A stretch of 64,000 bases of DNA from Nemertoderma westbladi. Taxonomy: Eukaryota > Animalia > Xenacoelomorpha. A model generated the notes under the pieces. That model saw only the letters and a program-made list of their open reading frames with translations. It did no database searches and had not been told where the DNA came from. How positions within the stretch are numbered: the stretch's first letter is position 1; every line of letters starts with the position of its first letter. Where the stretch lies: positions 1-64,000 of the forward strand of contig JAUCBJ010004405.1 in the NCBI GenBank assembly GCA_032718475.1, given 5' to 3'. This document shows positions 1-64,000 of the stretch, in pieces. The translations under genes were made by a program, and so were the position numbers.

Positions 1-283
1 GTAAAACCTTGCCTGTAATCAATAATTAATTAAAAGTTTGGTTGTTTTGCTAGGTTAACATGGGCAGCCTATCCCAGTACATGATTTCCCATCTCCTCAA
101 CCAGGGGAACTACTATATAGTTTAAACTATGTAAGCTATTTATAACAGCCAATAGAAAGCCGGGTTTTTCCTACCATCCACCTAAGCAAGCTACTCCCTT
201 CCTCACCTCCACGCTACTCGCGACCTTAGCTCTAGCCTACTCTCAACCTTAGATTTACCACAGTCCTTAGGTATTCTGCCTGA

Positions 284-423
284 TACTGAACCACTTGAAT
301 AATCATCGTACAAATAGATATAGTAAATACAAATGAGGACTTAATGTAATCTTTATAGCAAAGTTAATTCGAACAAAATAAAATTTTGAAAATCCACGGC
401 ATTTATGAGAATATAATTCTATA
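284..423 (-). repeat. 3' LTR remnant (U3 end) of element 1, interrupted at 283 by unrelated sequence
   Basis: Matches 15976-16115. Followed on the plus strand by ccgctcc, the same PPT seen next to the element 3 LTR at 58147. Confidence 0.85.
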
Positions 424-2272
424 CCGCTCCATGAAAACAGGATATTATCGTGCATAAAATATACGGTTTTCACCAATAATAAATCAAATTATGGAATACT
501 TGGGACGTACTTACATATTTACAAATTAAATCTCAACAATAATACCTCTACATAATAATTCGATACAAAAATAATTACAAATTCAAACTTTATGTATTTA
601 AGGCTTTATTAAGTAAGTACAATATAAATCTAAATTAAATTCACCAAAATAAATCTATTGCATCTCAAATATTGCATAAATTCAAACAATCACAAATACT
701 AATACTACTTAAATATAAAACAAATTGCATAAGTTCGGATAATTTCAAATGAAATCACAAGAAAGGCTCACAAGTCTTCCGTCTGCTCTTGCCTTCTATT
801 TACTGTGAATACAAATACTGCTTCTTTATAAAATATAAATTGCATAATATTCGAAACAATAAATTGCGTAAGTTTGGAATGACTACAAATATAGCACTTA
901 CTAAATATAAACTGCATAAGTTTAGAACAATACTGCATAAGTTTAGAATAATATAAACTCCTTTTACATCTCAAATATGAAATATAAATCTTTCAAATAT
1001 AAATTCCTTCTAAATATAAACTTTCTAAATTTCAAATTGGAACAATACAAATACATCGCTTGTGTCCTTCTGGGCTCCTCCCCGAGGCGCACCCACGAGG
1101 CGGACACCTTTCCACCACCCCTGGGGCCAGTCCGACTGCTTGTTATTATCAGACCGGGCCGGAGGGTGGCCTGATGCTTCCCGGGTTCAATTTTCAATTC
1201 CCCGATCATACCAGCACAGCTCGTCGAACGTGTAGCCAGATGGTCGGCTACTGTCAACTTACTGTGGCCTGACTGTACATCGAGCCAACTCAAAGTATAA
1301 CAAAGAGTCAACCGGCAGTTGGACCAGTCGATAGCGATCGAGCACCAAGGTCGCCCTTGGGCCTAACCGACGGTCTTGTCCCATGTGGGCTTGCGCTACC
1401 CAACAGGGAATTTTGACTCGTTTTCACCTGCCTCGCCGGCAGTATCAAAAAACAATACTGTCTGTAGCTCAAAAGCTACTGAACAAGTAACCACTTACCA
1501 GTCACTGTACACGTGTACTCAACAGATGTTCACAAATCAAGTACACAAACTGGACACATACCATACACACACAGAAGACAAAATCGGGAAAGACAAAATC
1601 GGGGTCAAAGTCAGAGGGGACAAAATTGTATCGACTGACAGGCTAATCGAGAGTACCTTATTTTACCGACAGGGTAAAATAACTTTGTGTGCACAAAGTA
1701 TGCTCGGGGCGCAGTAAAGATATGGTCCTACTAATACCAGCGGCGTCTGGACCAACTGGCAAGGGTTCCCATACTTACTCGCAGTGGCCACACATACAAT
1801 CACGTGTACTCACGTACCTACAGCGACAGAAAGCTTAAAGACCCAAACAAATCCGCTGAATACCGCCAATCAGCTGAACATGGAGAAAATAACATATAGT
1901 ATCAAAAAAACGGAACAGCTGATGGCCAAAGGAACCCATCCAAGCCCCAAGCAAACTGCCACTGGTTGCTCACATACAAAACATAGTTCACGCCACATGA
2001 GCCACAAATCACGCCATGCCACCACCCCTACTGTGTACAGGACTGGCAGTACGGCAACAGGCCGACTAGATGGTACCACGGCACCATGGCAATTCATGGT
2101 TCGTTAAACACGAGGGCCTTCAGTGACTCCCTAGCACTATAGTTCTGATTTAACGTGCCCCCAGACCCTCACGAGTCCGCCGCCGCCTGTTAAACTCACC
2201 CCTATAGAGACCTCACCTCTTTGGGTAAGTTTAGAACAATGTAAATTGCATAAATTTAGAATAATATAAATT

Positions 2273-2390
2273 GCATAAACAATTCAATTACATAAACAAT
2301 TCAATTTACATAAACAATTCAATTTACATAAACAATTCAATTTACATAAACAATTCAATTTACATAAACAATTCAATTTACATAAACAAT
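2273..2390. repeat. 18-bp tandem repeat (AATTCAATTTACATAAAC) x~6 in the 3' region of element 1
   Basis: Directly visible tandem units. Confidence 0.9.
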
Positions 2391-2465
2391 ACATAAATCA
2401 ATACATAAAACAAACAATTCATAAGAAAGGCTCACGAGTCTTCCGTCCACTCCTTCCTTCCCGCT

Positions 2466-2867
2466 TTAACGCTTAGCGGATCGAGCCCTGCCGCGTCCTC
2501 GAAAACTGCGTATCGGTGATTTAGCTCGTGATATGGGACTTGTGGGGCGAGCCACTGGTTTACTTTGGACGTTGGGAGATGGTACGACCATTTCCTCACA
2601 TATTCGTCTCTTAGTTATCCCAAGTCCTCGTCCAATTCCTCGTGACCGATCGGTTGTATCTACCGCTGGTAAAACGTCTGGGAACGTGCGAGAAGCGGAC
2701 GACGCAGACCCAAGAGAAGCTTGCGCCCCCTTTTGATCAGCTGGTATATGTCCCGATCCTCCTTGCGGTTCTCTGGGAAGCGAAACCGTATCCCGAGTAA
2801 TTCGAATAGTCGGTTCACTACCCTTTCTTTCTTCAATATTTATAGTTTTCTTTAGTTGTTGGCTCAC
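2466..2867 (-). CDS. Accessory ORF of element 1, C-terminal segment (basic, R/S/P-rich tail)
   Basis: Open frame. The 2868-3020 gap reads as protein (KMFNRITYGEFDRFR...RIRQNRIIRVQKVSQQ) if frameshifts are allowed. Confidence 0.5.
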   Translation of the reverse strand: MSQQLKKTINIEERKGSEPTIRITRDTVSLPREPQGGSGHIPADQKGAQASLGSASSASRTFPDVLPAVDTTDRSRGIGRGLGITKRRICEEMVVPSPNVQSKPVARPTSPISRAKSPIRSFRGRGRARSAKR

Positions 2868-3020
2868 TTTCTGAACCCTTATAATCCTGTTCTGTCGAAT
2901 ACGCTCGCTCGTATGCGTTTATGGTAGAAGGCGGCTCGGTACGCCCATGCGACGGTTAACCAAGCTCCCTTATTTCGCTTTTCCGTTCGGAAACGATCAA
3001 ATTCACCATATGTGATACGA

Positions 3021-3602
3021 TTAAACATTTTGGGCAAAGTTTATTCTTTCGAAAATTTTTGGTGTCATCTCCTTAGCTGAAGTATAATCGTGTGACGTCC
3101 AATGGTGAGGTAGGCTCGCGAGTCTTCCGCCCCATTCTTCCATCTCTCCTTCCTCGAAAGCCTTATAGGCTCTGTATAGGCTAAGAGCTTCTTTCTTTTC
3201 GCGGGTTGACTGAGTCACCTCTTCCAGCGTAAGTTCAAATGCATCGGGTTCAACAATCTTAGGTGGACAAACGACAATTTCTCCCGCCTTTGGTCCACAC
3301 ATAGCAAATGAATGATATGGATTCGATAAAGGATACCCTCCTTCCTGGTAGCGTAGTTGTTGATGGTTCGAACACCTCGCCAATATCGGTTCGGGATTTT
3401 CCTTATTCAAACGCATCGGAATCGTATTTCGTTGTTCGCGCATACAAGCACCACATTGATAATAAAGTTTATAAACTGAAAATGCTTCCTTTGTTTCTCT
3501 ATCGTCCCCTCGAGTTCGTCTGTAAAGATGCATTCCATCGAATTCATCGCGTACCGCAGGCATAGGTTCATGCGCCTTCAGGTATTGCATGGTATGATAC
3601 AA
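3021..3602 (-). CDS. Accessory ORF of element 1, central segment with putative Zn-binding C-x2-C-x23-C-x2-H domain
   Basis: MQYLKAHEPMPAV...YYQCGAC...RCSNHQQLRY aligns with the 58618-59748 ORF of element 3. Confidence 0.75.
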   Translation of the reverse strand: MYHTMQYLKAHEPMPAVRDEFDGMHLYRRTRGDDRETKEAFSVYKLYYQCGACMREQRNTIPMRLNKENPEPILARCSNHQQLRYQEGGYPLSNPYHSFAMCGPKAGEIVVCPPKIVEPDAFELTLEEVTQSTREKKEALSLYRAYKAFEEGEMEEWGGRLASLPHHWTSHDYTSAKEMTPKIFERINFAQNV

Positions 3603-3898
3603 ACGACTAATTTCGGTATCGGGTCTTCGCTAATATCTCCCGTATCACATAAGGCGTCGTACGGGTAAAGTTCATTGAAGGTTTTGCGTAAACTTTCGAT
3701 TCTTTCATTTAACGCATTTTGCCTTCTCTTTAATACGTTCGAGCCATATTTAGTCTTTGCGAGTTTCGCTGTACTTTCTGATAATTCCTTTATACCAAAT
3801 ATGGTGTAGTCTTTAGCTCCAAATCGTTCGAATGGCGCTGCTGCTTCCTCTTGGATATCATATCCCCATCTCGGCTCTCCATGTATCCCCTTCGCCAT
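3578..3898 (-). CDS. Accessory ORF of element 1, N-terminal segment (MAKGIHGEPRW...)
   Basis: ATG at 3898 in ataATGG context, just after a canonical splice acceptor. Overlaps the next segment (frameshift near 3605). Confidence 0.6.
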   Translation of the reverse strand: MAKGIHGEPRWGYDIQEEAAAPFERFGAKDYTIFGIKELSESTAKLAKTKYGSNVLKRRQNALNERIESLRKTFNELYPYDALCDTGDISEDPIPKLVVCIIPCNT

Positions 3899-4561
3899 TA
3901 TTTGAAGTATGGTTACATAATCATTGCTACTAGAGGGAATACAACAGAGTTTATTGTTAGTTGTGAGGAGATGTGAGAGTTTTCGTCTGCCCTTTTGGCT
4001 CGACAACGCTCTAAACTCCTACCCATAGCCTAAGATCTAGGGTTTCTTTAATGACACGCTGTTTCTTATCTAAAATTTTTGCCGAAATAAAAACGAATTT
4101 GGGCTAAACTGGCTGTGAGTCTAAAATACTCACTTTTTGATCCCAAACTATTATCAGAAAATAAGCAATCAAGAGTTAGTAATAAATATAGGGAAGTCTA
4201 TTATTCAACGTAACTTATTGAAACAAGACCGTGTAAATTTTATTAAAATTTAAGAAAGGCTCGCGAGTCTTCCTTTCTCTTGTTTCTCTAATTTTAAGTT
4301 CCACCCGACTGTACCCTGAAATCTATTCACTGGAGAAAATTTTAAAAAATTTTTCAAATCCAAATTGGATTGTCTAAAATGTCGAAAATGTCTCAATATT
4401 GTGAGTTCCAAGTAGAATTCCATTTCTTATACCTACAAATCCCGCTCCTATGTGACACATAAGGGTACTACCCTTAATGTTCACATATAAAGACAATGGA
4501 ATTCTACCGCTGTCCTTACTACGGTGTACAGGTACGTGGAAATCTATTTGTAAACTCCTTA

Positions 4562-5143
4562 CTATTTACTAACATTTGTTGGAGACTTGTAATCTCCAGA
4601 CTTGTGTCGCGTCTCTTCAAGAAGTACGAGACGTTGAGTCGGTCTGTCTACTGTACGACCGTCAATTGTCCGTACAGTCACAGTTCTTGTCACTCCATCC
4701 ATAGATGGATGTGTGTCTAAAATTACACCTGTTATCCAGAAGCGTCTTTTTAGATTCACTTCTGCCAACAGCACGTGATCTCCCGGCTTTAAAGCGCGAG
4801 TATTGTTGTACCAAGTTGTTCTGGCAGAAATAGAGGGCAAATAATGGTTTTGCCATATTTCCCAGAATTTGTTAGCCAGTAGTTGCGTGATTTTCCACGC
4901 TTTTCTACCGTAACTATCGCCTTCTATTGGAATAGAAATAGGCGTTAATGTAGTCGGTGCCTGCATCAGCAGGTGTGCCGGTGTCAAAGCAAACTGGGAT
5001 TGTTTGTCATCGGGTACTAATACTATTGGTCTAGTATTTAGTATTGCCTCGATTTCAACAAACAGTGTTGTCAGTTGGTCGTTTGTCAAAATGTGGTTTA
5101 CTGGAATTACTTTTGCCATGGCTGTTTTTATAGACCTAATCAA
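4562..5143 (-). CDS. pol: Element 1 pol: integrase C-terminal part (frameshifted fragment)
   Basis: IEAILNTRP, LTPAHLL, FWEIWQNHYL, DGVTRTV and RPTQRLVLL motifs typical of BEL integrase. Confidence 0.9.
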   Translation of the reverse strand: MIRSIKTAMAKVIPVNHILTNDQLTTLFVEIEAILNTRPIVLVPDDKQSQFALTPAHLLMQAPTTLTPISIPIEGDSYGRKAWKITQLLANKFWEIWQNHYLPSISARTTWYNNTRALKPGDHVLLAEVNLKRRFWITGVILDTHPSMDGVTRTVTVRTIDGRTVDRPTQRLVLLEETRHKSGDYKSPTNVSK

Positions 5144-7461
5144 TCTCTCCCAGACTCCGCCTCTCCATGGACTATCTGGAGGATTAAACTTCCAAACAAT
5201 CTTGTAAGGACGTAGTTCGTTTGAGATTGATCATGATCTAATTTCTTAAAGGCTCTAGCAATTTCATTTCGAGCACCAACAAAGTTTGTACCTTGGTCTG
5301 AGTACAAGCATTTTACTAGTCCACGTCTAGCGATAAATCGCCGCAATGCTAGTATAAAGGCGTTGGTGGAAAGATCCATCACACGTTCAATATGGACTGC
5401 CCTACTGGATATGCATGTGAAAATCAGTCCCCAGCGTTTCACTAATATACGTCCACGTTTCGTATGTATGGGACCAAAGCAGTCAATTCCAGTCTCTGTG
5501 AAAGGTGGTCTGAATGCCTGTAGTCGTGCTTGTGGAAGTTCACTCATTTCTTGGGTACTTATTCTAGAATGTACCTTTTTACAAATAATACACATACGCG
5601 TCACTGAACTTAGCGCTTTACTGGGTCTAATTAATACAAATCTTGTACGTAAGTAGGAAAGACAGTGGTGTCTTCCAGCGTGTTTCAGATGTAAATGTGC
5701 GTCCAGTATCATTGCACGTTGTAATTCGTGATGTTGCGGTATTATTATTGGGTACCTAAAATCAGTATTAAAGTCAATGTTTTGAAGCCGAGATTTATGA
5801 CAAATTAAGCCATTATAAATTATCGGACTCCAACTCAATATTGGTGACGACTTGATTGGTTGACCTTGACTTATAGATGTGAATTCGCGTGCGAAATATC
5901 GCAATTGGTAATGGCGAATTAATTTAATTTCACATCTGTCAATCTCAGTCAATGTGAGTCGACGTGTAAAGTCGCGTTTGCCTTTAACGTACTGTACAAA
6001 ACGTACGATCCACGCTAATTTTCGGCACGTGTTTGTCCAAGAATCTGTCAAATTTACAATACGGTCGACGTAAGTATTTATGACGTCATCAGGTAAGTCA
6101 ATGGAGAATTTGGAAGGTTTTGTTTTACTAGATGGGCCCACGAGTCCGCCGGTAAGTATTCCCTTGTTGACTGTTGATCCGTCCGGGTCTACAAGTAATT
6201 TGTCCTTCTTCGTCTTCTTACCTTGATTGTCATTACTTTGTGTGTTGATTCGTAATGGTGGTTTTAACTCTATGGGATCGCTGGGTTTCGGTAAATTTGT
6301 TTTTCTGCCGATATTAATCCCAGGTCTCATCGTAGGTTGTAAGGTTGGTATGTCTCTTGAGCGTAAAGTAACACCTGTATTTACATTAGCGTAGGTACTA
6401 CCCACATCTGTAATACATGAGGTTTCACTGTACTTATGGTTACTCAAGGGTGTCAAATCTGGTAGTTTGTCAATAGAAGGCCGCTCCAATAGGGAAACTG
6501 CGGCTTTACTATGTGTCGCTACGTTACTAATGTCTTGTAGAACATCTTGTGAAATGTCTGGTAAAAGGTTTCGCGGAACATCCGGCGAAACGTCTAGTGA
6601 AATGTCTGGCAAAATGTCTGGTTGACCGTCTAGTAACGTGTCTGGTTGACCGTCTGGCGATACGTCTGGTAACATGTCTGGTTGACTGTCTGGCGATACG
6701 TCTGGTTGAGAAAGGCTCGCAAGTCTTCCTGCCCTAACTTTGTGAGTTATATTCTTCCATTTCGCCTTTGGTTTCTTCTTAAGTTTCGCCGTTGTCTTTT
6801 TCTTTGCTTTACCTTTCTTTGGTTTTTTAATTTCGGCGTCCTTAGGATTAGTATTAGACTTGTTATCGTATAGTGGCGGCCAATGTTGTGTTGCTCTTTG
6901 TAAGAATTGTGGTCCGTGTTGCCAAAATTCCTTGTTTTCCGGTTTACAGAATTCCTCAGGCATCATTCCTCGCGACGCAATATCAGCTGGATTTTGTGGT
7001 CCGGGACAATGTCGCCAATCTTCCTTTATTGAACGGTCTAGAATTTCTGCACGACGGTTAGCTACGAATGTCTTGAATTCAAGTGTGTCGTTGTTTATAT
7101 AAAATAAAACTAACGTCGCGTCAGTCCAATAAAATATCTGTAAACTTGACTGTAGTTCAGTCTGTATGAGGTTTACAATTGTCGTTGACAGAGTTGCGGC
7201 TTGTAGCTGTGCGCGTGGTGTCGTCATGTACTTAGTAGGCATTGTTTTAGCCTTAGAAGTAATGAGCGAAACATCAAACTCATCTGAGTCTACTTGTCTG
7301 CGCAAATACGCTGTCACACCAAAGCCGTTGTCACTGGCATCGGAAAAACAATGTAATTCTAAGTTGTCAGGAAATGTCGTCTGTAATGGAAAGTACACCC
7401 AGGGTATGGAATAATCCTCTAGCGAAGATAATTGCGCCTCCCAAGTCTTCCATAAGTCCAC
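5140..7461 (-). CDS. pol: Element 1 pol: RNase H, long low-complexity linker, integrase HHCC and catalytic core (fragment)
   Basis: LHCFSDAS, YWTDA, NPADIASRG, H-x4-H...C-x2-C, IDCFGP, SDQGTNF. Confidence 0.92.
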   Translation of the reverse strand: MDLWKTWEAQLSSLEDYSIPWVYFPLQTTFPDNLELHCFSDASDNGFGVTAYLRRQVDSDEFDVSLITSKAKTMPTKYMTTPRAQLQAATLSTTIVNLIQTELQSSLQIFYWTDATLVLFYINNDTLEFKTFVANRRAEILDRSIKEDWRHCPGPQNPADIASRGMMPEEFCKPENKEFWQHGPQFLQRATQHWPPLYDNKSNTNPKDAEIKKPKKGKAKKKTTAKLKKKPKAKWKNITHKVRAGRLASLSQPDVSPDSQPDMLPDVSPDGQPDTLLDGQPDILPDISLDVSPDVPRNLLPDISQDVLQDISNVATHSKAAVSLLERPSIDKLPDLTPLSNHKYSETSCITDVGSTYANVNTGVTLRSRDIPTLQPTMRPGINIGRKTNLPKPSDPIELKPPLRINTQSNDNQGKKTKKDKLLVDPDGSTVNKGILTGGLVGPSSKTKPSKFSIDLPDDVINTYVDRIVNLTDSWTNTCRKLAWIVRFVQYVKGKRDFTRRLTLTEIDRCEIKLIRHYQLRYFAREFTSISQGQPIKSSPILSWSPIIYNGLICHKSRLQNIDFNTDFRYPIIIPQHHELQRAMILDAHLHLKHAGRHHCLSYLRTRFVLIRPSKALSSVTRMCIICKKVHSRISTQEMSELPQARLQAFRPPFTETGIDCFGPIHTKRGRILVKRWGLIFTCISSRAVHIERVMDLSTNAFILALRRFIARRGLVKCLYSDQGTNFVGARNEIARAFKKLDHDQSQTNYVLTRLFGSLILQIVHGEAESGRD

Positions 7462-8216
7462 TTGTTCAGATGAGATCGGTTCGTCAGTCCATCTTTCCAG
7501 ATACTGCGCATATATATTCTTGCTTGCAGTATTATTGGGCTGATGAAACCTAATGGATCGAACAGTCTACTTAGTTTCGACAAGCAAGACCTCTTTGTCA
7601 GAGAATCCCCTTCAGCGTCCAGTTTTACTTTCACTCGAAAGTTGTCTGTGTTCGGGTCCCAAAATAGTCCCAACACCTTGGTCGTCGGCAGTGGTTCGAA
7701 CTCTAAGTCAATGTTACCACCCCCACGTTCAGTCGTTTCGAATGAATTTACTAATTCGGCACTGTTTGAGGCAAACTTGGTGAGGTTAAAACCTCCGCCT
7801 GCTAAACAGTCCCGTAATTGATGTGCTACTGTTATAGCACGTTCTACTGTGTCACAACTTTGTAATCCATCGTCCACATAAAAGTCTCGTTCTATGATTT
7901 GGATTACCTCTGGGTCATATTTATGTTTCTGATCCCTAGCGGTTTGCTTAAGGGCGTACATAGTACAGTTTGGGCTGTCCCTGGCACCGAAAACGCGAAC
8001 TTGCATTTGGTAAGTCGCCGGTGGTTGACTTAAGTCTCCATCCGGGTACCAGAGGAACCTCAAACTGTCTCTGTCTCGCTCTAACGCTCGCACTTGGTGA
8101 AACATCGCTTCTACGTCACAAGTAAATGCTACTTGGCGCTGACGGAAGCGCATAATCACCCCCATGAGATAATTATTCATGTTTGGTCCATCCATCAACT
8201 CACTATTGAGAGACAT
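7419..8216 (-). CDS. pol: Element 1 pol: reverse transcriptase (fragment)
   Basis: CDVEAMFHQV, LRFLW, FGARDSP, FYVDD, FDPLGF. Confidence 0.93.
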   Translation of the reverse strand: MSLNSELMDGPNMNNYLMGVIMRFRQRQVAFTCDVEAMFHQVRALERDRDSLRFLWYPDGDLSQPPATYQMQVRVFGARDSPNCTMYALKQTARDQKHKYDPEVIQIIERDFYVDDGLQSCDTVERAITVAHQLRDCLAGGGFNLTKFASNSAELVNSFETTERGGGNIDLEFEPLPTTKVLGLFWDPNTDNFRVKVKLDAEGDSLTKRSCLSKLSRLFDPLGFISPIILQARIYMRSIWKDGLTNRSHLNKWTYGRLGRRNYLR

Positions 8217-8276
8217 TCCCTCAAACAGAGCCGCGCAGTCATTGACTACACGTACTTTGTCTGGTTTGTCGGGGTG

Positions 8277-10232
8277 TCACACGTAGTGATGTGGCAAGTA
8301 GTATATCTGGTCAGTCACAATCTCTGGGTTTGTCATTCTGATAGCATATCCTTTCGTCAAATACGTCTCCATCTGAGTATTGTACTGCAGATGGGCTTTC
8401 TCGTCCTTTAATAAACGTTGTTGTATTGAGTGTAGACGTCTTAAAGCTAGCGGATAATTATTTGTAAGTTTAGGACGTTGGTTACGCCATAGCATCCCTA
8501 CCTCATAAAGTCCGTCTTTCGTCCGGCGGATAGTATCTTCCATGATCTTTAAAGATTGTTTCTCTTGTTCTGACATACATGGTTCGTAACTACCGGGTTC
8601 GGCTGTATCTTGTTCTAACCACCTGATAGTTTTCTCTGTTAATTCCTTGTCCAGTGCAGCTTGTTCCACTTGATGATTTCTTAACGCGTCTTCATCGACG
8701 GGCGTTGTTGAGGTTATTGGTTGAGGTAGACTCACAAGCCTTCCGGCGTTATCATCTATCGTTGATGGAACCTCTGCCTGACTCCGCTCCTTCTCAATCT
8801 TTACACTAAACTGGTGGATTGGCTGCTCTTTGTGACTTATTGTACTCGCTACACACGTCGTACTTGTAACGTTGTTGTGTTTTGTCGAACGTAGTGTAGT
8901 ATGGTCCTTGTTGTGTGAAAAGGAATGAGTCGAAGTTGTAGTTAATAAACTACATGTACTTTGTACATCGTCTTCCTCATCACTTATATCTAGTGTGCGC
9001 ACAGGCGCTCGAGTATACCAACCCATCGGAGTTCGACAGGCGTATGCATTTCCTGCTACGACTACCGATGGTCTGGTTTCCCACACTTGATGTAAATTGA
9101 ATTGATCTGTCCCGATCAGCATTGCTACTGATCTATAGTTGACAGGACATTCAGGTACACCAAGGTGTCTGAAATACTTACGGTCCTCTAAGGATTGTTC
9201 CGGCACTGGACCCAGTAGGTTACTAAAGTCCTTGGTGGCCGCAAAAGTCAAATCCCTAAAGGGTAACAAAGACCTCTCCTTTTCGCTGTGTTGCGATTTC
9301 GGAAGAAGAGTGTCTAAGTTTAACTTAACTCGTGTCACTGGTATTGCACGTTGTCCATGCATACTACTTACGGTGTAACTGACGTTCTTACCTTGTCGGA
9401 GATCCGTCACGACATCAGCTACCTTCTCATCCACATAGCTGTGAGATGAGGCTGAATCCAGAATAGCGTAGATCCTTTTGCTCCCTTTGGTGCCAGTAAT
9501 CTTAATAGGAATTACGCTAAAACCTTTTAGTTGGTCAGTCGTCAGAAGCGCGATCGATGGTTGTTCGTCTCCAACTGAGTATACGTCGTCGTCCTCGGTT
9601 TCTTCATCAGAAGACCCGGATTGCTCTGGGAAACAATCCCGAATATGCGTCACAAAAGTTGGTGTTGTTCTCGATTCTCGATTCTTATATGCCGTGTTAC
9701 ATTTCGCTGCTGCTTCCGGGTGTTCCCTTGTGAAGCGTTTGGTCGGCGTATGGCTGTCCGTATGGAGCAAACCGTCGTGGTTGCGTCCACAGGATGGACA
9801 AGTGTCCATGTTTGGACAATCTTTGCGGACGTGTCCGTGTTGAGTACACCGCCAACAAGAGTCCAATGGCCGTATCTGCAGCCGTCGTTCTTCCGAGTTT
9901 AACTCGCGAAACAACCGACAACCTCTTAACTTGTGAGTGGTGTGCCGCTTGCCTAGCTGCTCGCAGTATTGGCAACCGCTAAAGTCTGCACTCAGTTGTT
10001 GTCTGCTCTGTTTGATCCCAATAGGTGTGGATACTCTACTACCGTCCGAAAATTGTCGGGTTTCTGTCGATGTGGCGTAAGTGGCCGTCTTGGTGGATGT
10101 TGTCTGGGGTTTTTGTCGGTTTGAGGATGGTAAGGTGATTCCTTCTGCTACGATGTGTTGGTCAGTGTAGTTGGATCGAGTCTCCACTACCGCTTCCCTG
10201 GATATTAATAGGTATACATCCTCTAGTTTCAA
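8277..10232 (-). CDS. gag-pol: Element 1 gag C-terminus (three Zn knuckles), aspartic protease and start of RT (fragment)
   Basis: CQYC..H..C, CWRC.QHGH...C, CPSC.RNH..LLH; protease AILDSAS; YYLPHH. Confidence 0.9.
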   Translation of the reverse strand: MKLEDVYLLISREAVVETRSNYTDQHIVAEGITLPSSNRQKPQTTSTKTATYATSTETRQFSDGSRVSTPIGIKQSRQQLSADFSGCQYCEQLGKRHTTHKLRGCRLFRELNSEERRLQIRPLDSCWRCTQHGHVRKDCPNMDTCPSCGRNHDGLLHTDSHTPTKRFTREHPEAAAKCNTAYKNRESRTTPTFVTHIRDCFPEQSGSSDEETEDDDVYSVGDEQPSIALLTTDQLKGFSVIPIKITGTKGSKRIYAILDSASSHSYVDEKVADVVTDLRQGKNVSYTVSSMHGQRAIPVTRVKLNLDTLLPKSQHSEKERSLLPFRDLTFAATKDFSNLLGPVPEQSLEDRKYFRHLGVPECPVNYRSVAMLIGTDQFNLHQVWETRPSVVVAGNAYACRTPMGWYTRAPVRTLDISDEEDDVQSTCSLLTTTSTHSFSHNKDHTTLRSTKHNNVTSTTCVASTISHKEQPIHQFSVKIEKERSQAEVPSTIDDNAGRLVSLPQPITSTTPVDEDALRNHQVEQAALDKELTEKTIRWLEQDTAEPGSYEPCMSEQEKQSLKIMEDTIRRTKDGLYEVGMLWRNQRPKLTNNYPLALRRLHSIQQRLLKDEKAHLQYNTQMETYLTKGYAIRMTNPEIVTDQIYYLPHHYV

Positions 10233-10399
10233 GAATCCACCCCGTTCTTCGCGCTGGTATTCGATCTTCCTCCACTCCCGACGAAGTCGATGGTGGAGTC
10301 TTCCTATGATCTTTAATAGGACTGTAGGGGTGTTCCCGTAATCGAGTTATCCAATAGATCTCAATGTAGTGATAGCGTTTTTTATTTCGTCAGCTAGCT

Positions 10400-11092
10400 T
10401 TAGTAAGTCGACGGGTTTAGTAATAGCCCCCCCTTACAGAGTTCCTCTATCACTGACTTGGCCATGCTAACTGTACCTCCGTAGATTGAAGTTAAGCGAT
10501 CGTATGCTAACTCGAAGGCATCTGGTACACCAACGAAAGTCTCCGCTAAGCGTTTGGGTTCTCCCGTCAAGGTTTGAAGCAAATAATTGAACTTTTCCCT
10601 TGATGTAAAAGCGCACGCCGCAATTTGAGATTCGATGTAGTCTACGAACGTGTGCCAATGTTTGGAGTTGCCGGAAAACTTAGGTGGTTGTTGCACCGGT
10701 AGTCCTTGTCTGGCTGCGAATTTGGCTATCTCCTCGGCTACATTCAAAGTTTCGCGTCCTTGGTTGGCAATCGAGTTGATGTTCTCCCGTCTTGGCGCTT
10801 TTCTTTGATACGAGGTGGTTCTCGAAGGTATCACTCTTTGCGGATCCTTCGGGTTTCTATTGTGTTCGAATTCGGTGTTTCTCGAACTATCGGTTTGAAC
10901 TTCCTCCAAGCGTTCCTCGATCTGAGCCAACTTGTTAACAACTGGTCGCAGAATGTCGGCGAACTGTTGTGTACTGATCGCGTCCGTTGGTTGTAACGCT
11001 TTCTGTGTTGGTGTATTTCGTGGAGGATTGTCTATAAAGGAATTGTCTGAACGCTCGCGTTTGTATTCATCGGCCGCTCCTGTTCTAAACAC
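10400..11092 (-). CDS. gag: Element 1 gag capsid-like region (DUF1759-type)
   Basis: PKFSGNSKHWHTF...EKFNYL...LTGEPK...YG. In frame with 11222-13402 across a single TGA. Confidence 0.85.
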   Translation of the reverse strand: MFRTGAADEYKRERSDNSFIDNPPRNTPTQKALQPTDAISTQQFADILRPVVNKLAQIEERLEEVQTDSSRNTEFEHNRNPKDPQRVIPSRTTSYQRKAPRRENINSIANQGRETLNVAEEIAKFAARQGLPVQQPPKFSGNSKHWHTFVDYIESQIAACAFTSREKFNYLLQTLTGEPKRLAETFVGVPDAFELAYDRLTSIYGGTVSMAKSVIEELCKGGLLLNPSTY

Positions 11093-11209
11093 CTCGCGTT
11101 CCGGGTAATCCGATTCGCTCGAAGTGCTGCTATCACCTGGATACGGTGGCCGATGTGCTCGCGTCCGTTGGGTTGTCCGAATTCTAACATTCCGCTTCGG
11201 AACATCGTC

Positions 11210-11550
11210 TACTGGTTTCCGTCATTCGGTAGGCTCGCAGGTCTTCCTCGAAGTCGTAGATTGCGATGTAAACTGGTTAAGCGGTCGTGTATCCACTGGT
11301 CTCCGTTGTTCGGTAGGCTCGCAGGTCTTCCTCGAAGTCGTAGATTGCGATGTAAACTGGTTAAGCGGTCGCGTATCCACTGGTCTCCGTTGCTCGGTAG
11401 GCTCGCAGGTCTTCCTCGAAGTCGTAGATTGTGATGTAAACTGGTTAAACCGGTTAAGCGGTCGCGTATCCACTGGTCTCCGTTGCTTGGTAGGCTCACA
11501 AGTCTTCCTCGAAGTCGTAGATTGCGATGTAAACTGAATTCGTGGTCGCG
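11210..11550. repeat. 84-bp (28-aa) tandem repeat x4 inside gag
   Basis: Unit NQFTSQSTTSRKTCEPTEQRRPVDTRPL repeated; one copy has a 9-nt insertion. Confidence 0.95.
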
Positions 11551-13402
11551 TAATGGCGTTTGAGTCCAAAGTCCTCGTAGGTCTAAACACAGTTGGGTTT
11601 ACGTTGTGCGTAACCGGTTTTGGTGTCGATGGTTGACTCACCTGTTTAGTCGTTATTAATGTAGGTCCGACTAATAAACTACTACGATCTGTAATCGGTG
11701 GGTTACTTACCTTGACTCTCGGAATAGGCGATGACGTTGCTCTTGGCAGTACAAACTTGTCTGGAATAACATACCTGTGTTCCGTTGCATCGTGTATAGG
11801 AGATATACTACTACTACCAGCAATCGAAACAGGTCCTTTATTCGTAATTGGTGCGAACATCGGAGTTACTTGCGGAAATCGTTGACATAAGTCTTTAACT
11901 AATTCCCGTTCTCGCTCAGGTGCTCCTACGCTTCCTTCCTTCATTCGTTCCTGAATTTGACGATGTCTTACCTCTAACCGGTCTAGATCGTGTCCGTCTT
12001 GAGATCTCCTCGATCGATCGCGGGCTTGTAGATCCAGATCTTCCTTAGCGTTGGCTAATTCTCTCGCCTTCTTCTCGAGTTCGAAATGAAGTTTAACTTC
12101 CTTCTCGCGTTGTTCCATCTGTTGTTGTTGCGCCTCGAACTCCGCTAGTCGTATAGCTGATTGAGCCTTTATTTGCCGTTTTCTTAATTCGGCTCGGGCT
12201 TCCGAAACTCGCCTTTGTTCGTCCAATTCGGCTGTTGCCGCTTGTTGCTCCAACTCAGCCGTTCGTCGCGCTAACTCAGCTGCCGCTTGTCGTTCCAACT
12301 CAGCTGCTGTCGCTTGTCGTTCCAACTCAGCTGCTGTCGCTTGTCGTTCCAACTCAGCTGTTGCTGCTCGTTGCGCTAACTCAGCTGCTGCCGCTCGCTG
12401 TGCTATTTCTAACTCCAACCTTTCCATCTCAGCCGCTTCCAACTCGGCTTGTTCTTGTAGATGAGAGATTCTCGCAACATTTGCAACGCGTAGCTTCTCT
12501 TCATCTACCACCGCTTGTACCGTTAACAGTTGAGTTTGTTCCTCAATTTCTCGTTGTTGTCTATAGTACTGTTGTTGCTGTCGAGAAATTTCTGACGTCA
12601 CTATACTTACCTCGCCAATTTCGCTGCGAATACTCACTAATGACTGGTCCAGTATTCCCGGTGCCGATTCGATTTGTACGGGTGAAGTTTTCCTTGTATA
12701 TTCCGGCACGGTTTCCAAATCGCCGACGTCTTCGCCGCACATACGTAAGTGATCCGTCAGATGTTTCAATTGTCCATCCAGTCGGTACAGTTCTTGTTCT
12801 TCCTCGGGCTGTAACAACTCGTCGGAAACCGACTCACCTAATAACTGGTCCGCTTGTTCCTGTTGTATCTGTCTAACGGTCATCTTAAACTGAATCAGTT
12901 TCTCCCTAGCAATCATTAATTTCTCGAGGATTCTAAACTGTGTGTCCATATCCTGTCTCTGTCTAGCTAGATCTTGTAGACCAATTAGATTATCTACAGA
13001 CTTATGTACTTTACTCTGTACTCTAACCTGTAGGGTGTAGAACTCGAACCGAGACATCGGAGCGGTCAACTCGTCTAATATGCGTTGGCCTTCTCCAATA
13101 CTCCTGGTAATATGCGCCATGTATCCTCCGACGCTTCTAACCACGCTCTCCTGGCTTCCTACTGAACTTACCATGTCCGTTTCTCTATGTCTAGGTTGCG
13201 GGACCGTTAGGAAATCCTCAGTCCTGCCGTCGCCTTGTACTACGGCATCCGGTACTCCCGTTGGATGTACTGGTGACATGCACGGTGTAGGTTCGGTAGG
13301 CTCACGAGTCTTCCCCTGTGGTTCTTCCGCTTCTGACTTATCCGCATCACATGAGTCATAGTCGGTTTGTGTATTCTTCGTATAGTCTTGTTTGTCACTC
13401 AT
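11222..13402 (-). CDS. gag: Element 1 gag N-terminal region (coiled coil, AELERQ repeats)
   Basis: 726-aa ORF upstream of and in frame with the capsid region; E/Q/R/A-rich heptads. Confidence 0.85.
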   Translation of the reverse strand: MSDKQDYTKNTQTDYDSCDADKSEAEEPQGKTREPTEPTPCMSPVHPTGVPDAVVQGDGRTEDFLTVPQPRHRETDMVSSVGSQESVVRSVGGYMAHITRSIGEGQRILDELTAPMSRFEFYTLQVRVQSKVHKSVDNLIGLQDLARQRQDMDTQFRILEKLMIAREKLIQFKMTVRQIQQEQADQLLGESVSDELLQPEEEQELYRLDGQLKHLTDHLRMCGEDVGDLETVPEYTRKTSPVQIESAPGILDQSLVSIRSEIGEVSIVTSEISRQQQQYYRQQREIEEQTQLLTVQAVVDEEKLRVANVARISHLQEQAELEAAEMERLELEIAQRAAAAELAQRAATAELERQATAAELERQATAAELERQAAAELARRTAELEQQAATAELDEQRRVSEARAELRKRQIKAQSAIRLAEFEAQQQQMEQREKEVKLHFELEKKARELANAKEDLDLQARDRSRRSQDGHDLDRLEVRHRQIQERMKEGSVGAPERERELVKDLCQRFPQVTPMFAPITNKGPVSIAGSSSISPIHDATEHRYVIPDKFVLPRATSSPIPRVKVSNPPITDRSSLLVGPTLITTKQVSQPSTPKPVTHNVNPTVFRPTRTLDSNAITRPRIQFTSQSTTSRKTCEPTKQRRPVDTRPLNRFNQFTSQSTTSRKTCEPTEQRRPVDTRPLNQFTSQSTTSRKTCEPTEQRRPVDTRPLNQFTSQSTTSRKTCEPTE

Positions 13403-15450
13403 TTCGGTAGTTGTAAGTCAAGTAAAGTGAGTGTCAAAGTATCAAACTTACCGTATTTTATATCTAAACGGTATTAATTACAGTCATATAAAATTAGCCT
13501 ACCGGTCGATTTTATAGCAGATGGATAAAATTAGCCTAGCGGCCAATTTTACAGCAAATAAATGTCACGGAATAAGTATATAATAAAATTAGCCTACCGG
13601 CCAATTTTACAACAAATAAATCAGATAACGATATACGTTATCAAAGGGTAGATTAAATACAATAATACGGACTAATTCAGCAATAAACAAAGAAATCGTA
13701 CGGAATGCATAAATACTTGAGACAGTGGAACCCACAATAATTTTAACTAATACGGTAATGCCTAACTTATTTATGCAACTTTTCGAACTCACCCCCTCCA
13801 ATGATTCTCCAGAAAAACAGATTCCCAGATACAAACCGGACGTGAACCTTTCCGTTTCCAGCGTTGCGGACGAAGTGCGATTTTCCCAACCAAAGTTGTT
13901 GAGTTATCTATCTCCCAAACTTGCTAAACACGGTCTTGCTCTCATTACAGTCTAGAAATGAGCTCTGAATCCTGAAAAACAAAAGAGTTAGGTTTTACTT
14001 TTTACGAAAATTTTGTACCGGTACAATATGGTATTTAAACCCCTTTAAACACCGGTATTCAATTCCAAATATTTTACACGAGGTTCAAATCAAAATTTTA
14101 TTTCAAAAAATTAGCACTTAGCTGATCAAATATAAACTTTTACCTCAAAATACAAAATTTTCAAATAACTTTAGTCCTACCGAACCGTAGTTCAGTAAAA
14201 CATATTCCTACTATACGAAGAGACAGTAACAAAATACCCTGCAATATCTTACTGTAAAGTTTGTGAATCAAATCATAAATCCGACCTTCTCACCAAATCA
14301 GTAAACTCTAAGTAAGCGAATATATATATTGCAGTATTTTGTCTCTTATAACCGGTGAGGCAGAAAACAGTCTACGAACGGACAAACTTCGATAAAACAA
14401 AATCGCGCGCAGCGAATCCTAAAATCAGGCTGACTCACTGATGGACTAAGGGGCTCGTATACTTTGCCGCGGTGTGATTTATATGGTTGAGCGAGAGAGA
14501 CGCTAGCTAGGTGCAGAAAAGTCTAACTAGCGGGCAAAGCGCAGTATGGACAAAAATTATTTTATATATTTTGAGGTGTAAATAATTTCTAACGCGCGTG
14601 TGTCTTGATTCTAAACAGTCAAAGTCAGTTTTGCTCCTTCACATATATAATTACTGGGTCCGGTGTGCATTTTACAAATATTCTAATTTTGTAACTTGTA
14701 GGTCCAATACTCACGAATGATAAGGCTCCTTCCCCTTTTGTGTATTTCCAGGACTCAAATTCAGGCATAAGGTTAATACTACGCCCAGAATTCGGCAATT
14801 TAATTTACCAGGTCCCTAATACTAAGAAGAAATGTGTTAGTTTACTACAGTAGGCGTACAGTTACTAATAGCTAGCCTGGTGTTCTTATCTAGAATTTTG
14901 GTTGCCTAGATGGGCACGGCAACTTCCTAACAGAATGTTGGCGGGGACACGATAGATGTTAGTATCCCTAATAGCCTCAATTTATTTTGCGCCTAGTAAT
15001 AAACTGCCCTACCGCCTGAACGGTACAATCCTAATTCAGGTAAAACACAGTAACCCTTCTGGCCTACAAGTTCTAATGCAATGGACACCGTTGTACTACA
15101 AATAGTCACAGACGCACCTGTACTTAGCAAGAGTTAGGCGTACAGTTTGCTGCACCCTACCAATGTGTATGCCTTGTACCGGTGTGCCTGCATCCTATCT
15201 GTGTACTAGTATCTCTGTCTGATCTCCTCCTCTCCCTGTAGGAATATGAAGGTCTACTGTGGGTTTTTCTTTGAATTAAGACAGTACGGTCCCTAGATGT
15301 AAATTTTAGCGCACAGTGTGTCACTACCTCTACCTTCGATCTTTGGTCTTACACTTAAGTAGCAAGGCATTGAACGCTGTCTAACCTTTCAGGCGATGGG
15401 CGAATAACTAAGAATGATATTGCGGGTTGTCTCCTCCTACATTCCTCAGA

Positions 15451-16115
15451 TGTTCCCGTTCATCGCTGTGGCCCGATGTTTAGCCTGCCATCCTGTCCCT
15501 CAGTTAGGTTCACCGTGGTAAAACATGATAGAAAAAGGGCAGATGTAACAAGTATTTCTAACTTTTATTACAAAAGATATACGTAAACGTAACAAGAAAC
15601 TAATAGATAACTAATAAGTGATAATGTAGTAAAGTTATAGATTAGGATAAGCAAGATTGATGGTTAACTAATGAACAAAATCGCACCTTTTATAGCAAAT
15701 TTGTGCTGCAATCAATCGAGAAAATTCTCGATTGTTCTATGAGTTCTAATAGGTTTTTAAAGATAACTATTGGTCCAGCGAATATATAACTTGCATGACA
15801 TTGGTTACTATCTAATAACTGCAATCCCATTGGTTAATCTACTTCGAGCAAATGCAATTTAATTTGTAGTGGTTAATTTAAATGAGTTGAAACTTAGCAC
15901 AAAAATAATTCGCACCTACTAAGATTCGAACTCGATACCTACTACATATAATTTCCAACGCTTTACCGACTGAGCTACTGAACCACTTGAATAATCATCA
16001 TACAAATAGATATAGTAAATACAAATGAGGACTTAATGTAATCTTTATAGCAAAGTTAATTCGAACAAAATAAAATTTTGAAAATCCACGGCATTTATGA
16101 GAATATAATTCTATA
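15451..16115 (-). repeat. 5' LTR of element 1 (left boundary inferred)
   Basis: Minus strand: CCAAT boxes (~15770-15835), TATAAAA (~15688-15694), AATAAA (~15564-15569). Ends GAACA at 15451, resembling the family B LTR end (tgttc...gtttaRcctgcca on plus). Confidence 0.65.
15912..15984 (-). ncRNA. tRNA-derived Pol III-type unit inside the LTR U3 (not a functional tRNA)
   Basis: GGTTCAGTAGCTCAGTCGGTAAAGCG (A box) ... GAGTTCGAATC (B box), followed by TTATTTTT. Acceptor and anticodon stems do not pair. Confidence 0.6.
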
Positions 16116-16782
16116 TAATAATTAATATTTAGGATGGGCACCAGTTTATTCCAGAACTTGTCTGGAGACGTTAACCACTGATTCTAGAAATTTGTATATC
16201 GGTGGGTGCCGCGATATCTTAATCGACTAGAATTACAGATGGTCAAAGGGTTTAACAGATTTATTTGCGTTGTACGCTACTGTTAAAGGGACATCACGCT
16301 ACTATATGTATTATTTAATGTACGGTATGAGAGCAATATCGCACGAAGCAATGTCAGTGAGAAGAGGCAAGTCGTTTCCAAGGTCTACCCAGAACTTGGT
16401 TTAGCCGAGACACGAGGATCTGAATTTTGCATTCCTAATACTCTACTTTACCAATAATACTTGAATATAGTAGGAGCTTTATTGTACTTTAATAAGTACG
16501 GACATTTCATCTTACTGTAGTCACGTATTTTTAATGTAATACGGACAGTAAGGAAAGAGAAAATAATTATTTCTCGCCGTCGCACTAAATATATAATATA
16601 TAAGTAATTAAGTAATAAACACTAATATACATTGCACTAATCTACTAAATAATCGCTAAAATAACATTCTACCAAATAAAATTAAAGAAAACGATTATAA
16701 TAAAATTACATAATAATACATACATAAATATAAAATGATAAGAATATAAAATAATATGGTCACACACCCACTCCATACGCTA

Positions 16783-19700
16783 CTAAGCTGGGGAGTCCCT
16801 AGATGTTTGTTGGATTAGGGAGGTGGTCGTGGGAAGAGTATCTTGTCTTCCATAGTTTCCGGAGAGTTCTCTGTCTCTTTCCAGTAAACATAAGCGACCA
16901 ACTGGGCGATTGAGCTGCTGTGTCTCGAAGACAATTCCTGGTTTCTTGAAGTTACGTCGCATGATGACGAGTTCTACCGATCGCACCAAACCGTCATCCG
17001 AGATGTGAGTCTCAATGATACGACCTGTCTGCCACCGCTTACGTGGAAGATCTGCATCCACAATAAGGACCATGTCTCCAGCGCTGACGTTTTCTTGCTG
17101 CGCAAACCACTTAGTTCGAAGTTGTAGCGTGGGCAGATAATGTTTTTCGAAATGGTCAGCGAAACGACGGGATAACAACTGCATGAGTTGCCAAGTTTGC
17201 CGGCAGTATTCGTCTCCGTCTGTGATTTCCGATTGTGGGAGCATGGCTACAGGTTTCTTCAGTAGGAAGTGCGCGGGTGTTAGCGCTTCCAGGGAATCGG
17301 GACTCGATGAGACTGGCATAAGCAGTCTCTCGTTGAGATAGGCGGCGATTTCCTCCATTAACGTCCGCAAAAGTTCGTCGGTGAGATACGCGCGGCACGG
17401 CACTATAAAGAGAAATGCGGTCTTCACACTTCTAATTAATCTCTCCCAACTTCCTCCCCACCAAGGGGCGTCGGCGGCGTTGAAGGTCCAGCTAGACGCT
17501 GTTACCTTTAGCTGATCGTCCACCTGTCTTTGGTTCCAATCTTTGACGTAATCTTTGATTTCATTGTTGGCACCAATGAAGTTTGTTCCCTTATCAGATC
17601 TCATCGTGTTGCTAGTTCCAAAGCGAGCGATCTGTTGTCGTAAGCTTAATAGGAAGCTGTTGGTAGATAAATCGTTCACCATATCGAGATGGATAGCTCT
17701 ACAAGTCATACAAACAAAGATGACACACCATCTCTTGACTATAGTCCTAGCACGATATACTTCAATAGGGCCAAATAAATCTACACCGGTATTAGTAAAG
17801 GGTGGTTCATAGAAGCTTACTCGTTCCCTAGGTAATTCTGCCTCTCGCTGTGTTAAAGGCCTACTGAATGCTTTCCTACAGGGTATGCAGTTCCTAAGAA
17901 CTTGGTTCAGAGCTCTACGCGGTTTATAAAAATAATAGCGAGTTCGAATTTCGCTAAGAACTCGTTCTCTACCAGCATGATAAAGTTTGCTGTGAACATC
18001 TACAATCATCTTGACTTGTATTTCAAGATTTCTAATGAGTATGGGAAACTTAGTGTCAAAGGATAATGGAGCATTCGTTAATCTTCCTCCAACACGTATC
18101 AACCCATCTATCATTGTGCTAGCGAAACGATCTCTTAAGCGCATCTGTGGATTTCTCAACAACAGGAAATACTTATCGGAATCATCATAGCATTGCAGGA
18201 GTCTCAGCATCTGCTTGTTGGTTTCTTCATGCTCCTGATAACCGATCTTCTCCTTCAGAAACCTGTCGGATATCTTATATTTGGGAAGATCTTTAACAAC
18301 ATGGACCTGCACCGATGTCAGGGGAGCGGTATCACCTTTGGTCTTCGTCCCGGAGTAGTGATGATGAAAACATCTTTTTAAATATGTAACGGCTTTACAG
18401 AGCCGATTCCAGGAACTGTAGTGATGTATCGCTCTCTGCAGGAGAGGTAAGAGTCCTTGCGAGACGTCTGGTATTCCAGATTTCCAATCCTTCTCACGGA
18501 TTTCCACAACAGACTTATTTATGGCTGTGGGTTTCTGATCCAAAGCGTCGTCTCCGGAAGTATGTAGTACAGACAGATCTACCATAGGTTTGAATAACTT
18601 CGATTTACTCGCCCGAGTTTTAGGTTTGACTTTCTCCGCTCCCTTGGCCTGTCTGATCTCTGCCGTAGTAAGATGAGGAGGCCATTCTTCTTCTTCTTTG
18701 TAGAGGAAGTCGGGTCCACCTAACCAGTCTGGAGTATCTACCAGTTCTTGTGGAGTAGCTCCCCTGGAGGCGATGTCTGCTGGATTGATCGTTCCGGGGC
18801 AATGTCTCCATTGATCCATTGTCGTGCGACTGAGTATAATAGCTACTCTGTTGGTAACGAAGACGCTGAACTGACAGACTTCATTGGTTATATACTCCAA
18901 CACGAGTAAAGCATCGGTCCAATAGACAGTTTTCTCCAGTGGATAGTCAATCTGTTCTGTTACATTCCGGCCGATGGCTGTAGCGTATAGAGCCGCTTTT
19001 AACTCCGCTCGAGGAACTTTCAACTTGTTGTTTATCAATGCCTTAGAGGTAACCAAGGCGACCTTGATTCCATCTGGAGTTTCCACTCTTAGGTAGGCTA
19101 CTATACCTATTCCCATATCGCTGGCGTCTTCAAACACATGGAGTTGATAGGAATACGTAGGGAGAACATGACCAAAATATGAACGGGAAATTATAAAGTT
19201 CTCGATGGCTGGTAGAGAATCTTCCCATTTCATCCACTTCTTTAATAATTCTCCCTTAAGTGGATTGTCCCATGAGTGGTTTTCAAGCCACATTTGTTGT
19301 ACTAAACTCCGAGCAATCAATATAACTGGGCTAATAAATCCCAATGGATCGAAATAAGTGCTCAGGATACTTAAACAAATCCGTTTAGTCCGAACTGGAT
19401 TATCTCGCTGTTTTAGCTGGAAAAACAGGATATCTCTCTCTGTGTCCCATTTCAAACCAAGTGTCTTGGTTTCTGGAAGATCATCTTTGATTAGATCTAG
19501 GTCTTTCGCTCCTCGATCTTCTACCGGGATCGACTCCAGAAACTCACGGGAGTTGCTGGTGAATTTAGTTAATCGAAATCCACCTCTTTTTAAGCACTCT
19601 ACCGTTCCTTTAGCTACATCAGTGGCTTCTTCGACTGATGGAAGGGACTTTAGATTGTCGTCCATGTATATATCCCGTTTGATGTTGTCAATCACCTCTT

Positions 19701-21654
19701 TAGAGAAGGCTTCTCGGTTGTCATCCGCAGTGGTGCGCACCACTGAACAGGCGTTTGAAGGGCTTGAGATTATCCCAAAAGCCTGGATGGTCATCCAGTA
19801 CTCCACCGGTTTCTGGTTGAGGTCTCCTTCAGGCCACCACAGAAATCGTAGGCTATCTCGATCCCTATCCAGCGCCTTGACTTGTAAGAACATGCCTTCT
19901 ATATCTGAGGCGAAAGCGATTGAATATTGTCTTAATCTTAAGAGTATTCCCAACAAGGATTGGAGTAAGTTGGGTCCGGGTAACAATTCGGAATTAAGGG
20001 ATTGGCCCATATAAAGGGCGGAGCCGTCAAACACCACTCGTACCTCATGGGGTTTACCGGGTTTGGGAACGTAATAGTGAGTTAAATAATACTTTCTCTC
20101 AGTTATAGGTGTTTCTTCCGGTACTCGCTCCGCATATCCCTTGCTAATAAATTTCTTCAACTGCGTTTGATACATTTCTTTAGCTGAAGAATTTGCCGTA
20201 AGGCGTCGATGTAGTTGAGCAATTCTTTTCTCTGCCAAGGGTCTGTTGTTTATGAACTTTGGTTCTCGCTTTCGGAAAGGTAGGCCGATTTCATATCTAC
20301 CTTGATCTTTAAGAAAACGTGTAGTTGTCTCTTGGATCTGCTTGGCTCTTTCTTCTTCTACCGATAGGGCCTTATCGTAGGAATTGGGCTCTACAGCCTC
20401 TTGAGTAAAGAATCGTACGGCGTGTTCATCCCGAGTCTTGGCATTATAACGTTCAATGACGTCATTAAGTTCGTCGTTATAGTCGTCTCGTTCTGATGGA
20501 CGAAGGAGCTGACATAAGTTCACTTGGTTTTGCCAAGTCTCGTTTTCCTTAAGGAGATCAATGGTATTCTCCTCGTCGAAGAGTTGGTGGACATCGTCGT
20601 TATCTGAGGAGTATGGTGTTCCCTCAGTTGGATCGTCTAACTCACTGCTCTCAACTTCCCATTCTCTTACTTGATATACCTGATCTTTTGGTAATCTTTC
20701 CATGAGAGTTCTACGGGAAGGGCCAGTAAAGTACCAACCCACTCTAGTTCTTCCCGCATAAGCTTGTAGTGGTTGCGGTTGAGCAGGCCGTTTCTCCAAT
20801 GTCTCGAGCGCTTCATGCGCATTTTGACCGATGAGTATTTGCACTCCAGGGTAATCGGTGGCGAATCTAGGTATTTCAAGCTGCTGGGTGAAATCGTCCT
20901 CATCCCAGTTATAAGGTTCCACTTGGCTGGTAGCGAAGTTCTTTATCGCCACCATCTTTACTGACCTTATACTATGTTCTCCTAGTTCATCCTGGGGGGT
21001 GGACAACGCACCTACATAATAATCCGCTATTACTGTAGATTTCCAAACCTGCATAATTCCTGACATGTTTAGCTTAGTTCGGAACTTGGGTTGTCCATCA
21101 AAGATGTCTTCGGCTAGTTCTTTGTCGATGAATGTTCCTGTACTACCGGAGTCAAGGAGGGCGTTCACTATATAACTCCTTTTAGGTCCGTGGACCCTTA
21201 ACTGTACTACAGGAAATTCTCGGATTCCTACATTGGAAGTTGGCGCTTTCCAAGATGGTTGTCGATCAGAAGTAGTTAGGGTGAGGTCGCTGGCTGTGTC
21301 TTTTTCATACGTAAGTGCTCGATACACTGCGGTATTTATCATGTAACAGGATTCATCTTCGTCGGAGAATTCATCCGTATAGAATCCTTCCATCTCAGAA
21401 CTTTGGTCAGTGTCGTTCACATCACTGAATTGGACATGTAATTCGGAATCACTTACCTGACTCTGGCTGTTTCGCTCGAATTCAGTGTGCAACAAGATAT
21501 GATGTTTCGCACCGCACTTTGCACACCTTGTGTCGGAGTAACAGGTTCGCCGTTGGTGTCCTTGTCTGAGGCAATTATAACACAACCGCTTATCCCACAT
21601 GACTTCCCGTCTATCCGTTAATGATTTCTTTAGGAATTCATCACACACATTCAA
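16783..21654 (-). CDS. pol: Element 2 uninterrupted Zn knuckles-PR-RT-RNaseH-IN polyprotein (1623 aa)
   Basis: CYNC..GH...C, CAKC..KHH.LLH, LLDSGS, IYMDD, FEDAS, NPADIASRG, VDLFGP, SDKGTNF, WERLIRSVK. Confidence 0.96.
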   Translation of the reverse strand: MNVCDEFLKKSLTDRREVMWDKRLCYNCLRQGHQRRTCYSDTRCAKCGAKHHILLHTEFERNSQSQVSDSELHVQFSDVNDTDQSSEMEGFYTDEFSDEDESCYMINTAVYRALTYEKDTASDLTLTTSDRQPSWKAPTSNVGIREFPVVQLRVHGPKRSYIVNALLDSGSTGTFIDKELAEDIFDGQPKFRTKLNMSGIMQVWKSTVIADYYVGALSTPQDELGEHSIRSVKMVAIKNFATSQVEPYNWDEDDFTQQLEIPRFATDYPGVQILIGQNAHEALETLEKRPAQPQPLQAYAGRTRVGWYFTGPSRRTLMERLPKDQVYQVREWEVESSELDDPTEGTPYSSDNDDVHQLFDEENTIDLLKENETWQNQVNLCQLLRPSERDDYNDELNDVIERYNAKTRDEHAVRFFTQEAVEPNSYDKALSVEEERAKQIQETTTRFLKDQGRYEIGLPFRKREPKFINNRPLAEKRIAQLHRRLTANSSAKEMYQTQLKKFISKGYAERVPEETPITERKYYLTHYYVPKPGKPHEVRVVFDGSALYMGQSLNSELLPGPNLLQSLLGILLRLRQYSIAFASDIEGMFLQVKALDRDRDSLRFLWWPEGDLNQKPVEYWMTIQAFGIISSPSNACSVVRTTADDNREAFSKEVIDNIKRDIYMDDNLKSLPSVEEATDVAKGTVECLKRGGFRLTKFTSNSREFLESIPVEDRGAKDLDLIKDDLPETKTLGLKWDTERDILFFQLKQRDNPVRTKRICLSILSTYFDPLGFISPVILIARSLVQQMWLENHSWDNPLKGELLKKWMKWEDSLPAIENFIISRSYFGHVLPTYSYQLHVFEDASDMGIGIVAYLRVETPDGIKVALVTSKALINNKLKVPRAELKAALYATAIGRNVTEQIDYPLEKTVYWTDALLVLEYITNEVCQFSVFVTNRVAIILSRTTMDQWRHCPGTINPADIASRGATPQELVDTPDWLGGPDFLYKEEEEWPPHLTTAEIRQAKGAEKVKPKTRASKSKLFKPMVDLSVLHTSGDDALDQKPTAINKSVVEIREKDWKSGIPDVSQGLLPLLQRAIHHYSSWNRLCKAVTYLKRCFHHHYSGTKTKGDTAPLTSVQVHVVKDLPKYKISDRFLKEKIGYQEHEETNKQMLRLLQCYDDSDKYFLLLRNPQMRLRDRFASTMIDGLIRVGGRLTNAPLSFDTKFPILIRNLEIQVKMIVDVHSKLYHAGRERVLSEIRTRYYFYKPRRALNQVLRNCIPCRKAFSRPLTQREAELPRERVSFYEPPFTNTGVDLFGPIEVYRARTIVKRWCVIFVCMTCRAIHLDMVNDLSTNSFLLSLRQQIARFGTSNTMRSDKGTNFIGANNEIKDYVKDWNQRQVDDQLKVTASSWTFNAADAPWWGGSWERLIRSVKTAFLFIVPCRAYLTDELLRTLMEEIAAYLNERLLMPVSSSPDSLEALTPAHFLLKKPVAMLPQSEITDGDEYCRQTWQLMQLLSRRFADHFEKHYLPTLQLRTKWFAQQENVSAGDMVLIVDADLPRKRWQTGRIIETHISDDGLVRSVELVIMRRNFKKPGIVFETQQLNRPVGRLCLLERDRELSGNYGRQDTLPTTTSLIQQTSRDSPA

Positions 21655-21898
21655 ACGGTGGGGCCCGTCACACAGCGCACATTTTTGGGGTTTTTCTTAC
21701 CTGTTCTCTCCTGTCATTGGTTCGAGACCTGAATTTACTTATGTCTTTGGGCGTTTTGTTGACATAATAAGATCTTTCAGTGTCTTTCCCGCTGTCCTCT
21801 CCTTGAGAAGCCTGGCTTTCGCCGTCGTCGGTATAACACACTGGTGTTACCTTTCTCCTAGAAACGGGTTTCTCACTTACCTTGTTTTCCGGTGTCTT

Positions 21899-22849
21899 CT
21901 ATCTGGACTGCTTTAGGAGCTGTAATTTCACTTCTCCATCTAAGAATGACATGAGATCAGCCATGGTAGGGTCTCGTCGTTGCTGTTCCATCATATATAA
22001 CACTTTCTTATCCCAGCGTGTACCTACTCCACCCTTCGGTAAAGTAGAGGCCACAGCTCCAATAACCATAGAACTCTGATATTCATGAGACTTACCTAGC
22101 CAATCTAATTGTCTACAGATCTCCTGAATCTCATCGGAAAACTCTATAATCCCGCTGCTAATGAATTTTCGGGACGCTACCAATTTTGCATACAAATACC
22201 TAGCTATGTTATTCCTATTACCATACCTGATGTTTAGGGTATCCCAAACTTGTCTTAATCCATCGGGATGTCCAATAAACTTTAACGCCATTAACTTGGG
22301 AGATCCTTCCAAGCACTCGATGAGGAATCTAAGTTTCTCTCCGTTTGATAGCACAGAGTTCTGTATGTTATCTTTGTAATATTCATTAAAAGGTAACCAT
22401 TTCATCTCATCTCCATTGAACTTGACGATCTCTCCCACCTTGACCGCTTGACGGGCTTCGGTTCTAGCCATTTGACGCGTAAAACTTTCTTGGGCCATCG
22501 TGTTATTTAATATCGAGTTATCGGTATATAAATTTCTCGGATTATTATCAAGTCTATATGGGATATCATTGTCAACGGGTTTATAATTACCCTTAATAGG
22601 GTTTACTATAGGAGTTTCCACTTCGCTAGCAGTATAGATGCGTGTAGGCTCCACAACTTGCGCATGAAATACTTCAGACCTAACAGGTTGACACATTGTT
22701 ACAGGGGGTGGTGGTATACCCTTTTGCACCAACGAAATTGCAAACCAAAGAAGAAGTTCAACAGGATTTGGTGGTAATAGATCATTGGCCCACTCCCACT
22801 TGCAAAGAAATTGACCAACCCCCTGTAACTTTACACACAGATAAATCAC
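21899..22849 (-). CDS. gag: Element 2 gag capsid-like region (frameshifted fragment)
   Basis: KFNGDEMKWLPF...EKLRFLIECLEG...LNIRYG; near-identical to 63189-63977. Confidence 0.85.
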   Translation of the reverse strand: MIYLCVKLQGVGQFLCKWEWANDLLPPNPVELLLWFAISLVQKGIPPPPVTMCQPVRSEVFHAQVVEPTRIYTASEVETPIVNPIKGNYKPVDNDIPYRLDNNPRNLYTDNSILNNTMAQESFTRQMARTEARQAVKVGEIVKFNGDEMKWLPFNEYYKDNIQNSVLSNGEKLRFLIECLEGSPKLMALKFIGHPDGLRQVWDTLNIRYGNRNNIARYLYAKLVASRKFISSGIIEFSDEIQEICRQLDWLGKSHEYQSSMVIGAVASTLPKGGVGTRWDKKVLYMMEQQRRDPTMADLMSFLDGEVKLQLLKQSR

Positions 22850-23398
22850 AATGGAACAGGGTTGTGGAGAAACCTTTCAATCAACCCAGGAATAGAATGA
22901 GACACCATACACAACTCCATACCAACCACCCTAAGTAACAAATTTGCTCCCTTGAGAGAAAATTGTGGTCCTCTTTATAATACTCATCTCCAACAGCACC
23001 CAACCAAGAAGCTTCCATCCAATTATCAACCCCAAATGCTGCCTTCTCACAACTCCATGAACAGAGTCCAGAAGCAACTAACCCAAAAGCACCAAGTGCA
23101 TTATGGACCGAATAACCAATCTGTTCCCCACACACCCTCTTATAAAGACAACAGAGCAAATGATCTGTATCCACCAACTAAAAACTATACAAAGCATAAT
23201 CTCACCAACCACCATACAAAGGAAGCTCCCAGAGACAGAAGTTACGTAGAAAGGTTCCAATTGAAGGTCAACTACTTCAATGACCATTCCTTCAAACAAA
23301 CTTCTAATACACACCCTTCGCCAGTACCCTTTAAGCTTAAATATCAAAGCAACAATGAAACCTGTAATTACACCAGAGCCCCCAACCATATTCATACC

Positions 23399-25254
23399 TC
23401 AAACATCAAAACCTGTAACAGTACTTCCATTTTTCTTACTAACATTGACCCAATTATGTTTGAAGAGGATTAATTCTAATTTATCGCGTTCTAACGCGAT
23501 ACTTTGCTGCACTTCTTGCAACTCTAACCTACTCTCTCTAACTGTTCCCTTTAACAGCTGCACAGTCCCCTCCATCTCCTGGACTTGCTGAGAGGAGCGG
23601 GAACGGTGTTCCCTCAGCTGCCCGAGCAGGAGACCCATCTCCCGTCGTCCCTCATCTACCCACTCGACCGCCGAAGCGGGAGGCGCCAACGTTGTAGCGG
23701 GCGGACGAGGGACAACGGGCGACAAATCATTAATATTTCGCTCGGAGTCCAGGACATGAACATTTTCAAGGGTGGTTCTGTGGGGCACAGGTAGCTTAGT
23801 GCTGTGCAGAGGGAATTTAGAGGTAGGTTCAGGGAGTACAGGTGTCTCTATCACCGAAGGGGTGGCTTCGAGAACAGGCCTAATTATTTCAGGCTCATCT
23901 ACTATAGTAGGGAGTCTTTCTCTGTTAATTATTTGGTCTGTGGGTTCTGTACTACCTAAGTTTGTGTTAGTTAGTTGCCTTCTAACAGCTGGGGGCAAAT
24001 CAGGCAATTTCTGACGGTGGGATATTCTTCTACGTCTGCTTAGACGAGATCTATTTCCTCCGCCTTCAGTATCGGTTGTATCGCCTTCCTCAGATGATGT
24101 ATATCCCTGTCTTTTGGGAGTAGATCGACTCATCATCTGCATTTGACTAGCTGTTAACTGTTTATTTATGCAGTCTTGATTCTCTTGAATATTTTCCAAA
24201 TCTAGTTGGGCGATCTCTTCAGACGCTTTCCGTTCTGCTTCTGCCGCTGCTACTGCCGCCTTTCTTTCCGCTTCGGCCGCTGTCACTGCCGCCTTTCTTT
24301 CCGCTTCGGCTGCTGCCGCTGCCGCCTTTCTTTCCGCTTCGGCCGCTGCCACTGCCGCTGCCGCTGCCGCTTTTCTTTCCGCTTCTGCCACTGCCACTGC
24401 TGCTGCCACTGCCGCTGTCTTTCTGTCTTCTATACGTTTTTTCTTTACTTGTTCTTCTTGGACTCTAGCGATGCGGAGGCGTTCATCAAATTTAGCTTGG
24501 TTCGCAGCTCTCATATCCACATCGATTGCGTCCAACACAAGCTTGGCTCCTTCACTATTAGGGCTAAGTCCTTCCAGCCTTCTCCTCAACTCTTCATCAC
24601 CTACAAAGCGTTGATAGTCTGACAAATAGATGTCAATAGCATCCCTCTTACGCGGTTTCTCTGCTGTCGCTTCACTTTCCACTTGGGAAAAGGTAGCGTC
24701 TGTTGATTCTCCAAGGGTTGAGCGCTCATCCAACTGGGATTTCCATGGGGCAGTTCTTTGAACTTGGAGACTCACTCGCTGAAACCAAGTCTTTACGGCA
24801 ACTTGCAACGACGTGTCTTGTCTTCTTTTCAAAGCCTCCTCAAAGGCCGATAAGATTAGTCTGATTCTTAGAATTCTTTCTCGAACTTGATAAAGCAGCT
24901 CTCCCTGCTCTTGAGGTCCTTGGGGTGGTCGAAACAGTTGTTCCTCTAATCTCTCCAAAGAGCTGAAGAAGTATCCACACTACTGGAGCTGTCGGGCCGC
25001 TGAGAAATAAGTTCTCGGCTCGCGGGTTGTTGCTGTTCCGCTGCTTCTTGGTCCCGCTTGACCTGAGCTCGAGTGCCTATGATAGACCTACGATGTTGGA
25101 CTAGCCTAGGGTCTGATACTACTACTGGAGGGATGATCTTTCTTACAGTAGGAGGTGAGTTGAACTTCGGTCTCACACGTTCCACACTCCTGTCTGGGTC
25201 ACAGATGGTCGTATCTAGGAGACTGTCTGACAAGTTTTGCTTTGTGTCAGACAT
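23399..25254 (-). CDS. gag: Element 2 gag N-terminal region (frameshift at ~24950; coiled coil, AAAEAERK repeats)
   Basis: ORFs 24946-25254 (MSDTKQ, cf. MSDKQ of element 1) and 23399-24958 overlap. Confidence 0.8.
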
Positions 25255-26591
25255 GTTTGTTTGTACAGTTGAATGCCTACTGCTATATTACAGTTTAAGC
25301 AAGTCTAGTAATTCAGTATCACCGTTAGCCTAGTAATTAATTACCGATACTGCTACTCAGTGTAGTGTGATATATATATAATATATTAGAATACCGGTAT
25401 GCTTATAGTATATATATAAGTATTATTACAGACTAGGTTTATCACAGAATACCGGTATATAATTTTAGCACAAATATATATAAATATATAATAGGCCTAT
25501 CGTGAATACCGGTATACAGCTTACACTTATAATGTATATATATAAGTATAATTACAGACTAGAATTAATCACAGAATACCGGTATATAATTTAGCCTAAA
25601 TTTATAGAAATAAATATAATAAGCCTATCGCGAATACCGGTATGTCAATTATTTTAAATAATTGAATTTCTGAATTTTTAGGGGTTACTTGGTTACTTTA
25701 CTTACTTTATTACCGTTATTTGAGCAGTAGTCCAACTGATATTAAGACCTAATTGTTGTATGACAGGCCTACTATTTATAAATCGTTTGAGTTGATTTAT
25801 AATATATATACCCGTTAAATGGGTTTTTGTCAATATTTGAAATAAATGTTATTATTTCTGGGGGGAGTCACTACACAGAAGCTGTGCGCTCTCAGTGAAG
25901 CGCTACTTGTTGGACACTAAAACAAATAATTCTAATTTACCTAAGTTACTTAATACTACAAATTACATACAATTCAGTGTAAGATTACAATCTCTAAATA
26001 AACACAAAAATTACACGTACGAATTTTTAGGGTAATTTTACAAGAAGTCTACAAACCAGCCTAACAAAGGGTTAGAATATCTGGTTATTACAACGGACAG
26101 GGTACTATGGTATTTGAAAATAATAAGTAGTAGTAAATATACTGCATTGTCCAGATAGGAAAAATACCACCGTCTGACAACTTATAGCCGTATCGCTATA
26201 AGTACTACGTTATGTATCACGGAGTGTTCCTACCTAGAAGTTAATTACCGCAGTCTACCAGAACCAACGTGCCTATTAACCACTTTACAACACAAATATA
26301 CTGCCTACACACTAATCACCTTCGGAAAGCACTGTACACAAAACCCTAAATTAGGTACAAGTACTTATACAACAAATAATCAGTAGTTAAAAATACTTGA
26401 ACAGCTAAAAGAACCACGGTATCTGCTGGAGTGACCGGGGCACAAAATCACCAGTCTTTACCTACGCCTAGCAGCCCTGATGTAGTACCAGGGTTAATTT
26501 AACTATAACGGTATATATAACAAGCACAATTACTGTAGGAATAAACTTGGGGATATGAATGTTGTGAATAATCGCATAAACTCTGAATAAT

Positions 26592-27165
26592 AAATATTAC
26601 GCTACGCGTACAGACTACTCAAACAAAATGCAGACCAAATACTGACAGACTACTATCAAGCCCAAACAAACTACGGTATATGCAGACTCCGAAATGGTTA
26701 GTTAGTATGCGTTCTAACCGAGTAGTACGACTTATTCTTTCGAGGGGGTTTACCTCACAGCACTGGAAGCCCCTACGTTCCCAACTGGCACTTTATCAGA
26801 CATACACTCTACACACACCGAAATCTCTTCAGACCCAACAACAGCCAGACAACAATCCAGCCTACAAATTATCTAAATAAGAAATATTACGCTACCCGTA
26901 CAGACTACACAAACAAAGTACAAACTAAACGCTGGCAGACTACTATCAAGCCTAAATACACTACAGTATATGCAGACTCCGAAATGGTTAGTTAGTATGC
27001 GTTCTAACCGAGTAGTACGACTTATTCTTTCGAGGGGGTTTACCTCACAGCACTGGAAGCCCCTACTTTCCTAACTAGTACTTTTTCGGACATACGCTCT
27101 ACACACACTACAGTCCCTTCAGACTTAACAACAGTCAGACAACAGTCCAGCCTACAAATTATCTG
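26592..27165. repeat. ~290-bp tandem duplication in the 5' UTR of element 2
   Basis: aaatattacgctac... begins at 26592 and 26882; long identical core. Confidence 0.85.
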
Positions 27166-28342
27166 TACAATCTGAGCAGGCTTACACGCCTTCTGCTCAA
27201 TATTGGCCTACAAATAAATAAAACTGACAGAAATAAGTAAAATCTCAATAAAAAACCAGGGCTGCAGTCCCTGATTAATTATTAAGGCCTACCGGTATAT
27301 AATTATCAAAATCGAATAATACTGCTGTACCTGTACTGCTGTAGGTACCGGTCCGGGTGGTTAGGTAGTCAGGCCTACTAGGTACCGGTTAACCGGTACT
27401 TCAGCTTTATTGCCTACTGCAATACAGAAGCTATATCTGTTATTGTTCACGCTTTCAGACCTTTAGCAGTTTAACCTGCCAAATTGGGATGTCTTCTAGA
27501 TAATAGATCGTCTTTAGCCTATGACAAGTATTTGATACACTACATTAGCCGAAGCCAGTCTATGCGCGATCATTCACCTGCTGGATATACCCGGGAGACT
27601 GGATTCGGAAGCCTAACCGTATTGCGGTGTAGGCCTACTGTATTATTCGACTGATCGTAATATATAATCTCTGACAAATATTATTCACTTTCGGGAAATA
27701 TTAACAGTTCCTTTAGGACATCTACACACACTACAGTCCCTTCAGACTTAACAACAGTCAGACAACAGTCCAGCCTACAAATTATGTGTACAATCTGAGC
27801 AGGCTTACACGCCTTCTGCTCAATATTGGCCTACAAATAAATAAAACTGACAGAAATAAGTAAAATCTCAATAAAAAACCAGGGCTGCAGTCCCTGATTA
27901 ATTATTAAGGCCTACCGGTATATAATTATCAAAATCGAATAATACTGCTGTACCTGTACTGCTGTAGGTACCGGTCCGGGTGGTTAGGTAGTCAGGCCTA
28001 CTAGGTACCGGTTAACCGGTACTTCAGCTTTATTGCCTACTGCAATACAGAAGCTATATCTGTTATTGTTCACGCTTTCAGACCTTTAGCAGTTTAACCT
28101 GCCAAATTGGGATGTCTTCTAGATAATAGATCGTCTTTAGCCTATGACAAGTATTTGATACACTACATTAGCCGAAGCCAGTCTATGCGCGATCATTCAC
28201 CTGCTGGATATACCCGGGAGACTGGATTCGGAAGCCTAACCGTATTGCGGTGTAGGCCTACTGTATTATTCGACTGATCGTAATATATAATCTCTGACAA
28301 ATATTATTCACTTTCGGGAAATATTAACAGTTCCTTTAGGAC
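27098..28342. repeat. 623-bp tandem duplication spanning 5' UTR, primer site and U5 part of the LTR
   Basis: 27098-27719 is repeated at 27721-28342 almost identically. Confidence 0.92.
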
Positions 28343-29242
28343 GTGGCGCTCTAAATATGTAAACAGAGTTATGACTTAAACTAGACACAACGGGATGGCT
28401 ATAGATTCACGTATATGGCGCATTCTTTAGGAGATGCTTTGTTATCAGTCACAATCATACACAATACTGCACAATGCTGCACACCGATCTGCCGACCTTC
28501 ACTAATTTTAGTTACATATAAAGAGAACAACAACCAATACATGTAGGGCCTATGAAATAGCATTAGATTTACTTCAAAACCACTTTAATGTAAGTCGCAA
28601 TCGTTATATGTAACCGGTCTCTCTAACCTTCAGTATATCAAGAAGATTGGGGTGTCTGATTATTGATTGATATTCTCCAATATAATAATATTCCATCAAC
28701 AGATATAATGAATAACCGACAGTAAATAGCAGTAAAATGCGGTGTTTGTAGTTGACAATATGATTAGGTGAGTGAGTAAGATTGTTTAGATAACAGATAT
28801 ACGTTCTATAATTAAGCCTACTAATGTTGGGCTAAAGACTGAAAACACAGAGATTCCGAAGCCGGTCTTCTGGGCTCAGGACAAAATGTAAACATTGACC
28901 CATAATGCATTGCGCGATTTCTCGGAGGTTTCTGTACAAAAAGCAGGAGAATCGCTCTGATTGGTTGACCGAACAAAGAAACACCAGAGAACAAGGAAAA
29001 GCTACACGTGTACAGCTCAGCTGTTAGCTGTCGTCATAGTAACTACACTGTTTCAAGAGGATCTAGCGCATTGCGTCATAGAATTGCTAATTATGTCCGC
29101 TAAAGTACACATACAGAAGAAATGGCTTTTTATGTCCACTAAAACACCAGTACAGTAAGGGTACGGCCTTTTATGCCTGTTAAACCAACTACAGAGTACT
29201 TTACGGGGAAAATAACCGGCTAATTCCGCAAAAGCTTTTACA
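28067..29242 (-). repeat. 5' LTR of element 2 (1176 bp, TGT...ACA)
   Basis: Colinear with 56961-58146 end to end; termini tgttc...tttaca. Confidence 0.92.
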
Positions 29243-31108
29243 GAACCCTTCCACACTGTTTCCTAAAGGAATGCCTGTTCACCACCATGGATGATCTTCC
29301 ACAGTAAACACTTTCACTATGTTTCCTAAAGGAATGCCTGTTCACCGCACCATGGGTGATCTTCCACAGTAAACCCTTCCACTATGTTTCCTAAAGGAAT
29401 GCCTGTTCACCGCACCATGGGTGATCTTCCACAGTAAACCCTTCCACTATGTTTCCTAAAGGAATGCCTGTTCACCACCATGAGTGATCTTATAAAGTGA
29501 ACCCTTCCACACTGTTTCCTAAAGGAATGCCTGTTCACCGCACCATGGGTGATCTTCCACAGTAAAAACCCTTTCACTCTGTTTCGTAAAGGAATGCCTG
29601 TTCACCACCATGGGTGATCATCCACAGTAAACCCTTCCACTCTGTTTCCTAAAGGAATGCCTGTTCACCACCATGGATGATCTTCCACAGTAAACCCTTC
29701 CACTCTGTTTCCTAAAGGGATGCCTGTTCACCGCACCATGGGTGATCTTCCACAGTAAACCCTTCCACTCTGTTTCCTAAAGGAATGCCTGTTCACCACC
29801 ATGGGTGATCTTCTACAGTAAACCCTTCCACTCTGTTTCATAAAGGAATGCCTGTTCACCGCACCATGGGTGATCTTCCACAGTAAACCCTTTCACTCTG
29901 TTTCGTAAAGGAATGCCTGTTCACCACCATGGGTGATCATCCACAGTAAACCCTTCCACTCTGTTTCCTAAAGGAATGCCTGTTCACCACCATGGGTGAT
30001 CATCCACAGTAAACCCTTCCACTCTGTTTCCTAAAGGAATGCCTGTTCACCACCATGGGTGATCTTCCACAGTAAAAACCCTTTCACTCTGTTTCGTAAA
30101 GGAATGCCTGTTCACCACCATGGGTGATCATCCACAGTAAACCCTTCCACTCTGTTTCCTAAAGGAATGCCTGTTCACCACCATGGATGATCTTCCACAG
30201 TAAACCCTTCCACTCTGTTTCCTAAAGGGATGCCTGTTCACCGCACCATGGGTGATCTTCCACAGTAAACCCTTCCACTCTGTTTCCTAAAGGAATGCCT
30301 GTTCACCACCATGGGTGATCTTCTACAGTAAACCCTTCCACTCTGTTTCATAAAGGAATGCCTGTTCACCACCATGAGTGATCTTATAAAGTGAACCCTT
30401 CCACACTGTTTCCTAAAGGAATGCCTGTTCACCGCACCATGGGTGATCTTCCACAGTAAAAACCCTTTCACTCTGTTTCGTAAAGGAATGCCTGTTCACC
30501 ACCATGGGTGATCATCCACAGTAAACCCTTCCACTCTGTTTCCTAAAGGAATGCCTGTTCACCACCATGGATGATCTTCCACAGTAAACCCTTCCACTCT
30601 GTTTCCTAAAGGGATGCCTGTTCACCGCACCATGGGTGATCTTCCACAGTAAACCCTTTCACTCTGTTTCGTAAAGGAATGCCTGTTCACCACCATGGGT
30701 GATCATCCACAGTAAACCCTTCCACTCTGTTTCCTAAAGGAATGCCTGTTCACCACCATGGGTGATCTTCCACAGTAAAAACCCTTTCACTCTGTTTCGT
30801 AAAGGAATGCCTGTTCACCACCATGGGTGATCATCCACAGTAAACCCTTCCACTCTGTTTCCTAAAGGAATGCCTGTTCACCACCATGGATGATCTTCCA
30901 CAGTAAACCCTTCCACTCTGTTTCCTAAAGGGATGCCTGTTCACCGCACCATGGGTGATCTTCCACAGTAAACCCTTCCACTCTGTTTCCTAAAGGAATG
31001 CCTGTTCACCACCATGGGTGATCTTCTACAGTAAACCCTTCCACTCTGTTTCATAAAGGAATGCCTGTTCAACACCATGGGGGATCTTTCACAGTAAACC
31101 CTTCCACC
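29243..31108. repeat. 63-bp satellite/minisatellite array, ~29 copies
   Basis: Unit CACAGTAAACCCTTCCACTCTGTTTCCTAAAGGAATGCCTGTTCACCACCATGGGTGATCTTC with recurring variants. Confidence 0.97.
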
Positions 31109-33929
31109 CTTCTATCAATATTATTAATAGGTGGGCAAAAATTATCTCGGCTTTACTTTGTATAACAAAAACCGAGACGAATTTAGTTTGTAAAGAAAAA
31201 ATAAATAAAAGTAAGATAAGTAAGATAAGTAAATATTTAATGTCTGGGGCTTTCGCCCCCAGCCGCTATGCGACTTATCAGACAAATTGACACAAATCAC
31301 AATGGATAACTAACAGCAAAACCAACAAACCGCACCGAAACAAACAGCACCTGAATATACCGCATAAAACTTACAAAGTATAATTTCATATATAAGATTA
31401 TACGTCTAAGTCTACCTACACTATACAGTAACCTACTTTTTACTTTAATGTTTTAAATTAAGTTTTACGCCTCAACAAAACCCACTGCCTTGCCGCTTAA
31501 ACAACAATACCCACTACTGCCCTTCTTGGCACCCCAATAAAATTGGCGATTAAAATAATCTATAAACTTTGTGTTAAATAAATCCTTATAAGGGATGTGT
31601 TTCTGTATAATGATAATATGATACATTATTAAATGAATTTAATATTAGCATCGCCGATATTATATTTTAAACAATTTCAATTTTCTACAAACACATAATA
31701 CACGTTCGTGGGGCCTTCGCGCAGCACGAGGTACAGTTATGAGATACAAATTAAAATTAAGCGACTGTATCACAAAATCAGGTTTTGAGAAATTTACCCA
31801 CACCACCAATCAATCAAAGAAAGGGGGACAGTACGTGTTCACCCCTTTTAATCCCCCCCCCCCCCCCACCCTTCTCAACCACCAATACATAACCGTGACA
31901 TCTACCACCCACGGAAGGGTAGAACGAACTTATTTCCAATCGCACGTTAAATATGCAAAGCCAGGTGGTGTATATGAATATAATCAACGCCGTACTCGTC
32001 TTAATTATTATAAGCGTCGTTCAATCGTTGCGCTCGTCCAGAGTAAGTCCCCCCCCCCCCCCCCCCCCCCCCTATCAGAAAGATTTACTCAACAAAAAAT
32101 AGTGTAAATAAATAAACAACTACAAGGATAAGAGGTCATGTGTAGGAAAGCTAATCAGACGATACCTTTACTAATATATTGAGCTGCATTGATCTATACA
32201 TAGTAATGTTGGGTGATGGGGGGGGGGGGGGGGGGGGGGGGGTGAGGGGTAGGGGGTGTCTGGGTGGGTTGTTAGTATTAGGGTGCACAATATCGACGCA
32301 CGCGCAGGAATGTGTTGATGTTTAATAGCACCGCATTCCCGCGTTAGAAAGCATCCCCAATTGGAATAAATAAATAAATTAAACGCGTTTCGTTATGTTC
32401 CTCGACTTATATTATTCTCTCCACGGACGAGTTATTAGCTGCTAGACAGGTAGACCTAGTCCCCCACAACAACGGTCATACCTTCAATCAATCAATCAAT
32501 TGAGCTCATATGAGCTCGTATATTAGTTTTATTTATAAATTGAAATCTCACGAATTAATAGGCCTATTAGCTGATTAGTGAACTATCATATGTTAGACCA
32601 TATATATATATTATATATTGGACCTTATCAAAATAGCGGTTGTACTGGGGCGGTATATGTTGTTCTCTAACCCACTGCAAGCGCATTTGAGGGGCCGGTA
32701 TGTTTTAATAACTTCTGGTACAACGGGATGCAGTATTACAGCGCCAAGTAGATTTAATCTGATCAGAATATTCCGGACGCTAAGTTCATGTCATTCCCGA
32801 TAAGTCGGGACTTTACAAAACTCGTGGATAAAACCGCGTGTAGCAGAGAGCAGATAAATTGGGTTGAATTGCAAAACAGAATAATATGGAACTGTAAGTG
32901 GAACTGCGGCGATTTGGGTTTTTTTGTTATGGTGAATAGTCAGCCTGTCCGCGATATGTTCAGCTGCCCTTTTTAATGGGTTGCAGGTACAAATGAAATA
33001 CACATTGCAGTTACTAAAATAAAAGTGGCGCATATTATTGTACATTTACAACAACAATTATATAAATGCAATATGCCTGATCCCTATTAATGTACTTTGT
33101 ACCGCCAATTCTGTAATTCAATAACGCAAAGCCGCGTTTACTGTACAGCAGCACGTAATATATTTGATACTTATTATACTAACTAAACTAACAAACCGCA
33201 AGGCCTACTTACCGAAATAAATTAACTTTCAGTTAAATACAATATACTTGTTTGCTCTGTAAAAATTTTAATTAAAAACAATCCTGCCATTTAATATACC
33301 TAATTAGCATGGTTGCGTAAGCAGTATGAATTGGAATGAAATTGTGAAATAATTTATTTAAACTATTATGTACATTTAGATTAAATAATAATACAGTAAG
33401 TTGGCCTACAGAAATAAACATTGATATTCGGAACAGTAAAACAATTATTTATTTCATTCATTCAACTAACCAGAGAGACTCATAGCTCCAGTGAATATTA
33501 ACATCCCGACGTTACTTTAGTAATAATATTAATGTCATTGAACCCGATACACACACACCTCCAATCAGCCAGTTCAATGGAGAGTGAGTGAATGGATGGC
33601 TACTAGCAGCAGCAGCAGTCTGCCTCTTACAAGCAAGGCTGACTGAATACCTCAAGTGTTGCTGGGAATCAAGCCAACTTGGATGTTAACCAATAAATGA
33701 GCAGTATTTAATGAGAATACATTTTTTATGCCGGTTTAATTACTTTAGATCAATTAAAGACACGATTATTAAAGCAAATCACTTGAACTAATTAAAAACT
33801 ATAATAGAATGGAGTATGCGGATTACATCTGTATATTTTTTAAGTATAATTATTGAAGTCTTATACTGTAAAACAATTAATTTCCTTTAAAAGGCAGGTT
33901 GAAAATGGTGTTTTTACCGTAATCAACTT

Positions 33930-34176
33930 AATTAACTAATTAACTGCTATTATCTTAGCTTCTCGAAGGCCACACGGAAATTCTACTTGGAAAATTTCTA
34001 AACTTTTGCCATACAACATGTGTACCAAGTTTGGATAGATTTCATCAAAGATTGGCCGAGTTATTAACGTTTAAAATTGAACACGACAGAACGACAGAAC
34101 GACAGAACGACAGAACGACAGGTTGATTAATGGTACCACTACGCTAAGGCTCACTCACTTCGTGGCTCGCCCCACA
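33930..34176 (+). mobile_element. 3' fragment of a DINE-1/HINE-like (Helentron-associated) repeat
   Basis: (GACAGAAC)n microsatellite then cgctaaggctc...acttcgtggctcgccccaca, the same end as 46370-46405. Confidence 0.5.
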
Positions 34177-34497
34177 TATTGCTAAAATTTGCGGTTTAAC
34201 AAGCAAGACAATTATTAAGCGCATTTAAAGTTAAAGTTAAAGTTAAAGCATTATATCCCGGGCAAGTGATAGTTAACCATACCTACCTGCCATCAATCTC
34301 ACGTACTGGTACTGCTGTGCCTTTGGGTTGGGGAGGAACTGCCCCCCACCCCCGTTCGTTGATTAATTGGCAGTTTTCTTAATATTCTCAAAATAACGAT
34401 TTTGTGATAGAATCACTCAATTTAAATTTATGTCTCATAATTGAGTCTCGTGCAGCGTGAAGTCCCCACGAACGTGTATACACGTTCCAAGGTTCTA

Positions 34498-34863
34498 GGA
34501 CAGGTGGGCCAAACACATTCTGTCCAAAAATTAACCACAACGATATGGGAATGTCACGATTGGGTACTGTAGTATTTACAGCGTATTTGTGGCGGCCTAA
34601 ATCCTAATTAAAACTGTCATGTAACCCTAACCTTAAGTCACAATCTAAGAAATTTAGCGGAATTTCCGTCATTATTGCTTAGATTATGACGTAGGGTTAG
34701 GGTTACATGACATTTTTCATTAGGGTTTAGGCCTGACCAACTAACCCTAACCAAAACAATAAACCAAACATACCCATTATTGGTTCAGATGTGAAACACA
34801 TTTGGGGCAAATGTGGTTAGTTGTGATTAATTTTTGACCCAAATGTGGTTGGCCCAACTGTCC
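34498..34863. mobile_element. MITE with ~45-bp imperfect TIRs and internal TAACCC-like units
   Basis: ggacaggtgggccaa...aaaattaaccacaac versus gttgtgattaatttt...ttggcccaactgtcc. Confidence 0.7.
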
Positions 34864-35324
34864 GATCACGCGATCAAACATTAGACAGATGCAACATGTA
34901 GGACAACGCGGATTTGACCTGTAGTTCTAAGCTGTATGCTAACTATAGTGAAGGAGAATGGAAAACCTTTTAAACGACCAATTATAATATTGAAGATTAC
35001 TACTAAAGAGAGACATCCAAATAGAATGGGAAGCAGAAAGTTAAATGTTGGCATGTGATTGGCTAATATATACCTAGGGCAACCTACGCCTGTGATTGGC
35101 TACTAAATATCTATTGCTCAGTAGGATGGCCAACAACAGCTCATCATCATCTTTTAAAGAGTTGTTTTTTTATTGTTAACATTTGAACTACATAAAAAGT
35201 TTTTAATAGTTGTTATTTAGTTCATTGAAATAGTTTAATTAGTGGCGAACACAAACCTACTTGTTATTAATTTAATTTGTTGACGATATTTGGTGTTATT
35301 GAGGTAAACGAGTTTAAATTATTA

Positions 35325-35382
35325 ATGATGACAAAATTTTCCACGAACCGACTTCTGCTGCATGTCTTTTTTGTACTACACG
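35325..35382 (+). CDS. Putative first coding (signal peptide) exon of the NCAM-like gene: MMTKFSTNRLLLHVFFVLH
   Basis: ATG, hydrophobic stretch and phase-1 G|GTAAGT donor. Joins in frame to the acceptor at 51635. Two ATTGG boxes upstream (~35058, ~35095). Confidence 0.5.
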
Positions 35383-35624
35383 GTAAGTGATTCTACAAGT
35401 TTGGGGAATCTAAACTTTCAGATCGAGATATCTATTTACTTCATTAAGGGTTTAGCTTGGCGCTTATGGTTAAGTTTATTTAATATTTAACTATATGTGT
35501 TCAAGAGTATTATTTCACGACTTAAAATGAGGAGCCCCCCCCCCCCCACCCACCAAAAAAAAAATTAAAAACAATTGCATGAATTTCCAAGATACAGTGT
35601 AAATTTTCGTGGACCGCGAATCGA

Positions 35625-35750
35625 ATACATACATACATACATACATACATACATACATACATACATACATACATACATACATACATACATACATACATAC
35701 ATACATACATACATACATACATACATACACACATACATACATACATACAT
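35625..35750. repeat. (ATAC)n microsatellite
   Basis: Directly visible. Confidence 0.98.
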
Positions 35751-36744
35751 GCATAGATATGCGAGTCCTAACATCGAAAATATTAAACTTTCAAGTGCCA
35801 CTCTCAATTTGATTGGGCTGCAAGAAATTATCCACATCAACAATGCAATATTAGGGCATAACATCCTTCAAATACTTCCGTCAAATACAAATTGTATTTT
35901 AATGAAGAAATATTTGTGGCACCAATTGTTCGTATCTGCGAGAAAGGTAACCCTATAAGTTTCAATCTTTCTAATAATTCACAACCGCGTTTAAGCATTA
36001 GCAGCAGTTAACTTAATTAACTTGGGGAGATATATTTCACAAACTGAGCATTGGGTTTCCATTTTTGTTCCATAATCAAAAACATCCTCAGTAATATAAA
36101 ATCTACAAATCAAATTTGTCCATGGATCAAGCTCAGTCACGTGTCTAAAATGACATGCCTACATACATATACTAAACTACATACACCGCATTGTACATTG
36201 TACAGTAACATTGTCTTATTGACAGATACAGCTGAATAATCTGACAAAATACATAACTAAAGCGAACTTCTCTTTAATAGTAACTCCATTCAACTGAATG
36301 AAAAGTAAAGTTTTATTAAGCCAGTTTGCCAGCGATTGCTTGAATACTTATTTCCAGAGCGGTCCCCCCAGAACTATATCCCAAGATGAAACTTGTACTC
36401 ATTTAGCTACCATTTAACGATGCAAGGAAAAGATGTGCCCTTCCAATTATTATCATCAAAGCATTTTTTCCGTAATGAAAACTTCTGATGATTTACTTTT
36501 GTGAATTCAAGGTAGCGGATTAAACACCGAGGTGGGACTTTATTTTTCGATCTTTTAATTCGCATTTCCAAGGAATAATGAGCAAAAAAAATGAGTAAAA
36601 AATGAGCATTTAAATATCAGATTATAAAGAGAACAAAATGTACTCAAAGATTATGATTTATTTAAAAGATCCACTTTCGAATTTTTAGTTTAATTCAATG
36701 AATTTATGGGAAGTTTTTAGTTTGTGGAGCAAAATATATATGTT

Positions 36745-36973
36745 TCAAAGCAAAAGCAAACAGTCGGCCGGAGCCGGGCCGAGGCGACCCAAAGGCTCCT
36801 CTTTCGATAGCTGCGGTGGGCGCTACTCCTATCCCAAGATTTGCTCCCAGTTATTTAACTGGTACTCATTTTATCGACCCCAGTGCATGAAAGGCTGAGT
36901 GGACCCTGGCGGGGCTGAACCTACAACCATTAGATTGCAGGCCAGGCGCTCAACCAACTGAGCTACCCAGCCT
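36745..36973 (-). mobile_element. tRNA-derived SINE with a MetaSINE/Sauria-type central block
   Basis: Minus strand: GGCTGGGTAGCTCAGTTGG (A box), GGTTCAGCCC (B box), ACTCAGCCTTTCAT...GGGGTCGATAAAATGAGTACCAG core, (TTTGC)-like tail. Superfamily assigned from memory. Confidence 0.7.
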
Positions 36974-39182
36974 TAATATATGTTTACTGAGTTCTTATGG
37001 TTAGTGAGTTCTTATTAATAATTACCAACGTAATTACTGATCTAGAATACATTATGCGAATTCAATATAATAAACTTCTGGATCATTGATTGGATAACTA
37101 TTTTTTATCCGCAAAAAATACTGCCCTTTGAAATTTGATTAAAAAGCCGCAAAAAATACTGAAATTTAATTCGTTATTGTTCCGCATTTTGCGGACAAAA
37201 AAGGGGATAATTAAAATAAGATATATTTTACCCCACTATCGATACACATGTCTATAATGTATTTTTTCAGTACGTAAATTTTAACCACATTGCCTTGTGG
37301 TTGTCCTGAATTATTTACCCATAATGAGCCGAAATGCTGCATGAGTAAACACGTAACAACCTGAAACAAACCAAAATATAAGCAAATGTTATTCCTCCTT
37401 ACATATGCGTCCACCGTTGAGAAATGCTAATTTCTTTATGTAATTTGGATGACAGCGGTATCTGTCAGTCACCCAGAAGTTCTGTGCTGTCCTCATTGTA
37501 AATACAAGTTCGCCATGTGTGTCCGATGCTATTCATACTGGGTGTTGTGCCTTATATTTCCCTGTTCAAAAAGCCATTTATTAAGTAATAACAATAGGAG
37601 CTATATTGCCTTACTTTCCGATGACTTAGCCAACATGCATCTACCGTGGTGTCTAAACCGACATCTGTAACAAAAGAACCCAATTAACAGGGTAAGAGAG
37701 AAACAAAAGTTTCCGTGTAATTAAAGCTTGCTTTTTTCGTGTTATTATTAAACTGAGTTGGACATTAAAGGTGTCAAAAGTTAATCAATGACAGTGGAAC
37801 AAAAATGGTTAATTTATGGAACCCTCCCAAATTGATATTGGAAACCAGTTCTCATAAATATTTCCATTTCTTTTGCTACAAAATAAGCAACTTAACAATT
37901 AATTTCATATTATAAATTTTCCAATTCAAAAGGGCGATTGATTTTTTCAATGTTCAGTTTACTTATGCAGAACTTTCCGACTCACTTGTTGTACCTACCG
38001 CTAGTAGTACTGTAGTGTAGTACAGTTTCAGTATGTCTGATAGCAGACTGGCAGAGTAAAACAGTCTATTGGTGAATGTTAAAATGAAGTTGTATAAAAT
38101 AGATTTTCCAAAAATTCTTACTTTTCCGAAAACTATAAAATTTAGCTAGTTCCATCTACCGTAGCTATTCTTCAGCTCAGCTAGCTAGACACCAGTGTCA
38201 ATGCAGGCGAGTTGTTGGTGATGAGGCTAATGTATTTGACGGAACCATACTGTGTTCAGCCCGACCTAGCTACTATAGTTACAGTAGCTATGTAGAACAA
38301 ATCATAATGCGATTGAGCGAGCGTCCCTTCTAATTACATACTGCCTCTAGGAACGGCAACAACTCGACCGTGTTTTATTAACTCGCTTCATCATGAGTGT
38401 TGGCAGAGCCGTGTATCATTATTGGGGTGATGTACTAACGTCAGGTATTGTTAATAGGCTTGCCCAATATGGTAGAACCCCTGGTGCACGTGATTGCTTG
38501 AGATTCTATCTCAAAGTGTCTATTATTCAATGTTAAGGGAGAGGAAGGCCCTTTACATGTTTAACTCAATTTGAATTTTGGAAAAAAAAAATTGAAGAGG
38601 GGCCAATATTAAATTAAATATCTTAGTATCTCAACTGAAAACTATACGTTATAAAAACAAGGTGATGAATTTGTTTCGGGAACTTGTTTTTGTTTCTTTA
38701 TAAAGTTAATTTTTTCAGCGATTTTTGTATGTCATTATAATTCACCGCTTTAATTTTTATTATAATTTTTTTTGGGCACAGCTTAGCAAATTCGGCAATG
38801 ACATCCAATCCAATCCAATCATTCGCAGCTCCAATATGCTCAATTAGCCGTAGTTTAGTTAATTCATGTAAGCTGTACCTGTTACTAATTATATTATTGT
38901 TTTGGTTGGTGTTACCCCCTCTGTTAAAGTGGAAACTTTGGTGTCCCTAACATATTGTCTGATATATATCCATCCATGCCCGCGGGGCTCTGTTGTACAC
39001 TGGGAACACTGCAAAAAGACTGATGTACAGTAGAGCAGCACAAGACTGGTGTTCAGTAGAGCAGCACAAGACCCACTGCTGCACGGGGGATAATTCCCTC
39101 TGTTAAGGGGTTCCGGTAAGAAGGTCCGAATCAAACGAAGGTCTAATAGGTAGTAGATTAAGGATATTAGTAGATTAAGCAT

Positions 39183-40043
39183 CAGCTTGGTCTAGTGGTG
39201 ACATTCCTGTGCTTCCAATTAGCCCTGGTTCGATCCCTAGAAGGGCAGCACTGTTTGGGCACAGTGCTTAAAATGCTGCAGCCTATAGCCCAACCCTGGC
39301 TTACAGGGTTTACTGTGGAAGGTCACCCATGGTGGTAAACAGGCATTCCTTTAGGAAACAGAGTGGAAGGGTTTACTGTGGAAGATCACCCATGGTGGTG
39401 AACAGGCATTCTTTTAGGGAAACAGAATGGAGGGGTTTACTGTGGAAGATCACCCATGGTGGTGAACAGGCATTCCTTTATGAAACAGAGTGGAAGGGTT
39501 TACTGTGGAAGATCACCCATGGTGGTGAACAGGCATTCCTTTGGGAAGCAGAGTGGAAGGGTTTACTGTGGAAGATCACCCATGGTGGTGAACAGGCATT
39601 CCTTTAGGGAAACAGAATGGATGGGTTTAGTGTGGAAGATCACCCATGGTGGTGAACAGGCATTCCTTTATGAAACAGAGTGGAAGGGTTTACTGTGGAA
39701 GATCACCCATGGTGGTGAACAGGCATTCCTTTGGGAAGCAGAGTGGAAGGGTTTACTGTGGAAGATCACCCATGGTGGTGAACAGGCATTCCTTTGGGAA
39801 GCAGAGTGGAAGGGTTTACTGTGGAAGATCACCCATGGTGGTGAACAGGCATTCCTTTAGGGAAACAGAATGGATGGGTTTAGTGTGGAAGATCACCCAT
39901 GGTGGTAAACTGGCATTCCTTTAGGAAACAGAGAGGAAGGGTTTACTGTGAAAGATCACCCATGGTGGTGAACATGCATTCCTTTAGGAAACAGAGTGGA
40001 AGGGTTTGCTGTGGAAGATCACCCATGGTGGAAAACAGGCATT
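39183..40043 (+). mobile_element. tRNA-like head followed by ~12 copies of the 63-bp unit (inverted relative to 29243-31108)
   Basis: A box TGGTCTAGTGG at 39188-39198, B box GGTTCGATCC at 39227-39236; array from 39306. Confidence 0.75.
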
Positions 40044-40449
40044 TCTTGGCGTAACGAGCAAAAAATTCTCCATTCATTAAGGGTAATTTCATTCAATGAG
40101 CATGGTACAGTGGGAAGTTATTATATCCAGTTTAAATGGATGAAACTGAAGAACACTTTAGGACCTATGCCTCATTCGGCCCTTCAAGTAGGCCTTTAAC
40201 TGGACAGATGGTTGTGGCTGACAATGATTTTCCTTTACATATACTGAAATCATACTGGTATCCATGACAACAGAGTCCCTTACTCAACATTGGCTACCAA
40301 AGTTGACTTTAATTTATCTGAATTATAAACCCATTTTCACAAGTTTGTCAATCCATGAACTTTTATACCCTTCCATAGTCATTGAATGCCTGACCGACAC
40401 AGTTAAATGTAGCCCATATCTTCCACTTTCACTGTGTAAGTGTCATACT

Positions 40450-41792
40450 GTCATATTGACCCCCCCCCCCCCCCCCCCCTCTAAAATCCAGAAATTTTTA
40501 CGAAAACGTCTGATTTTTTGCTTGTACGTAGGTATCACTAGTCTGGATCCGACCGAAAAAATGTACAGGGGTGGTTATATTGCAGCACCAAAATTACAAG
40601 TAGCGCACAATTTTCACAAAATTTGAAAGTTACATTTTTCGGCTAATTGTTTTTCAATACAGGTTTTCTGGGGCGCAAAATACATTGGAAAATATTTAAA
40701 AAGGATATGATTACTATAAATGGCTGTTTAGTTCTCTCTGTGTAGGAAAAAAATGAAAAAAACAAGTAACCAGCACTTTTCAGTTAGAACACAAAATTTT
40801 TAATTCATTGATACGACGCTATAAATTCACATTGTCAGGTTTTCTAGGGAGCTGATTCTTATGGAATACATTTATAATATGCCAGATCATTGCTACTTGT
40901 ATTTTCGGCGTAATTTGGCAAATTTTGGTGCTAGCACCAAATTTCGTACCCATCACCAAAAAGTACAAGTTTGCGATGTCCAGTGCTGTTTTTATTGATT
41001 CCATCGGATTCAAGACCCTCATAAACCCGTATAACGTAAGAAACAAGATGATACTATCTACTGATCAATTTGCTTTTTTTCAAAAATTTGGTGCTGAGGT
41101 ACAACAATTTTCACCTACCGGCGAAAAATACAAGTTTGAAAACTGTTATGAAATTTTTACTGATTCCATTGATTTCAGAACCCTCACAAAGCCGTATAAC
41201 ACAAGAAACAAGGTGACACAATAAATTGATATATTTGATGGTTTTCCAAATTTCGTGCTAGCACCAAAATTTGCACACAGCACCGTAAAGTACAAGATTG
41301 ATACACTTGGTGCAACTCGTATATATTCCATCGAAAGCAGAAGCCTAAAAAACCCCAATTGCGTAAAATACAAGTTTCAAATAATCAATTGACAAAATTG
41401 ACATATTTCAAAATTTGGTGCTGGCACAAAAATTTGGCACCCGCCGAAAAAGACATGTTTGAAATTTCTAAATTAATTTATATGAATTCCATCCAATTGC
41501 TAACACCAAAATCGGTATAAATCAAAAATAGAGATGTTACAATTCATATTTAATGAAATGTAATTTTCAAAAAACGTCTCAAAAAAGTGCCAAAAGTAGG
41601 GTTAAAAAATGGTGCTATAATTCGAAAACTACCCAATATTTTTGAAAACGGGTTTCACTACTAGGAAGACAATAGATTTTTAGGAAAAGTCATAAAATGT
41701 CAGATTACCAACTGCGTTTGTTTCAGAATTATAACAAAAAAACCACGGGGGGGGGGGGTCATATTGACCCTCCCCGGGTTTAATAGGGTTAA
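40450..41792. mobile_element. Non-autonomous DNA transposon, piggyBac-like right end, with internal diverged ~165-bp repeats
   Basis: Ends ...AGGG-TTAA. Subterminal ggtcatattgacc palindrome near both ends. Recurrent aaatttggtgctRgcaccaaa units. Left end appears truncated. Confidence 0.55.
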
Positions 41793-44700
41793 AGGATCAG
41801 GTTAGTAAAGGAGCAGGTTACCGAGGCGTGTTGGGGGAACCAAAACAATAACCGAAAATTAACGCTTGTAACAAGATTATGCAGGTTACTTAATTGGGTC
41901 TTTGGTCTTTGTTTTGTACTCTCCCGAAACTCCACGCCATCTACCAACCCGTATCATACTGATACTTCTGGTGGATTTTATCTATGTTCTACGTCTACCC
42001 GCAACCAACGTTGGTTTCTGCGGTTCCAGATTGTGAGACCATACAAACATACCTTAAAGTATATACTACACATATAGTTATGGAGCATTACATGTAAGAC
42101 ATGTATATGCATAGACATAGACATGCATATTAGCAAATTGCTTATACATAATTACACATCAATTTTTAAGCAACATGCCTATTACTCAATCTGATTGTTT
42201 GATTTATGCGCCTCATATATAGGGTATAACCTGTATGTATAGGGTATAGGGTATATATAGAGATAGGACATGGAACATCAATTACTTTTCAGTAAGCTCA
42301 ATTATTCGAGGTATTAGGGCATTAAAGCTGCACACTCCACACAGGATGAACTATTACCCTGATGATAACGCACAGAATCCTAAGTTAGTTCTTCACCACA
42401 AACGGGGCCAGTAAACTACCCTGGGGCTTCCTTCCTGTAGTCAGACATTCTCATAGCTTCAATCTATATAGCTGTTGTAGAGGAGTGCTTTATTACATAG
42501 GATAGTCGTGGCTCAACTATTTCTTGATTTAATTTTTGAGAAACGCTCACACACAGTATGTGAGGAGAGGAAATCATGAGGTCGTAGGGGGGATGAAGCG
42601 TGATTTCCTCGACTAACCGGAAGTGCGCTAAGCAAATCTCGAGGCCAATTGGCACCAGTTTTAATGATGGTAATTCCTGCCGGGTGCGAGAAATTCTGTT
42701 GGTGAATTTAATGAATAAAACCTTGGTCCATATTAATGTAAGAAAAATGTATCAATTCAGTTAATATTAGCACACTTCTACAAACTTCTACACAGCCTTC
42801 TTCTTCGGCAGTACGAAGACTATGATATGCATGTAAACACAGTAATACACCTTTCATTAATATGCTTTAGTACATGTAGAAATATCTACCTTCAAAGTTG
42901 ATACGGAACATTCCAATTTGAAGAGCTTCCAAGGTCGAATTCACCAGACAGGCCCCAGTTAACATAATAAATGTATTGGTAATAGTTCTATCTAAACTTT
43001 AGGTTCAAGGGATGTACCTTTTTCCGGTTTTAGTTTCAATGTAGAAGTAAATTAAAGTTAAAGGTAAAAAACAATACAGAAAACCTGGAGGCTCCTCTCT
43101 CTTTACCGTTGTTATCTATAAGGTAAGATAGACTCCTCGCTAACTAAAAAGGCCAAATACTGTTGTTACATTTCAACCCATTTTCTTTCTTTCCATATTT
43201 CTTCCAACCATTTGTCGGGTATCCATTACAGCTTGGGCTGTAGCCTCTATTCCAATGTACCTACAATTTAGTCTAATAATTTTGCACTATTCTAGATGAG
43301 CAACCAACAAGGCAAAAACTATTAATGTTAAAAATCTACGGAACAGGAGTGGGAAATTCGATTCCACTTTTAGCTAATGAACAGTGACACATACTGAAGC
43401 CATAAATCTTACGAATTACAACAAAGTACAGTACGATGAAGGCATGCATGTTGCGTAACAAGATACTCACAAAGGAATTCTTGCACAGCTAGTTAATGGA
43501 TTAAAAATAATCATATTCTAAACAACATGCACGTTGCTTATGCAAAATTATAATTTTTCATGAGAAAGAGACAATATCGTTAAGTTAACATGAATATATT
43601 ATGGATATTATTCTGCTGAAAAATATATGAGATTGTTAATGTTATTATTTTAAAATTTAAGATAAAACTCATTACTGTTTCTGGTATGCACTGCACGTGT
43701 GTATATGTTGAGTAGTAAATCTATCAAAGTCTTATCCATCGAAGCAATGTGAGTTATGTAGTGTCATGTTCTTAAAAATTCTGTTGCTGTAGGCGTCATT
43801 ATTTCATTTAATATCTGAGATAACAGTGATGTGTACAGATCAGTACATAAACTTCAAAACACTCTCTATGAAGGCAGAGTGGGTGACCAAGGAAAAGCAG
43901 TCATCACCAAGTTGCTGACTTCTCAACAACAGGCAACTGTGAAGAATACGAAAGTAGGTCAGAATAACGTTAATCACCGTCAGATAACCAGAAGACAGTC
44001 TGTTGGGAATTAGGCCTATTTAGTCGAGCAAGCACTGATGCAGGATTCCATAGCCATGGGTTACCTACTCACTGCAGAAAGTGCAAAGAGCTGGTCCGGT
44101 ACCCGTGTTACCAATGTACCTCTCTCGCACGCACCCTGTAGTGCATGCGAGAGAAAGGCTGGGGTATTAAGTAGGACTACTACAGGTAACAAAGCTAGTT
44201 AATGAAGCGAACGCCATATATATATTGGGGGCAGTTTTATTAGGGTAAGTTTACTTTGGATCGGTTCTTTGTTGCGTCGCTCTGCTGTGCCGATATGCTC
44301 GGCTTCTTTCCCTATCTAACCCCTTGTTGACGGGGAAGGGACAGTGCTAATATAAGTTGATAGTGAAGCGTGACGCTATTTTTTCTCAAGAGGGAATGTT
44401 TGATATATTAAACAACATTTTGCCATATTTTACAAGAATTCTACCAACAGCTCCTAATAACTACTTGACTAAGTAAGGTATTGGAAAATAAAGTCATGCC
44501 TTTCTCCCCCTTTAAAATAATTTAGTTATGCCTTGAATTATTATTGCATAGATTTCAGTATTTGGTAAATTTCAGTATTCTATGGAATTTTGAATGACAT
44601 TATTTGAATTTTAAATAGTTTTGCAGTTAACTGAGCCTCAGACTCAATTTCTTCATTGTTCAGACGAAAGGCGTCGAAACCATAATAAATTATATTTTGT

Positions 44701-45130
44701 TTCGGTAATAAAATTTATGAATTTCCTCTATAGCAATGCATCAAGTAATCATTACTCATTACAAAATTGTTGTAGCTGTAATAGCCATTTGCTAAATATA
44801 AAGAGAACATTTTGTCAAATTTGTACAACATGTGTGTGTAAGGTTAGAAATTTAATTATACAAACATTTTTACGCTAACATTGATCCAATTCTACTGTGG
44901 TTCACCAGAAACAGAGGCTATTGATTATACCAGATGGTGGCTGGATCCTTCACCATTATTATCATTGCCGCTAACAAAATGAAAGTCATTGTCTTGTAAA
45001 ATGGATGTTAAAGTGGACATAAACAAAGAACATCTTTACAGACCACCTACACCAACATCAAAATTAGAATCGTGTTTAAAATGGAATCTAAGCAATCATT
45101 TTTTTTATATACTCACTCACTACTCCGGTT

Positions 45131-46405
45131 AAACACGAAGTGGGGCCTTCGCGCAGCACGTGAAATGAGTTAATGCTAAGTATCAACTCGAAAGGATTAT
45201 AAAAACATAGGAGAAGATTTTCCCGGAAAACGTTAACCCTCTAGCGGGAGACTGGGTAACTGAAGAAGGAAGGATTAGTTTCCCTACAAAGCCACAGCCT
45301 ATGGTCTATTACATATCTACCAAGTTTCCGATTGACGGATCATAAATAACGAAATGTTGGAAGGTTTTCACTTTCATACATTTAGCCCTCTAGCGGCATA
45401 TTAAAGAACTACGGATCGATCACCTTCCTCACAAAGACGAGGCATGTGGTCTAGTACATACCGGTACTGTATATTCCAAAATTCAGCTTAAATAGATTAA
45501 GATCAAGGAATTCGCGAAGGTTATCACTTTCCTACATTTCGCCCTCTAGCGGCAGACTCGAAAACTCCGGACCGATTACTGTCCACACAAAGACTTAGGA
45601 TGTCTTCTAGTACATATATGACAAGTTTCAGCGTAATCAGATCATAAACAACTAAATGGAAGAATAATTTCACATTCGGGACATTTCGCCCTCTAGCGGC
45701 AGACTGGAGAACTGCAGACAGATTAGCCTCCTTTGAAATTTACAGCTAATGGTCTAGTACATACTTCCCAAGTTTCAGCTTAAACGGATTAAAAGCAAAG
45801 AAATGGGTGGCCATTTAATGTTTAGACATGTGGCCCTCTAGCGGGAGACTGGAAAACTTCGGACCGATTACAATCCACACAAAGACTCAGGATGTTATCT
45901 AGTACATATATGACAAGTTTCAGCGTAATCAGATCATAAACAACTAAATGGAAGAATAATTTCACATTCGGGACATTTCGCCCTCTAGCGGCAGACTGGA
46001 GAACTGCAGATAGATTAGCCTCCTTTGAAATTTACAGCTAATGGTCTAGTACATACTTCCCAAGTTTCAGCTTAAACGGATTAAAAGCAAAGAAATGGGT
46101 GGCCATTTAATGTTTAGACATGTGGCCCTCTAGCGGGAGACCATTGCACTGATGGTGTCTGAAAGTCTCTCAAAAATCTCAACTTTTGCTCATATTGATA
46201 CCTACAAATTTTCAACTTGGCAGCTTTAAATCCGACAAAGTTATTAGCATGTCAAAATCGTAACGACGACGACAACGACGACGACGACAACGACGACGAC
46301 GACAACGACGACGACGACGACGACGACAACTATTTGCATAAATTGACCCACCCCCTAACAGTGTCAATTCGCTAAGGCTCCGCCAACTTCGTGGCTCGCC
46401 CCACA
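45131..46405 (+). mobile_element. DINE-1/HINE-like element with 7 internal ~147-bp repeats and an (ACG)n microsatellite
   Basis: Subterminal inverted repeat cacgaagt/acttcgtg, tandem core and microsatellite near the 3' end. Related 5' ends at ~31701 (+) and ~34447-34477 (-). Confidence 0.6.
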
Positions 46406-48478
46406 ATGCTATTCCTATGGTGAAGGAGACAAATATAAAAAATCATCAGTTATTTCCTCTAAAAAGCACAAAGGAACTCCCTTTCAGCTCTTTAAGGGGA
46501 GAGTAATGAAGCTATGAAGTGGTCAGCTTGCCTGTGGCAGGTTTCTAAGCTAAGGTGGAAAAGCGATATGACAACATCAGCCTAATTAGTGGTGAGGTGA
46601 AGATGCCATGCGTAGGGGATCTGACCTGGTACACTCCAAATACCTCTGATAAGATGGATTCGGGATGGCAGGTCCACTTAGAACGGGGTTGGCCGCAATT
46701 TCAATCATTCGATGACTGCCTGACAAGCTTAACTTACAGTGCCGTATACTGCGGAGGGTCCTATCGCATACATAGGTAATGTTCTCAAATGGATTCATGT
46801 TAATAAGTCAAGAATCATAGGAAATGTAGGGGCCCCTAGGGTATCTCTACCAGTGTGTGTGTACCCAGGTGCTATATTAATATCTAGATGAAATAGCTTT
46901 GGAGGTTGGAGCATTGATCAATAATGCAATTAAATTGCCGCCATGGAGTTAGTCGTCGTTGGTAGTGAGATAGTATACAATTTGTCATGTACAATGTGTT
47001 GGGTTTTTTAAGGAAGGAGTTTTTGTAACTAACAACATTGCACATTTTATATACACGAACAATAATTATCCTACTGAAATTTTTGAAGGCGAAATCAATG
47101 TATCCATTTATTTTCGATAGTCTGGTTTGAGTCTTTCACTCCACAAACTACAAAAAGAAATAGAATCGGGCATTAAACCCAAAAATAGTACATACTCACT
47201 AAGGCCTTCAAAACAAAACATCTCCATGAATTCTGGGAAAGGAGCATATTATTCAAACCAAAACAAATAAACGAGAGTCAATAACAGTTTCATTGTATGA
47301 TCATCAGATTTATTTAGGTAAATTTTTCCCCGGAGAGGATTCCATCTTGATTGCGTCATTACCCCCCCCCCCCCCCCCCCCCCCCCATCCTCCACCTAGC
47401 TACAATGTTTTTATTGTTGTACCAGCTTTACTCGAATTGAAGAATCTATCCCTCTCAAACACAGGTGAGATTATCAAGAAAATTATCAAATTAAATCGAT
47501 AATACCAATGAGACTGATGGCATAAATAAATATATCATATAATATTAGTTAGTGGTGTGATTGCACATCCTGTCTGTTACACATTGAATGCCTTTAGCTA
47601 CAGATTTAATGCGATTTACTGCAGTAGCCCCACTACCGACATAACTAACGATTCGTTAGGCTGAGGCCAATCCGCATGTGGCAGGATGTAGCCGCACTCC
47701 TAGCACCAGTAGCAACATACCGGGTCCGGTGTGTGTCAATCCGACTCTGGCTAGCATAGCTTGGAAACCACGGAGAGGAAATCAGATTACCACAAGAGTT
47801 AAGTCAATTTGTAAAATGTATTTAGTGGCCGGTTCAAGTGAGAAAGTAAATTTAATCACGACCTTCGGGTGGCTGTGTTCGGCCGCCTCTGCTTGTATAT
47901 ATTGAGCTAAAAGCTCTATCTATGTTTTTCTTGCATTTAAGGTAGGTACAGTAGGAATTCCACTTTTTGTAAATTCCACTTTGGCATTCAGGTGGGATCG
48001 AGCTCTTGTACACCATGTCAGAAATCTAGCATCCCTACTACAACTATCAGCATGCTGCATTGCAGCTGCATTATATATATTACATATACATTTATAACTA
48101 CTACTAATTCACTCCATGAGGTCGCCAAAGCACAAGATTATGCACTGATTAGTCCTCACGGCGAAAGCAATGTCCTGCAAAGCGGAGGTAGATCCGTTCA
48201 AGTGTCAAGCTAGGGGAGAGTAATGGAACACCTCCAAGGTTGTATTGAGTCTGATTGGAGATGTGTTCATTGTACTTGACACAATGAACACGGTGCTCTC
48301 TTAGCAAAACATTAATTATCATTGCATTATCAGAACTTCTTTATAACTTAATGGCTAGGCCATCCTCTCACAGGCAAGTTTTGGTGGACCGCATGTTCCG
48401 TAGCTAAACGAACTTGTATTACAAAAGTTGCTCGAGTGGTGAGGTGGGCCTTAGTAGAAGAAACATCAGGCAAAACAC

Positions 48479-49329
48479 GGATAGTTATAAAACCCGAAAA
48501 AAACGAAAAGGACGAAATTATTAACGAAAATATCGAAATTATAAAACTTTAAATAAAATCTAACTTTCCAGTGAGATCGGTATTATTAGAAGGCACACTT
48601 TACATTTTTTAATTAATAAAATCCGATAATTTCGCCCCATTTTCGACCCTAAAAGTAATTTAATACCAAATACTGCCTCTGCTGATTGGTTGTTAGGGGT
48701 GATCCAATGATTGCAAAACACCACAAGATGGCGCTCAAATTAGGACAGTACAGTCAGAGTGCGAGTACAGTCAGAGTACAGTTATAGCGACTGCTGGACT
48801 GCAATTCTGTAGTTACGTTCACCTGTTCACATCCGCCGCGCCGCGTCACGTGCCTGACAGTCACTGTAGGCCTACAGTGCACACCTAGGCCAGGTAGCGC
48901 TAAAGGTACCGTATGCCGTAATGCAAACAACATTTCATATGGGAATTACATCGTTGCAGTATTGGGTTAGGGTACCGGACCGCTTCTTTCAACTTTGCCG
49001 CTTCAGGCTGTACCGTACCATATGCTTGTACTGTACAGTAATACACCAGTAGGCCCCTATACTGATCTGTTGATGCTGAGTCATTCATCCAAGCTGCCAT
49101 TATTGGTCAACACCCAACAACCAACCAGTAGACAGTATTTGGTATTAAATTACTTTTAAGGTCGAAAATGGGGCGAAATTATCGGATTTTATTAATTAAA
49201 AAATGTAAAGTGTGACTTATAATTATACTCATCTTATTGGAAAGCGAGATTTTGTAGATTGTTTGATAATTTTGATATTTTCGCTGATAAATTCGTCTTT
49301 TTCGTTATTTTCGGGTTTTACAACTATCC
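48479..49329. mobile_element. Mutator-like (MULE) non-autonomous element
   Basis: ~215-bp TIRs starting GGATAG and a perfect 9-bp TSD GCAAAACAC (48470-48478 and 49330-49338). Confidence 0.88.
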
Positions 49330-50449
49330 GCAAAACACAGCGCTGTTTTCTTGTATGAAACACTGAATTACTACAGCAACAAACTACAGGTATTACTGAC
49401 AATTTTCTTATATTGTAAGATACGGTACAATATAAAGTTGTGCAAAGTTATGTGCGTGTATGTTATTTTTCTGAGAATTTTTGATAATTATTTACGAGAG
49501 AATTTAAACGGCCCAGCCCAACAATTCAATATCATAAGGGTTGAGGAGAAATGCTATATAAAAATGACATGAATCAATTTCTAAACCAAGTTAATTAACT
49601 CAAGCTCCCATAGCTCTCAATGAAACTCTTTATGGTTATAATTGCATCATAAATCGAAGGCATGTGACTATAATGTAGATACAGTCCCACAGGAGTACCC
49701 AAGCCATTCATATATTGAATTATTAATATACTATTACTCAAACTGGAAACCATAAAGTCGGTTTCATTATAAGATTCCCTACTAAGGAAGTTGGCCTGGT
49801 TATTGCCTTTATAATTTATTAACTGTAAATTAATTACATCTTGCTATAAATGCATACTATGAGTAAACGTCAGTATACAATTACGTTAAATCTCTGCCAG
49901 TATAATTTCTATTTTGATTGATTTTAATATGTTAGTGCGTGAGTGCCTGGTGAGGATGGCTTTACTGCCAATAACAACCCAGATCAGGTGCACAGGAAAT
50001 TATGACTGTTTGAGATCCCAATAATGTTATCGGGCCCAGAGTTAGCAATATGGTCGGTTGGTGAGATAAATGTGATTAAAATAATATTCAAATATAATGA
50101 TTTTTTTTTTACATAAATCCATATTTATAAATTTACATTTTTTGACCTGGCCTCAACTTAAATAATCTACCTACTATATTACTGATATACTAATTAATAC
50201 CAAAATTATTTTGTAGTCTTATTCTAAAATTTGTATGCATTTTAGAATTTATATTTAGAGATAGCCTGTATATCATTCGTTTAACTACCGAGAGGGAATC
50301 ATGTTAGACCCCCCCCCCCCTTTTTATCTCTCGAAAAAACTTCGTAAGATGATCTTGTTGAAACAAATTTTGAAACAAATGTTGAAACAATTCATATTTC
50401 ATTTAATTATAAAAAATGTAGGTTATCCCCCCCCCCCCCCCCCCCCGGT

Positions 50450-50860
50450 AAGCAGCAATCTTTGCCCGCGAGAAAGCTTCGCCCGGAGCAATCTTCGCCC
50501 TTAAAATGAGCAACTATCGCCCGGCGGAAACCTTCGCCCGCAGGCAATCTTCGCCCCTGAGCAACCTTCGCCCAATAAACAATTATTGTTTTGGTTAGAA
50601 TAACCCATCTCTGTAACCTGCTCCTTTCCCTCAATAAGTAACACCATCGTTTATTGTTTTGGTTAGAAAAAGCCTTCTCTGTATCCTGCTCCTTTCCCTC
50701 AATTTGTTACTCAAATGGTTACTAACACAAATCTTATTGGACGAAGGTTGCTCGCGGGCGAAGATTGCCTTGCGGGCGAAGGTTCCACCGGGCGAAGGTT
50801 GTATGCGGGCGCAGATTGGACGCGGGCGAAGGTTGTACGTGGGCGAAGATTGCACCCAAC
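50450..50860. mobile_element. Foldback/MITE-like element with arms of repeated CTTCGCCCG / CGGGCGAAG units
   Basis: About six motif copies per arm in inverted orientation, around a duplicated ~55-bp spacer unit. Confidence 0.6.
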
Positions 50861-51603
50861 CCCCCCTCCCCTTAATTCTTTTGACTGAATATAATTTAAG
50901 ATAATTTTTTGTTTTTATTACTTTAGTAGGAGTATATAATACAATAGTATTCCATATTATATACAGACTAAATATAGAAGTTTTTTTTTTTTTTTTAATA
51001 TCCACAGAAGAGTAGGGAACAACGTCATATTAAATGCGCGGTTCACCACTTTAAACTAATTATTGACTTTATTCCCCGGGGTTCTATATAAAAAATGGAT
51101 AGCCACATGGCGCCAATATATGAGTACCAGCGTGTATGTAGGGAGGTATGTGCAGTCAGCTAGTAGTAGTAAGTAGTATATCCTGTACGGTAATGTATAA
51201 CACGTTATTGGTGGTGATGGACCAGCATGCAGGATGCCTGTACAGTAATTTGCATTGGTAATTTGCTCTCTCGGGCCCTGTAAAGAGAGCTACTTGGTCA
51301 AACCTTGCATCTATCTATCTATCACATGGTTAAAGAAGCAACCTAGTCCGCAGTCCATTTTCAACGTAATATTTTTGTAATATATGAAGATAAAAATATA
51401 TAAAAATTATATGGAGATGAAATAAGGGCCTAAATCTTTCTATCATATTTTTTTATATTTACATTATTCTATAATTTTTCATATTTTCTTCACATGTAAA
51501 GGATTCACAAGGAGCATAATAACCCTTTTCCTATAAATAATAGGAAAATGATTAAAACTTTTTGTGAGAAGGAAATAATTGACATATTTTATATAGCTTC
51601 ACC

Positions 51604-51793
51604 ATGTTACTATTGGGTATTGTTCTATTTGCAGGGTTTTCGGTTGCCCATAGCAACTCTATGCTCAAGTTAGCCCCAGCATTTGCTGTAAAAGATGTTG
51701 GTGAGGACATTGTCATGACTTGTACATGGTTTGGTTCGGGACGACCAATCAAATTCACTTGGGAATCTCCTAATGGTGATGAAATCGATACAG
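51604..51793 (+). CDS. NCAM: NCAM/fasciclin-2-like Ig cell-adhesion gene, exon for the first half of Ig1 (ATG at 51604 or acceptor at 51635)
   Basis: VGEDIVMTC...FTWESPNGDEI resembles NCAM Ig1 (VGESKFFLC...WFSPNGEKL). Phase-1 donor G|GTGGGT. Confidence 0.8.
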
Positions 51794-51859
51794 GTGGGTG
51801 ACATCTATTATCTATTCTGTAACTTTTGTTGGGCGCAGCTTTGCAAAGTCGACAATGAC

Positions 51860-51927
51860 GTCCATGTGGGATCGAACTGGTGACCTCAGTTTGGAAGTCT
51901 GACGCTCTAACGTTTGAGCTAGCGGCT
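51860..51927 (-). mobile_element. tRNA-derived SINE head / tRNA pseudogene
   Basis: Minus strand: GCCGCTAGCTCAAACGTTAGAGCG...CAGTTCGATCC. D-loop GG is missing and the acceptor stem is broken. Confidence 0.6.
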
Positions 51928-53878
51928 ATAAGCGGTAAAAGAAAGACTTGGAAATACTACGACCTGATACCTTGTATGTCCGAAATTTACCTCCTCATGG
52001 CTTCCCATCTGTCAATACCATATTCCACTGCCACTGTGCTCAATCCTACTGTACTTGGCCGTCTTTAACCACTCGCTTGAGAATCGCCTGAGCAATATTA
52101 TGTTAACAATAAACATAAACAATGATACAGTATGTGGCTTCTATCTATAAAAAATAACTTCACCTGGTCTACTACAATATTAAAAAGCTCGTTCCTATTT
52201 TCTGCAGCAATAGGCCTTCTTGATAATTTGACGTAAAAAAAGTCATCTTCTTAAAGCAACTTTTAGTTCCGCTCTGCCTCCCATAAGGTTTAAGGCGTTA
52301 CAACCACATTATTTCTCTAGCGTTTTGTACTTATTACCATTTCATAGATGAGGTACTTACTCTCCCAGGGGTATAGATTAAACCAGTCATCTCCCCCTGT
52401 TACAGCTGCTAATTATTCCACACTGTTGCATAGCATTCACTCTAGTTAGCCATATCTATGCTAATAAGCTTCTCTGTGCTAAATACCCCACCTGGGGGCC
52501 TATTATTATAAACTATCTGTCCCAACATTTTATATTCTGATCAAGTTGGATATGCCATCCATCACTTTTGCAAGTACATTGTACACTTTAGTATGGTAAA
52601 GGAAGAATATGTTGGGTGGTATATCATAATATATAATTTATAAGAAAGTTTGTGAGTTTAAATATATCGGTGTTTTGGAAAGAATAGATCATAAGATAAG
52701 GTTGACTATCTATCCCTGTATCCATTGCTGAATATATTCAGAAATAGTTTTATTTTGAATAAATGATTCATCAATTGTTTAATCCCCTCGGGTATTTATC
52801 ATCAACCTTGACTAACCTATCTGTTATTAATATATATGGTTTACTCTCGAGGTTTTATTGACTTGTCAGTTTGTACTCAGTAAGGTGTTATTCATAAACC
52901 CACATATTCTAAAGAGTGCCTCCTAATCTGAAAGATTAAAGTAGATCTAAATCCGAAATGTTTTGTTGAAAACATTCTGTAAGCCTGTTTATAACTAACT
53001 ACAGGAATATAAAGTTAGACCACTTTTAACTATAATTTATGTTGCCCTTTTATCTAAATAAATACACTGTACCTTAAATTTGGTAAATGTAGGCAACAAA
53101 ATCCAAAAATCACAGTAACCATTGGTGCGCACTCCAGCTTAGAGCTGTAATATAGTGGTGGACGATTAGGAGTAAAGACATATTATATGCTGTACAACGG
53201 TAACGGTACCGGTACCGCGGTAGTAATCTGATTCTTTATTAATAATAATGCAGATTCTGCTATCGAATTCAGCATTCCAGCACGCCCGCAACGCCCTCAT
53301 ATACATTCCTTTTTGTCAGTAATCATTCACCCTACCTCATTAGATATTATATACAATGGAAAACACGTAACCTGCCCTTAACCTATTCTACACAATTGGC
53401 CTACAGTTTAGGCTTACAGCAGAATCGTGATATCTGTATATTTCCTGTAGATCTCGAAATCAATCAAGGCAAGGACATACTTAAATTCATGTATTAAAAT
53501 TTGTGATTCGATATTTTGGTTTTTCAGACTTACTATTTATTTTATATTCGACATTTTGAATTTTGATATCTTTTGGGTTTCGATATTTTGTTAGCTTTTC
53601 TTACTTCTGTAGACAAATTTTAATAATTAACAATTTTGGGACTGTTTGTTAGTGTTAATGCGCTCCGTTTAGCAGTATTGCTTTCATAAATTATCAATGT
53701 ACCAATATATCGATATCTATTTCCACAAATTAGACTTTTCCTATTAGACTTGAAATTATGCATGACTTACTTGAGTATATGAATAACAATTGGTAAGCCG
53801 TGTTTTGTCCGTTTGTGACCATAAAACACTAGACATTTATTTATTCAAAACGATGAATCAAAAAAGGTTAAAAAATTT

Positions 53879-54480
53879 AATTCCCTGAAATTATTAGGTC
53901 ATGTAATTTGTAACTTTTATGGTGGGTTGAGAGATGGTTATTATATGATTGTTTCATTAATATATTATCATAAATAGTGCTGGGAAAAAATTAATGTAAG
54001 TTTGATCTGGGTGCCCCCCCCCCCCCCCCCGTCTAGATTGTTATTGAAAAGAAGCTAAAATTCCAATAGTTATTTTATCGATATATAAAAACTCTGCCTT
54101 AGCCATTCCTTAGTATGTTTGTGAGTTGCGGAAAATAACTCCTAACGTTTATTATTGTGTTATAAAAACTAAATGAAAATTCCCTGAAATTATTAGGTCA
54201 TGTAATTTGTAACTTTTATGGTGGGTTGAGAGATGGTTATTATATGATTGTTTCATTAATATATTATCATAAATAGTGCTGGGAAAAAATTAATGTAAGT
54301 TTGATCTGGGTGCCCCCCCCCCCCCCCCCCCCCGTCTAGATTGTTATTGAAAAGAAGCTAAAATTCCAGTAGTTATTTTATCGATATATAAAAACTCTGC
54401 CTTAGCCATTCCTTAGTATGTTTGTGAGTTGCGGAAAATAACTCCTAACGTTTATTATTGTGTTATAAAAACTAAATGAA
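53879..54480. repeat. ~300-bp tandem duplication (intronic)
   Basis: aattccctgaaattattagg... begins at 53879 and 54179; near-identical. Confidence 0.92.
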
Positions 54481-55640
54481 GAGTTATTATTATTCATTAT
54501 GTGTGCTTCCCCTACTGTGCCATGCTGCATGTTGTGGATACAGCATGCCACCACCAGCTGCTATCGTCAGAAAATACCTCAATAAAACCAACTAATTAGA
54601 TGATGGTATACTGAACTAGTTTGGCTATAAAAACGGATGTGCAAATAGAATCCATTGGGTACTTATTAGGATCCATGGGTGGTGATCCACTGTAATGAAT
54701 GTTAATACATACACTAGTTAAACAAACCTTCCTTTCAAAAACTAATTAAAATTCGAATACACTAAATCGCAAAATGATAATATCATATGATGTTATTATA
54801 GAAGAAGCGTAAACACTGGTTATAGTTTCATTTTTTTAGATTTTGTTTGTTCGATTAACCCCCTCCCCTTAAGTTTTGTGTATATATATCATCCAAAATA
54901 TTGTTAATGTCAGAGTTTTCTAACCAGAACAATAAACAAAACTTTATTTAATATGGTAACAATTTACCTGGAGATCGCTTTTTCAATTGCTGTCAATGTG
55001 CGATTAATTTGATAGAAATCTTTAGGCCTATATTAGAAACGAAACCCAAATAGCTGTGGACCGGTTTAACACATCTGACTGCCTAAATTATTCTTGGAAC
55101 ATTTTATTAGAATAATGTGAAATAAAGTGGAATGATTTTGTCTAATTGGCAATAAAAATCCAATAATTGAGTCCTAAGATAGATGAGAGATAACTGTAAG
55201 CTTTTCGGGACACTTTAGTTTTAGGATAAATCTTAGTTAGTTAGGTTAATTTGGACAATTTAGTTATTCATATTGATGGCGATTTACAATCTTGTTTACT
55301 AAACTATCACTTTTTGTAACCGTGGGAATACTCCGTGAACAAAATTCTGCCCAACGTTATCACGTAATATGTAATCCTCCCAAATTTCTATGGTGGGGAT
55401 TCCGTGACAATAATTTGGTCTACTTGTATTTGGAACTTGAATTTATAAACAAGTTTTACAATATTAATTTTCAAAAGATTTAGGACTTATTATGTAGCTG
55501 GTGTACATGAATCAAATAATGTGTAAATTAGTACAAAACAATGAATGAAATAGAATTTGGATTTTATGTTCAAAATATACAATTTTCAGGGAATTTTGAA
55601 TTAGCCTATATGAGGAACTTATTTATTTTCCTTATATTAG

Positions 55641-55787
55641 GTGGCCGGTTTCGAGTTGTTGACTCAGGGTCCAGTATTCAGCTTTATATCAACAATGTGG
55701 TACTGGAAGACAACAAGATTTACACTTGTAGAGTTGTTACTGAAGAAGATGTTCACATCACCAAGGAGTCAACACTGAACGTTAAAG
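55641..55787 (+). CDS. NCAM: NCAM-like gene exon, second half of Ig1
   Basis: AG/GT flanked, phase 1-1; RFRVV...LYINNVVLEDNKIYTC...LNVK (D-x-x-x-Y-x-C Ig motif). Confidence 0.88.
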
Positions 55788-56454
55788 GTAACCAGCTGTA
55801 AGATCTATTGTATAGTATTTTTGCGTGATATTTTCGGATATTTACATATTTTGAATTTTATTTAGTTAGGCTATAATTTCACAGTTTGATTAATTGTGAT
55901 TCAATGCAGTGTGAACGATGTATGACATGTTAAACTTACCAGTAAATGCAATTTGCTATCTGAGGGGTTTGTCGCATGTAATTTTTTTTACTACAGGTAG
56001 GCCTATAATTTCAGATTTTTCTTCCAAAAAAAACATTTACAAAAGTCTGCTGATGAAAATCGGCTTAATTCATTTTCGTTTTCAAAAAAAAATTGTAATA
56101 TAATGGTGTAAAATTCTCAAGTTGTATATTAGGAATTGAACATTAAATTAGAAAGCGTGAGTTATTAGTTCTTAGTAAGTATTAGTAAGTAATTAGTAAT
56201 ATAAAGTAAGTAACTAGTAATTAGTAAGTACTAATAACTGAATCCATCAAGGTTTATAGGACTTAAGTATTCGAATTACCAGTACCGGTTGCAACAAAAT
56301 AATAACAAAGACTTATTAGAAATACAGTAAAAGAAAATGGAATCTTGAATGCTATTCTACATTATTAATAAAATAATGTTTTTTCACATTATTTCCAAAA
56401 TGTATTACTAATACATTATTATTATATTATTGCAGTTATTCAACAATATTTATT

Positions 56455-56695
56455 TATAAATTATTAAGTAATTTAAACAGGTCTTAGAATGATCCAACTC
56501 TATAGCAAATGGAGCGGAAAAATGAATTCGCCACCAGCCATTGCCTCTATGGTATGGTGTAGTGGTCAGCATGCCTGAACGTTTATATGGAGACGCGGGT
56601 TCGATCCCCGCTGGTGGCGAATTCATTTTTTCCGCTCCATTTGCTACAGAGTTGGATCATCCTAATTTATATTTAAGTTACTTAATAATCTATAC
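56455..56695. mobile_element. Palindromic MITE-like element with a tRNA-derived core
   Basis: Arms 56489-56538 and 56610-56660 are near-perfect inverted repeats; A and B boxes lie in the loop. Confidence 0.75.
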
Positions 56696-56763
56696 AATCT
56701 ATGGATGTTAAACATATAAACAATAAGATTTATTTAAACTATATTTAATTTAAACTATTACAG

Positions 56764-56910
56764 TTCCGGTATCAATTTACAACGCCCCTCGAAGACAGGG
56801 TATACTGAAGGGATCAGATGACGTCATAGAGTGCCAGGCCAAGGGAAGTGATAACGTTGAGGTCAAATGGTTCAAAGGAGCTACAGCTAACGAGTTGGAT
56901 GTAATACAAA
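56764..56910 (+). CDS. NCAM: NCAM-like gene exon, first half of Ig2 (not in the ORF track)
   Basis: ttacag|...|gtaagt, phase 1-1. VPVSIYNAPRRQGILKGSDDVIECQAKGSDNVEVKWFK resembles NCAM Ig2 (FKNAPTPQEFREGEDAVIVC). Confidence 0.88.
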
Positions 56911-56960
56911 GTAAGTTCGATATCACTGTACATCTACTGAGAGTTACATTCATTCAGTTT

Positions 56961-58146
56961 TGTTCGCGCTTTCAGACCTTTGGCAGTTTAACCCGCCAAA
57001 TTAGGATGTCTTCTAGATAATAATTCGCTTTTAGCCTATGACAAGTATTTGATTCACTACACTAGTCGAAACCAATCTGTGCGCGATCATTCACCCGCTG
57101 GATATACCCGGGAGATTGGGTTCGACGGCTTAATCGTATTGCTATGTAGGCCTAATGTATTATTCGACTGACAGTATTATATAATCTCTGACAATATTAT
57201 TCACCTTCGGGAAATATTAACAGTTCCTTTAGGACGTGGCGCTCTACCTATATAAACAGAGTCATGACTTAAACTACTCACAACGATATGGCTTAGTTAC
57301 AATTCACATATATGGCGCATTCTTTAGGAAATGCTTCGTTATCAGTCTCACTAATACACAATGCTGCACAATACTGCACACTAATCTGCCGATCTTCACT
57401 GATTTTAGTCACATATAAAAGGAACACGGACCGAATCATGTAGGGTCTATCAAATAACATTAGATTCACTTCAAACCACTTTAACATAAGTCACAATCGT
57501 TATATGTAACCTTTCTCTCTTACCTTCGGTACATCAAGAATATTGGGTTTTCGGGGTTATTTATCGTTATTCCAAATATAATAATTCATCAACCATATTA
57601 TGAAGAACTGACAGTAAATAGCAGTATAACAATATAAAAGTATGCACAGGTTGTTTGATTAGGTATGGTATGTTATGTTTAGTTGAGTTGAGATAACGGA
57701 TATATGTCCTTATAATTAAGCCTACTAGTGTAAGACTAAAAACTGAAAACACGGAGGTGCCAAAAGCCGGTTCTTAGGCTCTGGGCAAAAACATACCACT
57801 GAACTACTGAGCCTCTGTATACACCTCCAACACAGAGACAACAAACGCTCTGATTGGTCAACCGAACAACGAGAGAACAAAGAAACAAAGAAACGTCGAC
57901 GTGGCAATATCAGCTGTTAGCCATCGTCATGGTAGCGACACTGTTTTCAAGAGTATCTAGCTTATCGCGTCACGAGATTGTGGATTATGTCCTCTAAAGT
58001 ACAAATACAGTACAAATACATAAGAAATGACTTTTATGTCCTCTAAAACACCAGTACAGCAAGGACACGGCCTTTTTATGCCTGGCAAACCAACTACAGA
58101 GTACTTTAAGGGAAAATAACCGGTTAATGACGCAAAAGCTTTTACA
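56961..58146 (-). repeat. 3' LTR of element 3 (1186 bp)
   Basis: Homologous to 28067-29242; PPT at 58147-58154. Confidence 0.92.
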
Positions 58147-58172
58147 CCGCTCCCAGAAAATGGGATTTAAGT

Positions 58173-58617
58173 CTATAAAATATAACAAATCACAGTTTCT
58201 AAAATATAAAAATACTCTAAACAGTTAGTCTTTCTTACGCAGACGGCGTTTACGCAGTTTTTTGAGGCTAGCAAGAGTCCTTTTCTCTTTGGGGGGAGCC
58301 ACTTTACTAGGAGGGCCATAACTCCTGGGTGAAGGGTGCAATATGATTGCATCAGAAGGTGTAGGATTATGGTCGAGGTATCTGCCGTTTCGATATGCTT
58401 CTCCTCGAGCTGATTTTCCTCCGCTCGTAGCTGGATACGTTCATCCAAAAACTCTCGCAGAGAATGGGGTTGTCTAAGTGCGATATCTTCTTAGAGATTC
58501 TGGATTTCACAATCGAACTGAGATAAAGACAATTCGTTTATCGCTTGGACTTGCTGTTACAACTTACGTTTATCTGAACAAACGTAGGTTTCCTTTCTGA
58601 TCTTTGTAGAATAGCGT
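58173..58617 (-). pseudogene. Decayed C-terminal continuation of the element 3 accessory ORF
   Basis: After one frameshift it reads PVKRYSTKIRK...KL*QQVQAINE...QNL*EDIALRQ...LDERIQLRAEE. The two TAA (58557, 58491) look like CAA>TAA changes. Confidence 0.55.
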
Positions 58618-59748
58618 TTAACTGGTTTGGTACAACGTTCTCCGCCACTCTGGTGACAGGTTATATCGTGTCAAGCCGGGACGATGGTAAGGGTTAAACG
58701 GCGATATTAAATGTCCGCGTCCCAATCCGGCTAGGTAGGATGGGCTAATATCTAAGAAACCCACAACTGGGGTGCCACCGACTAATCGTTCAGGTAACAC
58801 TAGATCTTTGAGCAGTGAGTACAGCTCGGGAGGATCCGTCATACTAATAGGATCAAGAGTCTGAGGCCTCACTAGGGAATGAGGAGCTCTGATCGAGTAT
58901 TCCGAAACTCTGATCATTGGTTTATTTAAGGATCGTCTGAGTCGAACGAGCGTAGGTGATACATTGAACAAGTTTCGCTCGAAACTCCCGTAAGTATAGC
59001 GAGTAAAACCGTGTTTAAAGCAACGTCTCCGCGGATGTTTATGTCTTTCCGTTTGTTGGTTGGGTCTTGGGCATTCATCGCAATAATACCCAAAAACGTA
59101 CGTCTTGTAGGGGAAACGCGAGTGATCTTTCTCCAGCTTACAATATTCCTCCATCCGTTCGAAGCTATTCGGTACAACAGGTAGCGGTCGATCGGCGGTA
59201 AGATACATCATAGGGGAATCGAGCCGTTTGAGTTCTACCATGCGGTCATGATGTATACCTTGAGGATATCGAGTTTCTAGATTTTGTTGACTGGCAATAT
59301 TGAGATATGTTTCTATCAGGAATTCCAGATAATCGTTGAAGTCGCTGCGTTTATCCGGCTCCTCAACGTCTTCTCTTTCGAGTCTGTTTCGAATAGAATT
59401 CTCGTGTTCCATTCTCGGTTTATCGTTCCGCCTCCGCTGGGTAGGATATTTCAATCGTACCATTTCCCTTTTGGTGTCGACATTGTCCGTATCGTGTAAA
59501 TCGATAGGATGACCAGTAGTTAAGAAGTCCACATACGTACCATTACGATGCGTATAGCGAGCGGTGAATTTCTTATAGTCCAACTCACGCGTGAGCTGCT
59601 CTTGGGACATTGGCGGTTCGATATAACGATCATCGTCCTCCGCAGCAGTTGGACCAGCGTCGCCGTGTATCAAGCTATCAACAAACGCTTGTAAAGGTAG
59701 AGTATATCGCTCCCTGATACCAAGATCATCTTCTATCAACTCAATCAT
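58618..59748 (-). CDS. Accessory ORF of element 3 (376 aa) with putative Zn-binding C-x2-C-x16-C-x2-H domain, function unknown
   Basis: Long ORF between pol and the 3' LTR, homologous to 3021-3602; no signal peptide or TM segment. Confidence 0.8.
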   Translation of the reverse strand: MIELIEDDLGIRERYTLPLQAFVDSLIHGDAGPTAAEDDDRYIEPPMSQEQLTRELDYKKFTARYTHRNGTYVDFLTTGHPIDLHDTDNVDTKREMVRLKYPTQRRRNDKPRMEHENSIRNRLEREDVEEPDKRSDFNDYLEFLIETYLNIASQQNLETRYPQGIHHDRMVELKRLDSPMMYLTADRPLPVVPNSFERMEEYCKLEKDHSRFPYKTYVFGYYCDECPRPNQQTERHKHPRRRCFKHGFTRYTYGSFERNLFNVSPTLVRLRRSLNKPMIRVSEYSIRAPHSLVRPQTLDPISMTDPPELYSLLKDLVLPERLVGGTPVVGFLDISPSYLAGLGRGHLISPFNPYHRPGLTRYNLSPEWRRTLYQTS

Positions 59749-61380
59749 ATCTGCTATATAAATTTATCCATATTATAATGAGTTTATATTTAGGCGAGCG
59801 GGCGTCGCTGCCTACCCCAATCAGCCCCCGGACAGTGCGAGATCCTCAGCGCCGATGTACTTTTGCCAACGACGTAGCCGCACAACGACAACGACAACCG
59901 GCACAAGTCACTCCACTGTCCGTCCCAAAGGCTTAGATGTACTTCAGGTTTTCCTTGGAGAGTTAGGTTACTTTCACGATTGCGACTAGCTACTGTAAAC
60001 ACACTTTAGCAGTAACATTCACCTATAAACTCACAAATACCACACAACTGGTCACAACTACGCACATTCGGGCCATTTGTCCGTTAGTCAATGCCTTCCA
60101 GAATGTCACTGTATTATTATGTATCCTTGGATACTAGCAGTGCGCTATTTATTCCCTATGCTATTCAATGGGACAAGCTTTCTATTGTTCTTTTAACTCA
60201 ATTCTAATTCTAGCGTGGTTGTTGCCATGGTGACATTATGCAAAGCTAGCGGTAGAATTAGCGTAATTCCCATGCATACAGATCTGGGATGTTATTTAAT
60301 AGTAATTCTTTAATAGTCAATGTCCTGTTTTATACATGACTTTATGAATTTTATCGGCTATTGACTATGTTTGGGAGACTTTCGCACACTCATACGCATG
60401 ATAAGATAAATCTCCGCTCCCTTGATCTATTAATTAATGGAATTTTGGGAATGTTATAAATTGCGTAAAAATGGCAATTTATTAAATTCATTAAAAGGCA
60501 TGAATTTAAATTTATTCCCTGAAATTTTATTATTTGATAATTAAATTGACATATTTTGATTCTAGAACATGTCTGGGGACACAAGATCCTTAATTCTATG
60601 ACAATTGTCTTTTTAAGAATATCGGTAAATGCTACGATATCTTAATTGACTAGAATTGTTGAAGGATCTGAATTTTACAGATTTTGATTTATTAGATTTG
60701 CAAATATTAAATAATTAATATTTGAGATGGGCACCGATTTATTCCAGAACTTGTCTGGGGACGTTAACCACTGATTCTAAAATTTGTCTTTCAAGTATAT
60801 CGGTGGGTGCCGCGATATCTTAATCGACTAGAATTGCAGATGGTCAAAGGGTTTAACAGATTAATTTGCGTTGTACGCTACTGTTAAAGGGACATCACGC
60901 TACTATATGTATTATTTAATATACGGTATGAGAGCAATATCGCACGAAGCAATGTCAGTGTGAAGAGGCAAGTCGTTTCCAAGGTCTACCCAGAGCTTGG
61001 TTTAGCCGAGACACGAGGATCTGAACTTTGCATTCCTAATACTCTGCCTACCAATAATACTTAAATATAGTAGTGGCTTTATTGTACTTTAATAAGTACG
61101 GACATTTCATCTTATTGTAGTCACGTATTTATAATATGATACGGGCAGTAAGGAAAGAGAAAAATAATTATTTCTCGCCGTCGCACTAAATATATAATAT
61201 ACGTAATTACGTACGCAATAAACACGAATATATTGCACTATTCTACTAAATAATCGCTAAATAAGATTCTACTAAATTAAATAAAACGATTATAATAAAA
61301 TTACGTAGTAATACATACATAAATATAAAAATAGTAAAATAATATAAAATAATAGAGTCACACACCCACTCCATATGTTG

Positions 61381-63192
61381 TTACGTTATGGAGTCCCTAG
61401 ATGTTTGAAGGATTAGGGAGGTGGTCGTGGGAAGAGAATCTTGCCTTCCACAGTTTCCGGAGAGTCCTCCATTCCCTTCCGGTAAACACAAACGACCGAC
61501 TGGGTGATTGAGTCGCTGCATCCCGAATACAATTCCAGGTTTCCTCTTCGTCCTGGAATAGTGACGATAGAAACATCGCTCTAGGTACACGACGGCCTTA
61601 CAAAGCCGATTCCAGGAGCTATAGTGGTCCGTCGCTCCCTGCAGGAGAGGTGAGAGTCCCTGCGAGACATCTGATGTTCCAGAGCTCCAATCGCTCTCTC
61701 TGATCTTCATGAAGGATCCACTCGCGGTGGGGAGGTCCAGATCCACGGCGTCGTCCCTGGCAATATGTAATACCGACAGATCTATCCCGGGTTCAAATAA
61801 CTCCGATCCACCCGTCCGGGTTTTAGGTTTGACTTTCTCCGCTCCCTTGGCTGGTCTAATCTCAGTCGGAGTAAGATGGGGAGGCCATTCATCCTCCTTA
61901 CTCAGGAAGTCGGGTTCACCTAACCGGTCTGTAGTATCTGTCAGTTCTTGAGGAGTTGCTCCTCTGGAAGCGATGTCAGTTGGATTAAACTTCTTGGGGC
62001 AATATCTCCATTGATCTACATTGGAGCTAATATCGTCATTATCTGAGGAGTATGGTGTTCCCTCAGTTGGGTCGTCTCCCTCACTAGTATCATCTTCCCA
62101 TTCACTCACCTGGCAGACGCGATCTTGAAGCAGTCTTTCTCTGAGCGTTCTTCGGGAAGGTCCAGTAAGGTACCAACCTACTCTAGTTCTTACCGCATAG
62201 GTCTGAAGTGGTTGCGGTTGAGTAGGTCGTTTCTCTAATGTCTCCAGCGCCTCATGCGCGTTTTGACCGATTAATATTTGTACTCCAGGATAATCGGTGT
62301 CGAATCTAGGAATGTTAAGTTGTTGGGCATGATCATCTTCGTCCCAATTATAAGGTTCCACTTGGGTGGTAGCGAAGTTCTTTATTGCCACCATTTTGAC
62401 TGACCTTATACTGTGTTCTCCTAGTTTATCCTGTGGAGTGGACAACTCACCTATATAATAGTCGGCAGCCACAGCAGATTTCCAAACCTGCATGATCCCT
62501 GACATGTTTAGCTTGGTTCGGAACTTGGGTTGTCCAGCAAAGATGTCTTCGGCTAGTTCTTTATCGATGAATGTTCCTGTGCTGCCGGAGTCCAGGAGGG
62601 CGTTCACTATATAGCTCTTCTGAGGTCCGTGGACCCGTAACTGGACTACAGGAAATTCTCGGATTCCTACATTTGAAGTTGGCGCTTTCCAAGATTGTTG
62701 TTGATCGGAAGTAGTTAGGGTGAGGTCGCTGTCTGTGTCTTTCTCATACATGAGTGCTCGATACACTGCGGTGGTGTTTATTAAGTAACAGGATTCGTTT
62801 TGGTCGGAGAATTCGTCCGTATAGAATCCTTCCATCTCAGATTGATCAGTGTCGTTCACATCACTGAATTGGACATGTAGTTCGGAATCACTCACCTGAC
62901 TCGGACTATTTCGCTCGAATTCAGTGTGCAACAAGATATGATGTTTCGCACCGCACTTTGCACACCTTGCGTCGGAGTAACAGGTTCGCCGTTGGGGTCC
63001 TCGTCTGAGGCAATTATAACACAACCGCTTATCCCACATGACTTCACGTCTATCCTTTAGTGATTTCCTCAGGAATTTATCACACGCATTTAAACGGTGG
63101 GGCCCGTCGCACAGCACACATTTCGGCTTGATGTTACTTACTTTAACCTGTGCTATGTGGTGCACACTTGTTCTTTCCTCGGGCTTTCTCAC
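61381..63192 (-). CDS. pol: Element 3 Zn knuckles, protease and pol remnants with RT/RNaseH and integrase deleted in frame
   Basis: Colinear with 16783-21654 except for two large gaps (SSDNDD>DQWRYCP and SRTKR>KPGIVF). Confidence 0.9.
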   Translation of the reverse strand: MRKPEERTSVHHIAQVKVSNIKPKCVLCDGPHRLNACDKFLRKSLKDRREVMWDKRLCYNCLRRGPQRRTCYSDARCAKCGAKHHILLHTEFERNSPSQVSDSELHVQFSDVNDTDQSEMEGFYTDEFSDQNESCYLINTTAVYRALMYEKDTDSDLTLTTSDQQQSWKAPTSNVGIREFPVVQLRVHGPQKSYIVNALLDSGSTGTFIDKELAEDIFAGQPKFRTKLNMSGIMQVWKSAVAADYYIGELSTPQDKLGEHSIRSVKMVAIKNFATTQVEPYNWDEDDHAQQLNIPRFDTDYPGVQILIGQNAHEALETLEKRPTQPQPLQTYAVRTRVGWYLTGPSRRTLRERLLQDRVCQVSEWEDDTSEGDDPTEGTPYSSDNDDISSNVDQWRYCPKKFNPTDIASRGATPQELTDTTDRLGEPDFLSKEDEWPPHLTPTEIRPAKGAEKVKPKTRTGGSELFEPGIDLSVLHIARDDAVDLDLPTASGSFMKIRESDWSSGTSDVSQGLSPLLQGATDHYSSWNRLCKAVVYLERCFYRHYSRTKRKPGIVFGMQRLNHPVGRLCLPEGNGGLSGNCGRQDSLPTTTSLILQTSRDSIT

Positions 63193-64000
63193 CTGAATTC
63201 TTTAGGAGACGTAGGAGGGGTTTTTTGTACCGGTTCCCTTCTGTCATTGGGTCGAGACTTGGATTTACTTACCTGATCTTTAGGCATTTTATTGACATAA
63301 TAAGACCTGTCAGTGTCTTTCCCGCTGTCCTCTCCTTGAGAGGTTTGGCTTTCACCGTCGTCGGTATAACATACTGGTGTTACCCTTCTCCTAGAAACGG
63401 GTTTCTCACTTACCTTACTTTCCGCTGTCTTCTCTCTGGACTGCTTTATGAGCTGTAATTTCACCTCGCTATCCAAGAATGACATGAGATCAGCCATGGT
63501 AGGGTCTCGTTGTTGTTGTTCCATCATGTATAACACTTTCTTGTCCCAGCGTGTACCTACTCCACCCTTCGGTAAAGTAGAAGCCACTGCTCTAATAACC
63601 ATAGCACTCTGATACTCATGAGACTTACCTAGCCAATCTAATTGTCTGCAGATCTCCTGAATTTCATCGGAAAACTCTATAATCCCGCTGCTAATAAACT
63701 TTCGGGGCGCTACCAACTTTGCATACAAATACCCAGCTATGTTATTCCTATTACCATACCTGATGTTTAGTGTATCCCAAACTTGTCTTAATCCGTCTGG
63801 ATGTCCAATAAACCTTAACGCCATTAACTTGGGAGATCCTTCCAAGCACTCGATGAGGAATCTAAGTTTCTCTCCATTAGATAGTACAGAGTTCTGTATG
63901 TTATCTTTGTAATATTCATTAAAAGGTAACCATCCCATCTCATCTCCACTGAACTTGACGATCTCTCCCACCTTCACCGCTTGCCGGGCTTCGGTTCTAG
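63189..64000 (-). CDS. gag: Element 3 gag capsid-like region (partial)
   Basis: Near-identical protein to 21899-22480. Confidence 0.88.
   Translation of the reverse strand, partial: RTEARQAVKVGEIVKFSGDEMGWLPFNEYYKDNIQNSVLSNGEKLRFLIECLEGSPKLMALRFIGHPDGLRQVWDTLNIRYGNRNNIAGYLYAKLVAPRKFISSGIIEFSDEIQEICRQLDWLGKSHEYQSAMVIRAVASTLPKGGVGTRWDKKVLYMMEQQQRDPTMADLMSFLDSEVKLQLIKQSREKTAESKVSEKPVSRRRVTPVCYTDDGESQTSQGEDSGKDTDRSYYVNKMPKDQVSKSKSRPNDRREPVQKTPPTSPKEFR

Follow-up and report, generated by a model that had tools for sequence, protein, structure and literature searches.

Two divergent families of BEL/Pao retrotransposons in the xenacoelomorph Nemertoderma westbladi carry, behind integrase, an accessory gene with a Cys/His domain that is real and selected, is not an envelope (env) domain and has no detected relative. 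The window analysed here is a stretch of 64,000 nt (contig JAUCBJ010004405.1 of assembly GCA_032718475.1, positions 1 to 64,000). It consists of repeat-rich eukaryotic DNA and contains three BEL/Pao copies, all on the minus strand, to which the coordinates of the element features below refer. Families A and B belong to BEL/Pao (Belpaoviridae) by their pol and gag domains, which follow the order Gag-PR-RT-RH-IN; Peptidase_A17, DUF5641, Integrase_H2C2 and DUF1759 score above the Pfam cut-off in both. The gag-pol of family A (4562–13417) is broken into six natural pieces with DUF1759, a zinc knuckle, RT, Peptidase_A17, integrase H2C2 and DUF5641. Family B is represented by one copy with gag-pol at 16783–24979 (pol frame of 1637 codons) and by another, internally deleted copy (64000–56960). 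The pol frames stop at 4562 (family A) and 61381 (family B). Identity between A and B is 49% in RT, 41% in the RNase H region, 39–46% in integrase, 30% in the capsid region and 26% in the nucleocapsid-protease region; judged by these values, the two families are distantly related.

Element A ends in a polypurine tract (PPT, 430–424) and a 3′ LTR head (423–284), which is identical at 139 of 140 positions to the 5′ LTR head at 16115–15976, the comparison covering the 140-bp heads within the window. The 5′ head marks the junction at which element A breaks into family B sequence, at 16116 in the first family B copy. The PPT and 3′ LTR of family B occupy 58153–56960; this LTR starts with TGT at 58146 and is 79% like 29242–28066. 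The tract GGAGCGG precedes the 3′ LTR in both families. A second GGAGCGG, followed by a similar GATTT, is found in both families between pol and ORF3 (4448–4442 and 60420–60414), and is possibly an internal PPT.

Some further features of these elements and their surroundings are recorded here. Both LTR heads of family A (from 16115 and 423) start with TAT instead of the usual TGT. The LTR of family B contains tandem duplications of 290 bp and 623 bp. A tRNA-like sequence (15975–15910; A-box and B-box by eye) starts exactly where the family A LTR-head match ends; ARAGORN called no tRNA at this place, and the sequence may be a SINE within the 5′ LTR of family A. A 63/65-bp satellite forms two arrays (29244–31107 and 39242–40110) that are ~95% alike and in opposite orientation; the first directly adjoins the 5′ LTR head of family B. 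MITE-like inverted-repeat elements lie at 56455–56694, 34594–34733 and 48478–49330, and by eye the first of these surrounds a sequence resembling a tRNA. Family A has an insert of ~320 aa (5140–7566) in the stretch from RNase H to integrase, versus 158 aa in family B.

The region of the third gene, ORF3, lies in sense orientation to gag-pol, between the pol stop and the PPT with the 3′ LTR head, in both families. The preliminary description had reported an extra ORF of 480–525 codons after integrase; its orientation and place hold, while a single ORF of this length is an estimate, as both window copies are broken. In family A, the N-terminal natural piece (3898–3578) starts at the first in-frame ATG (3898) of the open piece 4018–3578, and the middle natural piece (3629–3021, 202 aa) contains the domain shared with family B. 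A short piece in another frame (3040–2879, 53 aa) likely lies within the gene, judging from codon usage. The C-terminal natural piece (2918–2466, 150 aa) is S/P/R-rich and its frame is not certain; an alternative frame over it (2839–2432) has two open runs of ~60 codons. At the first ORF3 break, an indel separates the window copy from contigs of other family A copies in three sequencing runs, and the break therefore looks copy-specific; one such contig spans 3024–3839 with 60 differences and one gap. Family B has a natural open frame of 381 codons (59763–58618) with its ATG at 59748, and the chance of a stop-free run like this one is ~8e–10 per frame start. The tail of the family B gene (58640–58225) is broken, and its last natural piece (58440–58225) ends K/R-rich. 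Of the limits 58173–59748 originally given to this copy, the start stands, and the end is more likely the stop of the basic tail at 58225 than 58173. The ORF3 frames originally chosen are also those preferred by a codon-usage model for which gag-pol served as training set.

The shared domain covers ~95 aa (3333–3617 in family A and 58981–59238 in family B) and is defined by two sequences, one from each family. Its Cys codons are at 3453–3455, 3444–3446 and 3372–3374 and its His codon at 3363–3365 in family A; the corresponding codons in family B are at 59080–59082, 59071–59073, 59020–59022 and 59011–59013. A recount of the ungapped 23-aa blocks gave exactly the 10/23 identical residues reported before. 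YxxxYxCxxC and RCxxHxxxRYxxG were found in both families, and the spacing reads C59-x2-C62-x23-C86-x2-H89 in the family A piece 3629–3021 and C228-x2-C231-x16-C248-x2-H251 in the family B piece 59763–58618. Judged by its residue spacing, C-x2-C-x16/23-C-x2-H, the domain likely binds zinc, and presumably this spacing fits treble-clef zinc fingers (the second finger of LIM, GATA).

The two domains align with 27/95 identical residues in BLASTP (pairwise E-value 3e–7). Their local protein score is 96 versus 33.9 ± 4.9 for shuffled sequences, with 0/1000 shuffles as high, and the two domain pieces are mutual best non-self matches among 605 frames of the window (next scores 47 and 51). At the DNA level, the A versus B score is that of chance (18 versus 17.4 shuffled), and identity by codon position within a 38-codon ungapped block is 18/24/10 of 38. 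Since the protein aligns while the DNA behaves as shuffled and third positions are saturated, the homology of the domain has been kept by protein-level selection between the families, as the preliminary description had argued. The wider notion of a conserved gene applies to the ~95-aa domain only; the N- and C-terminal parts do not align. Outside the domain, five other pairs of ORF3 pieces from A and B score at chance, and so do 17 of 18 frame pairs of the ORF3 flanks. The remaining flank pair, reached by 5/200 shuffles, lies outside the ORFs and was taken as chance.

Variation among other copies was followed in contigs of four public runs (X1, X3, X4 and X5) aligned to the ORF3 regions. Run X1 gave 5096 contigs on 5.1 kb of family A and 2416 on 421 bp of family B, many of them divergent, their depth not being equal to copy number. 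In run X5, which is labelled as another organism, two low-depth contigs over the family B domain differ at 31/188 and 37/265 bases. Differences were counted in the best-supported 40 of 452 aligned rows for family A and 40 of 120 for family B; the third-position counts combine decay private to single copies with differences between lineages, and do not amount to dN/dS. Among the best 40 of 452 rows of family A, third codon positions account for 6/7 differences in the N-terminal piece (P-value = 0.007), for 5/11 in the middle piece (P-value = 0.29) and for 1/4 in the C-terminal piece, where 3/4 are at first positions. The same four C-terminal differences fall at third positions in three cases when read in the alternative frame 2839–2432, so the C-terminal frame of family A ORF3 is not settled. 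For the best 40 of 120 rows of family B, 16/38 differences are at third positions (P-value = 0.16). The evidence for within-family selection is mixed: it is clear only for the N-terminal piece of family A, and conservation in family B is weak.

The four ligand codons of family A show no differences among the best 40 of 452 rows. The refuting outcome named in the preliminary description, C/C/C/H changing in further copies, is partly seen at the first Cys of family B, where the second base of the codon differs in 9% (X1), 15% (X3), 77% (X4) and 41% (X5) of depth; at the third Cys codon the difference is a third-position transition only. The conserved Gly codon of family B differs in 15% of X1 depth. 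In X3 and X4, the deep contigs at the first-Cys site have loose ends and three one-base gaps as well, pointing to a decayed subfamily. A pair of compensating indels near 59091 and 59137–59140 is present in some contigs, including one from X5; hence the frame just 5′ of the family B CxxC, including its first Tyr, varies among copies.

As far as the search tools reach, the domain matches no family or homologue, in line with its being called undescribed at the outset. Pfam at E ≤ 0.1 gave no match except HydF_tetramer (E-value 0.028, below its cut-off). A two-sequence profile had 0 matches at E ≤ 0.001 in 1,835,955,588 representatives. The word-indexed search with the family B frame returned 1341 candidates, none at E ≤ 0.01, and the same search with the two-sequence profile returned 575 candidates at longer lengths and 21 at near lengths, with no homologue among them. 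PDB sequences gave no homologue (one chance match, UpxZ, E-value 0.2), PHROGs and NCBIfam no relative (best E-values 0.02 and 0.094) and the ESM Atlas no usable match (best 0.78); the automatic name 'possible RING finger' in the latter (0.77) falls short of what the tool itself gives as chance level and was dismissed. Contig scans with ORF3 found no relative. One contig scan with integrase gave three loci of 30–31% identity, at which ORF3 matches stayed at E 0.22 or worse, and three others were empty. AlphaFold2 models of low confidence (pLDDT 31.6 and 37.4) provided no usable fold. Foldseek with the pLDDT 37 model returned nothing at E ≤ 0.001 from the PDB and viral libraries, and Vif rows at E 6.6 and 3.9 are meaningless on such a model. 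The sensitivity of these searches is limited by a profile of only two sequences, and eukaryotic transposon proteins are thinly covered. The domain might therefore have been captured from some known protein of the host or of a transposon (e.g. as a treble-clef finger), missed by the searches and now partly decaying, and the weak within-family signal in B fits such an origin. Nevertheless, the empty profile search, the sub-threshold Pfam result and the survival of a 381-codon open frame in family B make it quite improbable.

ICTV describes the third gene of Belpaoviridae only as env-like (PMC8742986), and ORF3 sits in the env position. However, the highest 19-residue Kyte-Doolittle mean in its main pieces is 0.74–1.19, so hydropathy indicates no membrane anchor; there is no signal-like or transmembrane stretch by the same measure, Cys residues are few, the tails are basic and N-x-S/T sites are missing from the family A pieces. 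On these grounds an env glycoprotein was rejected, and the original designation as non-env is upheld. Fusogens of the sORF2/FAST type come from a short ORF that encodes a single TM helix, often with N-myristoylation (10.1101/2025.03.14.642691); this type was rejected as well, since ORF3 exceeds it in length and is not hydrophobic. A highly divergent env or fusogen is thus largely refuted and has very little probability left. Other animal LTR groups do have accessory genes that are not env, namely bdelloid ORF3s, CERV and sORF1/2 (PMC5408684, PMC10309623, 10.1101/2025.03.14.642691). For BEL/Pao, no non-env third gene with a Cys/His domain was found in literature that covers subscription journals little, and the accessible parts of PMC12451622, PMC12440569, PMC6338049, PMC6238403, PMC8556966, PMC2774666 and PMC3118150 mention no non-env third gene.

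ORF3s of LTR elements typically come from spliced messages (PMC5408684). In family A, a predicted 3′ splice acceptor (3960–3927) with a CTAAC branch, a pyrimidine tract and AG at 3931–3930 ends 32 nt upstream of the ATG at 3898. Another predicted acceptor with the same branch word CTAAC lies in the 5′ leader (14000–13970, at 13972). A strict acceptor rule finds 6 minus-strand sites in 64 kb, including these two. An acceptor in the last 60 nt occurs in 0.2% of shuffled spacers, an optimistic figure as the rule was set after the site was seen. In family B the strict rule failed; an AG doublet lies 2 nt before the ATG. Both proteins appear to end in basic tails: K+R in the last 20 residues number 9 in family A and 11 in the last piece of family B (counted by hand, in a tail frame that we infer), and such counts are reached by 0.5% and 0.2% of gag-pol windows, respectively.

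Family A also contains a dyad 20-bp word with the core GGAAGACTYGYGAGCC, in 12 copies between 761 and 13314 (ends at 780, 2444, 3128, 4273, 6729, 7451, 8744, 11247, 11331, 11415, 11508 and 13314). At ≤2 mismatches there are 12 matches versus 0.02 expected, all on the sense strand and all inside element A. An unbiased 16-mer scan ranks the word first among dispersed words (10 separate sites, next best 5); no dispersed 16-mer in family B or host-like DNA has more than 4 sites, and those of B are mostly LTR duplicates. Sixteen positions of the word are conserved. Self-complementarity extends over 12–16 of 20 positions in 11/12 copies, and random 20-mers reach 12 in 120/5000 cases. Three sites are non-coding (one behind the stop of pol, one behind that of ORF3 and one in the 3′ untranslated region); the other nine are in reading frames and use two different ones, hence the word is kept at the nucleotide level. 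Four copies belong to an 84-bp tandem repeat and two more adjoin tandem arrays; 12/24/36-bp tandem repeats in the family A insert at 5140–7566 adjoin one copy. Loose contig ends hint at a further site near 655–704 in other copies.

Candidates for a family B counterpart of the word were discarded. TACCGGTA and AGGCCT arrays also occur in host-like DNA, and ACGCTAC was post hoc, with partly homologous copies. The palindrome TACCGGTA forms arrays in the leader and LTR of family B (25370–25643 and 27290–27920, 126-bp tandem unit), with 7 sites in this copy and 2 in host-like DNA. The dyad word is thus specific to family A.

The main rival to the reading preferred below is a CERV/Rev-like role, in which ORF3 would bind unspliced RNA of the element and either export or stabilise it, the word being an RNA site or unrelated. 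With its two strong predicted acceptors, element A should have an intron-containing genomic RNA, and the earlier Rev-like proposal gains the acceptor predicted for ORF3. In C. elegans, the Cer1 element encodes CERV, a nuclear protein of 517 aa whose mRNA is spliced and which has a Cys finger as well as an Arg that is essential; ORF3 is alike in kind in its size, RC motif and basic tail (PMC10309623). All 12 words being in one orientation would also suit an RNA site. However, no shared RNA fold was found around the word among the 8/12 copies tested (z from –1.6 to +0.9), so an RNA hairpin was rejected, and the dyad symmetry suits double-stranded DNA. Moreover, the Cys spacing of CERV (C193, C195, C200, C269) differs, and CERV belongs to a Gypsy element and has exons in common with Gag (PMC10309623). 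We consider this role rather unlikely. A slightly less probable role is counter-defence by protein contact (e.g. with piRNA, chromatin or ubiquitin machinery), with structural zinc and a word that serves a host factor or integrase/Gag. It agrees with a small conserved core between fast-changing flanks and with the absence of the word from family B. The word core CTCGCGAG, which 2 sites match exactly, is similar to the site TCTCGCGAGA of BANP (PMC10206803), but the flanks of the core (A before, C after) do not fit TCTCG and 16 conserved positions are more than a BANP site needs; there is no direct evidence for any partner.

The reading that we tentatively prefer, and hold to be a serious possibility short of a probable one, is that ORF3 is a nuclear self-regulator that binds the DNA of its own element (VANC/Tas-like). 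The third gene would have been inherited from the common ancestor of families A and B, because the domain is 28% identical between them, much like Gag CA (30%) and NC-PR (26%). ORF3 would be translated from a spliced RNA via the acceptor at 3930, and the basic tail might carry the protein to the nucleus, where the zinc-type core and the tail would act on the element's own nucleic acid. An ORF3 dimer could recognise the dyad word on double-stranded DNA; once bound, the protein would maintain the activity of the entire element, much as VANC acts on VANDAL elements, with a target word that differs from family to family. In favour of this reading count the selected domain with its Gag-like divergence, the low hydropathy, the basic tails, the predicted acceptor and the word, which in its distribution over the element, its one orientation and its association with tandem repeats is like the targets of VANC (PMC5735166). 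The VANC-like idea of the preliminary description gains a candidate cis-target in family A, while family B, with the same domain, shows none.

Several observations speak against the self-regulator. No observation ties the protein directly to the word, and family B has the domain yet no comparable word. Nine of 12 word sites are coding, whereas VANC targets are mainly non-coding (PMC5735166). Third positions take 16/38 differences in family B (best 40 of 120 rows), where the first Cys and Gly codons vary, and 5/11 in the family A middle piece (P-value = 0.29, best 40 of 452 rows). The acceptor of family B fails the strict rule, and the models give no usable fold. The high CpG o/e of the ORF3 regions (1.35 in one, 1.25 in the other, versus 0.72 in host-like DNA) was counted in favour of the self-regulator, yet it could simply reflect young copies. 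The broadest form of the proposal is that an animal BEL/Pao lineage evolved sequence-specific self-activation, in which a new zinc-binding family encoded by a spliced third gene uses dyad docking sites within the element's genes to keep the family unsilenced, the site shifting as families diverge. We offer it as a speculation that is more likely wrong than right. If ORF3 does bind the word, the protein-plus-site pair would make the family-specific escape of animal transposons from silencing testable by gel-shift. The dyad word merits study whatever binds it, and a conserved non-env gene whose domain is absent from the searched collections represents a new accessory-protein family for little-studied animal retroelements.

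Compared with known Belpaoviridae (PMC8742986), the elements share the set and order of gag-pol domains, the PPT, the LTRs and a third gene behind integrase. They differ in that ORF3 is without glycoprotein features and that element A is ~16 kb long versus 4.2–10 kb according to ICTV. The third ORFs of bdelloid LTR elements are likewise non-envelope genes of animal LTR elements with typically spliced messages; they belong, however, to the Juno, Vesta, TelKA and Mag clades and encode GDSL esterases, DEDDy exonucleases, coiled-coil or TM proteins, and none of their families matches here (PMC5408684). CERV differs in being Gypsy rather than BEL, in Cys spacing and in sharing exons with Gag; by description it resembles ORF3 as a non-env accessory protein of ~500 aa (a length estimated here) of an animal LTR element, with a spliced mRNA (predicted here), a Cys cluster with adjacent Arg and a basic signal (PMC10309623). 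ORF3 has no Pfam match to the VANC domains DUF1985/DUF287. VANDAL is a plant Mutator-like DNA transposon, and here we deal with an animal LTR element whose word is a 20-bp dyad, mostly coding, absent from family B and a candidate for binding only (PMC5735166). Common to the Arabidopsis VANDAL system and family A are an extra transposon gene and a word private to the family that keeps one orientation and lies partly in tandem repeats (PMC5735166). If ORF3 binds the dyad word, family A would show that animal retrotransposons have a counterpart to VANC of plants.
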